Position numbers and translations under genes: made by a program. Shown one piece after another: positions 1-60,492 of a stretch of DNA of 60,492 bases. Below the pieces are notes generated by a model, which worked only from the letters and a program-made list of their open reading frames with translations, did no database searches and had not been told where the DNA came from. Origin of the DNA: Candidatus Limnocylindria bacterium. Lineage in GTDB: Bacteria; Chloroflexota; Limnocylindria; QHBO01. How positions within the stretch are numbered: position 1 is the first letter of the stretch; the number at the start of each line of letters is the position of its first letter. The stretch covers positions 1 to 60,492 of the forward strand of contig DASSCI010000015.1 of the NCBI GenBank assembly GCA_035697845.1, in the 5' to 3' direction.

Positions 1-1
1 G

Positions 2-550
2 CAGATCGGCGCGAAGGCCTTCTACCTGCTGAAGTCCGTCCTGGCCGAGCAGAACAAGAGCGCCATCTGCAAGATCGTGCTCAAGGATCGCGAGCAGCTC
101 GCGGCGCTCAACCCGTTCAGCAAGACCATGCTGCTCACCACCCTGCACTGGCCGGACGAGGTGCGGGCCATGGACGAGCTCAACCTTCCCGAGGACGAGA
201 TCGAGATCAAGGCCTCGGAGAAGAAGATGGCCGAGCAGCTGGTTGCCAGCATGACCGGCGACTTCAGCGCCGACGACTACCAGGACGACTACCGCCAGGC
301 ACTGATGGCCGTCATCGAGCGCAAGGTGGCCGGTGAGAAGCCGGAGCCGGCCGCGCGCACCGAGCCGACGAACATCACCGATCTGATGGCCGCTCTCGAG
401 GCCTCGGTGGCGGCGGCGCGCAGCGAGCGCAAGGCAGCCAAGGCCGATGCGCCGAAGTCGCGGACGAAGGCGAAGGTCGCTGCCGGCGCCGATGCCGAGG
501 ACGAGGCGGAGGCCAAGGCCCCGCGCCAGCGCCGGCGCAAGACGGCCTGA
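2..550 (+). CDS. ku: Ku (NHEJ DNA end-binding protein), 5'-truncated by the window edge
   Basis: The frame is open from base 2. The translation ...KAFYLLKSVLAEQNKSAICKIVLKDREQLAALNP...TMLLTTLHWPDEVR resembles the C-terminal half of the bacterial Ku core. It ends in a Lys/Ala/Arg-rich basic tail (...KAPRQRRRKTA). Confidence 0.85.
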   Translation, partial: QIGAKAFYLLKSVLAEQNKSAICKIVLKDREQLAALNPFSKTMLLTTLHWPDEVRAMDELNLPEDEIEIKASEKKMAEQLVASMTGDFSADDYQDDYRQALMAVIERKVAGEKPEPAARTEPTNITDLMAALEASVAAARSERKAAKADAPKSRTKAKVAAGADAEDEAEAKAPRQRRRKTA

Positions 551-561
551 CCGGGCCGGCC

Positions 562-1257
562 GTGCCCGGCGAGCAGCTCGACCTCTCCATCCCGACCGAG
601 CCGGGCTCCCGGCTGCCGCCGCGACTGTCGCCGATGCAGCCGGCCGACGGCGTCGCGCCGTTCGACGACCGCGGCTGGCTGTTCGAGCCGTGGTGGCCGG
701 GCATCCGCGCGCTGGCCTGGGTCGAGGGCGGACGGCTCATCCGACTCCGGGCCGCCGGCTTGGCCGACGCGCTGGCCACCTTCTCGGAGCTGGGCGAGGA
801 GCTGCCGGAGCGCCTGATGGAGGACGGCGTCGTGCTTGACGGCTGGCTGCTCGCGCTCGACGACGGTGGCTGGCTGGATCTCGACCTGCTGCGCCGGCGG
901 CTGGCGGGCGACGCACGTGCCGGGCGACCCGCCTTCGTCGCGAGCGACCTGCTGTGGACGGGCGGCGAGCCGTGGCACGCGCGGGGCTTCGCCGCGCGGC
1001 GCGAGCGCCTTGAGGCGGTGCTCCTCGACGGCGACCGCTGCGTCGTCTCGCACGCGCTGCGCGGGGAGGGGACCCTCATGGCCGAGGCACTCGCCCGATT
1101 CGGGCTGGAGGCAATCTCCGCTCGCCGGCTCGACGCCCGCTACCGGTTCGGCGCAGTCAGCCCGGCGTGGCTGCGGGTGCCGGTTGCGCCGGCGGTGGCG
1201 ACCGAGCGGCCGCGCCTGGCGCTCATCCAGCGCCTCCCGTTCGACGAGCACGCCTGA
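562..1257 (+). CDS. ATP-dependent DNA ligase (LigD-type adenylation domain)-like protein with substituted catalytic motifs and no OB domain
   Basis: GTG start lies 12 nt after the ku stop. The protein is collinear with the ligase nucleotidyltransferase motifs: PMQPA..PFDDRGWLFEPWWPGIRAL (motif I region), VLDGWLLAL (III), SDLLWTGG (IIIa), EAISARR (IV), WLRVP (V). It is only 231 aa long. See the finding on the Ku-adjacent ligase-fold protein. Confidence 0.7.
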   Translation: MPGEQLDLSIPTEPGSRLPPRLSPMQPADGVAPFDDRGWLFEPWWPGIRALAWVEGGRLIRLRAAGLADALATFSELGEELPERLMEDGVVLDGWLLALDDGGWLDLDLLRRRLAGDARAGRPAFVASDLLWTGGEPWHARGFAARRERLEAVLLDGDRCVVSHALRGEGTLMAEALARFGLEAISARRLDARYRFGAVSPAWLRVPVAPAVATERPRLALIQRLPFDEHA

Positions 1258-1258
1258 G

Positions 1259-3481
1259 TCAGGGGAGCGTCGTCTCGAGCGCCCACGGATAGGTTGGATC
1301 GGTTCGCAGGCGGCGCGCTCCAGCGACGAGGCCGTCGCCGGGGAAGGCGCGGAAGGCGCCGATGTCAAAGGTCAGCCGCGGCTCGCGCTGCTCGGCGTCC
1401 GGAGCGGGGAAGTCGCGGCCGCGGACGGCACCCGCGATCGCCAGCTCGCGGTCGACGTTCTCGCCCCAGTGATGCCGGAGCACGACGGCCAGGTCCCACG
1501 GCACGATCTCGGCGCGCCCGACGTCGAGCGCCGTCTCCAGCCAGCGCTCTGCGCTCGCACGATCGCCGATCATCGCGTGGGCGAGCGCTCGAGTCGCTGG
1601 ATCGGAGATCGCGTCGGGGTCGATCGGCTCGTCCATGTCCCACCAGGCCAGCAGCCGGTTGAACTCCAGCAGCGCGCCGAAGTCGTCCTCCAAAGCGGCG
1701 TCGCCGATGGGGACCTTCCTCGGCCAGTCGGCGGAGAATGCGGTGAGGCGCTGGCTCAGCAGCGAGCGACGGTAGGCGTCATCGGCCTCCGTCTGGCGGC
1801 CCATGGCCTCGTAGCTGAGCGCGGCGTTGAGGAGCTCGGCCTCGAAGAACTGCGCGGTCGCGACGGCACGCTCGGTCGCGTGGTACTGACAGTCGCGGTC
1901 GCCGAGCGCCTGGCACAGCAGCGCCAGGTTGATCCATGACGCCGAGTCCCCCGGATTGAGCGCGGTGGCCCGTTCCGCGGCGGCTCGCGCCAGCTCGGTC
2001 TGGCCGGCGCGATCGGCGGCGACGGCGAGCGCCTTGAAGCCGGAAGGCTGCCATTGGTCGATGGCCACCGAGCGCTCGAGACGGCTCGTTGCCGCGCTCC
2101 AGTTCTGCGATGCCGCGGCATCGACGCCCATGCGATAGGCGATGCCTCCGGCGTCGGACACCACCATTGCCGTGCCGAGGGTGAGCGCGATCGCGGTGCC
2201 ACCGATGCCAAGGGCCGTCGAGCGGCCGCCTCGCGGGAGCGTCGCCCATCTCACGGCGCCGGCATCGGTCAGCGCGATGGCCGCCACGACGATCGCGATC
2301 AAGTTGAAATCGGGCAGGAAGGTCAGGTCCTCGAAAAGGCCGCCGACGCCCAGGCCGATCAGGACGAGCCCGGCCTCCCGGCCCGTCGGCGTGCGCGTGC
2401 GCCACGGCCCCGCCACCCAGGCCAGCGTCACCACCAGGGCGAACGCGGTGAGCAGTCCCACGATGCCCGCATCGCCCAGGACGCCGAGCGGGAGGTTGTG
2501 TGAATGCGGCTGGTGCACCGGGAACGTGAAGTCGGGCGCGGCCGCCTGCCGCGCGTAGGGCATGAATCCCGGCCCGATGCCGAGGACGGGATCGGTCCCC
2601 CACGCGTTCAGGGTGTCTCTCCACAGGCTGGCACGGTAGACGAGGGATGTGACCGACAGCGCCCGTGGGATGACCAGGGCCGCCAGTCCACCGAGGACGA
2701 CGACGCCGACGGCACCGGCGACCAGCGTCCTGGGTCCCGGGCGCCGCAATGCGCGCAGCGCGCCTCGCCGCCGCCACGCCCAGGGCACGAACGCCACGAC
2801 CGCAGTGATGCCGATCGCCAGCCACGCCGAGCGGGAGCCCGACAGGATCGTCAGCGGGATCCCGACGGCGACCAGGCCGATGCGGATCGCCCGTCGCAGC
2901 GGCGCCGGCTCGATCAGGCCGGCGGCGACGAACGCTGGCCAAATCACGAAGGGCGGCACCGCGACGGAGCCGAACGGCGTGCCCTCGGACGCGAGGCGCA
3001 GCGGCGGAAGGCCGGGGGCACCCACCGCGACCCACTCGATGCGTCGCGCGAGCAGCGCGATGAGCGTCGGAACCGAGATGACGAGCACCGGGGCGGCGAC
3101 GACGAAGCCGACCCAGCTGCGCCGATGCCGAATGGCGATGAGCGCCACGGGCAGCATCAGTGCGGTCGCCGCGATCGCGGCGTACGCGCGCAGGCTCATG
3201 CCGTGGTTCATGGCCGAGGCGGTTGCCAAGGCGAACGCGCCAAGCAGCGCGAGGAGCGGCAGGTCGACGCGCGTCACAGGCACCGGGAGGCCGCGAATGG
3301 CGAGCACGACGGCGGCCCCGATGGCTCCCGCGCCAATGAGGTGCAGGAGCAGCTGATAGCGAGCGTCCCACAGCGCCCCGTCCCAGCCGACGTACCCGAA
3401 GACGGCGAGCGCCGCGCCGAGGGCGAGCCACTCGGGCAGCGTCCGCGCTCGCGCCCAGGCGAGGACGCGATCCGCGGTCAT
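1259..3481 (-). CDS. O-antigen ligase (Wzy_C)-like polytopic membrane protein with a C-terminal TPR-like domain
   Basis: I moved the start to ATG 3481, which forms an ATGA overlap with the upstream CYTH stop. The 155 codons upstream in the track ORF are Arg/Ala/Pro-rich junk. The protein has many hydrophobic helices, a Wzy-like loop (...HQPHSHNLPLGVLGDAGIVGL...) and a C-terminal helical-repeat region (ALNPGDSASWINLALLCQALGD...). Confidence 0.75.
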   Translation of the reverse strand: MTADRVLAWARARTLPEWLALGAALAVFGYVGWDGALWDARYQLLLHLIGAGAIGAAVVLAIRGLPVPVTRVDLPLLALLGAFALATASAMNHGMSLRAYAAIAATALMLPVALIAIRHRRSWVGFVVAAPVLVISVPTLIALLARRIEWVAVGAPGLPPLRLASEGTPFGSVAVPPFVIWPAFVAAGLIEPAPLRRAIRIGLVAVGIPLTILSGSRSAWLAIGITAVVAFVPWAWRRRGALRALRRPGPRTLVAGAVGVVVLGGLAALVIPRALSVTSLVYRASLWRDTLNAWGTDPVLGIGPGFMPYARQAAAPDFTFPVHQPHSHNLPLGVLGDAGIVGLLTAFALVVTLAWVAGPWRTRTPTGREAGLVLIGLGVGGLFEDLTFLPDFNLIAIVVAAIALTDAGAVRWATLPRGGRSTALGIGGTAIALTLGTAMVVSDAGGIAYRMGVDAAASQNWSAATSRLERSVAIDQWQPSGFKALAVAADRAGQTELARAAAERATALNPGDSASWINLALLCQALGDRDCQYHATERAVATAQFFEAELLNAALSYEAMGRQTEADDAYRRSLLSQRLTAFSADWPRKVPIGDAALEDDFGALLEFNRLLAWWDMDEPIDPDAISDPATRALAHAMIGDRASAERWLETALDVGRAEIVPWDLAVVLRHHWGENVDRELAIAGAVRGRDFPAPDAEQREPRLTFDIGAFRAFPGDGLVAGARRLRTDPTYPWALETTLP

Positions 3482-4116
3482 GTCGACCCGATCATGGCGA
3501 GGGCGTGCTCCAGCTTCGTTCGCCCGTCGGGCTCGAGCCCGGGACGCTGGGCGAGGGCTTCGGCCAGCTCGCCCAGCGACTCGAGTGACGACGAGTCGCC
3601 TGGGGTCGCGAGCTCGAGCTCGACCACGAGCAGCGCCCCGACGTTCACATCGCCGTGCTGCACGGAGACCTCGTCCAGGGTCAGCGTCCCGATCGGCGCA
3701 CCGTCGAGCTCGACGCGCCTCTCGGTCCGGCGCTGGACGAGCCGGAAGCGCTGGTGGAGCGGGCGGCCGGCGCTCAGCCGCTCCACCACCTCGCGCGCCT
3801 CGCTCGGCGGCCAGCCGCTCGGATCGATCGAGTCGGTCGCCGGCGCCTCGACCTCGGGACGATGGTGCAGCCACGCGGCACCCTGCGGCTCGGGTGGGCC
3901 CTTGAGCGAGACCCGCATGGATCCGGCGCGCTCGCGCAGGCGGCATGCCCAGCCGGCCGCCGCCAGGCGGCCGTCATCGGTATCGAGGTAGCTGTCGACT
4001 TCGTCGAAGGCATGAGCGGGACCCAGTGCTGCCCGACCCAGGCGGTCGGCAGCCGCGAGCTGTGCGAGGGGCTCCGGTCCGTGTGCAAGGAACTTGGCCT
4101 CGACCTCAGTCGCCAT
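3478..4116 (-). CDS. CYTH-domain protein (triphosphate tunnel metalloenzyme family)
   Basis: ATG at 4116 gives MATEVEAKFL..., carrying the N-terminal ExExK signature of CYTH/CyaB-ThTPase enzymes. It overlaps the WYL gene stop by 11 nt and the downstream gene start by 4 nt. Confidence 0.75.
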   Translation of the reverse strand: MATEVEAKFLAHGPEPLAQLAAADRLGRAALGPAHAFDEVDSYLDTDDGRLAAAGWACRLRERAGSMRVSLKGPPEPQGAAWLHHRPEVEAPATDSIDPSGWPPSEAREVVERLSAGRPLHQRFRLVQRRTERRVELDGAPIGTLTLDEVSVQHGDVNVGALLVVELELATPGDSSSLESLGELAEALAQRPGLEPDGRTKLEHALAMIGST

Positions 4117-5161
4117 AGCGGGCTGCGGCGGTGCGCACCGCGGCGGCCACCGCTTCGCGCAGCTCGGTCGGCTCGAGGACCTCGACCGCTCCACCCCATG
4201 ACAGGATCCACGGCTGGATCTCGACGATGCCGGCGACCGTCACCGACAGCTCGACGCCGCCGTGTGGCAGCTCGTTCAGCTCCTGGGACCGATGCCAGAC
4301 CGCCTCGCGCACGCGATGGGCCACCGATGCGTCGAAGCGGAGCCGGATCCGGACCGTCGGCGTGCCGTCCGACGACCAGATGCCCCACGAGTTCGCGAGC
4401 CAGGCGTCGGGATCGAAGTCGTCGGGGATCTCGTATCGGTCCTGGGTCAGGGTCGCGGTCCGGATGCGCTCCACCTTGTAGGTGCGCATCGCCTTGGCCG
4501 CCTCGTCGAAGCCGATGAGGTAGACGCTTCGCAGCGCCGCGTCCGGCTCCAGGAAGTACGGATGCACGCGCGCCATCTTGCGCGGTGCGCTGCCGGGGTC
4601 ATAGTCGATCTCGACCACTCGGCCCTCCGCCCAGCCACGTGCGACGGCGGAGAAGGAGCGGCTGAACGGCTCGTTCGGATCGTGCTCGCCGATGGCGAGC
4701 ATGGTCGCCGCCACGTGGCGCGCGATCGGCTGGGGGACCGCATCGGCCAGCTTGGTGAAGGCGCTGACGACGGCCGCGTCGTACTGGTCCGACCAGCGCG
4801 CGATGAGGCGCGAGGCGAGGAAGAGCACGATCGCCTCGGGGACGGAGAGGCGCAGCGGGGGGAGGAAGAACTTGCGGTCGATGCCGTATCGGCCGCGGCC
4901 GGCCTGGAAGACGGGGACGCCCAGCTCCTCGTCCAGGGCGTTGATGTCGCGGTACACCGTCCGCGTCGTCATCCCGGTGAGGCGCGCGATCTCCGCCACC
5001 GGGACGCCGGACTCGCCGCTCCCCTTCGAGTACAGGATCGACGCGACGTTCAGCAGGCGCGCCAGGCGATCACGCTTGCGACCGACGCGATCGTCGCCAC
5101 CGTCATCCCAGCCGGTCCACTCGTCCCGCTCGTCTTCGACCACGGCGCCGATGATAGACAC
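4106..5161 (-). CDS. WYL-domain transcriptional regulator (HTH + WYL + C-terminal WCX-like domain)
   Basis: N-terminal HTH (VPVAEIARLTGMTTRTVYRDINALDE). Central WYL-like region (VEIDYDPG...ARVHPYFLEP...SVYLIGFD). The start is uncertain; GTG 5161 is the first start after the upstream gene stop at 5167. The longer track ORF (to 5626) overlaps the antiporter gene and was rejected. Confidence 0.75.
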   Translation of the reverse strand: MSIIGAVVEDERDEWTGWDDGGDDRVGRKRDRLARLLNVASILYSKGSGESGVPVAEIARLTGMTTRTVYRDINALDEELGVPVFQAGRGRYGIDRKFFLPPLRLSVPEAIVLFLASRLIARWSDQYDAAVVSAFTKLADAVPQPIARHVAATMLAIGEHDPNEPFSRSFSAVARGWAEGRVVEIDYDPGSAPRKMARVHPYFLEPDAALRSVYLIGFDEAAKAMRTYKVERIRTATLTQDRYEIPDDFDPDAWLANSWGIWSSDGTPTVRIRLRFDASVAHRVREAVWHRSQELNELPHGGVELSVTVAGIVEIQPWILSWGGAVEVLEPTELREAVAAAVRTAAARYGD

Positions 5162-5166
5162 GCGCC

Positions 5167-6243
5167 CTAGGTGAGGAAGAAGAAGGCGATGGCGAGGATC
5201 GCGTAGACGCTGACCAGCTGCAGCCCCTCCACCCAGTTCGACTTGCCATCGAGCGCGATGAAGCTGGCGATGATCACGCCGGCGGCCACGGCCACTACCT
5301 CGAGCGGCGTGAACACGAGCGTCACCGGATGCCCGACCAGGAGCCCGAAGAAGACGAGCACCGGCACGGCGAAGAGGGCGATCTGCGTCGCGGAGCCGAT
5401 GGAGGTGATCAGGCTGAAGTCCATCTTGTTCTTGTAGGCCAGCGTCACGCCGACGACGTGCTCGGCGAGGTTGCCGATGAGCGGGATGAGGATGATGCCG
5501 ATGAAGAACTCGCTGATCCCGAGCGATGCCACCGCTGGCTCCAGGGTGTGGACCAGCACCTCGGACGAGAAGGTCAGCGCCGCGGCCGATGCGAGCAGGA
5601 TGACCAGCGCCCGCCGCCAGCCCCACTCCGGAACCTCCTCCGGCGCATGGGCCGTGGTCGGTGACTCAGGCGAGGTGAGGAAGAACCAGATCTGCGCCCC
5701 GTAGGTGACGAGCAGCAGGATCGCGACCCCGACCGTGAGCGCCTCGATCCGGAAGAACTGTGGGTCGCCCGGTCCGGTTCCCTCTCCGCCGCCGATGAGG
5801 AAGGCGAAGGTGGCCGGCACGATGAGCCCGATGGTCGCCAGGATGAGCGAGGTGGCGTTCATGCCGGTCGTCTGGGCGTCGTACTCCTGGACGCCGTTCT
5901 TCAGGCCACCCACGAGGAGCGACGCCCCCAGCACGAGCAGCAGGTTGCCGACGATCGATCCGGTGATCGATGCGTGGACGATCTCGATCTTGTTATCGAG
6001 GATCAGGAACGAGGCGATGATCACCTCGCCGATGTTTCCGACGGTGGCGTTCATGATGCCGCCGATGCGCGGCCCGGCCGCCAGGCCGAGCTGCTCGGTC
6101 GCGTGCCCGAGCACGTACGCCAGCCCGAGGATGGTCAGCGCGCTGATGCCGAAGGTGAGCGTCTCGTCGGCACCCAGCAGGCGCAGCGCCAGCGTGGCGA
6201 TGGTCCCGATGACCGAGATGCCGTAGGCGATGGTCTTGAACAT
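5167..6243 (-). CDS. Ca2+/H+ (cation/proton) antiporter, CaCA/ChaA-CAX family
   Basis: 358-aa polytopic membrane protein with two alpha-repeat-like segments (GNIGEVIIA... and GNLAEHVVG...) typical of CaCA exchangers. Confidence 0.8.
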   Translation of the reverse strand: MFKTIAYGISVIGTIATLALRLLGADETLTFGISALTILGLAYVLGHATEQLGLAAGPRIGGIMNATVGNIGEVIIASFLILDNKIEIVHASITGSIVGNLLLVLGASLLVGGLKNGVQEYDAQTTGMNATSLILATIGLIVPATFAFLIGGGEGTGPGDPQFFRIEALTVGVAILLLVTYGAQIWFFLTSPESPTTAHAPEEVPEWGWRRALVILLASAAALTFSSEVLVHTLEPAVASLGISEFFIGIILIPLIGNLAEHVVGVTLAYKNKMDFSLITSIGSATQIALFAVPVLVFFGLLVGHPVTLVFTPLEVVAVAAGVIIASFIALDGKSNWVEGLQLVSVYAILAIAFFFLT

Positions 6244-6279
6244 CGTGCGTCAGCCTACAGCCGGTTCCGTGCCTGCGGC

Positions 6280-7014
6280 TCAGCCACCCGGCGATTCGGT
6301 CGGCTCGGCGCTCGCCGATTCCGAGGCCGACGGCCTGGCCGATGGCGCCGGCTCACCCGGCAGCTGCTCGATGATGGCGCGGTTGACCGTGTCGTCGACG
6401 CCGATCAGCAGGAACACGAACTCGCCGCTGGACCAGGTGTAGATCATCGTGCCGAGGGCCGTCGCGTTGTCCTCTGGGCGGACCCAGACGGCGTGGCCGC
6501 CGGCTTCAGCCTTCTCCCACGGGCCGGGATCGAGCCCGGCGATGCCGACGTAGCGGCCGGCGGTGGCGAGGTACGGCTCGAGGTCGTCCGTCGCGACCGG
6601 GTCGCCGTCGACGCGCATGGCATACAGGCTGGTGCGGGGCTGACCGACGTACGCCAGGACCAGCGACGCGAACCGGTTGCCCAGCTCGCCGTACGCCGTT
6701 GCCACGTCACCTGGAGTCAGCGCGAACTCGTCGAACGGTGCGACGGCGACCGTCGCACCGGCGGCCGAGGTTGGGATGAGCGCGGCCAGCTCCTCGTCCG
6801 GCTCGTTGGTGAAGCGCGGCGTCGGAGCCGGCGTGGGTGTCGGCGTCGGTGTCGGCGCCGGCGTGAGCGAAGGCCCAGTGGGGGACCCCGACGGAATCGG
6901 CGACGGCGTCGCCGGCGGGCTGTCGGAGGAGCAGGCGGCGAGCACCATCGAGGCCGCCAGAGCCAGGCTCGCGACCCGGATCGGGCGCAGCGAGGCGAGG
7001 CGGCGGGTCATCAT
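6280..7014 (-). CDS. Lipoprotein of unknown function with a Pro/Thr-rich linker
   Basis: Signal peptide plus lipobox (SLALAASMVLAAC|SS), then a PTPTPTP-type linker, then a globular domain of about 170 aa. It lies 18 nt downstream of the GGDEF gene on the same strand. Confidence 0.7.
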   Translation of the reverse strand: MMTRRLASLRPIRVASLALAASMVLAACSSDSPPATPSPIPSGSPTGPSLTPAPTPTPTPTPAPTPRFTNEPDEELAALIPTSAAGATVAVAPFDEFALTPGDVATAYGELGNRFASLVLAYVGQPRTSLYAMRVDGDPVATDDLEPYLATAGRYVGIAGLDPGPWEKAEAGGHAVWVRPEDNATALGTMIYTWSSGEFVFLLIGVDDTVNRAIIEQLPGEPAPSARPSASESASAEPTESPGG

Positions 7015-7032
7015 CGGCGCGCCGATGTTACC

Positions 7033-10000
7033 TCAGGCCGCGCCGCGAGCCTCCGTGTCGCGTGCGTCATCGGATCGGCGCCGGCGACCGGGATCCGCGC
7101 GTTGTTCGACCGCCTCGGCCAGGGCCGCCAGGACGTCGGCGCGGTAGGTGGCGGGGTCGCGTGCGAGTCGAGCGAGCGCTTCGGCGCGCCCGATGCGTGG
7201 CTGGCGCACGCCTGACGTCAGCTCGTCATATGCATTGGCCGCGGCGACGATGTGCGCGCCGACCGGCCCACGCGCCCGGGCCGCGCGGCGCCCGCGCCGC
7301 TGGCCGTCGGCGACCATCCGACGATAGTCGTTGATGAGCGCCGACACCTCGCGCAGCGACGGTACCGGCGCCAGCTCGGCGACGCCCGGTTCGTCGAGCG
7401 CATGGAGCCGCGCGGCGAGCTCGACGCAGCGCTGCTCATCGTCTGGCAGGGCGAGCGTCTCGGCCACCGTCGCCGCAAGGCGTCCCACCCGGTCCGCGTG
7501 GCCGCGCCCACCGACGCCGGCGTCCAGCGAGCGGGCGATGGTGAGCAGCGCGTCGCGCAACGACGCCTGCTCCTCGTGGTGCGGGGCGGTGAGCAGGGTC
7601 GCCCGCTCGACGAGGTGCTCGACCGCGTGCTCGTCGTCGCTCTCGCGCAGTGCGGCCGACGCGAGCTCCTCGAGCGTGCCGCGCAGGTCGCCCACGTCGG
7701 CGGTCAGCTGATCGGCGCGCACCACCCGGTCCTCGCCGGCGCGCTTGCCGTAGTAGAGGGCCGTGTCGGCCGCCGCGATCAGTCCGGCTCGGTCATCGGC
7801 GTCACCGGGCATGCCGGCCACGCCGACGGTGATCGTCACCGGCGTGGCGTCGCCGACCGTCAGCCGTGCGACGGCGCGTCGAACGCGCTGTCCGACGCGG
7901 GCCGCCTCGGCCGCGGTGGCGCCCGGAAGGATGAGGGCCAGCTCGTCGCCGCCGTAGCGGTACACCCGATCGTCACTGCGCGCGGCACCGTAGATGGCGG
8001 TGGCCGCCCGGTGCAGCAGGGCGTCGCCGGCGGGATGGCCGTGGCGATCGTTGTAGGCCTTGAAGCGGTCGAGGTCCATCATCAGCACCGCCAGGCGACG
8101 GTCGGCGGGTCGCGATGCCGACGCGGCGCGCTCGACGAACGTGCCGAGGTCGCGCTGGAAGGCGCCGTGGTTGCCGAGCCCGGTCAGCGCATCGGTCTCG
8201 GCCTGTTGGCTGATGGCATGGTGGGCATCGGCGTTGCGCAGGGCGATTGAGGCCTGGGCCGCGAAGAGCTGCACAAGCTCGAAGTCGCTGTCGCTGAAGT
8301 ACACCTCCGGGCCGCCGACCCGCGAGACGTTCAGGGCGCCGAGCACCTCGCCGTCGGCGACGAGCGGGACGACCACGACCGCCTCGGGGTCCTCGGGGGT
8401 TCCGGGGATCTGGAGGGCTCGAGGGTCGCCGAGCGCGTCGTTGGCGAGGATCGGCTGCGAGTGCTCGACGGCCCAGCCCATGAGCCCGCGGCCGAAGGGG
8501 ATGATGTAGCGGCTGACCTCGTCGGCGTGGCGCTCGCGGGTCAGCACCGGCTGCATGGCACGCAGGTCGTGGTCGACGCGGTAGATGGACAGGTTGTCGT
8601 ACGAGACCACGTCTCGGAGCCCGTCGGCGATCGTCTCGAGCACGCCCGCCTCGTCCAGCGTCGACAAGAGGCGCTCGTTGATGTCGAGCAGCCGTCGCTG
8701 CGAGTCTGCGCGTCGCGCGAGCTCGGATGACTGGGCGACCAGCCGCTCGTACGTCGTGGCATTGGCGATGGCCTGCGCCGCGTAGCCGGCGAAGATGCTC
8801 ATGGTCTGGAGGTCGTCATTCGTGAAGCGGTTGTAGCCGAGCTGGCTCAGAACGATGACCCCCAGCACCTTGCCCTCGTAGAGCATCGGCACGACGAGCA
8901 TCGACTCGGGGACGTCGTCGGTGCCCTCGATCGTCTGCCCGCGTTCGTCGTCGAGCGCGTCGTTGATCAGCAGCGGCTCGCCATGCTGGGCGACCCAGCC
9001 GGTGAAACCCTCGCCGACCGCCACCCGCAGCAGGTCCTCCGGGTTGACGGCGTCGTCGGCCAGCATCTCGCGCGTGAACGCGATCGGCTCGCACATTCCC
9101 CGCACGGCATCGACCTGGTAGACCCGGATGTCGTGGTACTCGGCCAGCGGGCGCGCCTCGGCAACGATCGCCTCGGCGATGGCGCGGACGTCCGTCAGGC
9201 GGTTGAGCCGCGCGGAGAGATCCTGAATGGACTTCATGCGCGCCGCCTGCGCCGCCACCGAGCGGTAGAGGCGTGCGTTCTGGATGGCGACCGCCGCCTG
9301 ATCGGCGAATGCCTGCGCCAGGGCCACCTCCTCGGCCGGCCAGGTCCGATCGCGCCGGTGGTAGAGGCCCAGCAGGCCCAGGCGCTCGTTGCCACCGACC
9401 AGTGGCACCAGGCACACGGTTCGGATGCCCTCGGCGGCGTATGTCTCACGAAGCATGCCGATGCCCTGGTCGGTATCGGCATTGCGCATCCAGTGCGGCC
9501 GCCGCTCCTTCAGCGCACGCAGGCCGATGGAGTCCTCGTTGCCGCGCAGCGCTGCGACGTGCGCCAGGAAGTCCTCGCTGAGCTCATGCTGCGCCGCGAC
9601 ACGGAACGGAAAGTCGCCCTCGGTCACCAGCCACAGGCCGGCCTTGTCGGCCTCGAACAGGGACCGCGTCAGATCGACCACCTCGCCGAGGACGGCGTTC
9701 AGGTCGAGCGTGCCGGTCAGCTCCTTCGTGACCGAGCGCAGGGCGCGGGCACGCTGAAGCTCTCGGCGCGCCCGGCCGAGCAGACGCGTGCTGGCGATCG
9801 TGGTGGCAACGATCGCGAGCAGCGAGCGGAGAAAGGGCGGCGTGAAGGAGTCCGCCGCCGCGCCGTCGATCACGAGCAGGCCGGCGTTCCCGCGCCGCGT
9901 GGTGAGGCTGAGCGCCACGTCGGCGCCCTCGCGCGCCTGGGCGCCGACGATCGGTTCGCGCGTGGCGGGTGGCGGCTCGCCGAAGCCGGCGTGTGCCTCC

Positions 10001-10389
10001 AGCTCGAGGCGCTCCCCATCGCTGACGTACACGGCGACCCGTTCGACGGCGATCTCGGTGCGCAGCGCCTCGACGACGGTCCGGGCAACCCCGGCGCTGG
10101 TCGGAGATGCTGCCAGCCCGGCGGCGATGCGAGCGAAGATGGCCAGCTCGCCGTCGCGCCCCGTGGAGCCCGATCCCGTCGATGGCGGAGCATCGGCGCT
10201 CGCTCGGTCCTCGACCAGCAGCCGCGCAACGTCGTCGCGGCGGAACCGGCGGTCGCCGCGCGCGTTGATGCGGTACGCCGTCAGGCGGCCGCCGTCGGTC
10301 CAGGCGCGGATCGTGTTCGGATGCACACCAAGGAGGGTGGCTGCCTGCGCCACGCTGAGAAGCGCGTCATCGGCCTCGGCTCGGGCCAT
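7033..10389 (-). CDS. Multidomain signalling protein: MerR/excisionase-type HTH + about four GAF domains + GGDEF diguanylate cyclase domain (GGDEL variant) + degenerate HD-type C-terminal domain
   Basis: N-terminus LSVAQAATLLGVHPNTIRAWTDGGRL...RRFRRDDV (HTH_17/MerR-like). Repeated GAF-like blocks follow. The cyclase domain reads DALTGLGNHGAF...MMDLDRFKAYNDRHGHPAGD...RSDDRVYRYGGDELALIL, with an RxxD I-site 5 residues before GGDEL. The C-terminus reads HADRV...LAARLHALDEPG and lacks canonical HD/GYP residues. Confidence 0.8.
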   Translation of the reverse strand: MARAEADDALLSVAQAATLLGVHPNTIRAWTDGGRLTAYRINARGDRRFRRDDVARLLVEDRASADAPPSTGSGSTGRDGELAIFARIAAGLAASPTSAGVARTVVEALRTEIAVERVAVYVSDGERLELEAHAGFGEPPPATREPIVGAQAREGADVALSLTTRRGNAGLLVIDGAAADSFTPPFLRSLLAIVATTIASTRLLGRARRELQRARALRSVTKELTGTLDLNAVLGEVVDLTRSLFEADKAGLWLVTEGDFPFRVAAQHELSEDFLAHVAALRGNEDSIGLRALKERRPHWMRNADTDQGIGMLRETYAAEGIRTVCLVPLVGGNERLGLLGLYHRRDRTWPAEEVALAQAFADQAAVAIQNARLYRSVAAQAARMKSIQDLSARLNRLTDVRAIAEAIVAEARPLAEYHDIRVYQVDAVRGMCEPIAFTREMLADDAVNPEDLLRVAVGEGFTGWVAQHGEPLLINDALDDERGQTIEGTDDVPESMLVVPMLYEGKVLGVIVLSQLGYNRFTNDDLQTMSIFAGYAAQAIANATTYERLVAQSSELARRADSQRRLLDINERLLSTLDEAGVLETIADGLRDVVSYDNLSIYRVDHDLRAMQPVLTRERHADEVSRYIIPFGRGLMGWAVEHSQPILANDALGDPRALQIPGTPEDPEAVVVVPLVADGEVLGALNVSRVGGPEVYFSDSDFELVQLFAAQASIALRNADAHHAISQQAETDALTGLGNHGAFQRDLGTFVERAASASRPADRRLAVLMMDLDRFKAYNDRHGHPAGDALLHRAATAIYGAARSDDRVYRYGGDELALILPGATAAEAARVGQRVRRAVARLTVGDATPVTITVGVAGMPGDADDRAGLIAAADTALYYGKRAGEDRVVRADQLTADVGDLRGTLEELASAALRESDDEHAVEHLVERATLLTAPHHEEQASLRDALLTIARSLDAGVGGRGHADRVGRLAATVAETLALPDDEQRCVELAARLHALDEPGVAELAPVPSLREVSALINDYRRMVADGQRRGRRAARARGPVGAHIVAAANAYDELTSGVRQPRIGRAEALARLARDPATYRADVLAALAEAVEQRADPGRRRRSDDARDTEARGAA

Positions 10390-10554
10390 CGAGACTCCCT
10401 TGTGCGGGTCCGGCAGAGGTCCTGGTCCGAATGGAGCTTCTGTGAGGAACCGTGCACCGGATGCTAGAAACGGCAGGTCGCGGGCGCGATCGGTCGTTCG
10501 TACCGGTCCGCCCCGTACCGCTGCCGCTGCGGGACGGGCGCTCGGAACTGGGGC

Positions 10555-11298
10555 TCAGCCCAGCAGCGCGCTCATGAGTGCACCGATGCCGCCGATGGCG
10601 ACCAGCGCGATCGCGATCGCCAGGCCGACGACGGCGCCGGCCGTGGCGCGCCGATTGCGCCCGCCGAGCAGGCGCATGGCATCGTCGAGCTCGAGGGCCG
10701 ATATGAGGTAGCCGCCGGCGGGCGGCTCGAGCCGCGTCCGGCCGCTGCCATCGCGCTCCGGCCGCGCCAGGACGAGCAGGCGATCGGTGACGTTGATCGT
10801 GCGGGTGATCGCCCGCGCCGCGTCCGGTGGCCCGTGACGCGCGCCGACGCGAGCGGCCGCAGCGGCGTGCGCCTCCTCCAGCTCGTCGACCCGGCCGCGC
10901 CACACGCTCGGGATGACGATGAGCGGCTCCTCGGTGCGGGCGGGGTCGAGCGCGATGGATCCGTCGTGGTCCCACAGGTCGAACGAGCGGGTCTCGCGCA
11001 GCCGCTCGATGCTCCGCCAGCGCCCGCCGGCGTGCACCTCGACGTCGCGGTGGAAGGCGACCAGGCGCTCGCCATCGCCCATTTCGAGCGGATCGCGGCA
11101 GCGGATGCGCCCGGCGACGCGCACGGCTCGATCCGGCAGCTCGCCATCAACGAGGTGCCCGACCTTGAATTCGGGCGGTCCGGCAAGCCGGCGCGCGCGG
11201 CCCGGTTGGGCTTCGGTGCGGCGCAGCACGAGCAACGAGATCGCAGCGACGCCGGAACCGGCCACGACGAGCAGCGCGAACAGCGTCGATGGGGGCAT
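10555..11298 (-). CDS. Membrane protein with N- and C-terminal TM anchors (GIDE-like topology; function unknown)
   Basis: 247 aa. One hydrophobic helix sits at each end (LFALLVVAGSGVAAISLLVL; AVVGLAIAIALVAIGGIGALM) around a soluble core. The GIDE resemblance is by eye only. Confidence 0.55.
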   Translation of the reverse strand: MPPSTLFALLVVAGSGVAAISLLVLRRTEAQPGRARRLAGPPEFKVGHLVDGELPDRAVRVAGRIRCRDPLEMGDGERLVAFHRDVEVHAGGRWRSIERLRETRSFDLWDHDGSIALDPARTEEPLIVIPSVWRGRVDELEEAHAAAAARVGARHGPPDAARAITRTINVTDRLLVLARPERDGSGRTRLEPPAGGYLISALELDDAMRLLGGRNRRATAGAVVGLAIAIALVAIGGIGALMSALLG

Positions 11299-11309
11299 CG
11301 GCTTGGGCG

Positions 11310-11780
11310 TCAGGTTTCCTTGACGTCGGCGATCGTGCCGCCGCTCGCCCGCAGGAGGTCATCCGGAGCGATCGCGAAGACCGCGTCCGGCAGGCCGGCG
11401 GCCGCCCATACCCGGTCGAAGGCGAGCAGGTCCCGGTCGATGACGACGGCGACCTGGCTGGCATGGCCGAATGGCGGCACGCCGCCGATCGCGAAGCCGG
11501 TCGCCGCGCGCGCCTCGTCCCCGTCGGCGCGCCGTGCCTCCGTTGCCCCGGTGGCTGTGGCGAGGCGGCCGAGGTCGACGCGATTGGCGCCCGAGACGAG
11601 CGCGACGACCGGGCGCGCATCGGCCATGAAGACGAGCGACTTGACGATCTGCCCGACCTCGCAGCCCACGGCGCGGGCGGCGTCCGCGGCCGTGCGCGTG
11701 CCCTCGGGGAAGCGCTCGACGCTGATGTCGACGCCCGCGGCGCGGGCAGCGTCGGTCACGCGGGCGACATTGGGGTGCAT
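11310..11780 (-). CDS. YbaK/EbsC/ProX-type aminoacyl-tRNA deacylase
   Basis: 156 aa. Motifs QIVKSLVF..., ...VSGANRVD..., ...GFAIGGVPPFGH... are characteristic of the YbaK trans-editing domain. Confidence 0.8.
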   Translation of the reverse strand: MHPNVARVTDAARAAGVDISVERFPEGTRTAADAARAVGCEVGQIVKSLVFMADARPVVALVSGANRVDLGRLATATGATEARRADGDEARAATGFAIGGVPPFGHASQVAVVIDRDLLAFDRVWAAAGLPDAVFAIAPDDLLRASGGTIADVKET

Positions 11781-11819
11781 CGACCGATTCTAGGGTGGGT
11801 GCTAGGCTGGACGCACAAC

Positions 11820-11925
11820 CCACCAAGCGACAGGGGAGCGCGACCAGCGCTGAGAGTGCGGATGCCGATGCATTCGCAGACCCTCGAACCTGATCCGGGT
11901 CATGCCGGCGAAGGAAGTCGAAACA
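11820..11925 (+). promoter_or_regulatory. TPP (THI-box) riboswitch
   Basis: The conserved aptamer elements are present in the right order: CGAC-aGGGGAGC..GCGCTGAGAG...ACCCtcgAACCTGATCCGGGTCATGCCGGCGAAGGAA-GTCG. The P1 stem is CGAC 11828-11831 paired with GTCG 11917-11920. It lies upstream of thiN-ykoEDC. A GAACGGC-gt-GCCGTTC hairpin at 11965-11980 could be part of the expression platform. Confidence 0.85.
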
Positions 11926-12007
11926 GCTGCTGCCACGGCGCGCCCCTCGATCATCGGAGAAGAGGAACGGCGTGCCGTTCGTCGTCTCCGGCACGAATGG
12001 AGGACCG

Positions 12008-12664
12008 ATGAAGGTGGCGGTGGTCGCGTCCGGCGACCTCGACCCGGCGGATGCGGCCTGGCTTGACGGCGCCGAGCGGGTCATCGCGGCCGACGGCGGC
12101 GCCGCGTCGCTCGAGCGGCTCGGCCGCCAGCCCGATTTGCTCATCGGCGACCTCGACTCGACCGATCCGTCCCTCGTCGATCGCCTGACCCAGGCCGGTG
12201 TGAAGGTCGAGCAGCATCCGGCCGACAAGGAGGCGTCGGACACGGAGCTCGCCCTCCTGGCTGCGATGCAGCTCGGCGCCGACGAGATCGTGCTGCTCGG
12301 TGCGATCGGCGGCGACAGGCTGGACCACGAGCTGGCGAACCTGCTGCTGCTTGCCGATCCCGCCCTTCGCGGGCGGCGCGTGCGCGTCGTGCACGCCGGA
12401 AATACGGTCCGCACCGTTCATCCGGACCAGCCGCTGGCGCTGGATGGACACATCGGCGACCTGGTGACCCTGTTGCCGATCGGTGGCGAGGCCATCGGGG
12501 TGACCACCGCCGGCCTGCGCTGGCCGCTCGATGCGGCGACGCTCCATATGGGGCGCTCCCGCGGGTTGAGCAACGAGATCGTGGCGACGCCCGCATCGGT
12601 ACGGCTGGAGTCGGGACTTCTGCTGGTTGCCGAGCGGACGCGCGAAGAAGGAGTGAGCACATGA
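12008..12664 (+). CDS. thiN: Thiamine diphosphokinase (thiamine pyrophosphokinase)
   Basis: ATG 12008 is preceded by a GGAGGA Shine-Dalgarno (SD) sequence at 11999-12004. Motifs VIAADGG...LLIGDLDS...KDxSDTELAL match TPK. The track start (11972) falls inside the riboswitch expression-platform hairpin. Confidence 0.85.
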   Translation: MKVAVVASGDLDPADAAWLDGAERVIAADGGAASLERLGRQPDLLIGDLDSTDPSLVDRLTQAGVKVEQHPADKEASDTELALLAAMQLGADEIVLLGAIGGDRLDHELANLLLLADPALRGRRVRVVHAGNTVRTVHPDQPLALDGHIGDLVTLLPIGGEAIGVTTAGLRWPLDAATLHMGRSRGLSNEIVATPASVRLESGLLLVAERTREEGVST

Positions 12665-13248
12665 CCACCAGCCCTCGAAACGAGTGGCGCGTCGTCGACA
12701 TCGTGGTTGCGGCCGTCATTGCGGTCGCGTTCGGCGTCGTGTTCCTGGCGTGGAACGCGATCTACGCCGCGACGGAGCCGTTGTTCCTGGCATTGCCGCC
12801 ATCACAGGCGATCATGTACGGCGTCTGGCTCCTGCCCGCCGTGCTCGTCGGCCTCATCGTGCGACGTCCCGGCGCGGCGCTGTTCGGCGGCTTCGTGTCG
12901 GCCGCCGTGTCGGTGCTGCTCGGGTCGCCGTACGGCATCGACGCGCTCATCTCCGGGGCGATCCAGGGCGCCGGCGCAGAGGTCGCGTTCGCCATCGGCC
13001 TGTATCGGTCATGGGGATTGACGTTCGCGGTCCTGGCTGGCGTGCTGTCCGGACTGGCGGCCGCCGTCCACGACATCGTCGTGTACTACCCCGATTTCGG
13101 CCTGAACGCGCAGCTGGTGTACGCCGGCGCGACAGCGGTCAGCGGGGCGCTCATCGCCGGGGTCGGCGCCTGGCTGCTGCTCCGCGCCCTGGTGGCGACC
13201 GGCGTCCTGCACGAGTTCGCGGCGGGGCGGGATCAGGCCGAGGTCTGA
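12661..13248 (+). CDS. ykoE: ECF transporter S component, YkoE-like (thiamine/HMP precursor)
   Basis: ATGA overlap with thiN. 195 aa with about six TM helices. It sits under a TPP riboswitch and is followed by a fused ECF ATPase and a T component, the classic ykoEDC arrangement. Confidence 0.75.
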   Translation: MTTSPRNEWRVVDIVVAAVIAVAFGVVFLAWNAIYAATEPLFLALPPSQAIMYGVWLLPAVLVGLIVRRPGAALFGGFVSAAVSVLLGSPYGIDALISGAIQGAGAEVAFAIGLYRSWGLTFAVLAGVLSGLAAAVHDIVVYYPDFGLNAQLVYAGATAVSGALIAGVGAWLLLRALVATGVLHEFAAGRDQAEV

Positions 13249-13273
13249 GCCGGCGACCACCCACAATGCCGGC

Positions 13274-14740
13274 ATGCGAAGCCCGGCGGCGCCACCCGCG
13301 CGAATCGAGGCACGCGGCTGGGGCCTGCGGCACCCCGGCCGCCGAGAGTGGGCATTGCGGGGCGTCGACCTGGTCGTGGAGCCGGGCGAGCGAGTTCTGC
13401 TGCTGGGCGCGTCGGGAGCCGGCAAGTCGACGCTGCTGACCGCGCTGGCCGGGCTGATCGACCCGGGCGGCGGCGCCGAGACTGAGGGGTCGTTGCTGGT
13501 CGACGGTCGCGACCCCCGCCAGGCGCGAGACCGCACCGGCCTTCTCTTCCAGGATCCCGAGTCGCAGATCGTGATGGGTCGCGCCGGCGACGACGTCGCC
13601 TTCGGGCTCGAGAACCGATGCGTCCCGACCCAAGCGATCTGGCCGCGGGTCGACGCGGCGCTTGCCGCGGTCGACTTCCCGTACGGGCGCGACCGTCCGA
13701 CGCACGCCCTCTCCGGTGGCGAGCAGCAGCGCCTCGCGCTGGCCGGGACGCTCGCACTGCAGCCCGGCCTGCTCATGCTCGACGAGCCGACCGCGAACCT
13801 CGACCCCGAGGGCGCGGCCGAGATCCGGGAGGTGCTGTCCCGCGTCCTCGAGCGCATCGGCGCGACGATGCTGCTCGTCGAGCACCGCGTCGACGAATCG
13901 GTCGCGCTGGTGGACCGTGTCGTGGTGCTCGAGGCGGGCGGTGGCGTGCTCGCCGATGGGCGGCCGGGCGAGGTGTTCCGGGCGCGTGGCGCGCAGCTGG
14001 CCGACGCGGGCGTCTGGGTGCCCGATCAGCCACCGCCCGCGCCACCCCGTCGCACCACCTCCCGCCCCTCGGCACTGGTCATCGCCGAGCACGCGACCTA
14101 CCGCTATCCGGGTACGGACGCCGATGCCGTGGCGCCGACGGACCTCCAGCTGCGCTCGAGCGAGGCACTGGCCATCGTCGGGCCCAACGGCAGCGGCAAG
14201 TCGACGCTGGCGCTGATGCTGGCTGGCCTGCTCCGGCCACGCATTGGGCGCGTGCTCGCGACGGAGGCGCTCGCACCCGGGCACGGCCACGAGCCGATCG
14301 CCGACTGGCGCGCGTCGGAGCTGGTTCGCCACGTCGGCACCGTGTTCCAGGATCCCGAGCACCAGTTCCTGGCGCGCACGGTGCGCGATGAGCTCACGCT
14401 CGGCCCGCGCCGCGCCGGCATCGGGGCCGATGCGGCCGCGCACCGTGCGGACGAGCTGATGGAGCGCCTGCGCCTGACGCACCTGGCGCGGGCGAATCCC
14501 TTCACCCTGTCGGGTGGCGAGAAGCGCCGGTTGTCGGTGGCAACGGCGCTCGCCACGGCGCCCGCGCTCCTCATCCTCGACGAGCCGACCTTCGGCCAGG
14601 ATCGCCGCACGTGGGGGGAGCTGCTGCATCTGCTGGCCGCGCTGCGCGACGACGGTCGGGGCATCGGCTTCGTGACGCATGACCGCGCCTTCGTGAATGC
14701 CCTCGCCGACCGGACGCTGCGGCTCGAGGGCGCGCGCTGA
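13274..14740 (+). CDS. ykoD: ECF transporter duplicated ATPase (A1-A2 fusion), YkoD-like
   Basis: Two complete ABC cassettes: Walker A GASGAGKST and GPNGSGKST, signature LSGGEQQR and LSGGEKRR, Walker B LLMLDEPT and LLILDEPT. Confidence 0.9.
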   Translation: MRSPAAPPARIEARGWGLRHPGRREWALRGVDLVVEPGERVLLLGASGAGKSTLLTALAGLIDPGGGAETEGSLLVDGRDPRQARDRTGLLFQDPESQIVMGRAGDDVAFGLENRCVPTQAIWPRVDAALAAVDFPYGRDRPTHALSGGEQQRLALAGTLALQPGLLMLDEPTANLDPEGAAEIREVLSRVLERIGATMLLVEHRVDESVALVDRVVVLEAGGGVLADGRPGEVFRARGAQLADAGVWVPDQPPPAPPRRTTSRPSALVIAEHATYRYPGTDADAVAPTDLQLRSSEALAIVGPNGSGKSTLALMLAGLLRPRIGRVLATEALAPGHGHEPIADWRASELVRHVGTVFQDPEHQFLARTVRDELTLGPRRAGIGADAAAHRADELMERLRLTHLARANPFTLSGGEKRRLSVATALATAPALLILDEPTFGQDRRTWGELLHLLAALRDDGRGIGFVTHDRAFVNALADRTLRLEGAR

Positions 14741-15543
14741 TGCAGCTGCTCACGCCGCTCGTTCCGGATCCGGGCGCTCCCCTCGCGCGCGCCAACCCGG
14801 TTGCCAAGCTGGTGGCAGCGCTCGCGCTCCTGATCGTGCTGTTCGCCTCGCTGGACGGCGTCACGGCGCTCATCGTGCTTGTTGGGCTGGCGTGCGCTTT
14901 GCCCTTCTCGGGCCTGTCCCCTGCCGGCCTGATCGGGCGCGGGTGGCTGGTCGGACTGGCGGCCGTCTCGATCGGCGTTGCCAACATCCTGTTTGCACCC
15001 GAGCAGATTGGTCCGATCGTCGTCTCGTTGGGGCCGGTCCGGATCGGCGCGGAGACGCTGGTGGACGGCCTCGGGCTGGCCGCGCGGCTGGTGGCCATCG
15101 CCGCGACCGGGGTCCTCGCCACGGCGACCAGCCAGCCCACCGAGATCGCGGACTCGCTCGTCCAGCAGCTGCATGCCTCGCCGCGCTTCGCGATCGGCGC
15201 GCTCGCCGCCCTGCGGCTCGTGCCACTGCTGGCCGAGGAGTGGCAGACCATCGGCATGGCGCGGCGGGCACGGGGCGTCGATGCCGGCCGGTCACCCGTG
15301 GCGGTCGTTCGGCTCTTCGCCGGTCAGCTCATGGCGCTCCTCGTCGGCGCCGTCCGGCGCGGTAGCCGGATGGCGCTGGCAATGGAGGCCCGCGGCTTCG
15401 GCGCTTCCAAGTGCAGGACGGCGGCACGCATCGAGCGGGTGACGCTGCGCGACCTGGCCTGGATCGCGGCGGCCATCTGCCTGGCCGTCGTCGCCGTCGG
15501 CGTCAGCCTCGCGCTCGGCACGTGGCGGCCGCTGCTCTCCTGA
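14740..15543 (+). CDS. ykoC: ECF transporter T component (CbiQ/EcfT family), YkoC-like
   Basis: TGATG overlap with ykoD. It is a polytopic membrane protein with the C-terminal ARG-type coupling motifs (MARRARG, AMEARGF) typical of EcfT. Confidence 0.85.
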   Translation: MQLLTPLVPDPGAPLARANPVAKLVAALALLIVLFASLDGVTALIVLVGLACALPFSGLSPAGLIGRGWLVGLAAVSIGVANILFAPEQIGPIVVSLGPVRIGAETLVDGLGLAARLVAIAATGVLATATSQPTEIADSLVQQLHASPRFAIGALAALRLVPLLAEEWQTIGMARRARGVDAGRSPVAVVRLFAGQLMALLVGAVRRGSRMALAMEARGFGASKCRTAARIERVTLRDLAWIAAAICLAVVAVGVSLALGTWRPLLS

Positions 15544-15600
15544 CGGGCTGGCGGTAAGCGAGCAGTAATTCGCTGATAAGTCGCCGGGGCTATCGTCGGC

Positions 15601-15623
15601 AGTGTTCAAGAGTCTTGAACACT
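15601..15623. repeat. Perfect 23-bp palindrome AGTGTTCAAGA-G-TCTTGAACACT (AT-rich operator-like site)
   Basis: Read directly from the sequence. The arms are 11 nt long and exact reverse complements. It lies between ykoC and the next gene, overlapping that gene's TTG track start. Confidence 0.9.
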
Positions 15624-16655
15624 GTGCGGACGAGGCTGCCCGCCGAGCGGTCGGAGACGCCCGACGAGAACGGCGCGCGTACCATCGCCTGCGTGACCGG
15701 CTCCGAGGATCTCCGCTTTCGCGCCGGCGACGTGATGCTGTCGGCGACGTTGACGCTTCCGCACGCCGATGGCCGCGTGCCGTGGGCACTGTTCGTTCCC
15801 TCCTGGCTGCCGCGCGATCGAGACGGCGGTTGGGACCGCACCGGCCACTCGGACTGGTTCGCACGCGACGCGCGCCCCGAGCAGGGCATCTTCGCGCGCC
15901 TTGCCAGCGCCCTCGCTCACCGCGGCGTGGCGAGTCTGCGCTACGACCCGCGCGGCTGCGGCGACTCGGAAGGCGAGTGGGCGCGGACGGATCTCTTCAC
16001 CCGCATCGACGACGCGCGCGATGCGATCGGCGCAATGCGCTCGCGGCGTGAGCTCGACCTGCGGCGCTGCGCCATCGTTGGCCATGGCGAGGGCGCCGCC
16101 ATCGCCGTCAGCGTCGCCATCGGCGACCCGGCCATCGGCGCGGTCGGGCTCATCGGTCCATCGGCGAGATCGTTGCGTGATGTCCTGCGTCGCGGAGTCG
16201 CCGAGCGCGCGCGGACCGGCGCCGACCGCCGTCATCCATTCGTCGACGCACTGGATCGGTCCTCCGAGGAGCTCATCGAGCGCGCCGAGCGACGCGAGGC
16301 CTCCATGGCGGTGCGCATCGGCGACCAAGCAGTCGAGCTCAACCTGGCGGCCTGGGAGCAGGCGTTCCACACGCCGGTGCTGGCCCTCGCCACCATGCTC
16401 CACCGCAACATCGTGATCGCCCACGGCAGCGACGATGCGTGGGCAGATCCCGAGGAGTCGCAGCTCCTTGCCCAGGTCCTTCGCGACGGCGGCAACCAGC
16501 CGTTGCGGCAGGTGCTCGACGGCGTCGGGCACGATCTCGCCGAAGCCGATGATGGCGCCGTCGATGCCTTCGCCGCCGCGCTCGCCGAACGCATCGAGCG
16601 TCGCGAGCTTCCGCCGGTCCTGGTCGCGATCGAGCAGATGGGCGAGGACGGCTAG
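15615..16655 (+). CDS. Alpha/beta-hydrolase-fold protein with the nucleophile position substituted (GHGEG)
   Basis: The fold order is typical: the nucleophile elbow reads IVGHGEGAAIAV (Gly where Ser is expected), followed by later acid/His regions (HGSDDAW, GVGHDL). The start is uncertain (TTG 15615 or an internal GTG). Confidence 0.65.
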   Translation: MNTVRTRLPAERSETPDENGARTIACVTGSEDLRFRAGDVMLSATLTLPHADGRVPWALFVPSWLPRDRDGGWDRTGHSDWFARDARPEQGIFARLASALAHRGVASLRYDPRGCGDSEGEWARTDLFTRIDDARDAIGAMRSRRELDLRRCAIVGHGEGAAIAVSVAIGDPAIGAVGLIGPSARSLRDVLRRGVAERARTGADRRHPFVDALDRSSEELIERAERREASMAVRIGDQAVELNLAAWEQAFHTPVLALATMLHRNIVIAHGSDDAWADPEESQLLAQVLRDGGNQPLRQVLDGVGHDLAEADDGAVDAFAAALAERIERRELPPVLVAIEQMGEDG

Positions 16656-16664
16656 ACTCGACGC

Positions 16665-17129
16665 ATGACGCGACTCACCGAAGGCGACCGCGCGCCGGAC
16701 TGGGAGATGAGCACCGACGACGGCAGCGTCGTTTCGAGCGCGTCGCTCTCCGGGCGCCGCTACATCCTGTACTTCTATCCCAAGGACGATACGCCCGGCT
16801 GCACGACGCAGGCATGTGGCATCCGAGACAGCTGGAGCCGGGTGACCGGCACCGGCATCGACCTATTCGGCGTCTCCCCCGACAGCGTGAAGAGCCACGC
16901 GAAGTTCCGCGCCAAATACGCCCTGCCGTATCCGCTGCTGGCCGATGAGGGCCATCGCGTGGCGGAGGCGTTCGGTGTGTGGATCGAGAAGAAGTTCGCC
17001 GGGCGCACGTACTTCGGCAACGAACGCACGACGTTCGTCATCGGCCCTGACGGCACGATCGAGCACGTGCTGCCGCAGGTGAAGCCCGCCGAGCACGTCG
17101 ACCAGCTCATGGGCGTCCTGGCCGCATGA
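16665..17129 (+). CDS. bcp: Thioredoxin-dependent peroxiredoxin Bcp
   Basis: YFYPKDDTPGCTTQAC contains the peroxidatic/resolving Cys motif of Bcp/PrxQ. 154 aa. Confidence 0.9.
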   Translation: MTRLTEGDRAPDWEMSTDDGSVVSSASLSGRRYILYFYPKDDTPGCTTQACGIRDSWSRVTGTGIDLFGVSPDSVKSHAKFRAKYALPYPLLADEGHRVAEAFGVWIEKKFAGRTYFGNERTTFVIGPDGTIEHVLPQVKPAEHVDQLMGVLAA

Positions 17130-17236
17130 GCGACCGGGGCGTCGTCCTCGCGGGCAGCATCATCGTGTTCGCAGTGATGCTGCTGGTCGTCCTCGGCGTG
17201 ATGGCCATGGCCGCACTGCTGAACCCGATCCGATGA
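17126..17236 (+). CDS. Small hydrophobic protein (36 aa), not in the ORF track
   Basis: Its ATG overlaps the bcp stop (ATGA). The product is MSDRGVVLAGSIIVFAVMLLVVLGVMAMAALLNPIR, a single TM helix. Third codon positions are GC-rich like the neighbouring genes. Confidence 0.5.
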   Translation: MSDRGVVLAGSIIVFAVMLLVVLGVMAMAALLNPIR

Positions 17237-17382
17237 TCTGGCTCCTGACCGCCGCGACGCTCGTCCTCTGGCTGGCGGGTGTGCTGCTTCGCCTGGGCCA
17301 GTGGGTCAACCTCTTCCTGCTCGCCGCCGCCGTTCTCCTCGTGTACCAGGTCATCGAGCAGCGTCGCCCACAGGGCGACTGA
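17233..17382 (+). CDS. Small two-TM membrane protein (49 aa), diverged lmo0937-like, not in the ORF track
   Basis: ATGA overlap with the previous small ORF. The product is MIWLLTAATLVLWLAGVLLRLGQWVNLFLLAAAVLLVYQVIEQRRPQGD, which has the same helix-loop-helix layout as the next small ORF. Confidence 0.55.
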   Translation: MIWLLTAATLVLWLAGVLLRLGQWVNLFLLAAAVLLVYQVIEQRRPQGD

Positions 17383-17460
17383 TCGGTCGCTCGGTCGGCT
17401 GGCACGCAATCTGCCATACCTGCGAGGACGGAGGGGAACGAATCGATTGAGGAGAACCCG

Positions 17461-17607
17461 ATGCTCTGGACGATCATCGTCATCCTGCTGGTCCTCTGGC
17501 TTCTCGGCCTGATCGGCAACATCGGCGGCGGCCTGATCTGGCTGCTGCTGGTGATCGCGGCCATCGTGCTCGTCTTCCAGCTGCTCAGCGGACGGCGCAC
17601 CGTCTAG
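17461..17607 (+). CDS. lmo0937-family small membrane protein (48 aa), not in the ORF track
   Basis: A GAGGAGAA SD sequence lies 5 nt upstream of the ATG. The product is MLWTIIVILLVLWLLGLIGNIGGGLIWLLLVIAAIVLVFQLLSGRRTV, which matches the MLWTIIVIL...GGGLIH.LLVIA...GRR pattern I recall for this family. Confidence 0.7.
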   Translation: MLWTIIVILLVLWLLGLIGNIGGGLIWLLLVIAAIVLVFQLLSGRRTV

Positions 17608-17751
17608 GTAAGCAGGCCTGCTGACGCCGGCCGCAGCGATCCCCGTGGTCGTCATGGGGGGAAGCGGTCGGCGCCATGCCTGAGACGGACCCGACGCGGC
17701 CCGCCTCGCGACCGATGAGCTGTCACTGCCATCGGCTACGCTTGGCGGGCC

Positions 17752-19077
17752 GTGTCGTCTCTCGAGCCCTTTCGCTTCCTCCACACCGGTGACCTTCACC
17801 TCGACAGCCCGCTGGAGGGGTTGAGCGCGCAGGCGCCGCCCGACGTCCTCGCCGTCCTGCGCAGCGCCACCATCGACGCCTGGCGCAACGTCGTCCGCAC
17901 CGCGCTCGACGAACGGGTCGACTTCGTCGTCGTCGCCGGCGACGTGTTCGAGGTCGAGAGCCCCACCCTGCTGGGCCAGACTCGCTTCCGCGACGGCCTC
18001 GGGGAGCTTGCCTCGGCAGGCATCGCGAGCTTCGTCGTTCACGGCAACCACGATCCGCTCGACGGTCAGGCGTGGGCACCGTCGCTGGAGTTTCCGGCGG
18101 CGGTGCACAGGTTCGGGACGGGCGCCGGCGAGTCGGCGCCGGTCGTTCGCGACGGCCGAGAGATCGCGCGCATCCACGGGCGATCCTATCCACGCTCGGC
18201 CGTCACGGAGAACTACGCAGCCGCATTCCGGGCGGAGCCGGCCGCCCCGTTTTCTGTCGGCCTGCTGCACACGAACGTCGGCGATCAGCCCGGCCATCAC
18301 AACTACGCGCCATGCTCGGCGGCCGACCTGCGTGCGTCGGGCATGGATTACTGGGCGCTGGGCCATATCCACCAACCCGGGCAGGTGCTCGCCGATCCTC
18401 CGGCCTGGTACTGCGGCATTCCCCAGGGTCGCGATCCCGGCGAGCTGGGGGCGCATGGCTGCTACGTCGTCGATGTCGACGCGGCTCGCCGGGTCACTCC
18501 ACGCTTCGTCGCCACCGACGTCGTCCGCTGGCAGCCGGTCGAGGTCTCGATCGCCGGCCTTCCCGACGACGAGGCACTGGCGCGAGCGTGCCGGGAGGCG
18601 GTGGGCTCGGCCCTCGACGGAGCCGATGGGCGGTCGCTGGTCATTCGACTCCGATTGAGCGGGCGCGGGCCGTTGCACGCGCACCTGGCCCGCCACGGCT
18701 ACCCGGGCGATCTCCGCGAGCTGCTCAACGAGGAGACGGCCGGGATGCGGCCCTTCGGCTGGGTGGAGTCGGTCCGCGACGTCACGCGCTCGGAGATCGA
18801 CATCGGGGTCCGGCGCGACGCCCCCGACTTCGTCGGGGACTTTCTGCGGACCGTCGCGGCCGCGCGGCGCAGCGGACGGACGACGGACCCCGAGGAGCAC
18901 GAGCGCTGGGACGCGGCGCTGCGCGGGGCGATCGCGCCGCTGTTCGAGGAGTCGCAGCGCGGGCGGAAGTTCCTCGCCGCGTCGCGACCGACGGACGAAG
19001 CGCTGTCGGGCGACCTGCTCGACGACGCCGAAGCGCTCGGCCTCGACCTGCTGCTCGCCGCCGAGGAGGATCGCTGA
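17752..19077 (+). CDS. Metallophosphoesterase DNA-repair exonuclease, SbcD/YhaO-like
   Basis: Calcineurin-like phosphoesterase motifs are present: FLHTGDLHLD, VVVAGDVF, VHGNHD, GHIH. Confidence 0.85.
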   Translation: MSSLEPFRFLHTGDLHLDSPLEGLSAQAPPDVLAVLRSATIDAWRNVVRTALDERVDFVVVAGDVFEVESPTLLGQTRFRDGLGELASAGIASFVVHGNHDPLDGQAWAPSLEFPAAVHRFGTGAGESAPVVRDGREIARIHGRSYPRSAVTENYAAAFRAEPAAPFSVGLLHTNVGDQPGHHNYAPCSAADLRASGMDYWALGHIHQPGQVLADPPAWYCGIPQGRDPGELGAHGCYVVDVDAARRVTPRFVATDVVRWQPVEVSIAGLPDDEALARACREAVGSALDGADGRSLVIRLRLSGRGPLHAHLARHGYPGDLRELLNEETAGMRPFGWVESVRDVTRSEIDIGVRRDAPDFVGDFLRTVAAARRSGRTTDPEEHERWDAALRGAIAPLFEESQRGRKFLAASRPTDEALSGDLLDDAEALGLDLLLAAEEDR

Positions 19078-22000
19078 TGCGCTTCGAGCGCATCGAGCTC
19101 GACGGGTTCGGCCGCTTCCACGAAGCCGCCTGGGCCCTCAGCGAGGGCCTGACGGTGATTCGCGGCGACAACGAGGCCGGCAAGACGACGTTCCTCAACG
19201 CGGTTCGCGCCCTGCTGTTCGGCTTCGAGGCGACGCGCGATGGGCGCACCTGGTATCCCGCCTTCGCCGGCGGCCGCCGCGGCGGGCGGCTCGTGCTGCG
19301 CACGGCGGAGGGGGAGCGCTGGGTCGTCGAGCGTCACGGCGAGCGCGGCGGAGGTGGGACGCTGGTGGTCCGTGCCCCGAACGGCAGCCAGGGCGGCCAG
19401 GAGACGCTCGACCGCCTCCTGCGCGGAGCGGACAAGGACCTGTTCAACAACATTTTCGCCTTCGGGCTCGGCGAGCTGCAGAACTTCCACAGCCTCTCCA
19501 CCGAAGGCGTGCGCGGCCGGATCTATGGCGCCAGCGCCGGGCTCGGCGGGTCGAGCGCCGTCGACCTCGAGCAGGAGCTGCGCGCCCAGCTGCGCGAGTC
19601 GTTCGTCCCGTCCGGAAGCAAGCCGCCGCTGAATGAGCTGCTGGCGCGGATCGAGCAGCTGCGGGGCGAGATCGCCGATCTTGCGCACCAGCCCGCCGAG
19701 CACGCCGCCGCCCACCGAGACCGCAACGAGCTCGTGGCGCGGAGCGAGGAGATGCGCGGCCGGATCCGCGTCCTCCGAGAGCGGGTCCTCCGGTTGGGCC
19801 GCATCGAGGAGGCGGGACCGGTTGCCGCCGAGCTGACGCTGCTCGAGGGCGACCTCGCGGCTGGTGACGCGACGCTCGACGACCTGCCGACCGACGCAGT
19901 GGCCATCCTCGACCGGCTGCTCGGCGAGCTCGAGGCGGCCCGCGCGAGATTGGCGAGCATCGACGAGCAGCTGGCCGAAACCCGATCCGAGCGCGCGCGG
20001 ACGCAGCCGGACGAGGGGGTGCTCGGCCGGGCCGACGAGGTGACGGCCGTCCTCGAGGAGCGTAGCGCCCGCGCCGCGGCGGAAGGCCGGCGCGGAGATC
20101 TCGAAGCCGCCCGTTCCCGCAGCGCGGCGACGGTCGCCGAGCAGCTCGGCCGTGTCGGCGGGTGGGACGAGGCGCGCCTCGTGGCGATCGACGACTCGAT
20201 CCCGGCGGTCGAGGCGACACGTTCGCATGAGCGCGCGCTCGACACCGCCGGCAGGCTGGCGCGCGAGGCCGAGGCCAGGCATCGAGCTGCCGCCGATGAG
20301 CTCGAGCGACGCGAGCGCGAGGGTGCAGCGGATGAGATGCTCGATGACGCGGCGATCGAGACCCGCGCCGGCGCCCTCCGAGCACTCGAGGCGCTTCGCA
20401 TTCAGCGCGCGACTGCCGAGGCGCTCGCACAGCGCGGCGACCGTGCCGGTCTCCGGTTGGGCACCGCCGGGTTGACCGTCCTCGCGCTCCTCGTCGCCGC
20501 CGCCGGCGCGCTGATCGGCACCTTCGCCGGCGCGACGCTGCTCGGCCTGCTTGCCGGCATCGCCCTCGCGGCGATCGCCGTGGCGGTGCTGGTAACGACC
20601 GATCGCCGCGGGCCCGCGCTCGGCAAGGGCGTCGACCTCGAGCAGCTTGACGCCGAACGCCGGCGGCTGCTTGCCTCGTTGAGCCTGGCCCCGGATGCGA
20701 CCGATGACGACGTCCGCCGCGTGACCGATGCGGTGGCCACCGAGCGCGCGCGCCGTTCGATGGCGGACGAGTGGCGATCGACGCTGGCGGCCCGTCGCGC
20801 GGAGGTCGACCAGCGTTCGATCGAGGCGGCTGCCGCTGCCGACGCCGCAGACGCCGCCCAGTCGGAGTGGGACGCATGGCTGGTGTCGCACGGCCTCGAC
20901 GCCGGCACGTCGCCCGACGCGGCGCGACAGGTGATGGCGGCCGCGGGTATGGCGCGCCGCGCCGCATCCGACCGCGACCGGCTAGCCGCGGAGATCGCCC
21001 AGCTCGACGCGGCGGACGCCACCTTCGCGCAGCGTGCCGACGGGCTGCTCAGCGGCCTGGGCATCGAGCCCAGTGCTGACGGTCCGCGCCGCCACGCGCT
21101 GCTCGCCGGCGTCGGATCACGCCTGGACGGGGCGCGAGCCGCGCAGAGACGAGCCGCGGAGCTCGACGCCACTATCGCGGAGCTGACGACTCGGCGTGAG
21201 CCGCTGGCGATCGAGGTCGCGGAGCGCGAGGCGGCGGTGTCGGCCCACCTCGATGCGCTCGGCTGCACGGACGCGGATGCGCTGCGCCGCCGTGCGACGG
21301 AAGCGACCGTCCGAGCCGAGCTGCGCGGTCGCGCCCGCGAGGTTCGAGAGCGGCTCGCCGGCATCGCCGGCAGCCTGGACGCGATCCCGGCGCTCCTCGA
21401 GGAGAGTGCCGGCGCGGATCCCGCCGCGCTGGAGGCGGCGCGCGCCGACGCGGCCGATGAGCTGAGCAGGGTCGAGGCAGAGGAGCGCGGCACGCTGACG
21501 CGCATCGGCGCCCTCGAGGATCGCATCAGGCAGCTCGAGGCCGCCGAGGAGATCGGCATGAAGCGCCAGGAACTCGCGGTGCTCGAGGGACGCGCATCGG
21601 CCATGGCCCGCGAGTGGGCGGTGAAGGCGCTGACACTGCGGCTGTTGGAGGAGACCCGCGCTCGCTACGAGCGAGAGCGCCAACCGGACGTCGTGCGCGC
21701 CGCCGAATCGCACTTCGAGCGCATCACCGGCGGGCGCTACAGCCGCATCATCACCGCGCCGGGTGAAGCGACAGTCCGGATCGAGAGCGACGGCGGCGGG
21801 GCGAAGGCCACCGAGGAGCTCTCCCGCGGCACCGCCGAGCAGCTGTATCTCGCCCTGCGCTTCGGCCTGATCGAGGAATTCGCCCGTCACGCCGAGCCGC
21901 TCCCCGTGGTCATGGACGACATCCTGGTCAACTTCGATCCCGATCGGGCCGATCGCGCGGCCGATGCGCTCCACGCCCTGGCCGAACGCCACCAGGTGCT

Positions 22001-22103
22001 CTTCTTCACCTGCCATCCGCGCACCGCGGAGCTGCTCGACCCCACCGGTGCCAGCACCGTCTCGCTCGATGCGACTGCTAGCATCGAGCCGGTTCATGCC
22101 TGA
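19077..22103 (+). CDS. AAA/SMC-like ATPase with long coiled coils and a central TM hairpin, YhaN/SbcC-like
   Basis: ATGA overlap with the nuclease gene. The N-terminus is MRFERIELDGFGRF...IRGDNEAGKTT (Walker A). A central hydrophobic pair follows (LTVLALLVAAAGALIGTFAGATLLGLLAGIALAAIAVAVLV). The C-terminus has LSRGTAEQLYLALRFGL and VVMDDILVNFD (signature/Walker B). The 335 codons upstream in the track ORF were rejected. Confidence 0.85.
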   Translation: MRFERIELDGFGRFHEAAWALSEGLTVIRGDNEAGKTTFLNAVRALLFGFEATRDGRTWYPAFAGGRRGGRLVLRTAEGERWVVERHGERGGGGTLVVRAPNGSQGGQETLDRLLRGADKDLFNNIFAFGLGELQNFHSLSTEGVRGRIYGASAGLGGSSAVDLEQELRAQLRESFVPSGSKPPLNELLARIEQLRGEIADLAHQPAEHAAAHRDRNELVARSEEMRGRIRVLRERVLRLGRIEEAGPVAAELTLLEGDLAAGDATLDDLPTDAVAILDRLLGELEAARARLASIDEQLAETRSERARTQPDEGVLGRADEVTAVLEERSARAAAEGRRGDLEAARSRSAATVAEQLGRVGGWDEARLVAIDDSIPAVEATRSHERALDTAGRLAREAEARHRAAADELERREREGAADEMLDDAAIETRAGALRALEALRIQRATAEALAQRGDRAGLRLGTAGLTVLALLVAAAGALIGTFAGATLLGLLAGIALAAIAVAVLVTTDRRGPALGKGVDLEQLDAERRRLLASLSLAPDATDDDVRRVTDAVATERARRSMADEWRSTLAARRAEVDQRSIEAAAAADAADAAQSEWDAWLVSHGLDAGTSPDAARQVMAAAGMARRAASDRDRLAAEIAQLDAADATFAQRADGLLSGLGIEPSADGPRRHALLAGVGSRLDGARAAQRRAAELDATIAELTTRREPLAIEVAEREAAVSAHLDALGCTDADALRRRATEATVRAELRGRAREVRERLAGIAGSLDAIPALLEESAGADPAALEAARADAADELSRVEAEERGTLTRIGALEDRIRQLEAAEEIGMKRQELAVLEGRASAMAREWAVKALTLRLLEETRARYERERQPDVVRAAESHFERITGGRYSRIITAPGEATVRIESDGGGAKATEELSRGTAEQLYLALRFGLIEEFARHAEPLPVVMDDILVNFDPDRADRAADALHALAERHQVLFFTCHPRTAELLDPTGASTVSLDATASIEPVHA

Positions 22104-22815
22104 CGACAAGCTGCCCACCCCACGACGCGTGCTCGTCGTGGCGGCCCATCCCGACGACATCGAGTTTGGAGCAGCGGGCACGATCGCTCGCTGGGTGGGC
22201 GAGGGAGCCAGAGTTCGGTACCTGGTGGCGACGCGCGGGGACAAGGGAAGCGACGATCCCCGGGCCGACGTCGCCGCGCTCGTCGAACTGCGCGAGCGTG
22301 AGCAGCGGGCGGCCGCCGCGGAGATCGGCGTCGACGGCGTCGACTTCCTGGACGAGCCGGACGGACAGGTGCAGGCATCGCTCGAGCTCCGCGAGCGCAT
22401 CACGAGGGCCGTGCGCGCCTGGCAACCCGAAGTCGTCATGACCCACGATCCGACGGTCCTGTTCGTCAACAACGAGTGGGTCAACCATCCCGACCACCGC
22501 GCCGTCGGACAGTCGACCGTGGATGCCGTCTTTCCGACGGCTCGCGACCCGCTCAACTTTCCCGAGCACCTGGCCGCCGGCCTCGAGGCATGGAAGGTCG
22601 CGGAGCTCTACCTGTGGAGCACGAACGAGGCAAACCAGATCGTCGACATCGGTGAGACGCTCGAGCGCAAGGTGGCGGCGCTTGGGCATCACGCCAGCCA
22701 GTTCCGGGCCTTCGACGACATCGCGCGCTGGGTTCGGCGTCGCAGCGAGGAGCTCGGCGATCGCACCGGATATCGGGCCGCCGAGGGCTTTCGCCGGGTG
22801 ACACTGGCGCGATGA
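22096..22815 (+). CDS. PIG-L/LmbE-family N-acetylglucosaminyl deacetylase
   Basis: VLVVAAHPDDIEFGAAGT is the family signature, with a later HPDH. Its ATG 22096 overlaps the ATPase stop by 8 nt. Confidence 0.85.
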   Translation: MPDDKLPTPRRVLVVAAHPDDIEFGAAGTIARWVGEGARVRYLVATRGDKGSDDPRADVAALVELREREQRAAAAEIGVDGVDFLDEPDGQVQASLELRERITRAVRAWQPEVVMTHDPTVLFVNNEWVNHPDHRAVGQSTVDAVFPTARDPLNFPEHLAAGLEAWKVAELYLWSTNEANQIVDIGETLERKVAALGHHASQFRAFDDIARWVRRRSEELGDRTGYRAAEGFRRVTLAR

Positions 22816-24827
22816 GCGGGCGACCACTGCTGCTGGCCCTCCCGCTCCTCGCCCTCGCCGCCTGCAGCGCTGATTCGGCTCCAGATCCCACCCCGGTTCC
22901 GACCACCTTCCCGCAGGCGGCGCCGACTGCCGCCGTCGAGCTCGCCTCGCGCTATCTGGATGCGTGGGCCGCCGGCGACTACGCCGCCATGTACGCGGAG
23001 CTCGACCCGGCGATCCGTGATGACTACTCCGCCGACCAGTTCGCGGAGCTGCACGCCGCCTTCGCGGAGATGGCCCAGGTCAATGGCCTTGCGGCGACCG
23101 CGGGCGCCCCCACCCTCGTGGCTTTGGCGCCGGAGCCGCGCTCGAGCCAGTTCCCCGCACCGACCGCCACGCCGGTGCCCACGCCCGACCCTTCGGCCAG
23201 CGCCGAGCCCGAACCGACGGCCTCCGCCGCGCCATCGATCGACCCCGCCGCCCCGCTCCAGGGCCCCGTGCCGGGGCTGGCGATCCCGGTCTCGGTCGAC
23301 GTCGACTCCGAGCGCTTCGGCGACCTCTCGCTCGAGCGCGAGCTGACATACGTCCAGGGCGCCGACGGCTGGCTCCTGCGCTGGAGCCCCGAGGTGCTCT
23401 TCCCCGAGCTCGGGCCGGACGGGACGCTGCGGCTCGACCGAGAGCTGGGGATGCGCGGCCGGATCATCGGCGACGGCGGCGTGGTGTGGGCGGAGACGCG
23501 CGACGACGGCGCGCGCGTGTATCCGCAGGAGGCCCTGGCGGGCCAGGTCATCGGCTACGTCAGCGAGGTGACGGCAGAGGACCTCGAGACGCTCGCCGCC
23601 GATGGGTACCGAGCCGGCGACGTGGTCGGGCGCTCGGGACTGGAGTCCGGCGCGGAGGCGCTGCTTCGCGGGACGCCCGGCTGGAGCCTGGTCGCGGTCG
23701 GCGGAGATGGCACCGAGTCGGTCCTCTACCAGACCGAGATGGTGCCCGGGGGGGACGTGGCGATCACGATCCGCCCGAACGTTCAGCTCGCCGCGCAGCA
23801 GGCCCTCGCCTCGCACGCGGAGGGCGCGACGGCGGTCGTCGACCCGCGTTCCGGCGACGTCTGGGCGCTCGCAAGCCAGCCGGCGTTCAATCCGAACTCC
23901 CTGACCATCGGCACCACCCTGGCCGGAGAGCCGCTCACTCCGGCCGGGACGGGCCAGATCTTCAACAAGGCGGTGCTCGGCGCCTATCCGGCGGGCTCGT
24001 CGTTCAAGCCATTCACGCTCGTCGCCGCCCTCCAGACCGGCGTTGCCAGCCCGGCCAGCACGCGACCATGCCCGCCGACGTGGCAGTACGGCGACTTCAC
24101 CTTCCGCAACTACATGGACCACTCGCTGCCCGGGCAGGTGGGCCTGGCCGAATCCATGGCATTCAGCTGCAACACCACCTACATGCCGCTCGCGCTCGAG
24201 GTCTATCAGACCGATGAGACGGCACTGACCGATCTGCTCAAGGACTTCGGCTTCGGCGCGGCGACCGGCATCGGGTACCTGGTGGAGGAGATCGGCATCG
24301 TGCCGGACGACGCGTGGCTCGCGGCCAACGGTCGCGGTGGGTACTCCGGCTTCGAGCAGGTGCAGCTGGCAATCGGCCAGGGCGCGCTGCTCCTCACGCC
24401 GCTCCAGCTTGCGAACGCCTATGCCGCCATCGGCAACGGCGGGACGCTGTGGCAGCCACGGATCGTGACGAGCGCCACGCTGCCGGACGGAACGCTCGTC
24501 GCCGGCGTCGAGCCGACCGTCGCCCACCAGATCCCGGTCGATGCCGCCGCTCTCGCCTTCGTGACCGATACGCTGCAGGCCGTCACGACGCTGCCGTACG
24601 GGACGGGCACCGCCGCCTTCTCCGGGTTTGGGATCCCGGTTGCCGGCAAGTCCGGAACGGCCGAGACCGGCACACCGGACCCGCACGCCTGGTTCCCGGC
24701 CTACGCTCCTGCCGACGATCCGACGATCGCGGTGGCGACCATCCTGCCGTACATCGCGCTCGGCACCGGCGGCACGGATGCGGCCCCGCTCGTCCGCCAG
24801 GTGATGGCCGCCCACTTCAGCCAATGA
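22812..24827 (+). CDS. Penicillin-binding protein (class B transpeptidase) lipoprotein with an N-terminal NTF2/MecA_N-like domain
   Basis: ATGA overlap with the deacetylase. Lipobox LLALAAC. SxxK motif SSFKPFT. KTG-like motif AGKSGTAE. Confidence 0.85.
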   Translation: MSGRPLLLALPLLALAACSADSAPDPTPVPTTFPQAAPTAAVELASRYLDAWAAGDYAAMYAELDPAIRDDYSADQFAELHAAFAEMAQVNGLAATAGAPTLVALAPEPRSSQFPAPTATPVPTPDPSASAEPEPTASAAPSIDPAAPLQGPVPGLAIPVSVDVDSERFGDLSLERELTYVQGADGWLLRWSPEVLFPELGPDGTLRLDRELGMRGRIIGDGGVVWAETRDDGARVYPQEALAGQVIGYVSEVTAEDLETLAADGYRAGDVVGRSGLESGAEALLRGTPGWSLVAVGGDGTESVLYQTEMVPGGDVAITIRPNVQLAAQQALASHAEGATAVVDPRSGDVWALASQPAFNPNSLTIGTTLAGEPLTPAGTGQIFNKAVLGAYPAGSSFKPFTLVAALQTGVASPASTRPCPPTWQYGDFTFRNYMDHSLPGQVGLAESMAFSCNTTYMPLALEVYQTDETALTDLLKDFGFGAATGIGYLVEEIGIVPDDAWLAANGRGGYSGFEQVQLAIGQGALLLTPLQLANAYAAIGNGGTLWQPRIVTSATLPDGTLVAGVEPTVAHQIPVDAAALAFVTDTLQAVTTLPYGTGTAAFSGFGIPVAGKSGTAETGTPDPHAWFPAYAPADDPTIAVATILPYIALGTGGTDAAPLVRQVMAAHFSQ

Positions 24828-24939
24828 CGGCGCAACGACGCGCGCCTTGCACGGCGCGAGACGGAACGGGTAGCATCGGTCTCGCCGCTCCTTCAGTTGC
24901 CCCATGGTCTAACGCCGCCCGGAGAGCGACCACGACGCA

Positions 24940-26913
24940 GTGATCTCAGATACCGCGATTCCCCTGAGGTTCCAGACGGCCGAGGTCGGTGTCGACTGGC
25001 TTCAGTGCAACATCGAGTGCCAGGAAGGCTGCCCGGTCAACACCAATTGCCGGGGCTACCTGATGCTGGCCGCCGAAGGGCGCTTCGAGGAGGGCTACAT
25101 CCTCGCCCGCGACCCGAACCCGGTGGCCGCCATCTGCGGCTACGTGTGCAGCGCGCCGTGCGAGAAGGCCTGCCGCCGCGGCGACATCGACAAGCCGCTC
25201 GCGATCCGCGCCATGAAGCGCTTCCTGGTCGACTGGCACTACGGCAACAACATGCCCGACAACGTCGTGGTGCAGGCGCCGACCGGGCGCAGCGTGGCCG
25301 TCATCGGTGCCGGCCCTGCCGGGCTGGCGGCCGCCAAGGAGCTCGGCAGCTGGGGCCACGAGGTCCACATCTACGAGGCGCTGCCCTCGGGCGGCGGCAC
25401 GACGCTCATCGGCGTCCCGGCCTTCCGCCTCCCGCGCGACGTCATCGAGCTGGACGTGAACTGGGTCGCCAAGCACGGCGTGCAGTTCCACTACAACGTC
25501 GAGATCGGCCGCGACATCACGCTCGAGCAGCTGCGCGCAAAGCACGACGCGGTGGTGGTCGCCACGGGCTGCATGTACCCGGTTGCCATGAACGTCCCGG
25601 GCGAGGAGCTCGACGGCGTCATCTACGGCGTCGACTTCCTGAAGCGCGCCAACCTCGGGCAGCCGCAATGGGTCGGTGAGCACGTCGTCATCATCGGCGG
25701 CGGCTACACCGCCATGGACTCCTCGCGAACCGCGCTTCGGCTGGGAGCCAAGACGAGCACGATCCTCTACCGCCGCGGCCCCGACGAGATGGTGGTCGAC
25801 GAGGAGGAGCAGCACGAGACGCGCTTCGAGGGCGTCCAGTTCGAGTACTTCGCCTCGCCGGTCGAGGTCCTCTCCGACGAGAACGGGCACGTCAGCGGCA
25901 TGAAGTTCGTGCGCACGCGGCTGGGGCCGCCGGACGCGACGGGCCGCCGCAGCGCCGAGCCGATCCCCGGCAGCGAGTTCACGGTTCCGTGCGACATGGT
26001 CATTCCGTGCACCAGCCAGGCATCGGACAACAACGTCCTCGGCGAGTTCGGCGCGAAGCTCAACCGACATGTCGGCGTGACCGATACGCGGACCGTAGTC
26101 GAGGGCGGCTCCCTGTCCGCGTGGCGCACCGAGCCGCTGAACGGCACGACACCGAAGGACGCGCAGGGCAACTCGCTGAACGACCTCAAGTTCGAGTTCA
26201 AGCGCGGCAACGTCGCCATCAACGCCGACACCTTCGGCACCAACCAGGACGGCATCTTCGCCGTCGGTGACTTCGTGACGGGGCCCGCCACGATCATCGA
26301 GGCCGCCGGCCTCGGGCGGCGGGCAGCGCGCAGCGTCGACCGCTGGTTGGCGGGGCTCCGTGGCGAGGAGCTCGAGGAGCTGCCGGTCATCAACCGGGCA
26401 ACCATCACCCAGAGCCTCGACCACGACATGCCGCGCTTCTACGAGGCCACCCGCCGACAGGAGATCCCGATGGCGCCGCCGGAGCTGCGGCGCGACTTCA
26501 CCAGCCTGGTCGAGGTCGGCTACGACACCCGCAGTGCCATCGACGAGGGCAGCCGCTGCCTCCAGTGCAACCACAACATCAACATCGACGGCCCTCGCTG
26601 TATCCTGTGCGGACTCTGCGCCGACGTCTGCCCCGAGGGCGTGATCTACATGATCGACAAGGCGCAGGTCGGCGGCGACGACCCGGAGCAGGAGTTCTTC
26701 CAGTCGTGGCCGCGCGGGATCGCCATGATCATCGACGAGGAGCGTTGCATCCGCTGCAACCTCTGCGTCGAGCGCTGCCCCACCAACTGCATCACCATGG
26801 ACCGGCTCGAGCTCGAGCGGTTCACGCCTGACGGGAAGGTTCTGTTGGAGAGCTACAAGGACAACGTGCTCGGACAGGTCGGCCAGCAGGCCGGCGCGGT
26901 CGTGGACCGATGA
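24940..26913 (+). CDS. GltD-like NAD(P)H-dependent flavoprotein fused to a 2x[4Fe-4S] ferredoxin domain
   Basis: The N-terminal Cys cluster region reads [10 protein letters not shown]...[13 protein letters not shown]. There are two dinucleotide-binding motifs ([14 protein letters not shown]; [12 protein letters not shown]). The C-terminus has [12 protein letters not shown] and [15 protein letters not shown] start. Confidence 0.85.
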
Positions 26914-27647
26914 GCAACGGCAACGGCGGCAACCCCGTCGTGCGCTGGGTGAAGGAGTCGGCCGCCTGGCGCAGCCTGTTCCGCCAGCCGTACCCGTCCA
27001 CCAGCCGCACCCGCGCCCTGGCGGTCATGAACAACGTGTTCCTGCACCTGCACCCGGTGCGGGTCAAGCGTCACGCCGTGCGCTACACGTACACGTTCTG
27101 CCTGGGCGGGATCAGCTTCTTCCTGTTCCTCGTGCTGACCGTGACGGGCCTGTACCTGATGTTCTTCTACGTGCCCTCGATCAGCCGCGCCTACCAGGAC
27201 ATCCAGGCCATCGAGGCATCGGTCGCGTTCGGGTCGCTGGTGCGCAACATGCACCGCTGGGCGGCGCACCTCATGGTCCTCACGGTCTTCCTGCACATGA
27301 TCCGCGTCTTCTATCACGGCGCGTACAAGCCGCCGCGGGAGTTCAACTGGGTCGTCGGCGTGTTGCTGCTGTTCTTCACGCTGGCGCTGAGCTTCACCGG
27401 CTACCTGCTGCCGTGGGACCAGATCGCGTTCTGGGCCATCACCGTCGGCACCCAGATGGCCACCTACGCGCCGCTGCTCAGCAACGAGTCTGCCTTCTTC
27501 ATGCTGGGCGGGATCGAGGTGGGCCAGGGAACGCTGCTGCGCTTCTACGTGGCGCACGTGATCTTCTTCCCGCTCATCGCCGCCATCTTCATGATCGTCC
27601 ACTTCTGGCGGATCCGGAAGGACGGCGGCATCAGTGGCCCGGTGTAA
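26910..27647 (+). CDS. Cytochrome b6-type (split) cytochrome b, N-terminal four-helix subunit
   Basis: ATGA overlap with the flavoprotein gene. His-ligand pairs are present in [18 protein letters not shown] and [22 protein letters not shown]. The FCLGG motif is also present. Confidence 0.9.
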
Positions 27648-27662
27648 GGTGAGGCTGGACCG

Positions 27663-28280
27663 ATGACGATCGAGAAGCGACCGAACGCCACCGCCGACAA
27701 GAACGTCCCGACCCAGGCGCCCGAGCGCGCGCCGATCATTGCGCCCGGTGTGGGACCGAAGCTTCCCGGACCGCCCGGCGTGCCGGGCACCGAGCGCTTC
27801 CGCCTCCTGGCCTACGTCAAGCAGGAGTCGATGGTCCGCGTCGACAAGCGCCCCGACGAGACAGTCCTGACCTGGCCGCACCTGCTGCGCGCCGAGTTCC
27901 TCATGGCCATGCTCATCACCGCCCTGCTGGTGGTGACCAGCGTCTTCATCACCGCGCCGCTGGAGGAGATGGCCAATCCGTCCGTCACACCGCACGTGGC
28001 GAAGGCGCCGTGGTACTTCCTCGGCCTCCAGGAGCTGCTCAGCTACTTCAACCCGACCGTGGCCGGCGTGCTGATCATCCCGGTGTATCTCGGCGGCCTG
28101 CTCATCATCCCGTACGTCGACCGAACGCCCTACAAGGCCGTGCGTGACCGGAAGATGATCTGGATCTTCTTCCTGTGCATCATGGTCGGCGGCCTGATCG
28201 TGACCTTCATCGGCTCCTTCTTCCGCGGCCCGGGCTGGAACTGGGTCTGGCCGTGGGATGGGCTGTACTTCAACCTATGA
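27663..28280 (+). CDS. Cytochrome b C-terminal domain / subunit IV-like protein
   Basis: An SD sequence (AAGGTGAGG) lies upstream. KAPWYFLGLQELL corresponds to the PEWY Qo-site region. Three TM helices. Confidence 0.85.
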   Translation: MTIEKRPNATADKNVPTQAPERAPIIAPGVGPKLPGPPGVPGTERFRLLAYVKQESMVRVDKRPDETVLTWPHLLRAEFLMAMLITALLVVTSVFITAPLEEMANPSVTPHVAKAPWYFLGLQELLSYFNPTVAGVLIIPVYLGGLLIIPYVDRTPYKAVRDRKMIWIFFLCIMVGGLIVTFIGSFFRGPGWNWVWPWDGLYFNL

Positions 28281-28957
28281 CACAGCAGCACGCTTCCTAC
28301 GGCGCGGTGCACGGGCCGCCCACCGGCGAGATCACGCGACGCAGCTTCATGCGCCGCGTGCTGGGCGTGGGGGTCGGCCTCCTCTCCCTCGAGTTCCTGG
28401 GCGGCACGCTCGCCTTCCTGTGGCCGAACCTGACCGAGGGCCTCGGATCGCAGATCACGCTCGGCAGCGCCGACGACATCAACAACCAGGCGCCGGAGTG
28501 GCAGAACGGGCTTCCGTTCGTCTACAACCAGGCGAACCTGTTCTTCGTCAACGTTCCCGCCGCCAAGGCGCGCGTCGCCGAGAACTCGGGTGGCCAGGTG
28601 ACCTCCGACGTGAGCCTGCCGGTGCCGGATCCCGGTGCCGACGTCGATCCGGACATCGCGCCCGAGGATCGCTCGGTCATGGCGCTGTGGCGCAAGTGCC
28701 CGCACCTGGGTTGCCAGGTGCCGCAGCTGTGCGACAGGAGCGAGTGGTTCGAGTGCCTCTGCCACGGCTCGAAGTACACCGTCATCGGCGAGAAGCGCGA
28801 CGGTCCCGCTCCACGCGGCATGGACCGCTTCGAGGTGCTGGTCGAGAACGGCGTCTACATCGTCGATACGCGCCAGGTCATCAGCGGCCCGCCGCCGACG
28901 GTGATGACCTTCGACAAGCGGACCGCCAGCGACATCACCGAGCACTGCGTCGGCTAG
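28277..28957 (+). CDS. Rieske [2Fe-2S] subunit with a Tat-type signal anchor
   Basis: ATGA overlap with subunit IV. Twin-arginine TRRSFMRRVLGVGVG. Cluster boxes CPHLGC and CLCHGS. Confidence 0.9.
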   Translation: MTQQHASYGAVHGPPTGEITRRSFMRRVLGVGVGLLSLEFLGGTLAFLWPNLTEGLGSQITLGSADDINNQAPEWQNGLPFVYNQANLFFVNVPAAKARVAENSGGQVTSDVSLPVPDPGADVDPDIAPEDRSVMALWRKCPHLGCQVPQLCDRSEWFECLCHGSKYTVIGEKRDGPAPRGMDRFEVLVENGVYIVDTRQVISGPPPTVMTFDKRTASDITEHCVG

Positions 28958-28960
28958 GCG

Positions 28961-29752
28961 ATGCGACTCAAGACGCTCGGCGTCGTGCTGATCACGGCCC
29001 TCGCCGCCTTCACCATGCTCTACTGGGTGACCGATGACAGCCGTCGCGAATCGGTCGCGGTCGCGCAGGAGGACGAGCTGCTCGAGTTCGGCGAGGTGAT
29101 CTTCTCCGACAACCCGGCCGAGCCGGCCGCCGCGGGCTGCGCGCAGTGCCACGGCGCGGATGGGACCGGTGGCGAGCCCGGGGCGCAGGTGGTCGGGCCG
29201 AACCTCCACAGCCGCAGCATCTTCGACAAGCTCAAGGTGAACCCGAACTACGTGCACCTGGCCGTCAGCTACGGCGGCGTGGTCGTGTCCGGCAACGTCA
29301 ATTCGCCGATGCCGGCGTGGAGCGCGGAGGTCGGCGGGCCACTGAACGAGCAGCAGATCGAAGCGGTCGTGGCGCTCGTCGAGAGCTGGGCCGCGGAGGC
29401 CGGCGAGCAGCCGGTCGAGGACGTTGAGGACACGGTCGAGGCCGGTGCCGAGATCTACGCCACCGCGGGGTGCGTGACGTGCCACGCCGAGGACCTGTCC
29501 GGGACGACGGCCGGACCCGACATCACCGGCATCGGCTCGGGGCTGGTCGACCTCAGCGGCTTCGCCACCCCGACCGGCGCCGATCAGATGGAGACTGACT
29601 ACGACGCCGATCCGCGCGCCTTCCTGGAGCAGTGGATTCGTGACTCGGCTGGCAACTACGGCGCGTCGGGCATGCCGCCGCACCCGGAGAGCAGCCTGAG
29701 CGAGTCGGCGCTCCAGGCCCTGATCACCTTCCTGCTGGAGGGCGACCATTGA
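28961..29752 (+). CDS. Membrane-anchored dihaem cytochrome c
   Basis: An N-terminal TM helix and two CxxCH motifs (CAQCH, CVTCH). It starts 3 nt after the Rieske stop. Confidence 0.9.
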   Translation: MRLKTLGVVLITALAAFTMLYWVTDDSRRESVAVAQEDELLEFGEVIFSDNPAEPAAAGCAQCHGADGTGGEPGAQVVGPNLHSRSIFDKLKVNPNYVHLAVSYGGVVVSGNVNSPMPAWSAEVGGPLNEQQIEAVVALVESWAAEAGEQPVEDVEDTVEAGAEIYATAGCVTCHAEDLSGTTAGPDITGIGSGLVDLSGFATPTGADQMETDYDADPRAFLEQWIRDSAGNYGASGMPPHPESSLSESALQALITFLLEGDH

Positions 29753-30336
29753 GCACCACCACGTATCCGGTCTATCGGCGGCGCGGCGGGTTCACCCGCC
29801 TGCTCAGCTGGTCGGACGACTTCATGAGCTGGTTCCTGTTCGGCCACGAGACGTGGCTGGTCGCGGTGCTCAAGGCCGTGCCGCTGTTCCTGTTCATGTA
29901 CTTCGCGCTCTTCTACGTGTCGAACTACATCTACTACCTCGTCACGGTGGAGCTGCCGTTCCTGCGCTTCAGCGAGGACGTCGGCTTCCTCATCGCCAAC
30001 GGCGTCGGGATGGGAACGTTCACCGCCATCATCGTGCTGGCGCTGGTGGTCCAGGCCGCGCGTGGCCGGCGTGGCTTCGGCTGGGCAGCGGTACGCATCT
30101 TCGTCATGCTCAACTACCTGCTGACCGTGCTCGTCATCATCCCGATCATGGCGTTCAACCTCGCCGGCGGGTCCTTCTGGCCGCTCCGCATCACGCTCAC
30201 GTCGGTGGCCTTCGGCATGATCGCGGCAGGGATCGGCGCGGCGGCCTGCGTCTACCTCTACTTCGAGTTCCGTCGCATCACTCGGCGGGAGGCCGCGGAG
30301 GCCGCCGCGCGAAGCTCGGAGCTCGCCGCCCGCTGA
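29749..30336 (+). CDS. Polytopic membrane protein of unknown function, coupled to the cytochrome c gene
   Basis: Its TTG start overlaps the cytochrome c stop (TTGA). 195 aa with 4-5 hydrophobic helices. I recognise no motif. Confidence 0.6.
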   Translation: MSTTTYPVYRRRGGFTRLLSWSDDFMSWFLFGHETWLVAVLKAVPLFLFMYFALFYVSNYIYYLVTVELPFLRFSEDVGFLIANGVGMGTFTAIIVLALVVQAARGRRGFGWAAVRIFVMLNYLLTVLVIIPIMAFNLAGGSFWPLRITLTSVAFGMIAAGIGAAACVYLYFEFRRITRREAAEAAARSSELAAR

Positions 30337-30671
30337 CTCGCTCGCTCCTGGCGCACGTCGCCTGGTCTGCCCTCGTCCTGGCGGTCGCCGCCACCGTCAT
30401 CGCCTTCGAGCTCGCGGCGTCGTGCCCGGGTGGCGGACCGCTCGCCTTCGGCGACTGCGTGGCGGTGCGGCCGTTCGTCATCGGCGTGGTGGCGGTTGCC
30501 GCGGTCCTGTACGTCATCGGGCTGTCCGCCGTCCGCTGGTGGACCGTTGGCCTGTTCGAGCGCGGCGTGGCCGACGAACGCGCGGCCCGCGACTGGTATC
30601 TGCTGGCGGCTTCGCTGGGCATGCTGATTGCTCCCCTCCTCGCATTCACCCTCGTGTCGGGCCTTCGCTAG
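30333..30671 (+). CDS. Possible small membrane protein (start ambiguous: CTG 30333 or GTG 30459)
   Basis: The open frame continues after the previous stop (CTGA overlap). It encodes hydrophobic helices (WSALVLAVAATVIAF, FVIGVVAVAAVLYVIGL, LLAASLGMLIAPLLAF). There is no ATG start, so this is low confidence. Confidence 0.35.
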   Translation: MTRSLLAHVAWSALVLAVAATVIAFELAASCPGGGPLAFGDCVAVRPFVIGVVAVAAVLYVIGLSAVRWWTVGLFERGVADERAARDWYLLAASLGMLIAPLLAFTLVSGLR

Positions 30672-30681
30672 CATTGGGGCC

Positions 30682-32130
30682 ATGAGCATCGCCACCCCGA
30701 CCGACCTGCGCGACCGTCTCGACCGCGTCGCGACCATCACCGAGGCTGGCCTCGACGTCCACGACGAGGCCGCGCTGCGCGGCGAGCTGATGGACGAGCT
30801 CGTCTTCGAGGCGGTCTTCAACGCCGATGCGGGAACGCGTGACGCCGCTCGCTGGGTGATCTGGAGCGCATCTCAGGCGCTCGGCTGCGGCTCCGCGTCG
30901 ATCCACGACCTGTATCGCGCCCGGGGCCGCGGCGAATTCGACGTGACGAAGTTCACCGTCCCCGCCATCAACGTGCGGGCCTCGACGTACCTCACCGCGC
31001 GGCAGGCGTTCGCGGCGGCCATGGCGCGCGACGCCGGCACGGTCATCTTCGAGATCGCCAAGAGCGAGATGGCATACACCGACCAGCGTCCGGCCGAGTA
31101 CACGGCGGTCATCCTGGGCGCTGCGCTGCGCGAGGGGTGGCGGACGCCGGTGTTCCTGCAGGGCGACCACTTCCAGTTCAACGCCACGAAGTGGGCATCG
31201 AATCCCGGGGACGAGCTCGAGGGCCTGCGCGACCTGACGCGTGAGGCGGTCGCGGCCGGGTTCCTGAACATCGATATCGACTCCTCGACGCTGGTGGACC
31301 TTTCCTTGCCGACGGTGGCCGAGCAGCAGCAGGTGAACGCCGACAACACCGCGGCGCTCACCCGTCTGATCCGCTCGCTCCAGCCGGCCGGCGTGACGAT
31401 CAGCGTCGGCGGCGAGATCGGCGAGGTTGGCAAGGAGAACTCCACCGAGGAGGAGCTGCGGGCGTACCTGGACGCCTACCTGGTGCTGTGCGGCACGGCG
31501 GAGCCGATCAGCAAGGTCAGCGTCCAGACCGGCACGAGCCACGGCGGCGTGCCGCTGGCGGATGGGTCGATGGCCGAGGTGAACATCGACTTCGACACCT
31601 TGCGCCGCCTCTCGACGGTCGCGCGCGAGTCGTACGGGATGGCCGGCTGCGTGCAGCACGGCGCATCCACCCTCCCGGACGACGCGTTCGACAACTTCCC
31701 GACCAACGGCACGGCCGAGATCCACCTGGCGACCGGCTTCCAGAACATCCTGTACGACGGCGGCGGCCTGCCCGATGACCTGCGCCAAGAAATGATGGAC
31801 TGGTGCCGAACCAACCTTGCCGACGAGCGCAAGGACGGCGAGACCGACGAGCAGTTCCTGTACAAGACGCGCAAGAAGGCACTCGGCCCCTACAAGCGGC
31901 ACCTATGGACGCTTCCGGCCGATGCGGCCGAGGCGATCGCCGCCAACCTGCGCGCCAAGTTCGACCTGCTGTTCGACGAGCTCGGGATCTCTGGCACCCG
32001 CGAGCTGGTCGAGCGATACGTCACCCCGGTCGCGGTACCGAGGCCGCTGCCCGAGGCGCTTGGCGGTCGATCGGCGGCGGCCGTCCGCGCCGGGGCATCG
32101 GTCTTCGAGGACGACGGGTCCGGCGAGTAG
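30682..32130 (+). CDS. Class II fructose-/ketose-bisphosphate aldolase family protein (long form)
   Basis: ATG 30682 gives MSIATPTDL.... Motifs PAINV..., FLQGDHF, NIDIDSS and VQHGAS are consistent with the class II aldolase TIM barrel. Confidence 0.75.
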   Translation: MSIATPTDLRDRLDRVATITEAGLDVHDEAALRGELMDELVFEAVFNADAGTRDAARWVIWSASQALGCGSASIHDLYRARGRGEFDVTKFTVPAINVRASTYLTARQAFAAAMARDAGTVIFEIAKSEMAYTDQRPAEYTAVILGAALREGWRTPVFLQGDHFQFNATKWASNPGDELEGLRDLTREAVAAGFLNIDIDSSTLVDLSLPTVAEQQQVNADNTAALTRLIRSLQPAGVTISVGGEIGEVGKENSTEEELRAYLDAYLVLCGTAEPISKVSVQTGTSHGGVPLADGSMAEVNIDFDTLRRLSTVARESYGMAGCVQHGASTLPDDAFDNFPTNGTAEIHLATGFQNILYDGGGLPDDLRQEMMDWCRTNLADERKDGETDEQFLYKTRKKALGPYKRHLWTLPADAAEAIAANLRAKFDLLFDELGISGTRELVERYVTPVAVPRPLPEALGGRSAAAVRAGASVFEDDGSGE

Positions 32131-32139
32131 GCCTGGCTC

Positions 32140-32871
32140 CTAGCGGATGCCGATGAGCCGCTGAAGCACCGGCTGATCGGCCAGCGCGATGAGCCGGCGC
32201 GCCGCAGCGGGCGGCAGCTTCGCGAGCGACTCGAGCGCGCGAACCATGTCGTCCGGGCCCAGATCGCCGACGAGCGCCCAGAGGCGGTCGACCGTGTCGG
32301 GGTCGAGCCGATCCAGCGCCGCGAACACGCCCTCGATGGCGCGCGGGTCGCCGCGCACGAAGGTCGCCACGCCGCGGTCGAAGCGCCGCACGAAGTCCAG
32401 CAGCCCCTCGAAGCGGTCTCCGAGCCGCGCGAGCTCCGGGTCGCCACCCGCCGCCACCGCCGCGCGCGCCTGCTCGACGCACGAGGCGATGACCGGGAGC
32501 ACCGGATCCGTCTCGCGCTCCTTTCGCGCCGATGCGACGCGGCGGAACCACTCCCAGTGGTCGTCGACCACGCTCCAGGCGACCGCCGCGGGGCCGCGCT
32601 GCCCGGAGCGGCGAGGACCCTCGGCGCGCTCGATCAGGCCCCATTCCTCGCATTGCGCCAGCGCCATGCTCGCCGCGCGGTGGCTCATGCCGAGTGCGCG
32701 GCGCACCTCGGGCTCCGTGAGCGGCCCCTCCGAGACGAGGAGGTAGCCCTGGACCGTGGCGGTCGACGGGGCCACACCCCAGGCTGCCCCGATGGCCCCC
32801 CAGGCGACGGCGAAGGATCGGCGCAGCTCCTCCGCCGGACTGGCGGACGCGCCTGGAAACGTGCTACTCAC
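32140..32871 (-). CDS. Winged-helix transcriptional regulator, MarR/GbsR-like
   Basis: VQGYLLVSEGPLTEPEVRRALGMSHRAASMALAQCEEWGLIER is a MarR/GbsR-type wHTH, followed by a C-terminal helical domain. Confidence 0.65.
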   Translation of the reverse strand: MSSTFPGASASPAEELRRSFAVAWGAIGAAWGVAPSTATVQGYLLVSEGPLTEPEVRRALGMSHRAASMALAQCEEWGLIERAEGPRRSGQRGPAAVAWSVVDDHWEWFRRVASARKERETDPVLPVIASCVEQARAAVAAGGDPELARLGDRFEGLLDFVRRFDRGVATFVRGDPRAIEGVFAALDRLDPDTVDRLWALVGDLGPDDMVRALESLAKLPPAAARRLIALADQPVLQRLIGIR

Positions 32872-32907
32872 GCAAGCATGTTACCCGCACGCCGCGGACA
32901 CGAAGAA

Positions 32908-32928
32908 GCCCCGGCGCGTGGCCGGGGC
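32908..32928 (-). terminator. Intrinsic-terminator-like hairpin downstream of erpA
   Basis: GCCCCGGC-gcgtg-GCCGGGGC is a perfect 8-bp GC stem. On the minus strand it is followed by TTCTTCGTGT. It begins 22 nt after the erpA stop. Confidence 0.6.
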
Positions 32929-32949
32929 TTCGATCGGGGAGGCGCGAGG

Positions 32950-33375
32950 TCAGTGGGCGCAGCCGCCCGCCTTGGACGGAGAGCCATCGGTGTTGAACGA
33001 CGAGCCGCAGGCGCAGCTGCTGACCGCGTTCGGGTTGTTGATCGCGAAGCCGGAGCCCATGAGCGAGTCGACGTAGTCGATCTCGGCGCCGTCGACGTAC
33101 TGCTGGCTGAACTGGTCGATCACGACCGGCACGCCGGCATGGTCTTCGAGCTTGTCGCCATCGTTGATCTTGTCGTCGAAGGCGAGGCCATAGCTGAAGC
33201 CGCTGCAGCCGCCGCTCTTCACGAAGAGGCGGAGGTTCGCGTCGGCCTTGCCCTCGCGGGATCGCAGCTCGAGCACCTTCTTCGCGGCGGCTTCGGTGAC
33301 CGACACGAGCAGCCCGCCAGTCGGCGCACCGCCGATCATCGAGATTGGCTCGCGAGGAGTCTCGGACATCGTCAT
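32950..33375 (-). CDS. erpA: Iron-sulfur cluster insertion protein ErpA/IscA (HesB family) with a short Cys-containing C-terminal tail
   Basis: LRLFVKSGGCSGFSYGLAFD...NPNAVSSCACGSSF is the HesB signature. An extra tail NTDGSPSKAGGCAH follows. Confidence 0.85.
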   Translation of the reverse strand: MTMSETPREPISMIGGAPTGGLLVSVTEAAAKKVLELRSREGKADANLRLFVKSGGCSGFSYGLAFDDKINDGDKLEDHAGVPVVIDQFSQQYVDGAEIDYVDSLMGSGFAINNPNAVSSCACGSSFNTDGSPSKAGGCAH

Positions 33376-33542
33376 TGCGTATCGGTCTCCTGATTGAGGC
33401 GCACGTGCGCATCGGGTGCTGGGTTTCGCTCTGGAAAGTATAGCAAGCGCGCTGCCCGATGCGGCAAGGGAACGTTTGGCGGCGGCATCGGTACACTAGG
33501 AGCCCCGAGCGTGGCGATCCATCCGCACGAGGCACCCTGACT

Positions 33543-34751
33543 GTGAAACTGGCCAGCCGCATGGAGCGGATCGGCACCGAGACCGCCTTCGAGGCAGCAG
33601 CGCGCGCCCGCGCACTCGAGGCAACCGGCCGCGACGTCATCCATCTCGAGATCGGTGAGCCGGATTTCGACACCCCGCGCAACGTGTCCGAGGCGGCGTC
33701 GCACGCGCTGCTCGAGGAGAGTGCGACGCACTACACCGCGGCGACCGGCATCCTTCCGCTGCGTGAGGCGATCGTGGCAGACGTCGCGCGCTGGAAGGGG
33801 ATCGCCACCACGCCCGAGCAGGTCGTGGTCACCCCGGGTGCCAAGCCGATCATGTTCTACGCCATGCTCGCGCTGATCGACGACGGCGACGAGGTCATCT
33901 ACCCCAATCCGGGCTTTCCGATCTACGAGTCGATGGCCCGCTATGTCGGCGGCACCGCCGTCGCCGCCCCGCTGCGGGAGGAGAATGACTTCCGCCTCGA
34001 CCTGGACGAGGTCGCCAGCCTGATCACGCCGCGCACGAAGATGCTCGTCTTCAACACGCCGCACAACCCGACCGGATCGGTCCTGACCGACGCCGACATC
34101 CGGCGGCTGGCGGAGCTCGCGATCGAGCACGACCTGGTCGTCCTGGCCGATGAGATCTACGGCCGCCTCCAGTACGAGGGCGAGCTGCTGTCGATCGCGA
34201 CCCTGCCGGGCATGGCGGATCGCACGATCACGCTCGACGGCTTCAGCAAGACCTTCGCGATGACGGGCTGGCGCCTCGGCTACGGCGTCCTGCCGGAGTG
34301 GCTGGCGCCCTCGTTCAGCCGCCTGATCATCAACAGCGTGTCCTGCACGAACGCGTTCGCGCAGGCCGGTGCGATCGAGGCGCTGAACGGGCCGCAGGAT
34401 GCGGCCAACGAGATGCGCGAGGAGTTCATCGCGCGCCGCCAGATCATGGTCGACGGGCTGAACGCCATCCCCGGCGTGACGTGCGTCCTGCCCCACGGCG
34501 CGTTCTACACCTTCCCCAACGTGTCGAGCTTCGGCAGATCGAGCGCCGAGATCGCCGACCATCTGCTCTACGACGCCGGCGTGTGCGGGCTGGCGGGCAC
34601 GGCCTTCGGCAAGCACGGCGAGGGCTACCTGCGCTTCAGCTACGCGAACTCGCGCGAGAACCTGATGGCGGCGCTCGAGCGCATCGGCGAGTCGCTGGGC
34701 AAGCTCGAGCGGACCGGCGAGCTCGCGACCGCTGGCGCCGTCAGCCGATGA
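33543..34751 (+). CDS. Class I/II PLP-dependent aminotransferase (aspartate aminotransferase-like)
   Basis: GTG 33543 gives VKLASRMERIGTETAFEAAARARALEATGRDVIHLEIGEPDFDTP.... The SKTFAMTGWRLGY motif carries the PLP lysine. Confidence 0.85.
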   Translation: MKLASRMERIGTETAFEAAARARALEATGRDVIHLEIGEPDFDTPRNVSEAASHALLEESATHYTAATGILPLREAIVADVARWKGIATTPEQVVVTPGAKPIMFYAMLALIDDGDEVIYPNPGFPIYESMARYVGGTAVAAPLREENDFRLDLDEVASLITPRTKMLVFNTPHNPTGSVLTDADIRRLAELAIEHDLVVLADEIYGRLQYEGELLSIATLPGMADRTITLDGFSKTFAMTGWRLGYGVLPEWLAPSFSRLIINSVSCTNAFAQAGAIEALNGPQDAANEMREEFIARRQIMVDGLNAIPGVTCVLPHGAFYTFPNVSSFGRSSAEIADHLLYDAGVCGLAGTAFGKHGEGYLRFSYANSRENLMAALERIGESLGKLERTGELATAGAVSR

Positions 34752-37129
34752 CGGCCACGCGCCCCTCGGTCCAGGGCGTCGAGGAGCTCTACGCGCGGGC
34801 ATCCGGCTCGTTCGACGACTGGGAGCTCGTCAAGGACGTCATCGACGAGGCGATCGACCTCACCCTGAACTACCGCCAGTCCGGACACCCCGGCGGCTCG
34901 CGCTCCAAGGTCCACCTCTTCCTGTCGCTGCTGCTGTCGGGCGCCATGCGCTGGGACATCCGCCGACCGTGGCTGCCGTTCGGCGACCGCTTCGTGCTGT
35001 CGGCCGGGCACACCGTGCCGCTCGTGTACACCACGCTGGCGGTCCTCAACGAGACGCTGCGCGCCCGTGCCGAGCGTGACGGTGACGCGCGCTTCGCCTT
35101 CCCCGATGACGGCCGCTGGGCGCTGACCTGGGAGGACCTCCTCAAGCTCCGTCGTCGGGGCGGGCTGCCGGGCCACGCCGAGATGGAGGGCAAGACCCTC
35201 TTCCTCAAGTTCAACACCGGGCCCTCCGGGCATGGCATGCCGCCCGCGGCGGGTGAGGCGGTGGCGCTCAAGCTGGCCGGCGCCGAGGAGGTCAAGGTCT
35301 TCGCCGTCGAGGGCGAGGGCGGCCTGACGCCGGGCGCCAGCCACGAGACGCGTAACACGGCCTGGGGCCTGGGCCTGTCGAACCTCGTCTTCCTGATCGA
35401 CTGGAACGACTACGGCATCGACGACGTGGCCATCCACGAGGTGGTGCACGGCACCCCGGCCGAGTGGTTCGAGCCGTATGGCTGGCGCATCACCGGCACC
35501 GAGGACGGCTCGGAGTGGGACGCCGTCACCCGCGCGGTCCTCGAGGCGGCCCGGGGCGACAACCCGGAGCGGGTGCCGTCGATGGCGTGGTTCAAGACGC
35601 GCAAGGGGCGCGGCTACGGCAAGTACGACAACGCCAGCCACGGCTCGCCGCACGCGATGAACTCCGAGCCGTTCTGGGCGGTGCGCCGGCAGTTCATGGC
35701 GCGCCACGGCGTGGAATACCTGGGCGTCGACCAGTTACCGCCAACCGACCCCGACGAGCTCCAGGCGCAGGCGCGCGCGAACTTCGAGGTCGCCATGGGT
35801 GTGCTTCGCGCCAACACGACGGTCGTCGACGCCATCAGCGACCGGCTGGTGGAGCTGGGCGAGTCCGTCCCGACGCGGGTGGAGGGCTTCCACCTGGGAG
35901 GACGCGGCACCGAGATCTTCGACGACCCGCGCTTCACCGACGCCAGTGCCTACCCCGAGTCGATGTGGAAGAAGCCCGGCGAGAAGGCGCCGAACCGCGC
36001 CGCCCTGGCGACGTGGGGGTCATGGGTCAACGCCACCGCGCGCGCCACGTACGACCGTCCGCTGGTCATCGCCTGCTCCGCCGACCTGGCCGAGTCGACG
36101 AACATCGCCGGCTTCGCCAAGGACTTCGGGGACCTGCCCGGCTGGGGCTGGTACAACCGCGACACGAACCCACGCGGCGCGCTGCTGCCGCAGCAGATCA
36201 CCGAGTTCACCAATGCCGGCGTCAGCGTCGGCATCGCGACCGTCAACCTCGCCGACGATCCGTTCAACGAGTTCAACGGCTTCTGGACGGCGTGCTCGAC
36301 GTATGGGTCGTTCAGCTACCTCAAGTACGGGCCGATGCGCCTGTTCAGCCAGCTGGCGCAGGACACCGAGCTCAAGGTCGGCAAGGTGATCTGGGTCGCC
36401 GGCCATTCCGGTCCTGAGACGGCGGAGGATTCGCGGACGCACTTCGGCATCTTCGCCACCGGCGTGACCCAGCTCTTCCCGGAGGGCCACGTCATCGACC
36501 TGCACCCGTGGGAGCACAACGAGGTCCCAGTGCTGCTTGCGGCCGCGCTGGCCACAGACGTGCCCATCGTGGCGCTGCACCTCACCCGCCCGGCGGTCGA
36601 GATTCCCGATCGCCAGGCGTTGGGCATGGACTCCCACTTCGCGGCAGCGCGCGGCGCCTATGTGCTGCGCCAGCCGTCGCCAGACCGGCCGTCAGCCGGC
36701 ACCGTGTACGTGCAGGGCACGATGTCGACGGCCAACCTCGTCAAGATCCTGCCGGAGCTCGATCGGCGCGGCCTCAACGTCCGCGTCGTCGCCGCCATCA
36801 GCCCGCAGCTGTTCCGGATGCAGGACGCCGCGTATCGCGACGAGATCTGCTCACCCGCGGACCGATGGGACGGCATGGCGATCACCAATCGCGCCTACAA
36901 GCTGATGCGCGACTGGGTGGATGGACCGATCGCCGAGGAGTACTCGCTCAGCTCCGATTGGGACGATCGCTGGCGGACCGGCGGGACGGTGGACGAGGTC
37001 CTGGACGAAGCGCATCTCGGGCCGGAGCACATGGTCGCCGCCATCGAGCGCTACGTCGCCGATCGGCCGGAGCGCCTGCGTCGCCTGCGCGAGCTGGTCG
37101 ACTCCGTGGAGCGCGGCCACGACGCATGA
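34748..37129 (+). CDS. Transketolase-family thiamine-diphosphate enzyme (long, atypical N-terminus)
   Basis: ATGA overlap with the aminotransferase. The GHPGGS and GPSGHG...EGEGGLTPGASHE regions resemble the TPP-binding motif. The C-terminal half resembles the Pyr/TK-C domains. Confidence 0.7.
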   Translation: MTATRPSVQGVEELYARASGSFDDWELVKDVIDEAIDLTLNYRQSGHPGGSRSKVHLFLSLLLSGAMRWDIRRPWLPFGDRFVLSAGHTVPLVYTTLAVLNETLRARAERDGDARFAFPDDGRWALTWEDLLKLRRRGGLPGHAEMEGKTLFLKFNTGPSGHGMPPAAGEAVALKLAGAEEVKVFAVEGEGGLTPGASHETRNTAWGLGLSNLVFLIDWNDYGIDDVAIHEVVHGTPAEWFEPYGWRITGTEDGSEWDAVTRAVLEAARGDNPERVPSMAWFKTRKGRGYGKYDNASHGSPHAMNSEPFWAVRRQFMARHGVEYLGVDQLPPTDPDELQAQARANFEVAMGVLRANTTVVDAISDRLVELGESVPTRVEGFHLGGRGTEIFDDPRFTDASAYPESMWKKPGEKAPNRAALATWGSWVNATARATYDRPLVIACSADLAESTNIAGFAKDFGDLPGWGWYNRDTNPRGALLPQQITEFTNAGVSVGIATVNLADDPFNEFNGFWTACSTYGSFSYLKYGPMRLFSQLAQDTELKVGKVIWVAGHSGPETAEDSRTHFGIFATGVTQLFPEGHVIDLHPWEHNEVPVLLAAALATDVPIVALHLTRPAVEIPDRQALGMDSHFAAARGAYVLRQPSPDRPSAGTVYVQGTMSTANLVKILPELDRRGLNVRVVAAISPQLFRMQDAAYRDEICSPADRWDGMAITNRAYKLMRDWVDGPIAEEYSLSSDWDDRWRTGGTVDEVLDEAHLGPEHMVAAIERYVADRPERLRRLRELVDSVERGHDA

Positions 37130-37145
37130 GCGACGTCCCGCACCG

Positions 37146-37367
37146 ATGCGGCTGAAGCTGCCCGAGGTCGGCGAGCAGCGCAAGTACGAGCATCGCCGGC
37201 CACAGCGGCCGACGCACCTGGCACGGCGCCTCACGCCGCCGCCGGAGCGAGCCGAGCCACCCGACCTGACCCTGTTCATCTACGCCGGGATCGTCCTGGC
37301 GGTGATCCTGGTCATCGTGGCCGTGCCATACCTGATCGGCTACCTGTTCGAGGTCATCCGCCTGTAG
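37146..37367 (+). CDS. Small membrane protein (73 aa), basic N-terminus + one TM helix
   Basis: The ATG lies 17 nt after the transketolase-like stop. The protein ends in LTLFIYAGIVLAVILVIVAVPYLIGYLFEVIRL. Confidence 0.45.
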   Translation: MRLKLPEVGEQRKYEHRRPQRPTHLARRLTPPPERAEPPDLTLFIYAGIVLAVILVIVAVPYLIGYLFEVIRL

Positions 37368-37377
37368 GGCGTCGGGT

Positions 37378-38172
37378 TCAGGCCTGGGCGGTCCACACCC
37401 ACACGGCGTCGTCCTCGACCTTGACCCGCGGGCGAACCAGGTCCGGCAGCTCGATGGGGTAGGCCTTCGCGTCGCCGCGGTACCCACCGTCCTTCCTCCA
37501 CGCATTTCGGCCGTTGGCGAGCCGCCCGGCCAGGTCGAAGCTGGCCCCGTGGCACGGGCACCTGAAGTCCGCCCAGTCGGGCCGGAAGTGGAGCGTGCAG
37601 CCCATGTGGGTGCAGACCGATGACAGCGCCCGAATGGTGCCCGCATCGTTGACCACGAAGCCGTCGAACGCCGCCGTGCTGAAGCGGACGGCGCTGCCGG
37701 GCGGCACGTCCGAAACGCTGGCAACCTCGGTCCAGAAGCCGTCGCCTGCCACCAGCTGGTCGTCGTCAGCGATCTGCCGCTGTTGCGTGCGGCTCCCGAG
37801 CGACACGCCGATGACGCCCGCGGCCATGCCGGCCGCGGCGCCGAGCCCGGCCTGGAGCACCTGGCGGCGCGACAGGCGCCAGCGGCCCGAGCCGGACGGA
37901 CGTGGCTGCTCGCGGACCGGCGGCGGCCGCTGCACGGAGGCGATGCCCGCGTCGGCCTGGCGCATGCGGAGGCGCAGCTGCTCGACGAAGGCCGGGTCGG
38001 GCGTGGTGGCGGCGCGGACGCTGGCCGCGAGCTCGGCCGCCATGCGTGCCATCTCGGCCTCGTCGCGGTCGCCCACCGCCTCGGGCGAGGGGCGGCCCTC
38101 GCCGAGCAGCGCCTCGAGGTAGGTGTCGAAGCGGGCGGCCGCGTCGTCGACGGGTCGCTCGTCGTCAGCCAT
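37378..38172 (-). CDS. Membrane protein with a cytoplasmic N-terminal domain, Tat-like signal anchor and extracytoplasmic Rieske [2Fe-2S] domain; candidate anti-sigma factor
   Basis: ATG 38172 overlaps the sigma-factor stop by 8 nt. It has RLSRRQVLQAGLGAAAGMAAGVIGV followed by CTHMGC...CPCHGA Rieske boxes. Confidence 0.8.
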   Translation of the reverse strand: MADDERPVDDAAARFDTYLEALLGEGRPSPEAVGDRDEAEMARMAAELAASVRAATTPDPAFVEQLRLRMRQADAGIASVQRPPPVREQPRPSGSGRWRLSRRQVLQAGLGAAAGMAAGVIGVSLGSRTQQRQIADDDQLVAGDGFWTEVASVSDVPPGSAVRFSTAAFDGFVVNDAGTIRALSSVCTHMGCTLHFRPDWADFRCPCHGASFDLAGRLANGRNAWRKDGGYRGDAKAYPIELPDLVRPRVKVEDDAVWVWTAQA

Positions 38173-38677
38173 CGCTCGCCTCTCCCAGCAGGGCCGCACG
38201 CCGCAGCGCGCGGTACTGCAGCACGCGGGCATTGCCGTTGCTGATTCCCATGGCCGTGGCGGTCTCGGCGACGCTCAGGCGTTCCAGGAAGCGGAGCTCG
38301 AGCACGCGCCGATAATGATCCGGCAGCCGCCGTAGCAGTGCCTGGACGCGCACGGCGCTGCGCTCGTCGGGATCCGCGGCCGGCCTGCTGTCGTCAGCCG
38401 GCTCCCAGCCGGGCGCGACATGATCGGTCCCGACCAGCGGCAGCCGGTAGAACGCGCGCCAATAGTCGGCGGTCGCGTTGTGCGCGACCCGATACAGCCA
38501 CGCGGCGATCTGACCGGGTTCGCGGCTCGTGTCGAGCTGCTCGACGGCACGCACGAACACCTGCGCCGTCAGGTCCTCCGCATCTGGATGGTTGCCGACG
38601 CGCGCGTAGATGAACCGATAGATGCCGACGACGTGCTCGTCGTAGACCTTCTCGAACGGACCCGGACCGGTGGACAT
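38165..38677 (-). CDS. ECF-type sigma-70 family RNA polymerase sigma factor
   Basis: Region 2 reads IYRFIYARVGNHPDAEDLTAQVF...WLYRVAHNATADYWR. Region 4 reads YRRVLELRFLERLSVAETATAMGISNGNARVLQYRALRR. Confidence 0.9.
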   Translation of the reverse strand: MSTGPGPFEKVYDEHVVGIYRFIYARVGNHPDAEDLTAQVFVRAVEQLDTSREPGQIAAWLYRVAHNATADYWRAFYRLPLVGTDHVAPGWEPADDSRPAADPDERSAVRVQALLRRLPDHYRRVLELRFLERLSVAETATAMGISNGNARVLQYRALRRAALLGEASDG

Positions 38678-38701
38678 CTCACCGATGCGGTACGTGCGTG
38701 G

Positions 38702-39190
38702 TTACGACCGCGGTCGCAGCGGCGCGACCAGGGCGGCGACCTCTTCGAGGAAGCGGGCATCCATGTCGTCGAAGGCATCGTGATCCGAGCCGTCGATGTC
38801 GATCTCGCCGATGACCTCGCCGCCGTCGAAGATCGGGACCACGATCTCGCTCCTGGTGCTGGCGAAGCAGGCGAGATAGCGCGGGTCGGCGTTGACGTCG
38901 GGCACGATCTCGGTCGTCCCGGAGGCGGCGGCCGCGCCGCACACGCCGGTCCCGATCGGGATGCGGGTGTGCTCGGTTGCCTGCGGGCCGACCCATGGCC
39001 CGAGCACCAGGTCCGAGCCGTCGACCCAGTAGATGCCGACCCAGTCGTAGTGGCCGAAGCGGTCGTGCAGCATGTCGACCGCGCGCTGTGCCGCGGCGGA
39101 CGGATCGGGCTCCTCGGCGATCTCGGCGCGCAGCGCGTTGAGCGCGTCGCCGTGCACGACCGGGCGCTCCTCGGCGATCGGGTGGCTCAC
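38702..39190 (-). CDS. GAF-domain protein, free methionine-(R)-sulfoxide reductase (fRMsr/YebR)-like
   Basis: 162 aa. Motifs WVGIYWV, GTGVCGAAA, DPRYLACF..SEIVVPI and GEIDIDG match the single-GAF fRMsr family. Confidence 0.7.
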   Translation of the reverse strand: MSHPIAEERPVVHGDALNALRAEIAEEPDPSAAAQRAVDMLHDRFGHYDWVGIYWVDGSDLVLGPWVGPQATEHTRIPIGTGVCGAAAASGTTEIVPDVNADPRYLACFASTRSEIVVPIFDGGEVIGEIDIDGSDHDAFDDMDARFLEEVAALVAPLRPRS

Positions 39191-39564
39191 TGCGTCGAGG
39201 CCCAGCGATCCGCCCAGCGGTCGATCCCGGCGATCGCGCCGCGCAGGTCGGCGCCCTTGGTCGTGAGCGAGTACTCGACCCAGGGCGGCACGGCGCTGAT
39301 GGCACGGCGCTCGATGAGCCCCTCGTCCTCGAGCATCTTCAGGCGCTGCGACAGCGTGGCCGAGTTGGCCCCGCCCAGCGCGTCCTGCAGCTCACAGAAG
39401 CGCTGGGTGCGGTCACCCAGGACGCGGATGATGCGCATCACCCACTTCTGGCCGAGCACGTTCAGCGCGGCCGTTGCGGCGCATTCCGAGCGCTGCGCAG
39501 CCGCTCGGCGCGCGGCGCGCGAGCGATTCGCTCCGGAGGCGGTGGGGGAGAGCCCGGCGTCCAT
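39187..39564 (-). CDS. HxlR-family transcriptional regulator
   Basis: LGQKWVMRIIRVL...RFCELQDAL...SQRLKMLEDEGLIERR...PPWVEYSLT is the HxlR wHTH signature. It overlaps the GAF gene by 4 nt. Confidence 0.85.
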   Translation of the reverse strand: MDAGLSPTASGANRSRAARRAAAQRSECAATAALNVLGQKWVMRIIRVLGDRTQRFCELQDALGGANSATLSQRLKMLEDEGLIERRAISAVPPWVEYSLTTKGADLRGAIAGIDRWADRWASTQ

Positions 39565-39623
39565 CAGGACGCGAACCCTAGCACCGCCTCCGGCAACCGA
39601 TCAACCGAGCACGGCGGGCGGGG

Positions 39624-40010
39624 TCAGCCCTCCACCGTGATCGTCATGTTCATGTCCGGGTGGATCTTGCAGGTGATGTTGTAGGTCCCCGGCTCGTCGA
39701 AGGTGACCTCGATGTCGCTGCCGCCATCCTCGTCGACGATCGGATCCTCGGCCGCCTCGCCATCAGTGCCCTCGGTGACCGTGTGGTTTGCCGTATCGGT
39801 GAAGGTCACGGTCGTGCCGGCCGGGATGGTCAGATCCGACGGCGAGAAGGCGAACCCGGCGAGCGAGACGGTCTCGCCGCCACCGCTGCCGCCGTCGTCG
39901 GTTGCCGCGCCACCGCCATCGGCCGCCGGGGCCGAGCTCGCGCCGCCGCTACTGCAGGCTGCCAGCAGCAGGACCAGGATCAGGATCGCCAGGGGTCGGG
40001 ATCGGTGCAC
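39624..40010 (-). CDS. Cupredoxin (blue copper) lipoprotein, amicyanin-like ligand loop
   Basis: Lipobox LLLAAC. Upstream His in NHTVTEG. The C-terminal ligand loop is CKIHPDM (C-x2-H-x2-M). Confidence 0.8.
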   Translation of the reverse strand: MHRSRPLAILILVLLLAACSSGGASSAPAADGGGAATDDGGSGGGETVSLAGFAFSPSDLTIPAGTTVTFTDTANHTVTEGTDGEAAEDPIVDEDGGSDIEVTFDEPGTYNITCKIHPDMNMTITVEG

Positions 40011-40027
40011 TATCGGCCTCCTCGTGT

Positions 40028-40480
40028 TCAGCCTTCGACCGTGACGGTCAGCTGCATGGATGGGTGGATCTCGCAGGTGATGTCGTACGTGCCCGGCTCG
40101 TCGAACGTGACGCGCACGCTGCGGTTCTGGGCGATCTCGCGATCGACGATCGGGTCATCCACCGCCTGCCCGCCGGTCCCCTCGGTCACGGTGTGCGTGT
40201 AGCTGTCGGCATTGAGGAAGAGGACCGTGGTGCCGGCGGGGATGGTCAGCTCGGACGGGTCGAAGTTCGACGACTCGAGCCGGACGCGGACCTCCTCCGC
40301 GGTCGCCTCCTCGGATGGCTCGGCGGACTCGCTCTCCTCGGCGCTGGGACTGGCCGACGGCGTCGCGGCCTCGGTCGCCGATGGCGTCGGCGGCTCGGTC
40401 GCCGATGGCGAGGCCGCGGGCGAGGCACAGGCGGCCAGCACGAGAGCCAGGATTCCGATGAGCGCGGCGGATCGGTGCAT
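40028..40480 (-). CDS. Cupredoxin (blue copper) lipoprotein, tandem paralogue
   Basis: Lipobox LVLAAC. YTHTVTEG. Ligand loop CEIHPSM. It has a longer Ser/Pro/Glu/Ala-rich linker than its neighbour. Confidence 0.8.
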   Translation of the reverse strand: MHRSAALIGILALVLAACASPAASPSATEPPTPSATEAATPSASPSAEESESAEPSEEATAEEVRVRLESSNFDPSELTIPAGTTVLFLNADSYTHTVTEGTGGQAVDDPIVDREIAQNRSVRVTFDEPGTYDITCEIHPSMQLTVTVEG

Positions 40481-40670
40481 GTGGTCGAGGGCTCCTTTGT
40501 GGATGCGAAAGTCGGGGTTTCCGTCGCCTCATACGAGCATGGTTACGACCTGCGCGAGCGCGAACAGCTCGACCAGATGCATCGGCGACCGGGGCCCTGA
40601 CCTCATTTGACGCCCTCCGATGCCGCCCGCATAGTGCTGTGGCCCACTCATCTTCGCCCCAGCGTCGAGC

Positions 40671-41435
40671 ATGCCGCAGACCATCTACGTGTCGCCCCGC
40701 TCCGTCGGGGCTCACGACACCCGACCTCCGGCGGTGGTCACCACCGACCTCGCCCGCCTCTTCGCTGGCAGCCCCGCGCTCGCCGGCGTATCGCTGCAGG
40801 TGACGGCCGGCCGGACGATCGCGCTGCTCGGCCCGAATGGCGCCGGCAAGACGACCCTGATGCGGATCCTCGCCACCGCCATCCGGCCCTCGTACGGGTC
40901 TGCGGCAGTCGACGGCATCGATCTCGGCCGCGACGCGGACCGCGTCCGTGAGCGCGTCGCGTACCTCTCGCACGCCACCGGCCTGTACGACGATCTGACC
41001 GCGCGCGAGAACCTCGCCTTCGCCGCCACCCTGCTGGGCACGCCGGACCGCGATGCCCGCGTGGAGCGGGCGCTGTCGGACGTCGGCCTGCTGGAGCGTT
41101 CGACCGACCGCGTGCGCGACTTCTCGGCCGGCATGCGCAAGCGGCTGGCCCTCGGCCGCATCCTTCTCGGAAGCGCATCGCTCGTCCTGCTGGACGAGCC
41201 GCTCGCCGCGCTCGACGAGGACGGCATGGAGCTGATCGAGGCGCTGCTGGGCGCGTGGAGGGAGGTTGGCGTGACGGTGCTGATCGCCTCGCACGCCACC
41301 GAGCGCCTGGACCCGTTCCTGGATGGGCGCGTCGTGCTGGAGCGTGGCCTGGTGGCCGACGTTTCCGGCGATGGAGTAAGCAGCACGCCACCGACGCTGC
41401 CGGCGACGGCGCGCCCCGCGGTGGTTGCCCGATGA
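40671..41435 (+). CDS. ccmA: Haem exporter ATP-binding protein CcmA
   Basis: Walker A GPNGAGKTT, signature FSAGMRKRL, Walker B LVLLDEPL. It is the first gene of the ccm cluster. The start may be an internal GTG (VVTTDL...). Confidence 0.85.
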   Translation: MPQTIYVSPRSVGAHDTRPPAVVTTDLARLFAGSPALAGVSLQVTAGRTIALLGPNGAGKTTLMRILATAIRPSYGSAAVDGIDLGRDADRVRERVAYLSHATGLYDDLTARENLAFAATLLGTPDRDARVERALSDVGLLERSTDRVRDFSAGMRKRLALGRILLGSASLVLLDEPLAALDEDGMELIEALLGAWREVGVTVLIASHATERLDPFLDGRVVLERGLVADVSGDGVSSTPPTLPATARPAVVAR

Positions 41436-42121
41436 GCGCGCTTCGGCACGAGGCGTCGATGGCGCTCGCCATTGCGCGCAAGGATGCCCTGGCCGAGCTG
41501 CGTGGACGGCACGCCGCCGTGAGCACCCTGTTCTTCGCGGCCGTCGTCCTGCTGCTGTTCGGCTTCGCGCTCGGGCCGGACGCGCAGCTGCTGGCGGACG
41601 CGGCACCGGGCCTCCTGTGGCTGGCGCTCGTCTTTGCGGGTGTGCTGGCAGTCAATCGGCTCCATCTGCTCGAGACTGATGACGGGGCGCTCGAGCAGCT
41701 GGCGCTCTACCCGATCACGCGCCGCGCGATCTACGCCGGCAAGGCCGTGGGCGGCTTCGTCGTGATGCTGGTCCTGGGGCTCATCGTGCTCAGTGCGGTC
41801 GGCATCCTCTTCGCGGTGGACGTGGTGGGTGCGCTGCTCCCGCTTCTCGCCACGGTGGTGCTCGGGGCGGTCGGTATCGCGGCCGTCGGCACCTTCTACG
41901 CCGGCGTCACCGTGCGGCTGCGGGCGCGCGAGGTGATGCTGCCGCTGCTCATGCTGCCGGTCCTGGCGCCACTCCTGCTCGGCGCGGTCAAGGCCACGGC
42001 GGCGGCGCTGTCCGGCGACCCGTTCGGCGAACTCGGCGCCTGGCTGCAGCTGCTGGTGGCGTACGACGTGGTCATGCTCGTCGCCGGTGCCGCCACGTAC
42101 GGCTACCTGCTGGAGGACTGA
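41432..42121 (+). CDS. ccmB: Haem exporter membrane protein CcmB
   Basis: ATGA overlap with ccmA. 229 aa with six TM helices. The position and size fit CcmB. Confidence 0.8.
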   Translation: MSALRHEASMALAIARKDALAELRGRHAAVSTLFFAAVVLLLFGFALGPDAQLLADAAPGLLWLALVFAGVLAVNRLHLLETDDGALEQLALYPITRRAIYAGKAVGGFVVMLVLGLIVLSAVGILFAVDVVGALLPLLATVVLGAVGIAAVGTFYAGVTVRLRAREVMLPLLMLPVLAPLLLGAVKATAAALSGDPFGELGAWLQLLVAYDVVMLVAGAATYGYLLED

Positions 42122-42837
42122 TGAAGACCCGCATCCTGGGCGCGGTGGCGCTCATCGCCGTGGCAGCCATGGTCCTCGTTGCGCTGTTCGTCGTCCCGGC
42201 CGATCTCAATCAGGGCGACGCCCAGCGGATCATGTACCCCCACGTCGCATCCGCGTGGCTGGGCTACCTGTCGTTCGGCGTCACCGCCGCGGCCGGCATC
42301 GGCTGGCTGTGGAAGCGCGACATCCGGTTCGACGCGGTTGCGCTGTCGGCCGCCGAGATCGGCGTGGTCTTCACCGCCTTTGCCATCTGGGGCGGCATGA
42401 TGTGGGGCGACCCGGTGTGGGGCGTCATGTGGCAGTGGGAGGATCCGCGGCTCACCACCACCGCGCTCCTGCTGGCGCTGTACGTCGGCTACCTGCTGCT
42501 GCGCCACCTGACCGATGACCCCGAGCGTCGCGCGACGCGTGCCGCGATCGTCGGCATCGTGGCCGCCGTCGACATCCCGATCGTCCACTTCAGCGTCGAG
42601 TGGTGGCGTGGCCTGCACCAGACGGCGACCATCGGCGCGCCGGATCGCGTGCTGAACCCCGCTGCGCCGATGATCTTCGTCGGCACCCTGCTCGGCATGC
42701 TGGCCGCCTTCACGCTGGCCTGGGTCTACCTGATGATCCGTCGCTACCAGCTCGCCCGCCTGGAGGTCCAGCGCGAGGAGGCGGCACGTGTCGAGCGGCT
42801 CATGAGCCGGCGCGAGACGGCGGAGGTGGCCCGATGA
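42121..42837 (+). CDS. ccmC: Haem exporter protein CcmC
   Basis: The Trp-rich WWD-type loop reads WGGMMWGDPVWGVMWQWEDPRLTTT. Confidence 0.85.
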   Translation: MKTRILGAVALIAVAAMVLVALFVVPADLNQGDAQRIMYPHVASAWLGYLSFGVTAAAGIGWLWKRDIRFDAVALSAAEIGVVFTAFAIWGGMMWGDPVWGVMWQWEDPRLTTTALLLALYVGYLLLRHLTDDPERRATRAAIVGIVAAVDIPIVHFSVEWWRGLHQTATIGAPDRVLNPAAPMIFVGTLLGMLAAFTLAWVYLMIRRYQLARLEVQREEAARVERLMSRRETAEVAR

Positions 42838-42956
42838 CCGACGCGGGCTACGTCATCGCCGCCTACGGCGTGATCATCGGCGGCCTGGCGCTGTACGCCT
42901 TCAGCCTGATGCGCCGCCTTGCCTCGAAGCGCGACCATCACGACGAGGCTCGATGA
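42834..42956 (+). CDS. ccmD: CcmD-like small membrane protein (40 aa)
   Basis: It has ATGA overlaps at both ends. The product is MTDAGYVIAAYGVIIGGLALYAFSLMRRL..., a single TM helix in the canonical ccmD position. Confidence 0.65.
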   Translation: MTDAGYVIAAYGVIIGGLALYAFSLMRRLASKRDHHDEAR

Positions 42957-43417
42957 CGGTCTCCGTCCCGACCGAGCCGACCCTGTCGCCGCCTCGGCGA
43001 CCGTGGGGCATCGTGGTCCTGGTCGCCGTGGTGCTGGTCGTCGTCGCCTATCTGGCCTTCTCGAGCATCGGCAACGCGCTGGTCTACTACCTGACGCCCA
43101 CCGAGCTGCTCGACCGCGGCCAGGCCGCCATCGGCGAGACCGTACGCCTGGGCGGCCAGGTGGCGATGGGCAGCGTCGAGGGGCCGGCGACCGATCTCAC
43201 CTTCGTCCTGACCGATGGGGAGACCGACATCACGGTCCACTCCAACGCGGCCCCGACGCGCTCGTTCCGCGAGGGCGGCGGCGCCGTCGTCGAGGGCCGG
43301 CTGGGCGTGAACGGGGTGTTCGAGGCGAACCGCGTCATCGTCAAGCACGACGAGAACTACCAGGCGCCTGAGCCCGGCACGCAGCCGTCGGACCGCGCCT
43401 TCGATCCGGGGGAATAG
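42953..43417 (+). CDS. ccmE: Cytochrome c-type biogenesis haem chaperone CcmE
   Basis: An N-terminal anchor, an OB-fold region and the haem-binding VKHDENY motif. Confidence 0.9.
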   Translation: MTVSVPTEPTLSPPRRPWGIVVLVAVVLVVVAYLAFSSIGNALVYYLTPTELLDRGQAAIGETVRLGGQVAMGSVEGPATDLTFVLTDGETDITVHSNAAPTRSFREGGGAVVEGRLGVNGVFEANRVIVKHDENYQAPEPGTQPSDRAFDPGE

Positions 43418-43431
43418 CGCTCGTGCGCCGC

Positions 43432-43610
43432 GATCTATCGAGCCTGGACCACCGGAGCGGACGTCCACGCGCGATGTCCGCGACATATCGAGAGGCACGC
43501 AGCATGAGCTGCGCCGATGCGCACGCCTCGTGCACGCGAGGGCTCGGTACATCGCGGAAACGCAGCGCGGGACAGGTCTCGTGTGAAGTCGGCTCGATCT
43601 ATCGAGAGGC
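43432..43610 (+). repeat. Three copies of a (G)A(T/C)(C/A)TATCGAG(A/C) motif in the ccmE-ccmF spacer
   Basis: The copies are GATCTATCGAGCC at 43432, ACATATCGAGAGGC at 43483 and GATCTATCGAGAGGC at 43596. The core TATCGAG sits at 43436, 43486 and 43600. All were read directly from the sequence. Confidence 0.8.
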
Positions 43611-43616
43611 CGCCTG

Positions 43617-45626
43617 GTGATCCCGACCATAGGCCACGCCGCGATCCTCATCGGCCTGGCGCTGACGGTCTACGCCGCCGTCGCGTACGTCCTGTCGGCG
43701 CGCCGCGGGGACCGGCGCGCGGCGACCAGCGCGCGACGCGCCGTCATCGGCTCGTTCGTGGCCGCCCTGGTTGGCTGCCTGGCCATGGTGATCTCGCTGC
43801 TGGCGCACGACTTCAGCGTCCTGTACGTGGCCGAGAACAACGCCACCACCACGCCGCCCTTCATCAGCGCCATCAGCCTGTGGGCGGCGCTCGAGGGATC
43901 GATCCTGTTCTGGACGCTGCTGGCCACCGGCTGGGCATCGCTGGTCCTGTGGCGCAACCGCGACCGGCACCGCGCGCTGATGCCCTGGGTCGGGGCGACG
44001 CTGGCCGGCGTGAACGCCTTCTTCTTCGCCGTCATGACGTGGCCGGGCAACCCGTTCCTGCGGACGTCGCCGGTGGCGGCGGAGGGGATCGGTCCGAACG
44101 CGCTGCTCCAGAACCACCCGTTCATGGCGCTCCACCCGCCGCTGCTGTACCTCGGGTACACCGGTATGGCGGTGCCGTTCGCGTTCGGCGTGGCGGCGCT
44201 GGTCACGAAGCGCCTGGACGAGGAGTGGCTGCGGATCGTGCGACGCTGGACGCTCATCCCATGGATCTTCCTGACGCTCGGCATCACCGCCGGCGCCTGG
44301 TGGAGCTACGAGGTCCTGGGCTGGGGCGGGTACTGGGCGTGGGATCCGGTCGAGAATGCCGCGCTCCTGCCGTGGCTGACCGCGACCGCCTTCGTGCACT
44401 CCTCGATGGTGGCCGAGCGTCGCGGCGGCCTCCGCATCTGGACCGGCGCGCTGGTGGTGGCGACCTTCGTGCTGACCCTGGTCGGCACCTTCCTGACGCG
44501 ATCCGGGATCGTCGCCAGCGTGCATTCGTTCACGCAGTCCGCCATCGGGCCGTGGTTCCTCGGAGGGATCCTGGTCGCGCTGACGGTCGGCCTGGGCCTG
44601 CTCATCTGGCGGCTGCCGGAGCTGATCGGTGGCAGCCGAGCGTCGGGCACGGTCAGCCGTGAGTCCGCCTTCCTGCTGAACAACGTGCTCTTCCTGGGGC
44701 TGACCTTCGCCGTCCTGTTCGGGACGCTGCTGCCCCTCATGGTGGCGGCCACCAGCGGCGACACGATCAGCGTCGGCGCCCCGTGGTTCAACTCGGTCAC
44801 CGTGCCGATCTTCGTCGCCCTCCTCTTCCTGATGGGCGTCGGACCCGCGCTGCCGTGGGGCACGGCGTCCTGGTCGACGCTGCGTCAGCGGTTCAGCCTG
44901 CCGGTCGTCGTGGGGGTCGCGGCGGTCGGCATCGCGCTCGTGTTTGGGCTGCGTCAGACCGGCGCACTCGGCACGCTGGGCCTCGCCGCCTTCGTTGCCA
45001 CGGTCATGGCCGACGAGGTCGTTCGCGGCGCGCGCGCACGTTCCCGTGGGCGCGGGGAGGACCCCGCCACCGCCACCTGGCGCCTCGCCAGCCGGAACCG
45101 CCGTCGGTACGGAGGCTACGCGGTCCATTTCGGCGTGCTCGTCATGGCCGTCGCGGTGGCGATCTCGTCGGGGCTGGCGATCGATCGGACCGTGACCCTG
45201 GCGCCCGGCGAGACCGCGAGCATCGGCCCGTACCGCATTACCCACCAACAGCTGGTGGTCGAGCCACTGGCCGATGACGCCAGGGTCATCGAGACCCGGG
45301 CGGAGCTCGCCTACGACGGCCCGCAGTCGGGCACGCTGGCCACGGCCCTCCGCGACTATCCGAGCTCGGCAACCGCCATCGCCACGCCGGCGGTGCGCAC
45401 GTCGCTGGGCGAGGACCTGTACGTGACGCTGCTCGCCTCCGATCCGGACACCGGCGCGGTCACCCTCCACCTGTTCGTCAACCCGATGGTGGCCTGGATC
45501 TGGATCGGCGGCGCGATCATCGGGGTGGCCTCCGCCTTCGCCGTCTGGCCCGAGCGCCGCCGCCAGCCCTCCGTTGCGCGGGAAGGGGCTCCCGCGCCAG
45601 CGGCCGCACCGGCAGAGGGAGCCTGA
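43617..45626 (+). CDS. ccmF: Cytochrome c-type biogenesis protein CcmF (haem lyase subunit)
   Basis: GTG start. 669 aa, polytopic. WWD motif LGWGGYWAWDPVENAAL. Confidence 0.9.
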   Translation: MIPTIGHAAILIGLALTVYAAVAYVLSARRGDRRAATSARRAVIGSFVAALVGCLAMVISLLAHDFSVLYVAENNATTTPPFISAISLWAALEGSILFWTLLATGWASLVLWRNRDRHRALMPWVGATLAGVNAFFFAVMTWPGNPFLRTSPVAAEGIGPNALLQNHPFMALHPPLLYLGYTGMAVPFAFGVAALVTKRLDEEWLRIVRRWTLIPWIFLTLGITAGAWWSYEVLGWGGYWAWDPVENAALLPWLTATAFVHSSMVAERRGGLRIWTGALVVATFVLTLVGTFLTRSGIVASVHSFTQSAIGPWFLGGILVALTVGLGLLIWRLPELIGGSRASGTVSRESAFLLNNVLFLGLTFAVLFGTLLPLMVAATSGDTISVGAPWFNSVTVPIFVALLFLMGVGPALPWGTASWSTLRQRFSLPVVVGVAAVGIALVFGLRQTGALGTLGLAAFVATVMADEVVRGARARSRGRGEDPATATWRLASRNRRRYGGYAVHFGVLVMAVAVAISSGLAIDRTVTLAPGETASIGPYRITHQQLVVEPLADDARVIETRAELAYDGPQSGTLATALRDYPSSATAIATPAVRTSLGEDLYVTLLASDPDTGAVTLHLFVNPMVAWIWIGGAIIGVASAFAVWPERRRQPSVAREGAPAPAAAPAEGA

Positions 45627-46147
45627 TGCGCTGGCGCTGGCTGCTGATTCCGATCGTCGTGCTTCCGCTCGGCTGGCTCCTGTTCACCGGCTTCAGCCTC
45701 GATCCTCGGGCAGTGGCCTCGCCGCTCATCGGCCAGCCCGCGCCGGCCTGGACGTACACCACGCTCGACGGCGAGGAGCTCAGCAGCGCCGACCTGGCCG
45801 GCCGTCCGTACGTCGTGAACTTCTGGGCGAGCTGGTGCGCGCCATGCGTCGAGGAGCACCCGGTGCTGTCCGCCGCGTGGGACCAGCACTCGGACGACCT
45901 CGCCATGATCGGCGTGCTCTACAGCGACAGTCGCGACAACGCCGAGAGCTTCCTGGACCGATACGGACGAGCCGGCTACCCGACCGTCGTCGATGAGTCG
46001 GGTGCACTGGCGATCGACTTCGGCGTGGTCGGGCCGCCGGAGACGTTCTTCGTCGACGCCGATGGCATCGTCCGCGAAAAGCAGACCGGCCCCTTGACGG
46101 CGGAATCGATGGACCGCCACCTGGCCTCGATTGGAATAGGCCGATGA
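45626..46147 (+). CDS. ccmG: Thiol:disulfide oxidoreductase CcmG/DsbE (TlpA family)
   Basis: TGATG overlap with ccmF. A signal anchor and the active site FWASWCAPC. Confidence 0.9.
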   Translation: MRWRWLLIPIVVLPLGWLLFTGFSLDPRAVASPLIGQPAPAWTYTTLDGEELSSADLAGRPYVVNFWASWCAPCVEEHPVLSAAWDQHSDDLAMIGVLYSDSRDNAESFLDRYGRAGYPTVVDESGALAIDFGVVGPPETFFVDADGIVREKQTGPLTAESMDRHLASIGIGR

Positions 46148-46593
46148 GCCGCTCGCTTCCCGCGGTCGCCATCGGCTGTCTGCTCGCCCTGGTCGCGCTG
46201 TTCGCGCTGCGGCCCGGCTCCCCGCCGACGGATGCGCAACGCGCCGACGCGCTTGCCCATGAGCTGCGCTGTCCCGATTGCGCGGGCCTGTCGGTCGCCG
46301 ACTCGCCAACCAACGCCGCCCAGGAGATGCGACGCCAGATCGTTGAGCTCGTGGCCGGCGGAGCCTCCAATGCCGAGGTGCGACAGCACTTCGTGGACCG
46401 CTACGGCGACTGGATCCGACTGGCTCCCAGCTCGCCGGTCGCGTGGCTCATCCCGTTCGCCGTGTTGATCGCCGGCGTCGGTGCGCTGACCGCCTGGCTG
46501 GTGCGCCGGCCTTCGCCGCCGGCGCCGACTCCGCCCATCTCGGCGGATGAGCGCCGGCGCCTACGTGAAGAGGCGGAGGCGCTGGATGCCTGA
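46144..46593 (+). CDS. ccmH: Cytochrome c-type biogenesis protein CcmH
   Basis: ATGA overlap. LRCPDCAG (LRCxxC motif), followed by a TM helix. Confidence 0.85.
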   Translation: MSRSLPAVAIGCLLALVALFALRPGSPPTDAQRADALAHELRCPDCAGLSVADSPTNAAQEMRRQIVELVAGGASNAEVRQHFVDRYGDWIRLAPSSPVAWLIPFAVLIAGVGALTAWLVRRPSPPAPTPPISADERRRLREEAEALDA

Positions 46594-47443
46594 GCTCGTG
46601 CTGATCGTGATCGGCCTGGCGGCCGCAGGCGCCTGGGTCCTGCGTCCACTGTGGTCCGCGCCCGCTTCGGCCACCGACGAGGAGCGCGACGCCGCGATGC
46701 TCCGCCACCGCGTCGCGCTCGAGGCGTTGCGAGACGTCGAGACCGATCGGCGCGCCGGCTCGCTCGACGACGCGTCGTACGCACAACAGCTGTCCGAGGC
46801 CGAGGCACGCGCCGCCGAGACGCGCGGGGCACTGGAGCAGCAGCCATCGACCACCGTCGCGCCTCACGCGCGCCCGGCGAAGACCGCGGCGCTCGTCTCC
46901 GCTGCAGTTGTCGCGGCCGCGCTGCTGGCCGGTGCGGTCGTCCCGGCCAGCGGCGTCGCCAACCAGACCGACACAAACGAGGGTCTTGCCGCGGCGCAGG
47001 CGGCGGAGTCCGCGCGTCAGGAGCGCATCGGCGAGCTCCAGGCGGCGCTGGCGGCCGATCCGCGCGACGTGGACACGCTCTCGGACCTGGCCGATGCCTA
47101 CCTTGCCGGCTCCAGCCAGGAGGATCTCGTCCGGGCCGCGGTCGCGCTCCAGGTGCTCATCGATCTCGAGCCGGATCGCGCCGATGCCTACGAGCGGATC
47201 ATGGCCGCCTACCTGCGCGCCGGCGACCACGCCAACGCCCGCGCCGCGTACGACTCGTACGTCGAGCTCGTCGCGGCCGATCCGGTGGAGGCGGCCTTCT
47301 TCGACGGCCTCATCGCCCTGCGCGGCGAGGACGACCCGGCTCGTGCCGAGGCGGCCTTCGATCGGTTCCTGGAGCTCGCGCCCGACGACCCACGCGCCGG
47401 GATGATCGAGGGACTGCGCGAGGAGGCCGCGGACGCCCGCTGA
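46586..47443 (+). CDS. CcmI-like TPR-containing cytochrome c biogenesis factor
   Basis: Its ATG overlaps the ccmH stop by 8 nt. It has two TM segments, then TPR-like repeats (DVDTLSDLADAYLAG..., ADAYERIMAAYLRAGDHANA...). Confidence 0.65.
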   Translation: MPELVLIVIGLAAAGAWVLRPLWSAPASATDEERDAAMLRHRVALEALRDVETDRRAGSLDDASYAQQLSEAEARAAETRGALEQQPSTTVAPHARPAKTAALVSAAVVAAALLAGAVVPASGVANQTDTNEGLAAAQAAESARQERIGELQAALAADPRDVDTLSDLADAYLAGSSQEDLVRAAVALQVLIDLEPDRADAYERIMAAYLRAGDHANARAAYDSYVELVAADPVEAAFFDGLIALRGEDDPARAEAAFDRFLELAPDDPRAGMIEGLREEAADAR

Positions 47444-47446
47444 CGC

Positions 47447-47620
47447 TCAGCGGCGAGGACGATCGGGGTCGAAGTCCCTCGAGTAGGGGTCGTTTGCGGG
47501 ATCGTCGCCGTACATCTCGCGCCGGTCGACGATGACCCTGCCGCCCCCGCCGATCAAGCCGGCCACGAGTGCGTAAGCGCCGACCGCGACCCGCTTCACC
47601 CAGGTCCACAGGGTGTTCAT
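47447..47620 (-). CDS. Small membrane protein (57 aa)
   Basis: The ATG lies 11 nt after the MarR stop. The product is MNTLWTWVKRVAVGAYALVAGLIGGGG... with a polar C-terminal tail. Confidence 0.4.
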   Translation of the reverse strand: MNTLWTWVKRVAVGAYALVAGLIGGGGRVIVDRREMYGDDPANDPYSRDFDPDRPRR

Positions 47621-47630
47621 GAACCAGAGC

Positions 47631-48095
47631 CTACGACTGAGACGCAACCCTCTCGAGCATGGCGCCGAGCTTGGTCAGCTCATCGGCATCGAAGCGGTCG
47701 AGGAAGTGCTCCGTGATGCCGCGCAGGTGCGTGGGGGATGCCTTCCGCAGCCGGCGGTAGCCGGCATCGGTCAGGGAAGCCCACTGGCCGCGGCGGTCGG
47801 AGTCGCATACGACGCGCTCGACAAGCCCATCGGCCACGAGGCGGTCGACCAGGCGGGTGGCGCCCGAGCGCGACAGCAGCAGCCGGTCGGCGAGGTCGCT
47901 CATGCGCAGGCGGCGGTCATCGGCGGCGGACAGCTGGATGAGGACGTCGTAATCGGTCAACGCCAGGTCCTGCTCGGCCTGGAGCTCCGTCTCGAGCGCA
48001 CGCACCACCTTGGCGTGGGCGCGCAGGAACGTGCTCCACGCGTCCAGTCGCGGATCGTGGCGGGTGATCGGCTCGGTCATGTTTGCTGCCACCAT
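47631..48095 (-). CDS. MarR-family transcriptional regulator
   Basis: The wHTH reads LTDYDVLIQLSAADDRRLRMSDLADRLLLSRSGATRLVDRLVADGLVER. The start is ambiguous (ATG 48095 or 48080). The TTG 48113 of the track lies inside the operator palindrome. Confidence 0.85.
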   Translation of the reverse strand: MVAANMTEPITRHDPRLDAWSTFLRAHAKVVRALETELQAEQDLALTDYDVLIQLSAADDRRLRMSDLADRLLLSRSGATRLVDRLVADGLVERVVCDSDRRGQWASLTDAGYRRLRKASPTHLRGITEHFLDRFDADELTKLGAMLERVASQS

Positions 48096-48097
48096 AG

Positions 48098-48133
48098 ATA
48101 GTTGCATGTGCAACGATAGTCGGATATAGTTGC
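48098..48133. promoter_or_regulatory. Candidate MarR operator in the marR/yceI divergent region
   Basis: There is an inverted repeat GTTGCA-TG-TGCAAC at 48101-48114. There is also a direct repeat ATAGTTGC at 48098-48105 and 48126-48133. Confidence 0.55.
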
Positions 48134-48172
48134 TGAATCAATCATACACCACGACTCCCGGAGCCCCACGAT

Positions 48173-48766
48173 ATGACCTGGACCCTCGACCCCGCTCACT
48201 CATCGGTCACGTTCAGTGCGAAGCACATGATGGTGACCACCGTCCGCGGCAGCATGAAGATCCGCGACTTCGACCTCGACCTCGACGTCGACAACCCCGA
48301 GGCCTCGAGCGTACGCGTCAGCCTGGATGCCGCCTCGATCGACACCGGCCAGCAGATGCGTGACGACCACCTGCGCTCTGCCGACTTCCTCAAGGCCGAT
48401 GAGTTCCCGACCATCGACTTCGTCAGCACGCGCATCGTGCGGACCGGCGACGACACCGGTGACCTGCACGGTGAGCTGACCATTCGGGGCGTGACCCGAC
48501 CCATCGTCCTCAAGGCCGACTTCGGCGGGATCGTGCCGAACATGCAGGGCGGACAGCGCGGCGCCTTCAGCGCCAGCGCGAAGATCAACCGCGAGGACTT
48601 CGGCCTGACCTGGAACGTGGCCCTCGAGCAGGGCGGTGTCCTCGTCAGCAAGGACATCAAGATCGAGATCGACGTCGCGGTCGTCTCGTCGGTCGAGGCC
48701 GGCCGCGAGGAGGCGGAGGCCGAGGCTCAGCTCACCGAGCCAGAGGCTGAGGCCATCAGCGCCTGA
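48173..48766 (+). CDS. YceI-family (polyisoprenoid-binding) protein with an acidic C-terminal extension
   Basis: WTLDPAHSSVTFSAKHMMVTTVRG...DTGQQMRDDHLRSADFL...FPTIDFVS is the YceI signature. The gene is divergent from marR. Confidence 0.85.
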   Translation: MTWTLDPAHSSVTFSAKHMMVTTVRGSMKIRDFDLDLDVDNPEASSVRVSLDAASIDTGQQMRDDHLRSADFLKADEFPTIDFVSTRIVRTGDDTGDLHGELTIRGVTRPIVLKADFGGIVPNMQGGQRGAFSASAKINREDFGLTWNVALEQGGVLVSKDIKIEIDVAVVSSVEAGREEAEAEAQLTEPEAEAISA

Positions 48767-49823
48767 CGTCCGACGGAGCCCGCGGGACCTCGATCCAGAA
48801 GGTCGATCCCGCGCCTTCCTCCGAGCTCAGACCGACCGACCCGCCGTGCGCTTCCGCGATGTGGCGCACGATCGATAGTCCAAGGCCCGCACTGCCGGCC
48901 ATTGGCTCGGCATCCGCGCTTCGGACACGGGAGCGGTCGACCTTGTAGAAGCGCTCGAAGATTCGCGGCTGGTGTGCTGCCGGTATGCCGATGCCGTCAT
49001 CGGCAACGGTGAAGCGCACGCGATCGCCTGCTTCCTCCCAGCCAGTGCGGACTTCGCCCCCCGGGTGGCTGAATTTCACGGCGTTGTGCGCCAGGTTCAG
49101 CAGCGCCTGCCCGAGTCGCGACGGGTCGGCCATGACCCCGGCCGTCTCGGCAGGTCCCGCCACCCGGCGGACTCGGACTCCGCGGCGTTCCGCCACCGGA
49201 CCGATGCGCGCGATGCACTCATCGATGATCTTGTCGGCATCCGCCGGCTCGAGCGCCAGCGTCGTCTCGCCCGACTCGATCATCGACAGCTCAAGCAGCT
49301 CGTCGACCAGCTGGGCGAGGTGATCGGCCTCACGTTCGATCTGCGTCGCGAAATCTCGCATGGTGCCGAGGTCGTCGACGGTCCCGGACGAAAGGGTCTC
49401 GGCGAGCAGCTTGATCGCAGTCAGCGGCGTGCGCAGCTCGTGGCCGATGTTCGCCACGAAGTCGCGCCGCACGCGCTCAATCCGTCGCAGCGCGGTGATG
49501 TCGTGCATCGACAGCACCAGCCCGCCCTGCGGCAGCGGGACGGCGTCGACGGCGAACTGCCGCGAGCCGAGGTGGCCCAGCGCCGCCTCACCGGACGCCG
49601 TGGTGCCCGACAGCGCCTCCCGGGCGATCCCATCCAGGGCCGCGGAGCCGAAGGCGGCGATGAGGCTCATGCCGAGCATCGCGTCGGGCTCGCGCCCGGC
49701 CAGCTCCGCCGCCTGTGGTCCGACGCGGACGATGCGCAGGGCGTCGTCGATGGCGACCAGGACGTGCCCGCTGCGCCGGCCGAGGAGCGCGTCGAACGCA
49801 GCCGCGTCGGTCGCGATCGTCAT
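48756..49823 (-). CDS. Sensor histidine kinase, PhoR/SenX3-like, apparently soluble (PAS + HisKA + HATPase)
   Basis: H-box HELRTPLTAI. N/G boxes LNLAHNAVKF, DDGIGI and GLGLSIV. There is no hydrophobic segment at the N-terminus. It has an ATGA overlap with the response regulator and sits in the pst-phoU cluster. Confidence 0.85.
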   Translation of the reverse strand: MTIATDAAAFDALLGRRSGHVLVAIDDALRIVRVGPQAAELAGREPDAMLGMSLIAAFGSAALDGIAREALSGTTASGEAALGHLGSRQFAVDAVPLPQGGLVLSMHDITALRRIERVRRDFVANIGHELRTPLTAIKLLAETLSSGTVDDLGTMRDFATQIEREADHLAQLVDELLELSMIESGETTLALEPADADKIIDECIARIGPVAERRGVRVRRVAGPAETAGVMADPSRLGQALLNLAHNAVKFSHPGGEVRTGWEEAGDRVRFTVADDGIGIPAAHQPRIFERFYKVDRSRVRSADAEPMAGSAGLGLSIVRHIAEAHGGSVGLSSEEGAGSTFWIEVPRAPSDVRR

Positions 49824-50515
49824 CGGGGAGGCGCGAAGGCGTAGCCCACGCCGCGGACCGTGCGGAACCAGTTGTGGCCGTTGCCCTTGCGCAGCTTGCC
49901 GCGCAGCCAGCTGACGTGAACGTCGACGGTGCGGTCGTCGCCGCCGAAGTCATAGCCCCAGACATTCGTCAGCAGCTGCTCCCGCGTGAAGATGCGGCCC
50001 GGGCTGGCTGCCATGTGGGTGAGCAGGTCGAACTCCTTGGTGGTCAGATGCAGCGGCGTGCCGGCGAGGGTAGCCTCGCGCCGTGCTACGTCGATGGTGA
50101 GCGAACCGAAGGAGAGCGGAGCCCCCTCGGCGGGTGCGGCGGCCTCGCGTCGACGCCTGCGCAGGACGGCCTCGATCCGGGCGAGCAGCTCAGGTCGGCT
50201 GAACGGTTTGGCGACGTAGTCGTCCGCGCCCAGCTTGAGGCCGACCACGCGGTCGATCTCGTCGCCCTTGGCCGAGAGGATGATCACCGGTGTCGTGACG
50301 CCGTCACGCCGGAGCACGCGCAGGAGCTCGACGCCGCTCATGCCCGGCAGCATGACGTCGAGGATGATGAGATCGACGCGTGGGTTGCGACCGGCCTCCA
50401 GCCCGGCCACGCCATCGGCGGCCGTTGAGACCTCGTACCCCTCGCGCGTGAGATTGAAGGCGAGCGCCTGGCGCAGCGTGGCATCGTCTTCGATGAGGAG
50501 CAGGCGGCGGCGCAT
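49820..50515 (-). CDS. OmpR/PhoB-family response regulator (PhoB/PhoP/RegX3-like)
   Basis: The receiver domain has LLLIEDD...DLIILDVMLPG...KGD. The winged-helix output domain has ...LTTKEFDLL...VWGYDF...RTVDVHVSWLRGKL. Confidence 0.9.
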   Translation of the reverse strand: MRRRLLLIEDDATLRQALAFNLTREGYEVSTAADGVAGLEAGRNPRVDLIILDVMLPGMSGVELLRVLRRDGVTTPVIILSAKGDEIDRVVGLKLGADDYVAKPFSRPELLARIEAVLRRRRREAAAPAEGAPLSFGSLTIDVARREATLAGTPLHLTTKEFDLLTHMAASPGRIFTREQLLTNVWGYDFGGDDRTVDVHVSWLRGKLRKGNGHNWFRTVRGVGYAFAPPR

Positions 50516-50525
50516 GGGTGTTCCC

Positions 50526-51218
50526 TCAGGGGTTGAGGTCCTCGACCCGTCCGGTGGCGAGGTAGACGACGTCCTCGCCGATGTTCGTCACCCGATCGCC
50601 GAGTCGCTCCAGGTGGTGGGCGGCAAAGAGCATGTGCGTCGTCTGGCGCGCGCGCTCGGGCGCCTCCGACAGCAGGCGCATCGCGTCCTCGTACACGCTG
50701 TTGTACAGGTGGTCGATCTCGTCGTCGCGCTGCGCGACCCCGCGCGCGTCGGCCTCGCTGACGTCGACCAGCGCTCGCATCGCGGCATGCAGCTGCTCGC
50801 GGCAGATCCGCTCCATCTGGGGGATCTGCTTGAGGATCGGCGTCTCCGGCTCACCGGCCAGCTGCTGGGCCAGCTTGGCGATGTTGACGGCATAGTCGCC
50901 CATGCGCTCGAGCTCGCTCGAGGCGTGGTACAGCGCCAGGAGCTCGCGCACGTCCCGGCCGACCGGAGCCTGGGTGGCGATGAGGGTCGTGATCTCGGTG
51001 TTGATCTGCTGCTGGAGCTCGTTCACGGCGGCGTCATCCCACCGCACCTGGTCGGCGAGATCCGTATCTCTGCTCACGAGCGCCAGGCCGGCCTGCTCGA
51101 GGGCGTGCTCGACCCGCGCGCCAAGGCGCAGCACATCGTCCTTGACACCGTCCAGTGCGCGGTCGAAGGTCGCCCTGGTGCCGGCGTGCTCGTCCATCGG
51201 GTCTGCCGCCTTGTCCAT
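50526..51218 (-). CDS. phoU: Phosphate signalling complex protein PhoU
   Basis: Two PhoU repeats carry the E(L/R)xGD motifs (ELERMGDYAVN, HLERLGDRVTN). Confidence 0.9.
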   Translation of the reverse strand: MDKAADPMDEHAGTRATFDRALDGVKDDVLRLGARVEHALEQAGLALVSRDTDLADQVRWDDAAVNELQQQINTEITTLIATQAPVGRDVRELLALYHASSELERMGDYAVNIAKLAQQLAGEPETPILKQIPQMERICREQLHAAMRALVDVSEADARGVAQRDDEIDHLYNSVYEDAMRLLSEAPERARQTTHMLFAAHHLERLGDRVTNIGEDVVYLATGRVEDLNP

Positions 51219-51231
51219 CGGTCCTCCCTCC

Positions 51232-52158
51232 TCAGCCGAAGCGGCCGGTGATGTAGTCCTCGGTGAGCTGGTGCTGCGGCCGCGTGAAGATCTCGTCGGT
51301 CGCGCCCATCTCGACGAGGTAGCCCGCCCGGTCGTCGCCCATGGTCAGGAAGGCGGTCAGGTCGCTTGCCCGCGCCGCCTGCTGCATGTTGTGCGTGACG
51401 ATGACGATCGTGTACTTCTCCTTCAGCTCGCGCATGAGCTCCTCGATCATCAGCGTCGCGATCGGGTCGAGGGCGGAGCACGGCTCGTCCATGAGGATCA
51501 CGTCCGGCTCCACGGCGATCGCTCGTGCGATGCACAGCCGCTGCTGCTGGCCGCCCGACAGCGCGGTGCCCGGCGAGCGCAACTTGTCCTTGACCTCGTC
51601 CCAGAGCGCCGCTCGTCGCAGCGACGACTCGACCAGCTTGTCCATGTCGCCACGGAAGCCGGCCACGCGCGGACCGAAGGCGACGTTGTCGTAAATGGAC
51701 TTCGGGAACGGATTGGGCTTCTGGAAGACCATGCCGATGCGGCGGCGGACCTCGACCGGGTCGATCCCATCGGCGTACAGGTCGACGCCGTGATAGCGGA
51801 TCGAGCCGGTGATGCGCGCCGTGTCGACCAGGTCGTTCATCCGGTTGAAGCTGCGCAGGAGCGTGCTCTTGCCACAGCCCGATGGACCGATGATCGCGGT
51901 GATCTGGTTCTGCGGAATGGCGAGGCTGATGTCGCGCACGGCGCGAAACGCACCGTAGTAGCAGGAGAGCTCGTCGAGCTCGAAGACGGCGTTGTCCGCC
52001 GCGAGTGCTGCGATCCCCTCACTCGCCGGTCGCTCGGCCGTCCGTGCCGCGGCGCTGTCCACGCGCCGTATTGTCGGCGCTGAGTCGTGAACCTGCTCGC
52101 CCATCGGCGGCGTGTTCGGGTGAGTGTCGACGGTCACGGGGTCACCACTTTCGGTCAT
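51232..52158 (-). CDS. pstB: Phosphate ABC transporter ATP-binding protein PstB
   Basis: [35 protein letters not shown]. The start is ambiguous (ATG 52158 overlapping pstA, or ATG 52104). Confidence 0.9.
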
Positions 52159-53059
52159 ATCGGTTCCGCAGGAGGATGGCGCTCGCATTGACGAGCAGGA
52201 TGACGACCATCAGCACCACGATCGCGGCGGCGGTCAGAGCTCGAAATTCGTCCTGCGGCTGACCGGACCAGCTGTAGACGATGGTCGGCAGGGCGGTGTA
52301 GGAGCCGGTCAGCATGTCGCCGATGGCCGTGCTCGTGAAGGTTCCGGCGATGGCGCCGACCATGAGCAGCGGGGCAGTCTCGCCGAAGGCGCGAGCCAGC
52401 GACAGGATCGTGCCGGTCAGGATGCCGGGCGCCGCATATGGCAGGACGTGGCTGCGGATCGTCTCCCAGCGGGTCGCGCCGACCCCGAAGGCGGCCTCGC
52501 GAATCGTGGCGGGCACCGCTCGCAGCGCCTCGGACGTAGTGATGACCACGACCGGCAAGACCAGCACGGCCAGCGTCAGGCCGCCGGCCACGAGCGTCCT
52601 CCCCAGGCCCAGGCTGCTGACGAAGACGGCGAGGCCAAGCAGGCCATAGACGATGGCCGGGACGCCCGCCAGGTTGCGGATGTTCGTTCGTATCAGCCGC
52701 GCCGCGCGCGTGTCCCGCGCGTACTCCTCCAGGTACACCGCGGCACCGATGCCGAGGGGCAGGGCCAGCGCGGCGACGAAGCCCATGAGCAGCACTGACC
52801 CGAGAATCCCCTGGAGGATGCCGGCCCGAGCCGGGCGCGACGACAGCGCCGACCCGAGAAAGTCGACCGGCCGTTCGGCGAACACGGGCAGCGAGCGCAC
52901 GACGATGTCGCCGATGAGGACCACCAGCACGCCGAGCGAGATCAGCAGGCTCAGGAGCAGGGCCACCTGCAGGACCAGGCCCAGCCGATCGCCTCCGTCG
53001 GACCGGAGGCGCCGCTCCACGACACCGCGGGCAGAGAGCGCCTGGACGGGCGCCGTCAT
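52142..53059 (-). CDS. pstA: Phosphate ABC transporter permease PstA
   Basis: A polytopic permease with an EAA-like loop ([15 protein letters not shown]), in the canonical pstSCAB position. Confidence 0.9.
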
Positions 53060-54000
53060 CAGTACTGGCTCCGAACGCGACGCACGAACGCGTCGCTGAG
53101 CAGGTTGAGGCCGAGCGTGATGGCGAACAGGAGCAGGCCGACGAAGAAGAGGCTTTCGAAGGTCAGGGCCTCGCCCCGGACGCTGTCCGAGCCGATGGCC
53201 AGCGCGGTCATGGCGGCCGTCATCGTCTGCCCCGGCTCCAGCGGGTTGAGCTCGAACAGCGATCCCCCCGTCCCACCCGCCGCGATGGCCACGATCATCG
53301 TCTCGCCGATGGCGCGCGAGACACCGAGCAGGAGCGCGGCGATGATGCCCGATACCGCTGCAGGCACGACGACGCGTAGGCTGGTCGTGCGCCTCCTGGC
53401 ACCGAGCCCATACGCAGCCTCGCGCAGGTAGCTGGGAACCGCGTGCAGGGCGTCCTCACTGATCGACGCGATGAGCGGGGTGATCAGGATGCCGACCGCC
53501 AGCCCGGCCGATGCCATGTTCGAGAGCGGTGCGCCGGTCAGCGGCTGCACCAGGTTGGGGCTGATCCACGTGAGCGCGAAGAAGCCGAGCACCACGCTCG
53601 GGATCGAGGCGAGGATCTCGAGGGCCGGCTTGAGCAGCCGGCGGCTCCGGGCGCTGGCATATTCCGACAGGTAGACGGCTGCCCCCAGACCCAGCGGGGC
53701 GGCCACCAGCATGGCCACCCCCGAGATCACCAGCGTGCCGGCGACGATGGTGGCGATGTCGTACATCCCGCGACGCGGGAACCACCCGTCGGTGAAGAGG
53801 GCCGACGGGTCGACGTGGACCAGGAAGTACAGGGCGTTTCCGAGCAGCGAAAGCACGATCGCGCCGCTGATCACGATCGACAGGCCCGCGGCGGCGAGGA
53901 AGAACGATCGGATGAGCCGCTCTCGGCGGCGTCGGGCGGGCGCGATCTGGAGATCGGACGGGACGAGGCTCGTGCCTCGCTCCGTCAACGCCCCGCCCAC
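53059..54000 (-). CDS. pstC: Phosphate ABC transporter permease PstC
   Basis: A polytopic permease with the loop LREAAYGLGARRRTT, immediately downstream of pstS. Confidence 0.9.
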   Translation of the reverse strand: MGGALTERGTSLVPSDLQIAPARRRRERLIRSFFLAAAGLSIVISGAIVLSLLGNALYFLVHVDPSALFTDGWFPRRGMYDIATIVAGTLVISGVAMLVAAPLGLGAAVYLSEYASARSRRLLKPALEILASIPSVVLGFFALTWISPNLVQPLTGAPLSNMASAGLAVGILITPLIASISEDALHAVPSYLREAAYGLGARRRTTSLRVVVPAAVSGIIAALLLGVSRAIGETMIVAIAAGGTGGSLFELNPLEPGQTMTAAMTALAIGSDSVRGEALTFESLFFVGLLLFAITLGLNLLSDAFVRRVRSQY

Positions 54001-55016
54001 GCCGCGCGGGTCTCGGCGAGCGCATCGGCGTCGAGGGCGACGTAATCCGCCTCGCTGACCGCTGCAATGCCCGCGTCGGAGAGGTAATAGTCCACGAAGG
54101 CTGTCAGCTCGGGGCGAGCGGCGGCCTCATCGGCGTTGACGTAGATGAAGAGCGGCCGCGCGATCGGGTACTCGCCCGACGCGATGGTCTCCGCCGTCGG
54201 CGCGACGCAGCCGTCACCGCCGTCGACCTCGAGCGACCTGACCGAATCGCTGCTCTCGTCGGCGAAGGCGAAGCCGACCCATCCGAGTGATCCGGCGGCA
54301 CCGGCGATGTTTTCGATGATCACGTTGTCATCGGCCGCGGTCTGGTAGTCCGGCCGCGTCGTCTCGTCCTGGCCGCGCTCCTCGGCGATCTCGGCGATGA
54401 CGAGCTCGACGAAACTGTCGAACGTGCCCGACTCCTCACCGGGGGCGGTCACCGTCAGGTCGGCATCCGGATACGGCGCGTGGATCTGCCCGTAGCCATC
54501 ACCGAGCTCACCGGCAAGCGCGTCGGCGTCGCTCCAAGCGTCGAATCCCTGCGATTCGGGGCCGAGCAGCGCGTACAGGTCGCCGAAGCTCAGGCAGCTC
54601 ACATCGGCGTTCTCGGGCGACGTGATGATGCTGAGCCCGTCGATCGCGACCTGCAGCTCGACGTAGCTGACGCCGTTCTCCTCGCAGATCGCCGCCTCCT
54701 CGTCCTTGATGGCACGAGAGGCATCGCTGATGTCCGTCTCACCGGTGCAGAACAGGGCGAAGCCGTCGCCGGTGCCGGGTCCGTCGACCGACCCGTCGAC
54801 GCCCGGATTGGCCGCGACGAAATCCTCGAGGACGATGGAGCTGATCGGCTCGACGGTCGACGAGCCCGAGATGACGATGTCCCCGGCGACGTCGCCGGTG
54901 CCGCCAGCGTTGCCGGAGCGATCGGGGTTGCTCGAGCAGGCTGCGAGGACCAGCGATGCCCCCACCACGAGGGCGAGCGTGGAACCCGGCTGCCGCCAGG
55001 TGCGAGGTAGCTTCAA
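53985..55016 (-). CDS. pstS: Phosphate-binding lipoprotein PstS
   Basis: I chose the TTG start at 55016, which has an AAGGAG SD sequence 5 nt upstream. Lipobox LVLAAC. It is a periplasmic-binding-protein type II domain (ISGSSTVEP...). Confidence 0.85.
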   Translation of the reverse strand: MKLPRTWRQPGSTLALVVGASLVLAACSSNPDRSGNAGGTGDVAGDIVISGSSTVEPISSIVLEDFVAANPGVDGSVDGPGTGDGFALFCTGETDISDASRAIKDEEAAICEENGVSYVELQVAIDGLSIITSPENADVSCLSFGDLYALLGPESQGFDAWSDADALAGELGDGYGQIHAPYPDADLTVTAPGEESGTFDSFVELVIAEIAEERGQDETTRPDYQTAADDNVIIENIAGAAGSLGWVGFAFADESSDSVRSLEVDGGDGCVAPTAETIASGEYPIARPLFIYVNADEAAARPELTAFVDYYLSDAGIAAVSEADYVALDADALAETRAAWAGR

Positions 55017-55125
55017 TGCATCTCCTTGGTCGGAAGTAGCCACGTTGACGAGGAGATGGTTGCGGGCGCGCCTCAAGGGTTCGTGAGCGGAAGCTCAAGG
55101 ACTCGTTAAGGCCTCGCCGACCGAG

Positions 55126-55281
55126 ATGGCAGGCGAGCCCATGATCGCGGTGGCCGATCCGGCGGCGACGGGGCGCCTCGGGACCTACTACCCGGTCGTT
55201 CGCGACGACGTGCTGATCGTGGTGGAGGCGTTCACGCCCGAGGACGCCGCCGACATGATCGGCGCACTGCCGGAGGCGTAG
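55126..55281 (+). CDS. Possible small protein (51 aa) of unknown function, not in the ORF track
   Basis: The product is MAGEPMIAVADPAATGRLGTYYPVVRDDVLIVVEAFTPEDAADMIGALPEA. Third codon positions are GC-rich like real genes. It is divergent from pstS. There is no clear SD sequence. Confidence 0.35.
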   Translation: MAGEPMIAVADPAATGRLGTYYPVVRDDVLIVVEAFTPEDAADMIGALPEA

Positions 55282-55285
55282 CCCG

Positions 55286-56287
55286 CTAGCCGAGGATCGG
55301 GTTCAGGATCAGGTAGGCGACTGCGGCCGTGAACCCGGACGCCGGAATGGTGAAGATCCACGCCGTCACGATCGAGCGCGCCACGCTCCAGTTCACGGTG
55401 CGCAGCCGATCCGACGAGCCGACGCCCATGATCGCCGAGCTGATGACGTGCGTGGTGCTGACCGGCATGCCGAAGTGGCTGGCTCCGAAGATCACGGACG
55501 CGGCCGTCGTCTCGGCCGCGAAGCCATGGACGGGATCGAGCTTGACGACCTTGGTCCCCATGGTACGGATGATCCGCCAGCCGCCGGCGGCCGTGCCGAG
55601 GCTGATCGCCGACGCGGCGAGCAGGATGACCCACAGCGGCACGTCGAAGGTGGGGATCACGCCGGCCGTCACGAGCGCCAGGGTCATGATTCCCATCGTC
55701 TTCTGCGCGTCGTTGCTGCCGTGGCTGAAGGCCATGTAGGCCGCCGACAGCACCTGCAGCCGGCGGAACACCGCGTTGAGGCGCCCCGGATGCGCGCGCC
55801 GGAAGACGTTGAAGAGCAGCGCCATGAACAGCAGGCCCAGCGTGAAGCCGATGATCGGCGAGCCGACCAGCGGCACGAGGACCTTGTTGATCACGCCGTC
55901 CAGCTGCCATGACCCGAATCCGGCGCTGATCAGCGCGGCGCCCAGCAGCCCACCGATGAGCGCGTGGCTCGAGGACGACGGGATCCCGAGCCGCCAGGTG
56001 ATCAGGTTCCAGATGATCGCGCCCACCAGCGCCGCCGCGATGACCGACTGTGATTCGACCCTGGTATCGATCAGGCCGGCCCCGACCGTGTGCGCCACGG
56101 CCGTCCCGGTCAGCGCCCCGATGAAGTTCGCCACCGCGCTCATGCCGATGGCGTAGCCCGGCTTCAGCGCGCGCGTGCTGACGCTGGTGGCAATCGCGTT
56201 TGCGGTGTCGTGGAAGCCGTTGATGTAGTCGAAGGCGACCGCCAGGCCCAGAACGGCGATCAGGGTGAGGGTGAAGCCCTCAGGCAT
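55286..56287 (-). CDS. pitA: Inorganic phosphate transporter, PiT family
   Basis: The N-terminal signature is FDYINGFHDTANAIATSV and the repeated C-terminal signature is AFSHGSNDAQKTMG. Confidence 0.9.
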   Translation of the reverse strand: MPEGFTLTLIAVLGLAVAFDYINGFHDTANAIATSVSTRALKPGYAIGMSAVANFIGALTGTAVAHTVGAGLIDTRVESQSVIAAALVGAIIWNLITWRLGIPSSSSHALIGGLLGAALISAGFGSWQLDGVINKVLVPLVGSPIIGFTLGLLFMALLFNVFRRAHPGRLNAVFRRLQVLSAAYMAFSHGSNDAQKTMGIMTLALVTAGVIPTFDVPLWVILLAASAISLGTAAGGWRIIRTMGTKVVKLDPVHGFAAETTAASVIFGASHFGMPVSTTHVISSAIMGVGSSDRLRTVNWSVARSIVTAWIFTIPASGFTAAVAYLILNPILG

Positions 56288-56897
56288 GCTTGACGACGAT
56301 GCGCTCGATCACGTTGGCCGCGTCCTCGCACGCGTCGATCGCGTCCTCGAGCAGGGCGTAGACGTCCTTCCACTTGATGACGTCGATCGGCTGGATGCCA
56401 TTCGTGAACAGGTCGGCCATGGCCTGGCGCGTGATGCGGTCACCTTCGTTCTCCAGCCGATGGACCTCGATCCAGTGCGGGCCGATGTCCTTGAAACCCT
56501 TCAGCTTGGAGAGGGCCTTCACCAGCTCCTCGCACTGCTTGGCGATGATGCCGGCCTGCTTCTGCGCGACCGATGTCGGCTCCTCGATCTTGTAGAGGAC
56601 GCAGGTATCGGCGATCTCCTCGATGAAGTCGAGGATGTCATCCAGGCGGCTGATGAGCTGGTGGATGTCCTCGCGGTCGAAGGGGGTGACGAAGGTGTTC
56701 TCGAGCTTGTGGCCGATGTCGTGGCTGAGCGCGTCGCCTCGTCGCTCGAGGTCGCGCAGCTGGCTCGCGAGCCGTTCGCGCTGGTCGTACGAGCGGAAGA
56801 ACTCCTCCAGCAGGCGCGCGCCGGCAAGGACGTTCTGCGCGTCCTCGACGAACAGCTCGAAGAACTTCTCCTCGCGTGGGATGAAGGGCAGGCGCAT
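56280..56897 (-). CDS. DUF47/TIGR00153-family PhoU-like protein (Pit accessory protein)
   Basis: ATG 56897 gives MRLPFIPREEKFFELFVEDAQNV.... It overlaps the pit start by 8 nt, the usual DUF47-Pit pairing. Confidence 0.85.
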   Translation of the reverse strand: MRLPFIPREEKFFELFVEDAQNVLAGARLLEEFFRSYDQRERLASQLRDLERRGDALSHDIGHKLENTFVTPFDREDIHQLISRLDDILDFIEEIADTCVLYKIEEPTSVAQKQAGIIAKQCEELVKALSKLKGFKDIGPHWIEVHRLENEGDRITRQAMADLFTNGIQPIDVIKWKDVYALLEDAIDACEDAANVIERIVVKHA

Positions 56898-57231
56898 GAG
56901 CGCGTTCAGGACCCCGTGCGGGCGCGCTGCCGATGGGCACTCCATGCGGTCGACGGCGCCATCGCAAGCCTACTCGCGCGGCGGCCTCCCTGCGTCAATC
57001 CCCCCGCCGTTCGCGCGGTTCAGTCGCGCCGCCGACCTGAATCGGCGTTCCCTCGGCGCGCATTCTTCCATCGCGGGCCGGCGAGTGGAAATCTGTGCGT
57101 CAGGCGGTGCATTACACGGCCGTCGAGCCAGCAGGGCACGGCTCCCGAGCGCGAATCGACGGTCGCACCGGCTCATCGGCCGGATAACGTGCCGTGGGCC
57201 ACACAATTTTCAAGTCGGGCGGCGTGCGAAC

Positions 57232-57253
57232 GGGCCGGTCCGAGGACCGGCCC
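57232..57253 (-). terminator. Strong GC hairpin immediately after the Cys-rich micro-ORF
   Basis: GGGCCGGTCC-ga-GGACCGGCCC has perfect 10-nt arms. On the minus strand it begins 9 nt after the micro-ORF stop. No clear U-tract follows. Confidence 0.5.
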
Positions 57254-57261
57254 GCATCGGT

Positions 57262-57321
57262 TCAGCAGCAGCCGGGACCGCAGTCGCAGCCGCCGTCGCA
57301 GCATCCGTCGTCGTGTCGCAT
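57262..57321 (-). CDS. 19-aa Cys-rich micropeptide MRHDDGCCDGGCDCGPGCC (metallothionein-like or leader peptide), not in the ORF track
   Basis: A GGAGGTGA SD sequence lies 5 nt before the ATG (rc of 57319-57321). Seven of 19 codons are Cys (all TGC). Stop is TGA. It is immediately followed by the hairpin above. Confidence 0.55.
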   Translation of the reverse strand: MRHDDGCCDGGCDCGPGCC

Positions 57322-57341
57322 CGTCCTCACCTCCTCTCGCC

Positions 57342-57497
57342 TCAGCAGGGTTGCGGGTCGCAGGGCCGTTCGGGCTTCAGGAAGTCGAAGAACCGGCGCC
57401 GGCAGGCGGTGACGGCATCCTTCATCCGGCGCTCGCGTGACTCGCGTTGCAGATCCGCTTCGTGGGCGGAGGCGAGCAGCTCGATCATCAGGCTCAT
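57342..57497 (-). CDS. Small protein (51 aa) with three Cys, function unknown; first gene divergent from arsR
   Basis: An internal ATG of the track ORF 57342..57749 gives MSLMIELLASAHEADLQRESRERRMKDAVTACRRRFFDFLKPERPCDPQPC. A GAGGA lies about 10 nt upstream. The longer ORF would run through the arsR promoter and start. Confidence 0.45.
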   Translation of the reverse strand: MSLMIELLASAHEADLQRESRERRMKDAVTACRRRFFDFLKPERPCDPQPC

Positions 57498-57546
57498 TGG
57501 TCGTCTGTCCTCATCGGTAAACGTTCGGCGGCCACGGTACGCGCAG

Positions 57547-57582
57547 ATATTGATCATTGTCAATATGGACCGATATCGATAT
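57547..57582. promoter_or_regulatory. Candidate ArsR/SmtB operator(s) in the divergent promoter
   Basis: ATATTGA-tcattg-TCAATAT sits at 57547-57566 (7-nt perfect inverted arms). A perfect 10-bp palindrome ATATCGATAT sits at 57573-57582. Both are AT-rich islands in GC-rich DNA, just upstream of the arsR ATG at 57597. Confidence 0.6.
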
Positions 57583-57596
57583 ACTCCGCCGCAGTC

Positions 57597-57887
57597 ATGA
57601 AGCGAACCGATCCCGACGTCGCCCTCTTGGCCGCACTTGCGGATCCGGTGCGGCTCTCGTTCGTGCGCCAGCTTGTCGACAACGCGGGCGTCTGTGCCTG
57701 CGACTTCAGCGAGTGCTGCACCGTCAGCCAGCCGACGATCAGCCATCACCTCAAGGTGCTGCGCGATGCTGGCGTGGTGGTGAGCGAACGCCAGGGCACG
57801 AACATCGTCTACTCGCTCTCGCCCGACTTCAGCCGCCGATGGTCCGCCATCGGCGCCAGCCTGGCCGGCCTGGTGCAGGTCGCCTGA
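57597..57887 (+). CDS. arsR: ArsR/SmtB-family metalloregulator
   Basis: LLAALADPVRLSFVRQL...GVCACDFSECCTVSQPTISHHLKVLRDAGVV is the ArsR wHTH, with Cys residues at the As(III)-type sensing position. Confidence 0.9.
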   Translation: MKRTDPDVALLAALADPVRLSFVRQLVDNAGVCACDFSECCTVSQPTISHHLKVLRDAGVVVSERQGTNIVYSLSPDFSRRWSAIGASLAGLVQVA

Positions 57888-57906
57888 CGCTCGAAGGAGA
57901 ACCGCC

Positions 57907-58722
57907 GTGACCGATCAGATCCACGACATGGTGCGCGAGCGGTACGCCCTCGCCGCGACGCAGGCCGCCACCGGATCGGGCGCCTGCTGCGGGCCTGAAG
58001 ATGGCATCGGCGCCGGACTGTACAGCGCGCTCGAACAGGCCGAGCTGCCCGATGCCGCGGTCCTGGCCTCGCTGGGATGCGGCAACCCGACGGCCGTCGC
58101 CGAGCTGCGCGAAGGGGAGCGCGTGCTGGATCTCGGGTCCGGCGGCGGGATCGATGTCCTCCTCTCCGCCAGGCGGGTCGGTCCTTCCGGACGCGCGTTC
58201 GGGCTGGACATGACGGACGAGATGTTGGCGCTGGCGCAGCGCAATGCGACCGACGCGGGCGCCACCAACGTCGAGTTCCTGAAGGGTCACATCGAGGCGA
58301 TCCCACTGCCGGCCAATTCGATCGACGTCGTCATCAGCAACTGCGTGATCAACCTCGCCGCGGACAAGGCAGCGGTTTTCAGGGAGATCGCCCGCGTGCT
58401 GCGTCCCGGCGGGCGGATCGGGATCAGCGACATCGTGGCCGAGGACGCGCTGACGCCCGATCAGCGCGCCGAGCGCGGCTCGTACGTGGGCTGCATCGCC
58501 GGGGCGCTCTCGTTCAGCGAGTTCGAACGTGGTCTCCGTAGCGCCGGTCTGGAGAACGTCTCGCTCACGTCGACTCACCTCGTGGCGGACGGGATGCACA
58601 GCGTCATCGCCAAGGCCACCAAGCCGATGTCGCCGGCCGAGCCGACGCATGCGCGGCCCGCGCTCGACGAGCTTGCTCTCGCCAGCTCCGGATGCGGCTG
58701 CGGAACCGGCGGCTGCTGTTGA
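57907..58722 (+). CDS. arsM: Arsenite S-adenosylmethionine methyltransferase ArsM
   Basis: The SAM motif is [12 protein letters not shown]. Conserved Cys residues are present (GACCGP, LGCGNP, NCVINL, GCIAGA). The C-terminal tail is Cys-rich ([12 protein letters not shown]). Confidence 0.9.
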
Positions 58723-58723
58723 G

Positions 58724-59149
58724 CTAGCCCGGCTCGGGGGTGCTGACGAGCTGGCGCACGCGATCGGCGATCGTGTCTCGCGCCGCTCGGAATGCCTCGA
58801 GCCTCGCGTCAGGACCTCCGTCCGCTGCGGACGGGTCAGGGATGCTCCAGTGGGCCATCGAGGCTGCACCCGGAAACGTTGGGCAGGCTTCCGCCGCCTC
58901 GTCGCAGACCGTGATGACCCGTTCGAAGGCCTGCCCGGCGAACTCGTCGAGATGCTTGCTTCGCTGACCGGTCAATTCCAGGGCGAGCTCGCGCATCACC
59001 TCGATCGTCTCGGGCCGGATCGCGGTCGCCTCGGTCCCCGCGCTGAAGGCTTCGAAGCGATCGCCGGCCCAGGCGTTGACCATCGCCTCGGCCATCTGGG
59101 ACCGAGCGCTGTTGTGGGTGCACAAGAAGAGCACGCGGCGTCGTTCCAT
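58724..59149 (-). CDS. arsC: Arsenate reductase ArsC, LMW-PTPase/thioredoxin-coupled type
   Basis: ATG 59149 gives MERRRVLFLCTHNSARSQMAEA... (CX5R P-loop), with later Cys residues in VCDEAAEACP. Confidence 0.85.
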   Translation of the reverse strand: MERRRVLFLCTHNSARSQMAEAMVNAWAGDRFEAFSAGTEATAIRPETIEVMRELALELTGQRSKHLDEFAGQAFERVITVCDEAAEACPTFPGAASMAHWSIPDPSAADGGPDARLEAFRAARDTIADRVRQLVSTPEPG

Positions 59150-59207
59150 GACCGGAAGTCTACGGCCGGGGCGAGTCATTGGCCGTGCCTGGCCTCGATG
59201 ACCAGTC

Positions 59208-59522
59208 TCAGCCGAGGCCGGCGAGGCGGGCGACCGCCGCGGCGGCCGCCGCGATGACCACAACCAGAAGCACCGGCGCGCGCAGGGCGAGAGCAACGGC
59301 CGCCGCGGCCAGCCCCAGGAGCCGGGCGTCGATCACCAGCTGCTGCCCGCTCGCGAGCGCCGCCGTGGCGACCAGTGCGGCCAGCAGTGCAGGCGCAAGG
59401 AGCGCGACCACCCGCTGAACTTGTGCGGGCAGCGGCCTGCTCCCCAGAAGCACCGGGCCGGCGGCCTTGATGGCCATCGTGCCGGCGCCGACGGCGAGGA
59501 CGATCGCCCACGACTCGCTCAC
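59208..59522 (-). CDS. azlD: AzlD-family branched-chain amino acid transport protein
   Basis: Its GTG start overlaps the azlC stop (GTGA). 104 aa, very hydrophobic (WAIVLAVGAGTMAIKAAGPVLLG...). Confidence 0.75.
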   Translation of the reverse strand: MSESWAIVLAVGAGTMAIKAAGPVLLGSRPLPAQVQRVVALLAPALLAALVATAALASGQQLVIDARLLGLAAAAVALALRAPVLLVVVIAAAAAAVARLAGLG

Positions 59523-60193
59523 CGGCGCACCAGGCCGATGACGGCGGCGCCGGCCGCCGCGATGATCGGCACTCCGGCTGGCGTGAATGGGACGAGAACG
59601 ACGGCTATCCCGGCTCCCAGGGCCGCCGCCGCACGGGCGCGCCGCCCGCCGAGCTGGGGGACGAGAAGCGCCAGGAAGAGCGCCGGAAACGCGGCATCCA
59701 GCCCGAGCGCGGCCGGGTCGCCGAGCGCCTCGCCCCCCAGCACGCCGATCACGGTGCCGGCGACCCAGGCGCACCACAGCACCACGCCGGCCCCGACGAG
59801 GCGATGGGGATCGAACTCGCCGCCGCCGCGAGACGCGATGGCCCACGATTCGTCGACGACGAGCTGGGACTGCACGAAGCGCGCGACGCGTCCGCCCAGC
59901 ATGAACCTGGCGACGCTCACGCCGATGGGCAGATAGCGAGCGTTGAGGAGCAGCGCGGCAAGGATCGCGGTGACCGGACCGCCACCGCCGGCGAGCACCG
60001 AGGCCGCGGCGAACTGTGCCGATCCCGCGAAGGTCGTCGCGCTCATGACGATCGCCGGCAGCGCGCCCATGCCGCCGGTCGAGGCGGACAGCACGCCGAA
60101 CGAGACGCCGAACAGCCCGACCGCGATGGCAAGCGGAATGGCGGTGACCGCGCCACGGCGGAGCTCGAAGCGGATGGGAGGCGCGAGATCCAT
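59519..60193 (-). CDS. azlC: AzlC-family branched-chain amino acid permease
   Basis: 224 aa. FAGSAQFAA...LLLNARYLP matches the AzlC pattern, and it is paired with azlD. Confidence 0.8.
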   Translation of the reverse strand: MDLAPPIRFELRRGAVTAIPLAIAVGLFGVSFGVLSASTGGMGALPAIVMSATTFAGSAQFAAASVLAGGGGPVTAILAALLLNARYLPIGVSVARFMLGGRVARFVQSQLVVDESWAIASRGGGEFDPHRLVGAGVVLWCAWVAGTVIGVLGGEALGDPAALGLDAAFPALFLALLVPQLGGRRARAAAALGAGIAVVLVPFTPAGVPIIAAAGAAVIGLVRR

Positions 60194-60235
60194 GAGCCGA
60201 AGATGCTAAATGGCTTGCGGCGCTAGCATCGGGCC

Positions 60236-60492
60236 ATGCCTGGCTCCTATGTTTCGCACCTCGAATGCACCGCCTGCGGTGACCGATCCGAGGCCGATGC
60301 GCTCCATCGCACCTGTCCGAGCTGCGGCAAGGTCCTGTTCGCCCGCTACGACCTGGCCGCGCTGCGGGCCGAGATGCCGGCGCCGGCCTTCGATGGTCGC
60401 TCGTGGGACCTGTGGCGGTACCGTGAGCTGCTGCCGGTGCGCGACGACCGCTTCGCGCTGAGCCTGGGCGAGGGCGGAACGCCGCTGGTCTC
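60236..60492 (+). CDS. Threonine-synthase-like PLP enzyme, N-terminal fragment (runs off the window)
   Basis: The frame is open to the window end. MPGSYVSHLECTACGDRSEADALHRTCPSCGKVLFARYDL...LWRYRELLPV...LGEGGTPLV combines a Zn-ribbon-like CxxC...CxxC with the typical N-terminal region of threonine synthase. It is not in the ORF track because it has no stop. Confidence 0.55.
   Translation, partial: MPGSYVSHLECTACGDRSEADALHRTCPSCGKVLFARYDLAALRAEMPAPAFDGRSWDLWRYRELLPVRDDRFALSLGEGGTPLV

Follow-up and report, generated by a model that had tools for sequence, protein, structure and literature searches.

Among described systems, the closest to the locus reported here are Rieske/cytochrome b complexes of anammox bacteria that include an NAD(P) oxidoreductase subunit; in Kuenenia stuttgartiensis these are encoded by Kustd1480-1485 and Kuste4569-4574 (Hauser et al. 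2025, PMC12954380, and papers that it cites). Potentials of +303 mV and +335 mV were measured for Kuste4569 and Kustd1480, respectively. Hauser et al. predicted with AlphaFold3 an extra haem b near an N-terminal His, its proposed ligand, and a C-terminal Arg-Lys. A clade of split cytochromes b with the Qo motif APWY was also published, with Chloroflexi listed and with Rieske proteins of Mid+ to high potential; neither a flavoprotein nor a ferredoxin partner is mentioned there (Kao and Hunte 2014, PMC4122944). The Geobacter ext operon, with ExtO/ExtP/ExtQ of this clade, was described as encoding multihaem cytochromes, a porin and a rhodanese, and has no flavoprotein (PMC5877670).

Gene content and layout

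The window, that is, the whole stretch of DNA analysed, comprises 60,492 nucleotides (contig DASSCI010000015.1, assembly GCA_035697845.1) of a soil- or freshwater-type Chloroflexota bacterium of the class Limnocylindria. Seven closely packed genes were found on the + strand at 24940-30671:

24940-26913, + strand: flavoprotein (GTG start, 657 aa, cytoplasmic Fe-S flavoprotein)
26578-26805, + strand: C-terminal di-cluster ferredoxin domain of the flavoprotein (residues 547-622, 2x[4Fe-4S], with motifs of 12 and 13 residues)
26910-27647, + strand: cytochrome b6-type subunit (245 aa, 4 TM)
27663-28280, + strand: subunit IV (205 aa, 3 TM)
28277-28957, + strand: Rieske [2Fe-2S] protein (226 aa, Tat motif, one TM anchor)
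28961-29752, + strand: dihaem cytochrome c (263 aa, membrane-anchored)
29749-30336, + strand: membrane protein 1 (TTG start, 195 aa, 4 TM)
30357-30671, + strand: membrane protein 2 (GTG start at 30357, 104 aa, 3 TM)

Stop and start codons overlap as ATGA between the flavoprotein and cytochrome b6 genes (26910-26913) and between subunit IV and Rieske (28277-28280), and as TTGA between the dihaem cytochrome c and membrane protein 1 (29749-29752). Gaps of 15 nt and 3 nt separate cytochrome b6 from subunit IV and Rieske from the dihaem cytochrome c, respectively. The two membrane protein genes lie 20 nt apart, or overlap as CTGA if membrane protein 2 begins at an alternative, non-standard CTG at 30333. 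A sequence scan of the junction at 26.9 kb gave neither a promoter-like nor a terminator-like site. Pfam profiles matched across the operon were Fer4_20, Pyr_redox_2, Fer4 (twice), Cytochrome_B, Cytochrom_B_C, Rieske and Cytochrom_C. All gene features named in a first-pass annotation were found at the positions it gave, and the profile-HMM scan that it had proposed returned a Pfam match for each domain.

Subunits compared with cytochrome b6f, the APWY clade and the anammox complexes

The cytochrome b6-type subunit aligned with solved b6 chains (3.7e-49, and 5.4e-49 for the next chain). Its bis-His ligands are His115/His216 and His129/His231, and these residues (115, 129, 216 and 231) align with b6 His86, His100, His187 and His202, while Cys64 in FCLGG, the CxGG site of haem cn, aligns with b6 Cys35. 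Subunit IV has a Pro-rich N-terminal extension and matched Pfam Cytochrom_B_C and, in the PDB, the C-terminal half of cytochrome b and PetD. Its Qo motif APWY (residues 115-118) was found in nearly all related loci. Both the haem-binding Cys and APWY had been recognised in the first-pass annotation. The four His ligands, the Cys35 equivalent and the split into 4 + 3 TM helices are shared with cytochrome b6f of cyanobacteria and chloroplasts (PetB/PetD/PetC). In contrast to cytochrome b6f, the window has APWY in place of PEWY, a cytochrome b N-terminus 30 residues longer that bears a conserved His46, no cytochrome f, and an operon-encoded NAD(P)-binding partner that is GltD-like and not FNR-like. 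The window cytochrome b is itself an APWY-clade protein as published, sharing with the other members, Geobacter ExtO/ExtP/ExtQ included, the split b6/subunit IV, APWY, CxGG and a Mid+ to high-potential Rieske signature. Its score with the NCBIfam ExtP model was 298.7 bits, over the cut-off of 290.

The Rieske protein carries a Tat motif (TRRSFM, with RRSF), CPHLGC and CLCHGSKY, and matched Pfam Rieske. Its signature is S-Y, and a high potential (>260 mV) would be expected when these two residues are read after Kao and Hunte (2014, PMC4122944). The dihaem cytochrome c has CAQCH and CVTCH, two Pfam Cytochrom_C matches, an N-terminal hydrophobic segment and a weak QcrC-like match in NCBIfam; in relatives this partner can be a cytochrome c-cupredoxin fusion.

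An anammox locus of Brocadia sapporoensis encodes a Rieske protein (CPCHGSGF), cytochrome b, flavoprotein, 5-TM subunit IV and multihaem c, with His62 and Arg266-Lys267 numbered as in Kustd1481. The window proteins showed tblastn identities of 39%, 57%, 42% and 43% to this locus (flavoprotein 39%, cytochrome b 57%). Shared with the Kustd1480-1485 and Kuste4569-4574 complexes are the Rieske protein, an APWY subunit IV, a b6-type cytochrome b with CxGG and a C-terminal Arg-Lys, and a GltD-like FAD/NAD(P) subunit with four Fe-S motifs. Window His46 corresponds to His62 of the Kustd1481-type protein (His62/His43 in the anammox cytochromes b). By these similarities the window cluster is a homologue of the Kustd1480-1485-type complex of anammox bacteria, and a member or variant of this known kind, so that the first-pass comparison with anammox bacteria goes beyond analogy. 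The differences are a dihaem cytochrome c instead of a hexa- or octahaem c and an HAO-like protein, 3 instead of 5 TM helices in subunit IV, a flavoprotein gene at the head of the operon, in translational coupling with cytochrome b, and a flavoprotein approximately 90 residues longer, including a 45-aa insertion. His46 was kept in all 64 flavoprotein-linked cytochromes b. It was also conserved in APWY-type cytochromes b of three loci with no adjoining flavoprotein or ferredoxin, which marks it as a feature of the clade and not as specific proof of coupling.

The flavoprotein and its linkage to cytochrome b

The N-terminus of the flavoprotein (residues 21-103) is a GltD/NfnB-like 2x[4Fe-4S] domain with Cys 23/27/31/37 and 66/70/74/78. 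It is followed at residues 118 to approximately 470 by FAD- and NAD(P)-binding Rossmann folds, with dinucleotide-binding motifs of 14 and 12 residues; two further motifs of the flavoprotein are of 12 residues each. The sequence YRR is present after the second Rossmann fold, a position at which we take it to be typical of NADPH-binding GltD/NfnB relatives. Pfam Fer4_20, Pyr_redox_2 and Fer4/Fer4_7 were matched, and the PDB sequence matches were NfnA 9n5u (1.8e-99), NfnB 4ylf_B (1.4e-84) and GltD 2vdc_G (3.9e-67). In the NCBIfam profile search, PRK12771 scored 416 bits, under that model's cut-off, and no equivalog cut-off was reached. More than 4300 homologues were found; the best 120 were 83-92% identical, and those among them named to an organism were from Limnocylindria/Chloroflexota. 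The N-terminal two-cluster domain and the FAD and NADPH Rossmann folds are as in NfnB and GltD. In contrast to these enzymes, the flavoprotein has an added C-terminal di-cluster ferredoxin, an invariant CxxC (C540, C543), no NfnA/GltB partner gene in the annotated part of the window and, as its genomic partner, a membrane cytochrome b.

[quoted passage not shown] The linked loci were from Chloroflexota, Acidobacteriota, Planctomycetota, Bacteroidota and Desulfobacterota. The gene order was flavoprotein-b-IV-Rieske in Chloroflexota, flavoprotein-Rieske-b-IV in Acidobacteriota and Bacteroidota, and Rieske-b-flavoprotein-IV in Planctomycetota. The 4-nt NTGA overlap between flavoprotein and cytochrome b was found in 28 of 30 Chloroflexota loci, even at approximately 52% protein identity, and pairwise distances of the two proteins were correlated (r = 0.97, Mantel p ~0.001). 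Recurrence in so many loci of several phyla puts the arrangement far beyond chance. By these gene-neighbourhood results the claim of the first-pass annotation holds, that the flavoprotein would be a dedicated partner of the Rieske/cytochrome b genes and not a chance neighbour. In contrast, its description of an undescribed respiratory machine does not stand, given the anammox homologue and the published APWY clade. Moreover, the module is widespread in the five phyla named above and is not peculiar to the window organism; a type of machine proposed for anammox bacteria is common in several other phyla.

A most unlikely reading is that the flavoprotein, as a soluble enzyme of the NADPH:ferredoxin type or akin to GltD/NfnB, is merely co-transcribed with these genes, for example for redox balance, with no physical contact. 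Its close kin NfnB and GltD are soluble. Some of its paralogues have no membrane partner, and some are evidently soluble or have other partners: rubredoxin fusions in Thermomicrobiales, copies adjoining IorAB-like genes in Anaerolineae, and a Limnocylindrales orthologue beside a complex-I-like membrane arm that comes with a further GltD-like fusion. However, the genes have stayed adjacent in five phyla and three independent gene orders, the translational overlap is conserved as well, and no GltB/NfnA gene was seen in the annotated 13-50 kb of the window and a few outlying ORFs. The ferredoxin domain alone is also kept beside cytochrome b in other lineages: a stand-alone ferredoxin of 115-170 aa matching Pfam Fer4_7 lay directly upstream of an APWY-type cytochrome b in 14 (and probably 11 more) metagenome loci, with 35% identity to the window domain (E 2e-15). 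Since this small protein replaces the flavoprotein in those members of the clade, the ferredoxin domain is likely an adaptor docking on cytochrome b. Very probably, the flavoprotein is a built-in subunit of a complex like that of Kustd1480-85.

Proposed electron flow and additional membrane proteins

We lean slightly towards the reading in which the seven genes encode one APWY-clade membrane complex that would oxidise menaquinol and bifurcate its electrons to cytochrome c and NAD(P)+. On the P face, the Tat-exported, high-potential Rieske protein would donate to the membrane-anchored dihaem cytochrome c. The split cytochrome b6/subunit IV would hold haems bp and bn and probably a haem cn covalently bound at Cys64, and an extra haem b may be held on the N side by His46 of both cytochrome b monomers. 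On the N (cytoplasmic) face, the 657-aa flavoprotein would dock via its C-terminal ferredoxin domain, and electrons would pass from the N-side haems through four [4Fe-4S] clusters to FAD and NAD(P)(H). At the Qo site, menaquinol, presumably the quinol of this host as of Chloroflexota generally, would be oxidised, with one electron moving to the higher potentials of Rieske and cytochrome c and the other, strongly reducing, crossing the membrane to reduce NAD(P)+ instead of recycling to quinone. The proposed faces are supported by topology, as neither a signal peptide nor a TM segment was found in the flavoprotein sequence, whereas the Rieske protein has a Tat signal and cytochrome c an N-terminal anchor. 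What the sequences show is the set of genes, their cofactor-binding motifs, the linkage kept across genomes and the kinship with the anammox clusters; physical association, the extra haem and the direction of electron flow are what we infer, and for the NAD(P)+-reducing direction we see about an even chance. NAD(P)+ reduction from menaquinol fits the Rieske potentials of Kuste4569 and Kustd1480 (+303 and +335 mV). The S-Y signature, read as high potential, and YRR in the flavoprotein count for this direction too. The host is a non-anammox Chloroflexota, which makes nitrite reduction unlikely as the exergonic branch.

The flavoprotein might instead serve as an NAD(P)H input module, feeding electrons through the Fe-S chain and N-side haems either to the Qi site, which would make a complex III with an added NAD(P)H:menaquinone reductase, or onward to cytochrome c. 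A conceptual parallel is cytochrome b6f, where input from ferredoxin/FNR at haem cn has been discussed as a route of cyclic electron flow. The cofactor chain is reversible in principle, Cys64 and the nearby Arg-Lys are retained as in b6f, and the Limnocylindrales arrangement suggests that such modules can serve as NAD(P)H dehydrogenase heads. We nevertheless consider input possible but rather unlikely. Acidobacteriota and Bacteroidota members keep the flavoprotein but have Tyr or Gly in place of the haem cn cysteine; electrons on the N side must then take different paths in different members, a point that also counts against the preferred reading. Nor would menaquinone-using phyla need a Rieske protein of high potential (S-Y/S-F) for this role. 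Hauser et al. (2025, PMC12954380), who discuss the option, argue for Kuenenia that approximately 250 mV would be lost uncoupled.

A reverse, confurcating mode is improbable. In it, NAD(P)H and a weak periplasmic donor at the level of cytochrome c would together reduce menaquinone at the Qo site. Kao and Hunte (2014, PMC4122944) argue that APWY complexes may run backwards, citing the p-cresol methylhydroxylase cluster of Geobacter metallireducens; the idea is itself a proposal. In the window, neither the operon nor its immediate surroundings encode a dehydrogenase for a high-potential donor, and the ordinary dihaem c, or the cytochrome c-cupredoxin fusion of relatives, fits delivery to an aerobic chain.

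Two small membrane proteins distinguish the window from the anammox loci. Membrane protein 1 had no match in Pfam or NCBIfam; its GC3 of 0.94 favours coding, and it was conserved, at 50-55% identity, only in the four closest relatives. Membrane protein 2, also with no family match in Pfam or NCBIfam, gave tblastn matches of 45-64% in the same four relatives.

Operon layout and subunit composition

The first-pass annotation placed a Rieske/cytochrome b operon headed by a GltD-like flavoprotein in the window, and both its location and every domain named were confirmed, the latter by Pfam and NCBIfam scans. Coding signal was strong across the seven genes (GC3 0.87-0.98), which lie in a window of ~70% GC content.

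Operon genes and flanking features (window positions)
24940-30671, + strand: whole operon, in the order flavoprotein, cytochrome b6, subunit IV, Rieske protein, dihaem cytochrome c, membrane proteins 1 and 2
24940-26913, + strand: flavoprotein, 657 aa
26910-27647, + strand: cytochrome b6
27663-28280, + strand: subunit IV
30682-32130, + strand: class-II-aldolase-like gene, 482 aa from the ATG at 30682, beginning 10 nt past the final operon stop
37378-38232, - strand: 284-aa protein with a C-terminal Rieske domain
38165-38677, - strand: ECF sigma factor gene, slightly overlapping the gene for the 284-aa protein
39624-40010 and 40028-40480, - strand: two plastocyanin/amicyanin-like cupredoxin genes
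40671-47443, + strand: complete System I ccm cluster (ccmA, B, C, E, F, a CcmG-like thioredoxin and a CcmH/NrfF-like gene)

The successive junctions within the operon were found to be an ATGA overlap at 26910, a gap of 15 nt, an ATGA overlap at 28277, a gap of 3 nt, a TTGA overlap at 29749, and then either a CTGA overlap or a 20-nt gap. The class-II-aldolase-like gene keeps its position in the closest relatives (loci L001, L058, L062 and L070 of the genome scan described below), and its co-transcription with the operon is possible. The 284-aa Rieske-domain protein may be a redox-sensing anti-sigma factor.

The flavoprotein contains Fer4_20 (residues 21-103), Pyr_redox_2 and two Fer4 motifs (547-622) in Pfam. 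Among solved structures, its N-terminal 370 residues matched NfnA/NfnB, StnC-like chains and GltD at 1e-67 to 1e-99, and its C-terminal 80 residues matched FwdF/NuoI-type di-cluster ferredoxins. Neither a signal peptide nor a TM helix was found in its sequence. A YRR motif follows the second Rossmann strand; YRR at that place is typical of NADPH-binding relatives in the family. The Fer4_20 two-cluster domain and the FAD and NADPH domains are shared with GltD and NfnB. In contrast, the protein scored below all NCBIfam GltD-type cut-offs (e.g. TIGR01318, 248.5 vs 483), and no GltB or NfnA gene is adjacent, the neighbours being a penicillin-binding protein gene upstream, across a spacer of 112 nt, and cytochrome b downstream. 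A function as glutamate synthase small subunit or NfnB was rejected because of the missing partner gene, the extra ferredoxin domain, the sub-cut-off scores and the cytochrome b linkage.

The closest flavoprotein homologues were 83-92% identical, the named ones being from 'Candidatus Limnocylindria' or Chloroflexota, which assigns the window to this class of Chloroflexota. When 1.84 billion cluster representatives were searched, the same architecture, defined as a GltD-like protein of 540-740 aa with two C-terminal CxxCxxCxxxCP motifs, was seen in 51 of the 150 top clusters. An AlphaFold2 model of the flavoprotein, built on a shallow alignment (27 sequences, each with 83% identity or more), was of low confidence (mean pLDDT 42.6). 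An insertion of ~45 aa in the flavin domain (residues ~370-415; window ~26047-26184) was missing from all more distant aligned homologues, including the 58%-identical Limnocylindrales protein P0121.

Genes 2 to 5 matched Cytochrome_B, Cytochrom_B_C, Rieske and two copies of Cytochrom_C, respectively, and no Pfam or NCBIfam family matched membrane proteins 1 (4 TM) and 2 (3 TM). In alignment with the b6 chains 1q90_B, 6rqf_I and 1vf5_A, Cys64 of the window cytochrome b, in the CxGG motif FCLGG, corresponds to b6 Cys35, the covalent ligand of haem cn (best solved chain E = 3.7e-49), and His115, His129, His216 and His231 correspond to b6 His86, His100, His187 and His202, respectively. The N-terminus is ~30 residues longer and contains FLHLHP (His46, His48). 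Subunit IV (205 aa, three hydrophobic segments) carries APWY at residue 115, replacing PEWY. In the Rieske sequence, a twin-arginine motif is accompanied by CPHLGC and CLCHGSKY. Rieske potential is read from the residues two and four places beyond CxCH, the S-Y pair present here indicating a high one, >260 mV (Kao and Hunte 2014, PMC4122944). The c-type subunit is dihaem, with two CxxCH motifs only. Compared to cytochrome b6f, the PetB-type b6, the four His ligands and the haem cn cysteine are present, whereas APWY stands in place of PEWY, a dihaem c in place of cytochrome f, and the NCBIfam scores lie below cut-off (PRK03735, 214.8 vs 325; cytb6_f_IV, 17.1 vs 127; PetC, 40.2 vs 250). The predicted sidedness places the Tat-exported Rieske protein and the anchored cytochrome c outside and the flavoprotein inside.

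Conserved linkage of flavoprotein and cytochrome b

One genome per GTDB species was scanned with a 12-sequence flavoprotein alignment, headed by a medoid representative and not by the window protein so that close relatives would not swamp the result. The scan yielded 80 loci (numbered with the prefix L, as are those of the metagenome scan below) from many phyla. Flanking sequence was sufficient at 72 loci, and at 63 of these, tblastn with the window proteins as queries placed cytochrome b6 and subunit IV next to the flavoprotein gene and on its strand; most of the 63 gave a Rieske match as well. Three gene orders were seen.

Gene orders at flavoprotein-linked loci
Flavoprotein-b-IV-Rieske(-c): Chloroflexota and one Syntrophaceae genome
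Flavoprotein-Rieske-b-IV: Acidobacteriota and Bacteroidota
Rieske-b-flavoprotein-IV: Planctomycetota

That the linkage survives rearrangement argues for selection on co-expression. The 4-nt NTGA overlap between the flavoprotein stop and the cytochrome b start was kept in 28 of 30 Chloroflexota loci, including ~52%-identical ones. Pairwise distances of flavoprotein and cytochrome b were correlated (r = 0.97, Mantel p ~0.001, 63 taxa), a correlation to which shared species history contributes. These findings uphold the earlier proposal that the flavoprotein is a dedicated NAD(P)-linked partner, for which gene-neighbourhood analysis had been suggested as a check. Synteny, translational overlap and correlated divergence are indirect evidence that the flavoprotein may bind the membrane core. 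Mere co-transcription of the flavoprotein with the Rieske/cytochrome b genes is less likely.

The nine non-linked loci were paralogues or oddities. Two Thermomicrobiales paralogues (L029:5646-7814 and L033:9752-11845) have an N-terminal rubredoxin-like CxxC...CxxC domain and no cytochrome b neighbour, a flavoprotein-type gene of Anaerolineae adjoins IorAB-like genes, and the Eisenbacteria and Desulfobacterales exceptions were truncated matches. In one Limnocylindrales genome (L028:937-11633), the flavoprotein orthologue is followed not by cytochrome b but by an 870-aa fusion of a NuoG-N-like 2Fe-2S domain, a GltD-like Fe-S/FAD module and a NuoI-like ferredoxin, and then by NuoJ/L/M/N-like genes; either a complex-I-like enzyme carrying a GltD-type input head or an assembly chimera could account for this arrangement.

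Relationship to the anammox complexes and the APWY clade

In Kuenenia stuttgartiensis, two Rieske/cytochrome b complexes, Kuste4569-4574 and Kustd1480-1485, each include a putative cytoplasmic NAD(P) oxidoreductase, and their Rieske potentials were measured as +303 and +335 mV (Hauser et al. 2025, PMC12954380). AlphaFold3 models of these complexes contain a chain of four Fe-S clusters, and an extra b haem is predicted between the cytochrome b monomers on His43 (Kuste4571) or His62 (Kustd1481), with cytochrome b Arg266/Lys267 and a reductase Arg near its propionates (Hauser et al. 2025, PMC12954380). The scan recovered a cluster of the Kustd1480-85 type from Candidatus Brocadia sapporoensis (L052). 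Its Rieske protein has CPCHGSGF, the S/F pair reported for Kustd1480, and its 275-aa cytochrome b carries 'FMH62LHP' and 'R266K267' at exactly the published numbers. The locus also encodes a 568-aa flavoprotein, a 5-TM subunit IV (288 aa) with APWY and a 946-aa multihaem c. A 657-aa gene, DUF262-like by eye, lies between its flavoprotein and subunit IV genes (L052:11741-13714).

Identities by tblastn between the window and Brocadia proteins were 39% for the flavoprotein, 57% for cytochrome b, 42% for subunit IV and 43% for the Rieske core, and window His46, Cys64 and Arg236-Lys237 fall on Brocadia His62, the cysteine of CMGG and Arg266-Lys267, respectively, in the alignment. These identities and the equivalent His46 and Arg236-Lys237 indicate that the window operon is homologous to the anammox system and not merely analogous. 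The comparison with anammox complexes drawn in the first-pass annotation was thus a true relationship, and the 'undescribed machine' it proposed becomes a variant of a known, uncharacterised kind. Common to both are a GltD-like FAD/NAD(P) subunit with approximately four Fe-S cluster motifs inside a Rieske/cytochrome b cluster, and a CxGG b6-type cytochrome b with the N-terminal His and C-terminal Arg-Lys. In contrast, subunit IV has five TM in the anammox type and three in the window, and the c branch is a hexa- or octahaem c (plus a HAO-like protein in Kuste4574) in anammox and a dihaem c in the window, which also differs in its two extra membrane proteins, its flavoprotein-first coupled gene order and its non-anammox host.

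The N-terminal His, in N-x-(F/W)-L-H, was kept in 64 of 64 flavoprotein-linked cytochromes b with N-terminal coverage. The haem cn cysteine was present in 35 (Chloroflexota, Planctomycetota, Syntrophaceae) and replaced by Tyr in ~27 (Acidobacteriota, one Bacteroidota) and by Gly in 2; the Acidobacteriota and Bacteroidota without it retain both flavoprotein and N-terminal His. The Tyr/Gly loci include L006, L040, L042, L043, L046, L060, L072 and other Acidobacteriota, and L074 and L079. Several Acidobacteriaceae encode cytochrome b and subunit IV as one fused protein (~428 aa).

APWY was nearly universal among flavoprotein-linked loci, and the Rieske signature was S-Y in Limnocylindria and S-F in Acidobacteriota and Planctomycetota. 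The window operon has the features of the APWY clade, namely a split cytochrome b, APWY, CxGG and a Mid+ to high Rieske signature (S-F or S-Y); the paper on that clade calls it uncharacterised and possibly running in reverse, and mentions neither a flavoprotein nor a ferredoxin partner (Kao and Hunte 2014, PMC4122944). Geobacter ExtO/P/Q are also members, and NCBIfam ExtP (NF040969, equivalog) was the best match of all APWY-type cytochromes b tested (257-304 bits), the window protein just passing the cut-off (298.7 vs 290). The extHIJKLMNOPQS operon encodes a porin, a rhodanese and multihaem cytochromes (PMC5877670), none of which was found in the operon or its annotated flanks. The label 'ExtP / selenite reduction' was rejected for lack of ext operon context, and automatic annotation as 'selenite/tellurite reduction operon b-type cytochrome ExtP' would be misleading here.

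The likely ferredoxin adaptor and the predicted electron path

A metagenome scan with an APWY-type cytochrome b alignment gave 80 loci, which were sorted by neighbour.

Neighbours of APWY-type cytochrome b
Full flavoprotein adjacent: 23 loci
Small ferredoxin only, directly upstream: 14 secure and 11 probable loci
Neither flavoprotein nor ferredoxin: 5 secure and 7 probable loci
Locus too short to judge: 20 loci

The stand-alone ferredoxin (115-170 aa, two CxxCxxCxxxCP motifs, signature CxRCxxCxxRCPT) was homologous to residues ~546-623 of the window flavoprotein (35% identity, E 2e-15). It occurs at L097, L099, L107 (5337-5846), L122, L123 (5174-5524), L125, L128, L131, L137 and others; at L107 and L123 a small membrane protein (~145-150 aa) precedes it. 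Since the ferredoxin lies beside cytochrome b either alone or fused, the di-cluster ferredoxin is the recurrent N-side partner of this cytochrome b clade and the GltD-like module a fusion onto it. The C-terminal ferredoxin domain is likely to dock on cytochrome b, the recurrent stand-alone form being the best argument available at the sequence level. This agrees with the anammox model, in which a reductase Arg near residue 511/550 contacts the extra haem (Hauser et al. 2025, PMC12954380).

A His of the His46 type was also found in L112, L155 and L161, where no Fe-S partner was seen, indicating a feature of the clade. It was rejected on this account as a marker of flavoprotein coupling, and is a candidate haem ligand throughout the clade. 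A CxxC pair (C540, C543; RCLQC, window 26557-26568) directly before the C-terminal ferredoxin was invariant in 52 of 52 aligned fused flavoproteins. It was not present in the stand-alone ferredoxins inspected (L099, L107, L123), and no partner ligands were identified.

The proposed path would run between NAD(P)(H), FAD, the two N-terminal [4Fe-4S] clusters, the two C-terminal [4Fe-4S] clusters and perhaps a haem b on His46, and onward through haem cn/bn, bp and Qo to the Rieske protein and dihaem c. Chloroflexota generally use menaquinone. With menaquinol (~-75 mV) and a Rieske protein >+260 mV, the Qo semiquinone would be able to reduce the b haems (~-350/-320 mV) and NAD(P)+ (-320 mV), the energetics of this menaquinol-to-NAD(P)+ route having been laid out by Hauser et al. 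2025 (PMC12954380). Because the semiquinone would be sufficiently reducing for both, bifurcation of quinol oxidation to cytochrome c and NAD(P)+ is favoured. The main rival, also plausible, reverses the N-side direction, NAD(P)H feeding electrons to the Qi site or cytochrome c. Confurcation is less likely.

Diversion of the low-potential electron to NAD(P)+ by a Rieske/cytochrome b complex is a long-standing anammox proposal, of which no biochemical test was found in the literature searched. That literature, which did not take in key reviews, gave no description of a flavoprotein-linked complex outside anammox, and a prior description is possible. We tentatively suggest, as a reading that may well not hold, that the operon stands for a large class of Rieske/cytochrome b complexes, hitherto overlooked and oxidising menaquinol, of abundant soil and freshwater Chloroflexota, Acidobacteriota, Bacteroidota, Planctomycetota and Desulfobacterota. 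Such complexes would employ bifurcation at Qo to drive the low-potential electron through the membrane to a cytoplasmic Fe-S adaptor, in place of a Q cycle. Adaptors fused to a flavoprotein would hand it on to NAD(P)+, and those in the form of a small stand-alone ferredoxin to another acceptor. If so, respiration could draw NADPH-level reductant straight from the quinone pool with no need for reverse complex I, a route useful whenever electrons enter at the quinone level. The flavoprotein-linked core also occurs, with a simpler cytochrome c branch, in many other bacteria (Limnocylindria, many Acidobacteriota, some Bacteroidota). Some of the genera seen, such as Terracidiphilus or those of Bryobacteraceae, have cultured members, so that the question of NAD(P)H generation becomes approachable in easier organisms; the value lies less in the single operon than in the broad family, the likely adaptor domain and the presence of carriers in genera with cultured members.

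Electrons of the high-potential branch probably enter an aerobic chain. The cupredoxin genes and the ccm cluster are located 9-17 kb downstream of the operon, the cupredoxins being candidate electron acceptors of the complex. In a sister Limnocylindria group (L008:13950-15068 and other loci, ~52% identical to the window) the c subunit is, in contrast to the dihaem c of the window, a monohaem cytochrome c-cupredoxin fusion encoded after the Rieske gene.

What the first reader, a model, noticed from the sequence alone, without database searches (positions are those of the whole stretch)
57232..57597. Two unannotated micro-ORFs divergent from arsR, including a 19-aa peptide with 7 cysteines followed by a strong hairpin
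Neither ORF is in the supplied track because both are shorter than 60 aa. On the minus strand, starting from the AT-rich palindromic ArsR-type operator region (57547-57582), I read two ORFs.
- A 51-aa ORF (57497-57342): MSLMIELL...ACRRRFFDFLKPERPCDPQPC.
- Seventeen nt later, behind a near-perfect SD sequence (GGAGGTGA), a second ORF (57321-57262): ATG CGA CAC GAC GAC GGA TGC TGC GAC GGC GGC TGC GAC TGC GGT CCC GGC TGC TGC TGA = MRHDDGCCDGGCDCGPGCC.

The Cys density (37%) and the CC/CxC spacing resemble minimal metallothioneins; the Neurospora Cu-MT, at about 25 aa, also has 7 Cys. They also echo the GCGCGTGGCC tail of the neighbouring ArsM.

There are two non-exclusive readings.
- (a) It is an ArsR-controlled mini-metallothionein or As(III)/soft-metal buffer.
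- (b) It is a Cys-codon-rich leader peptide. Its stop sits 9 nt before a 10-bp GC hairpin (57232-57253), upstream of the long leader of the DUF47-Pit operon. Pit-type transporters are a known route of arsenate entry.

Either reading would be new biology for an ars locus.
Basis: partly seen in the sequence, partly recalled or inferred. Interest (0 to 1): 0.65.

Follow-up and report, generated by a model that had tools for sequence, protein, structure and literature searches.

The report
Tiny cysteine-rich gene pair beside arsR
Next to the arsenic-sensing repressor gene of an uncultured soil Chloroflexota bacterium lies a conserved, transcribed pair of unannotated mini-genes (51 and 19 codons, the second one-third cysteine); it most likely adds thiol-rich arsenic-binding parts to the arsenic-resistance system and is unlikely to be a leader for the phosphate transporter downstream.

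Summary
Corrections: the 19-aa peptide has 6 Cys (32%), not 7, and the spacer between the ORFs is 20 nt, not 17.

The organism is a Candidatus Limnocylindria (Chloroflexota) soil bacterium.

- **ORF1:** a real protein family of 78 clusters, dN/dS about 0.33, always beside arsR. It is either divergent from arsR or the first gene of an ORF1-arsR-arsM operon.
- **ORF2:** present in all 15 divergent-type loci fetched, of which 10 carry distinct peptides of 18-21 aa with 6-9 Cys. Arg2, an internal CC and the terminal CC-stop are invariant, with synonymous changes.
- **Hairpin:** a conserved stem-loop follows ORF2 in all but one lineage.
- **Transcription:** soil metatranscriptome contigs from at least 10 runs start 10-14 nt below the predicted start site, leave the promoter uncovered, span both ORFs and run past the hairpin.
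- **ArsM tail:** ORF2 resembles the ArsM C-terminal tail (GCGCGTGGCC*).
- **Downstream genes:** these differ between lineages (DUF47-Pit, PstS, or unrelated genes).

Best reading: an ArsR-controlled small-protein operon whose Cys peptide binds As(III) or soft metals. This function is inferred, not shown. A Cys-sensing attenuator is less likely.

The parts
57547..57582 (.). Tandem inverted-repeat operator (ATATCGA-N6-TCCATAT overlapping ATATTGA-N6-TCAATAT) between arsR and ORF1. It overlaps both divergent promoters.
   Evidence: Read directly. The same tandem repeats lie upstream of ORF1 in all loci, including the co-directional ORF1-arsR-arsM loci L023-L025.
57534..57563 (-). ORF1-ORF2 promoter: -35 TTGACA (57563-57558), 18-nt spacer, -10 TACCGT (57539-57534, TAnnnT type).
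   Evidence: TTGACA followed after 16-18 nt by TAnnnT is conserved in every locus. RNA contigs begin 17-21 nt downstream of the -10 element.
57513..57517 (-). Upstream boundary of RNA contigs, taken as the approximate 5' end of the small-ORF mRNA. The true start is probably near 57527.
   Evidence: Contigs from X27-X31, X34, X36 and X37 end at 57513-57517, and X33 at 57506. Depth is zero at 57532-57593 in these runs.
57342..57497 (-). ORF1, a 51-aa protein. It forms a long N-terminal helix and has conserved Cys32 (CRRR), Cys46 and usually a C-terminal Cys. It is a member of an ars-linked small-protein family.
   Evidence: 17 close and 78 total clusters, plus 14 HMMER representatives. Synonymous changes occur in invariant amino-acid columns and dN/dS is 0.33. 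AF2 predicts a helix over residues 2-40 with pLDDT above 90. Always adjacent to arsR.
57327..57334 (-). Shine-Dalgarno site GGAGGTGA of ORF2, 5 nt upstream of the ATG (GGAGG core 8 nt upstream).
   Evidence: GGAGGTGAGG (or GAGGTGAGG) is conserved upstream of ORF2 in all divergent-type loci.
57262..57321 (-). ORF2, a 19-aa peptide MRHDDGCCDGGCDCGPGCC with 6 Cys.
   Evidence: Ten distinct variants of 18-21 aa with 6-9 Cys. Arg2, the CC at positions 7-8 and the terminal CC-TGA are invariant. TGC/TGT and CGA/CGC/CGG synonymous changes occur. dN/dS is 0.40.
57230..57255 (-). GC-rich stem-loop (11 pairs, loop CUCG) that starts 6-8 nt after the ORF2 stop and has no U-tract.
   Evidence: Fold. Strong hairpins of -22 to -37 kcal/mol occur in 12 of 13 loci folded. 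94% of cells are paired and 3 pairs show compensatory changes. No terminator-like site was found by the consensus scan.
56898..57229 (-). Untranslated spacer between the hairpin and DUF47. RNA contigs run 30-150 nt into it, and in one run run right through it.
   Evidence: Left ends of RNA contigs lie at 57198, 57197, 57169, 57150 and 57076. The X35 contig spans 56668-57425 at depth 21.5. The length and content of this spacer vary between lineages.
57597..57887 (+). arsR, an ArsR/SmtB repressor with a conserved CACDF(S/T)ECC cysteine cluster. It is divergent from ORF1, and its mRNA has little or no leader.
   Evidence: Pfam HTH_5 and NCBIfam HTH_metalloreg. Promoter TTGTCA-17-TATACT ends at 57585. 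An RNA contig starts at 57600. The Cys cluster is conserved in 11 loci.
57907..58722 (+). arsM, an arsenite methyltransferase. Its C-terminal tail GCGCGTGGCC* (58690-58722) resembles ORF2.
   Evidence: NCBIfam PRK11873 scores 293 bits against a cutoff of 263. All ArsM tails end in GGCC*. The arsM 3' end is the best non-self nucleotide match to ORF2 in the window: score 35, next best 29, mean 16, sd 4.3.

Best explanation
The region is a bicistronic small-protein operon (ORF1, ORF2, then a 3' stem-loop) that belongs to the ars system of Candidatus Limnocylindria.

**How it is controlled (inferred).** Its sigma-70-type promoter lies inside the tandem ArsR operator shared with the divergent arsR-arsM operon. 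ArsR should therefore repress it and As(III) should derepress it.

**ORF1.** It encodes a 51-aa helical protein with three conserved cysteines.

**ORF2.** It is translated from a near-perfect Shine-Dalgarno site into an 18-21-aa acidic peptide with 6-9 cysteines arranged as CC and CxC pairs and a terminal CC. In effect it is a free-standing copy of the ArsM C-terminal Cys tail. I infer that the peptide binds As(III), or another soft metal, through thiolates. It would act as a buffer or sponge, or hand As(III) over to ArsM.

**The stem-loop.** It marks and stabilises the 3' end of the operon but is leaky.

**Shown:** the existence of the ORFs, their codon-level conservation, their linkage to arsR, transcription with a defined 5' boundary, and a conserved hairpin.

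**Inferred:** the strand of the RNA, translation, control by ArsR and arsenite, and thiolate binding.
For: 1. **ORF2 is conserved as an ORF.** It keeps its Shine-Dalgarno site, start, frame and stop in all 15 divergent-type loci fetched, across ORF1 identities of 43-98%. Cys and Arg2 are kept through synonymous codon changes.
2. **ORF1 is ars-linked in two gene orders.** It is divergent from arsR(-arsM) in one. In the other it sits 3-9 nt upstream of arsR in ORF1-arsR-arsM operons, behind the same operator.
3. **The downstream neighbours change while the module stays constant.**
   - DUF47-Pit follows in most loci.
   - PstS-like ORFs follow in L009.
   - A 91-aa ORF, an opposite-strand ORF and SurE follow in L026/L027.
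4. **The RNA evidence fits a discrete transcript.**
   - At least 10 soil metatranscriptome runs from several studies give exact-match contigs from about 57515 across both ORFs.
   - Depth over the promoter is zero.
   - A separate arsR contig starts at 57600.
   - Within the last 20 kb of the window this is the second most consistently detected region.
5. **ORF2 resembles the ArsM tail.** The resemblance holds at the peptide level (GCDCGPGCC* against GCGCGTGGCC*). At the nucleotide level the arsM 3' end is the best non-self match in the window.
6. **ArsR looks arsenite-responsive.** It carries a conserved CACDF(S/T)ECC thiolate cluster and is followed by arsM and a thioredoxin-type arsC.
7. 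**There is a precedent.** SmtB/SmtA is an ArsR-family repressor divergent from a metallothionein gene (own knowledge).
Against: - There is no evidence of translation and no metal-binding data.
- Logan contigs carry no strand information.
- The small-ORF RNA is present in runs where arsM RNA is nearly absent (X29, X30), so tight co-regulation with arsR-arsM is not evident.
- ORF2 is absent within 4 kb either side of ORF1 in the co-directional loci L023-L025, so it is not essential to the ars system.
- The similarity to the ArsM tail is short and low in complexity, and could be convergent.
- No known metallothionein family matches.
- Transcripts pass the hairpin and in X35 reach DUF47, which leaves room for a regulatory role.
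Confidence: 0.45

Rival explanations
1. ORF2 is a Cys-codon sensor, that is a leader peptide. When charged tRNA-Cys is scarce, for example when thiols are depleted by As(III), ribosomes stall in the Cys tract. This would change how the following stem-loop forms or acts, and so change read-through into DUF47-Pit or Pst. The model is the polycysteine sORF attenuators of mycobacteria.
For: - ORF2 has consecutive Cys codons, including an invariant C-terminal CC, immediately before a conserved hairpin.
- Polycysteine sORFs are proven cysteine-responsive attenuators in mycobacteria (bioRxiv 10.1101/834739).
- RNA contigs cross the hairpin, and in X35 one contig joins ORF1-ORF2 to the 5' part of DUF47.
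- All divergent-type loci have phosphate-uptake genes somewhere downstream.
Against: - No U-tract terminator was found.
- No conserved alternative (antiterminator) pairing was found. The only candidate, CGGUCC with GGACCG, depends on a variable codon.
- The stem starts 6-8 nt after the stop codon. A ribosome stalled with Cys18 or Cys19 in the A site would at most reach its first pair (inference from footprint geometry).
- The downstream genes are PitA-like and PstS, not cysteine or sulfur genes. PitA scores 160 bits against 78 for CysP.
- In L026/L027 a 91-aa ORF, an opposite-strand ORF and SurE intervene. In L009 DUF47-Pit is absent.
- DUF47 has its own conserved TAGGCT (-10-like) element and about 95 nt of conserved leader.
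- ORF2 is not leaderless and is the second cistron. Arg2 is conserved at the amino-acid level.
Confidence: 0.18
2. ORF2 is translated and functional, but not as an arsenic or metal binder. It could be, for example, a redox or thiol-buffering peptide, a partner or cofactor of ORF1, or a peptide that regulates ArsR or ArsM activity.
For: - The conservation and expression data are the same as for the best explanation.
- ORF2 always travels with ORF1, 19-25 nt downstream of it.
- The transcript is detected even where arsM RNA is low.
Against: - Nothing points to a specific alternative function.
- No modification enzymes lie nearby.
- The CC and CxC motifs, the ars context and the mimicry of the ArsM tail all fit thiolate coordination of As(III) best.
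Confidence: 0.2
3. ORF2 is a non-functional relic or a chance ORF. It could be, for example, a duplicated fragment of the arsM 3' end left behind when arsR-arsM was inverted, and only ORF1 and the hairpin matter.
For: - ORF2 resembles the arsM 3' end.
- ORF2 is missing from the co-directional architecture.
- High-GC genomes produce many spurious ORFs.
Against: - The Shine-Dalgarno site, start codon, frame, length (18-21 codons) and TGA stop are kept in 10 distinct variants.
- Cys columns change only synonymously, Arg2 uses three codons, and dN/dS is 0.40.
- No comparable ORF appears in the window or in simulations.
Confidence: 0.05

Closest known systems
SmtB-SmtA divergon of Synechococcus (ArsR/SmtB repressor divergent from a metallothionein gene; own knowledge)
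   Same: An ArsR/SmtB-family repressor gene and a gene for a small Cys-rich product are transcribed divergently from a shared inverted-repeat operator-promoter region.
   Different: - ORF2 has 19 aa against 56 and no similarity to BmtA/SmtA or any Pfam or NCBIfam family.
- It is the second cistron, behind a 51-aa protein.
- The sensor has an alpha3-type Cys cluster and is linked to arsM and arsC, which points to arsenic rather than zinc.
- The host is Chloroflexota.
Polycysteine leaderless sORF attenuators of mycobacteria (Canestrari et al., bioRxiv 10.1101/834739)
   Same: Both are unannotated short ORFs with consecutive Cys codons and a C-terminal Cys tract, conserved through synonymous changes and followed by RNA structure.
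   Different: - ORF2 is Shine-Dalgarno-led and not the first cistron.
- The downstream genes are phosphate transporters or unrelated genes, not cysteine metabolism.
- No duplex that sequesters a downstream ribosome-binding site was found.
- The module keeps its place beside arsR while the downstream genes change.
C-terminal Cys-rich tail of ArsM (here GCGCGTGGCC* or GCCGGGGCC*)
   Same: Both share a G/C/D-rich motif that ends in a vicinal CC at the very C-terminus. The arsM 3' end is the best nucleotide match to ORF2 in the window. Both sit in the same ars locus.
   Different: ORF2 is a free-standing peptide with its own Shine-Dalgarno site and start codon, on the opposite strand. Whether the likeness reflects duplication or convergence is unresolved.
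Minimal eukaryotic thiol peptides: Neurospora Cu-metallothionein (about 25 aa, 7 Cys) and phytochelatins (gamma-Glu-Cys)n-Gly (own knowledge)
   Same: All are very short and made mostly of Cys plus acidic residues and Gly. Phytochelatins are known As(III) ligands.
   Different: ORF2 is gene-encoded and ribosomally made in a bacterium, and shows no homology to these. Phytochelatins are made enzymatically.
ArsD metallochaperone (Cys12, Cys13 and Cys18 hand As(III) to ArsA; own knowledge)
   Same: It is a small ars-operon protein that uses a vicinal CC plus a third Cys to bind As(III) and pass it to a partner enzyme.
   Different: ArsD has about 120 aa and a thioredoxin-like fold. No ArsA or ArsD is present in this locus, and neither ORF1 nor ORF2 shows any sequence similarity to them.

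Membership tests
Metallothionein (operational definition) | Very small product with a high Cys content, arranged in CC, CxC or CxxC motifs | tested here: met
   6 of 19 residues are Cys (32%), arranged as CC...C.C...CC. Variants have 6-9 Cys in 18-21 aa.
Metallothionein (operational definition) | Few or no aromatic residues | tested here: met
   No Phe, Trp or Tyr occurs in 9 of 10 variants. L015 has one Tyr. His occurs in several.
Metallothionein (operational definition) | Sequence membership of a described metallothionein family (e.g. bacterial BmtA/SmtA) | tested here: not met
   No Pfam hit at E <= 0.1 and no NCBIfam hit at E <= 1. No tblastn hit in plasmids.
Metallothionein (operational definition) | Forms metal-thiolate clusters and binds metal stoichiometrically | not testable with these tools
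   This needs the synthetic peptide and ESI-MS, ITC or spectroscopy.
SmtB/SmtA-type divergon | ArsR/SmtB-family repressor divergently transcribed from the Cys-rich gene, with an inverted-repeat operator in the shared region | tested here: met
   arsR lies at 57597-57887 on the plus strand. The operator at 57547-57582 overlaps the -35 of the ORF1-ORF2 promoter and the arsR promoter. It is conserved in all loci.
SmtB/SmtA-type divergon | Metal-dependent derepression of the Cys-rich gene | tested here: inconclusive
   The RNA is present in many soil runs. It is high together with arsM in X35, but is also present where arsM is low. No controlled arsenic exposure data are available.
Polycysteine sORF attenuator (mycobacterial Cys 'ribulon') | At least 2 consecutive Cys codons, typically in a C-terminal tract | tested here: met
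   CC at codons 7-8 and 18-19, with the terminal CC invariant.
Polycysteine sORF attenuator (mycobacterial Cys 'ribulon') | Leaderless sORF that is the first gene of the transcript | tested here: not met
   ORF2 has a GGAGGTGA Shine-Dalgarno site and lies 20 nt after ORF1. The RNA 5' boundary is about 195 nt upstream of it.
Polycysteine sORF attenuator (mycobacterial Cys 'ribulon') | Controls operonic genes of cysteine or sulfur metabolism | tested here: not met
   The downstream genes are DUF47, a PitA-like transporter and PstS. CysP is the weaker match. Other lineages have different downstream genes.
Polycysteine sORF attenuator (mycobacterial Cys 'ribulon') | RNA duplex within reach of the stalled ribosome that masks the downstream ribosome-binding site (or a terminator with a competing antiterminator) | tested here: not met
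   The hairpin lies about 330 nt from the DUF47 start. No conserved alternative pairing and no U-tract were found.
Polycysteine sORF attenuator (mycobacterial Cys 'ribulon') | Downstream expression responds to cysteine supply | not testable with these tools
   This needs reporter assays or proteomics with and without cysteine.
ars operon accessory gene (ORF1 family) | Conserved physical linkage to arsR or arsM across divergent genomes and gene orders | tested here: met
   Every ORF1 locus with readable flanks has arsR adjacent. ORF1 is divergent from arsR in L001-L022 and L026/27, and co-directional 3-9 nt upstream of arsR-arsM in L023-L025.
Bacterial selenoprotein (UGA plus SECIS hairpin) | A conserved reading frame continues beyond the UGA | tested here: not met
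   The frames after the TGA are not conserved. L004 differs from L001-L003 by a 1-nt indel just after the stop, and the window extension hits a TAA.

The most novel reading that the evidence does not exclude
ORF2 is the smallest known gene-encoded, ribosomally made arsenic-binding thiol peptide, a phytochelatin-like mini-metallothionein of 18-21 aa. It evolved as a detached copy of the ArsM C-terminal tail. It works with the 51-aa three-Cys protein ORF1 as a new ArsR-controlled As(III) capture and hand-off module for ArsM in abundant soil Chloroflexota.
Probability: 0.3. Interest if true: 0.75.

Novelty: new variant of a known kind. Interest (0 to 1): 0.6.

Why it matters
Ars loci have been catalogued intensively, yet neither a 51-aa three-Cys protein nor a 19-aa six-Cys peptide is among the described ars genes. 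None turned up in two literature searches or in Pfam, NCBIfam or PDB.

If the peptide binds As(III), three things would follow:
- It would be a gene-encoded functional analogue of phytochelatins.
- It would be a minimal scaffold for arsenic or metal binding, useful for biosensing or sequestration.
- It would suggest what the enigmatic Cys tails of ArsM enzymes are for.

Limnocylindria are widespread, uncultured soil bacteria. This transcript is among the most consistently detected from this genome region in soil metatranscriptomes, so the module may matter for arsenic cycling in soils.

The case also shows that gene callers with a 30-codon floor hide conserved, expressed genes.

Tried and rejected
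- **Rfam:** a scan of 56000-58500 at E <= 1 found nothing.
- **Terminator scan:** the consensus scan found no terminator-like site, because there is no U-tract.
- **Selenocysteine recoding (TGA plus hairpin read as SECIS):** rejected. The frames beyond the stop are not conserved.
- **Alternative-frame 43-aa ORF 57304-57173, which overlaps ORF2 and the hairpin:** rejected. Its ATG (GGATGC) is GGCTGC in L005 and L006.
- **70-71-aa extended forms of ORF1 called by some pipelines:** rejected. They would start upstream of the RNA 5' boundary, inside the operator.
- **Pit as a CysP-type sulfate permease, which would have rescued the cysteine-attenuator idea:** PitA scores 160 bits against 78 for CysP, and PstS and PstB lie downstream.
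- **Hairpin as a dispersed repeat:** there is no second copy in the window.
- **tblastn of both ORFs against plasmids:** no match.
- **PDB profile search with ORF1:** no match. No fold search was run, because a single helix gives meaningless matches.
- **Independent RNA check in another lineage:** The runs found for L009 are labelled 'METAGENOMIC RNA-Seq' and cover the promoter too, so they are not clean RNA. They do show a drop from about 30-67 to 3.4 just after the hairpin in X61.
- **Literature searches for an ars-linked Cys micro-ORF or for ArsM-tail function:** nothing specific was found.
Full report
**1. The observation**

ORF2 reads MRHDDGCCDGGCDCGPGCC and lies behind GGAGGTGA.

ORF2 is followed by a stem-loop at 57255-57230 with 11 pairs and the loop CUCG. 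The AT-rich region 57547-57582 consists of two overlapping inverted repeats, ATATCGA-N6-TCCATAT and ATATTGA-N6-TCAATAT.

Two details are wrong. The peptide has six TGC codons, so 6 of 19 residues are Cys (32%), not 7. The ORF1-ORF2 spacer is 20 nt, not 17.

The ORF is not a chance product of a 70% GC genome. It is the only ORF of 12-30 aa with at least 6 Cys in the window, and none occurred in 30 Markov simulations.

**2. Context and host**

- On the plus strand:
  - arsR (57597-57887), with the Cys cluster CACDFSECC.
  - arsM (57907-58722), which scores above the NCBIfam arsenite-methyltransferase cutoff.
- On the minus strand near these: a thioredoxin-type arsC and azlCD.
- On the minus strand downstream of the hairpin:
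  - DUF47/PhoU_div. Its true start is probably 56897, because the upstream stretch shows indels that are not multiples of three in relatives.
  - A PitA-like transporter, then pstS, further on pstB and phoU.
- These assignments rest.
- The closest genomes are Candidatus Limnocylindria MAGs (Chloroflexota) from soil.

**3. ORF1 is a real, ars-linked protein family**

- A first search found 17 homologous clusters.
- A profile search of 1.84 billion representatives found 14.
- A profile search of the clustered database found 78 clusters, all short (47-78 aa). Every one that carries a source name is from Limnocylindria or Chloroflexota.
- The consensus is MxLxxELLASAHEADLxRxARxRRLxxLxxxCRRRLLGxLPxxxxCxPxxx. 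R18 and C32 are invariant and C46 nearly so.
- Invariant amino-acid columns carry 2-3 different codons, and pooled dN/dS is 0.33.
- AF2 predicts one long helix over residues 2-40 (pLDDT above 90) and a floppy Cys-bearing tail.
- No PDB, Pfam or NCBIfam relative was found.

Context was read in 24 ORF1 loci, and arsR is adjacent wherever the flank is readable.

- In the window's clade, down to 43% ORF1 identity, ORF1 is divergent from arsR(-arsM).
- In three distant members (35-37% identity; L023-L025), ORF1 lies 3-9 nt upstream of arsR-arsM on the same strand. It sits behind the same TTGACA-in-operator promoter, and no phosphate genes are nearby.

ORF1 therefore belongs to the ars system, not to the phosphate transporters.

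**4. ORF2 is conserved as a coding micro-ORF**

Every divergent-type locus has ORF2 19-25 nt after ORF1, behind GGAGGTGAGG (or GAGGTGAGG). The ten distinct peptides are:

- MRHDDGCCDGGCDCG(P/T)GCC (two variants)
- MRTNAGCCDCNCDCGHGCC
- VRRNDGCCGGGCCGGGCC
- MRNNDGCCDEGCDCGSGCC
- VRHCDGCCEGGCDCGPGCC
- VRYLDSCCDGACDCGPGCC
- VRNDDCCDCDCCCCRDCC
- VRTNDDCCDCGCDCHDCC
- MRGNDDCCEGCCEAAGGACC
- MRNNDGCCDGGCCEATGGACC

Arg2 is invariant and uses CGA, CGC and CGG. The first CC, a middle Cys and the terminal CC-TGA are also invariant, with TGC/TGT exchanges. Pooled dN/dS is 0.40. The overlapping alternative frame and any read-through frame are not conserved. No ORF2-like ORF was found within 4 kb either side of ORF1 in the co-directional loci.

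**5. The hairpin**

Twelve of the 13 loci folded have a strong stem-loop (-22 to -37 kcal/mol) whose core starts 5-8 nt after the stop. In the alignment 94% of cells pair and three pairs show compensatory changes, for example UCC/GGA becoming CCAC/GUGG in L026. No U-tract follows, and the terminator scan finds nothing.

**6. Transcription**

Soil metatranscriptome contigs that match exactly were found in at least 10 runs from several studies.

- They start at 57513-57517, which is 17-21 nt below the conserved TAnnnT -10 element. This is about 10-14 nt short of the expected start, as is usual for assembled ends.
- They span both ORFs.
- They leave 57532-57593 uncovered.
- A separate arsR contig begins at 57600, 3 nt into the arsR ATG, so arsR mRNA has little or no leader.

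The uncovered promoter argues that this is RNA, not contaminating DNA. The strand is inferred from the promoter, not measured.

The downstream ends are ragged (57198, 57197, 57169, 57150, 57076). In X35, where arsM is at depth 39-65, one contig at depth 21.5 runs from 57425 to 56668, inside DUF47. The hairpin is therefore leaky. The ragged ends beyond a U-less hairpin would also fit factor-dependent termination followed by trimming back to a protective stem-loop; this is an inference.

In the last 20 kb of the window, this short region is the second most consistently detected in four RNA runs, after pstB.

**7. Relation to the ArsM tail**

All ArsM proteins of these loci end in a Cys tail that finishes GGCC*. 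It reads [29 protein letters not shown] or GCCAADGGCC. ORF2 ends GCDCGPGCC*. The arsM 3' end is the best non-self nucleotide match to ORF2 in the window: score 35, against 29 for the next best, with a background mean of 16 and sd of 4.3. ORF2 therefore looks like a detached ArsM tail. Whether this is due to duplication during the arsR-arsM inversion or to convergence cannot be settled on about 30 low-complexity nucleotides.

**8. Mechanism**

Best supported is an ArsR-gated bicistronic operon that makes a three-Cys helical protein and a highly translated six-Cys acidic peptide. The peptide would bind As(III), or another thiophilic metal, as a sponge or as a donor to ArsM.

The logic matches SmtB/SmtA (own knowledge), but the product is not homologous and is far smaller.

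The rival is a cysteine-sensing leader like the mycobacterial polycysteine sORFs (10.1101/834739). It fails four of that family's defining features here:

- ORF2 is not leaderless and not the first cistron.
- There is no cysteine-metabolism cargo.
- There is no duplex masking a ribosome-binding site, and no antiterminator.
- The downstream genes vary: PstS in L009; a 91-aa ORF, an opposite-strand ORF and SurE before DUF47-Pit in L026.

Geometry also argues against it. A ribosome stalled on the last Cys codons protects about 7 nt past the stop and so barely reaches the stem. Because read-through RNA exists, I keep this rival at about 0.18.

**9. Novelty and verdict**

Neither ORF has a described family or literature record. 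I rate the finding as a new variant of a known kind: an ArsR/SmtB-controlled thiolate-rich product. The finding is real, conserved and expressed. Its biochemical role is inferred. Interest is 0.6.

Noticed in passing
window 56898-56990 (minus strand); also L001, L005-L008, L012, L015, L016, L020, L022: A stretch of about 95 nt directly upstream of the DUF47 start is highly conserved: GAGTAGGCTTGCGATGGCGCCGTCGACCGnATGGAGTGCCCATCGGCAGCGCGCCCGCACGGGGTCC. It contains a TAGGCT -10-like hexamer. Indels that are not multiples of 3 show it is non-coding, so the 221-aa DUF47 call starting at 56945 is probably too long and the true start is 56897. RNAalifold finds little covariation, and Rfam has no hit.
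   Followed up: partly
window about 57000-57217 (minus strand); L005, L007, L012, L016: Between the hairpin and DUF47 lie one or two copies of a unit of about 150 nt that begins GACTYGAAR and contains GTGY-N8-RCAC (4-bp stem with covariation GTGC/GCAC against GTGT/ACAC). L008 looks like a recombinant of the two copies. L006, L015 and L020 lack the units altogether. It could be a promoter or regulator site, or a small insertion. CGACTYGAAR occurs only once in the window.
   Followed up: partly
window 57585-57600: arsR appears to be translated from an mRNA with little or no leader. The -10 TATACT ends at 57585, the ATG is at 57597, and an RNA contig starts at 57600. In L009 the ORF1 ATG lies only 6 nt after its -10 (TACAGT), so ORF1 may be leaderless there.
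   Followed up: partly
window 58690-58722; L001, L012, L022-L025: Every ArsM in this clade carries a C-terminal Cys tail ending in GGCC*, in addition to the N-terminal ACCGP motif. The function of this tail is not known to me.
   Followed up: partly
window 51172-51838 (pstB 51232-52188, minus strand; phoU 50526-51218): The pstB region is by far the most strongly covered part of the last 20 kb in soil RNA runs (depth 5-47), which suggests active phosphate scavenging. The high conservation of ABC ATPases may inflate this figure.
   Followed up: no
L022 6080-7210; L026 7803-8150: In some relatives a chromate-transporter (ChrA) gene sits directly after Pit. This makes an oxyanion gene cluster (arsenic, phosphate, chromate).
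   Followed up: no
window 58724-59296 (minus strand): The 190-aa arsC ORF is probably over-extended at its N-terminus. The LMWPc domain starts at residue 55, and the L001 homologue is called at 141 aa.
   Followed up: no
L023 5646-6947; L025 5323-6558: In the co-directional ORF1-arsR-arsM loci an MFS transporter follows arsM. It may be the arsenical efflux component that is missing from the window's locus.
   Followed up: no
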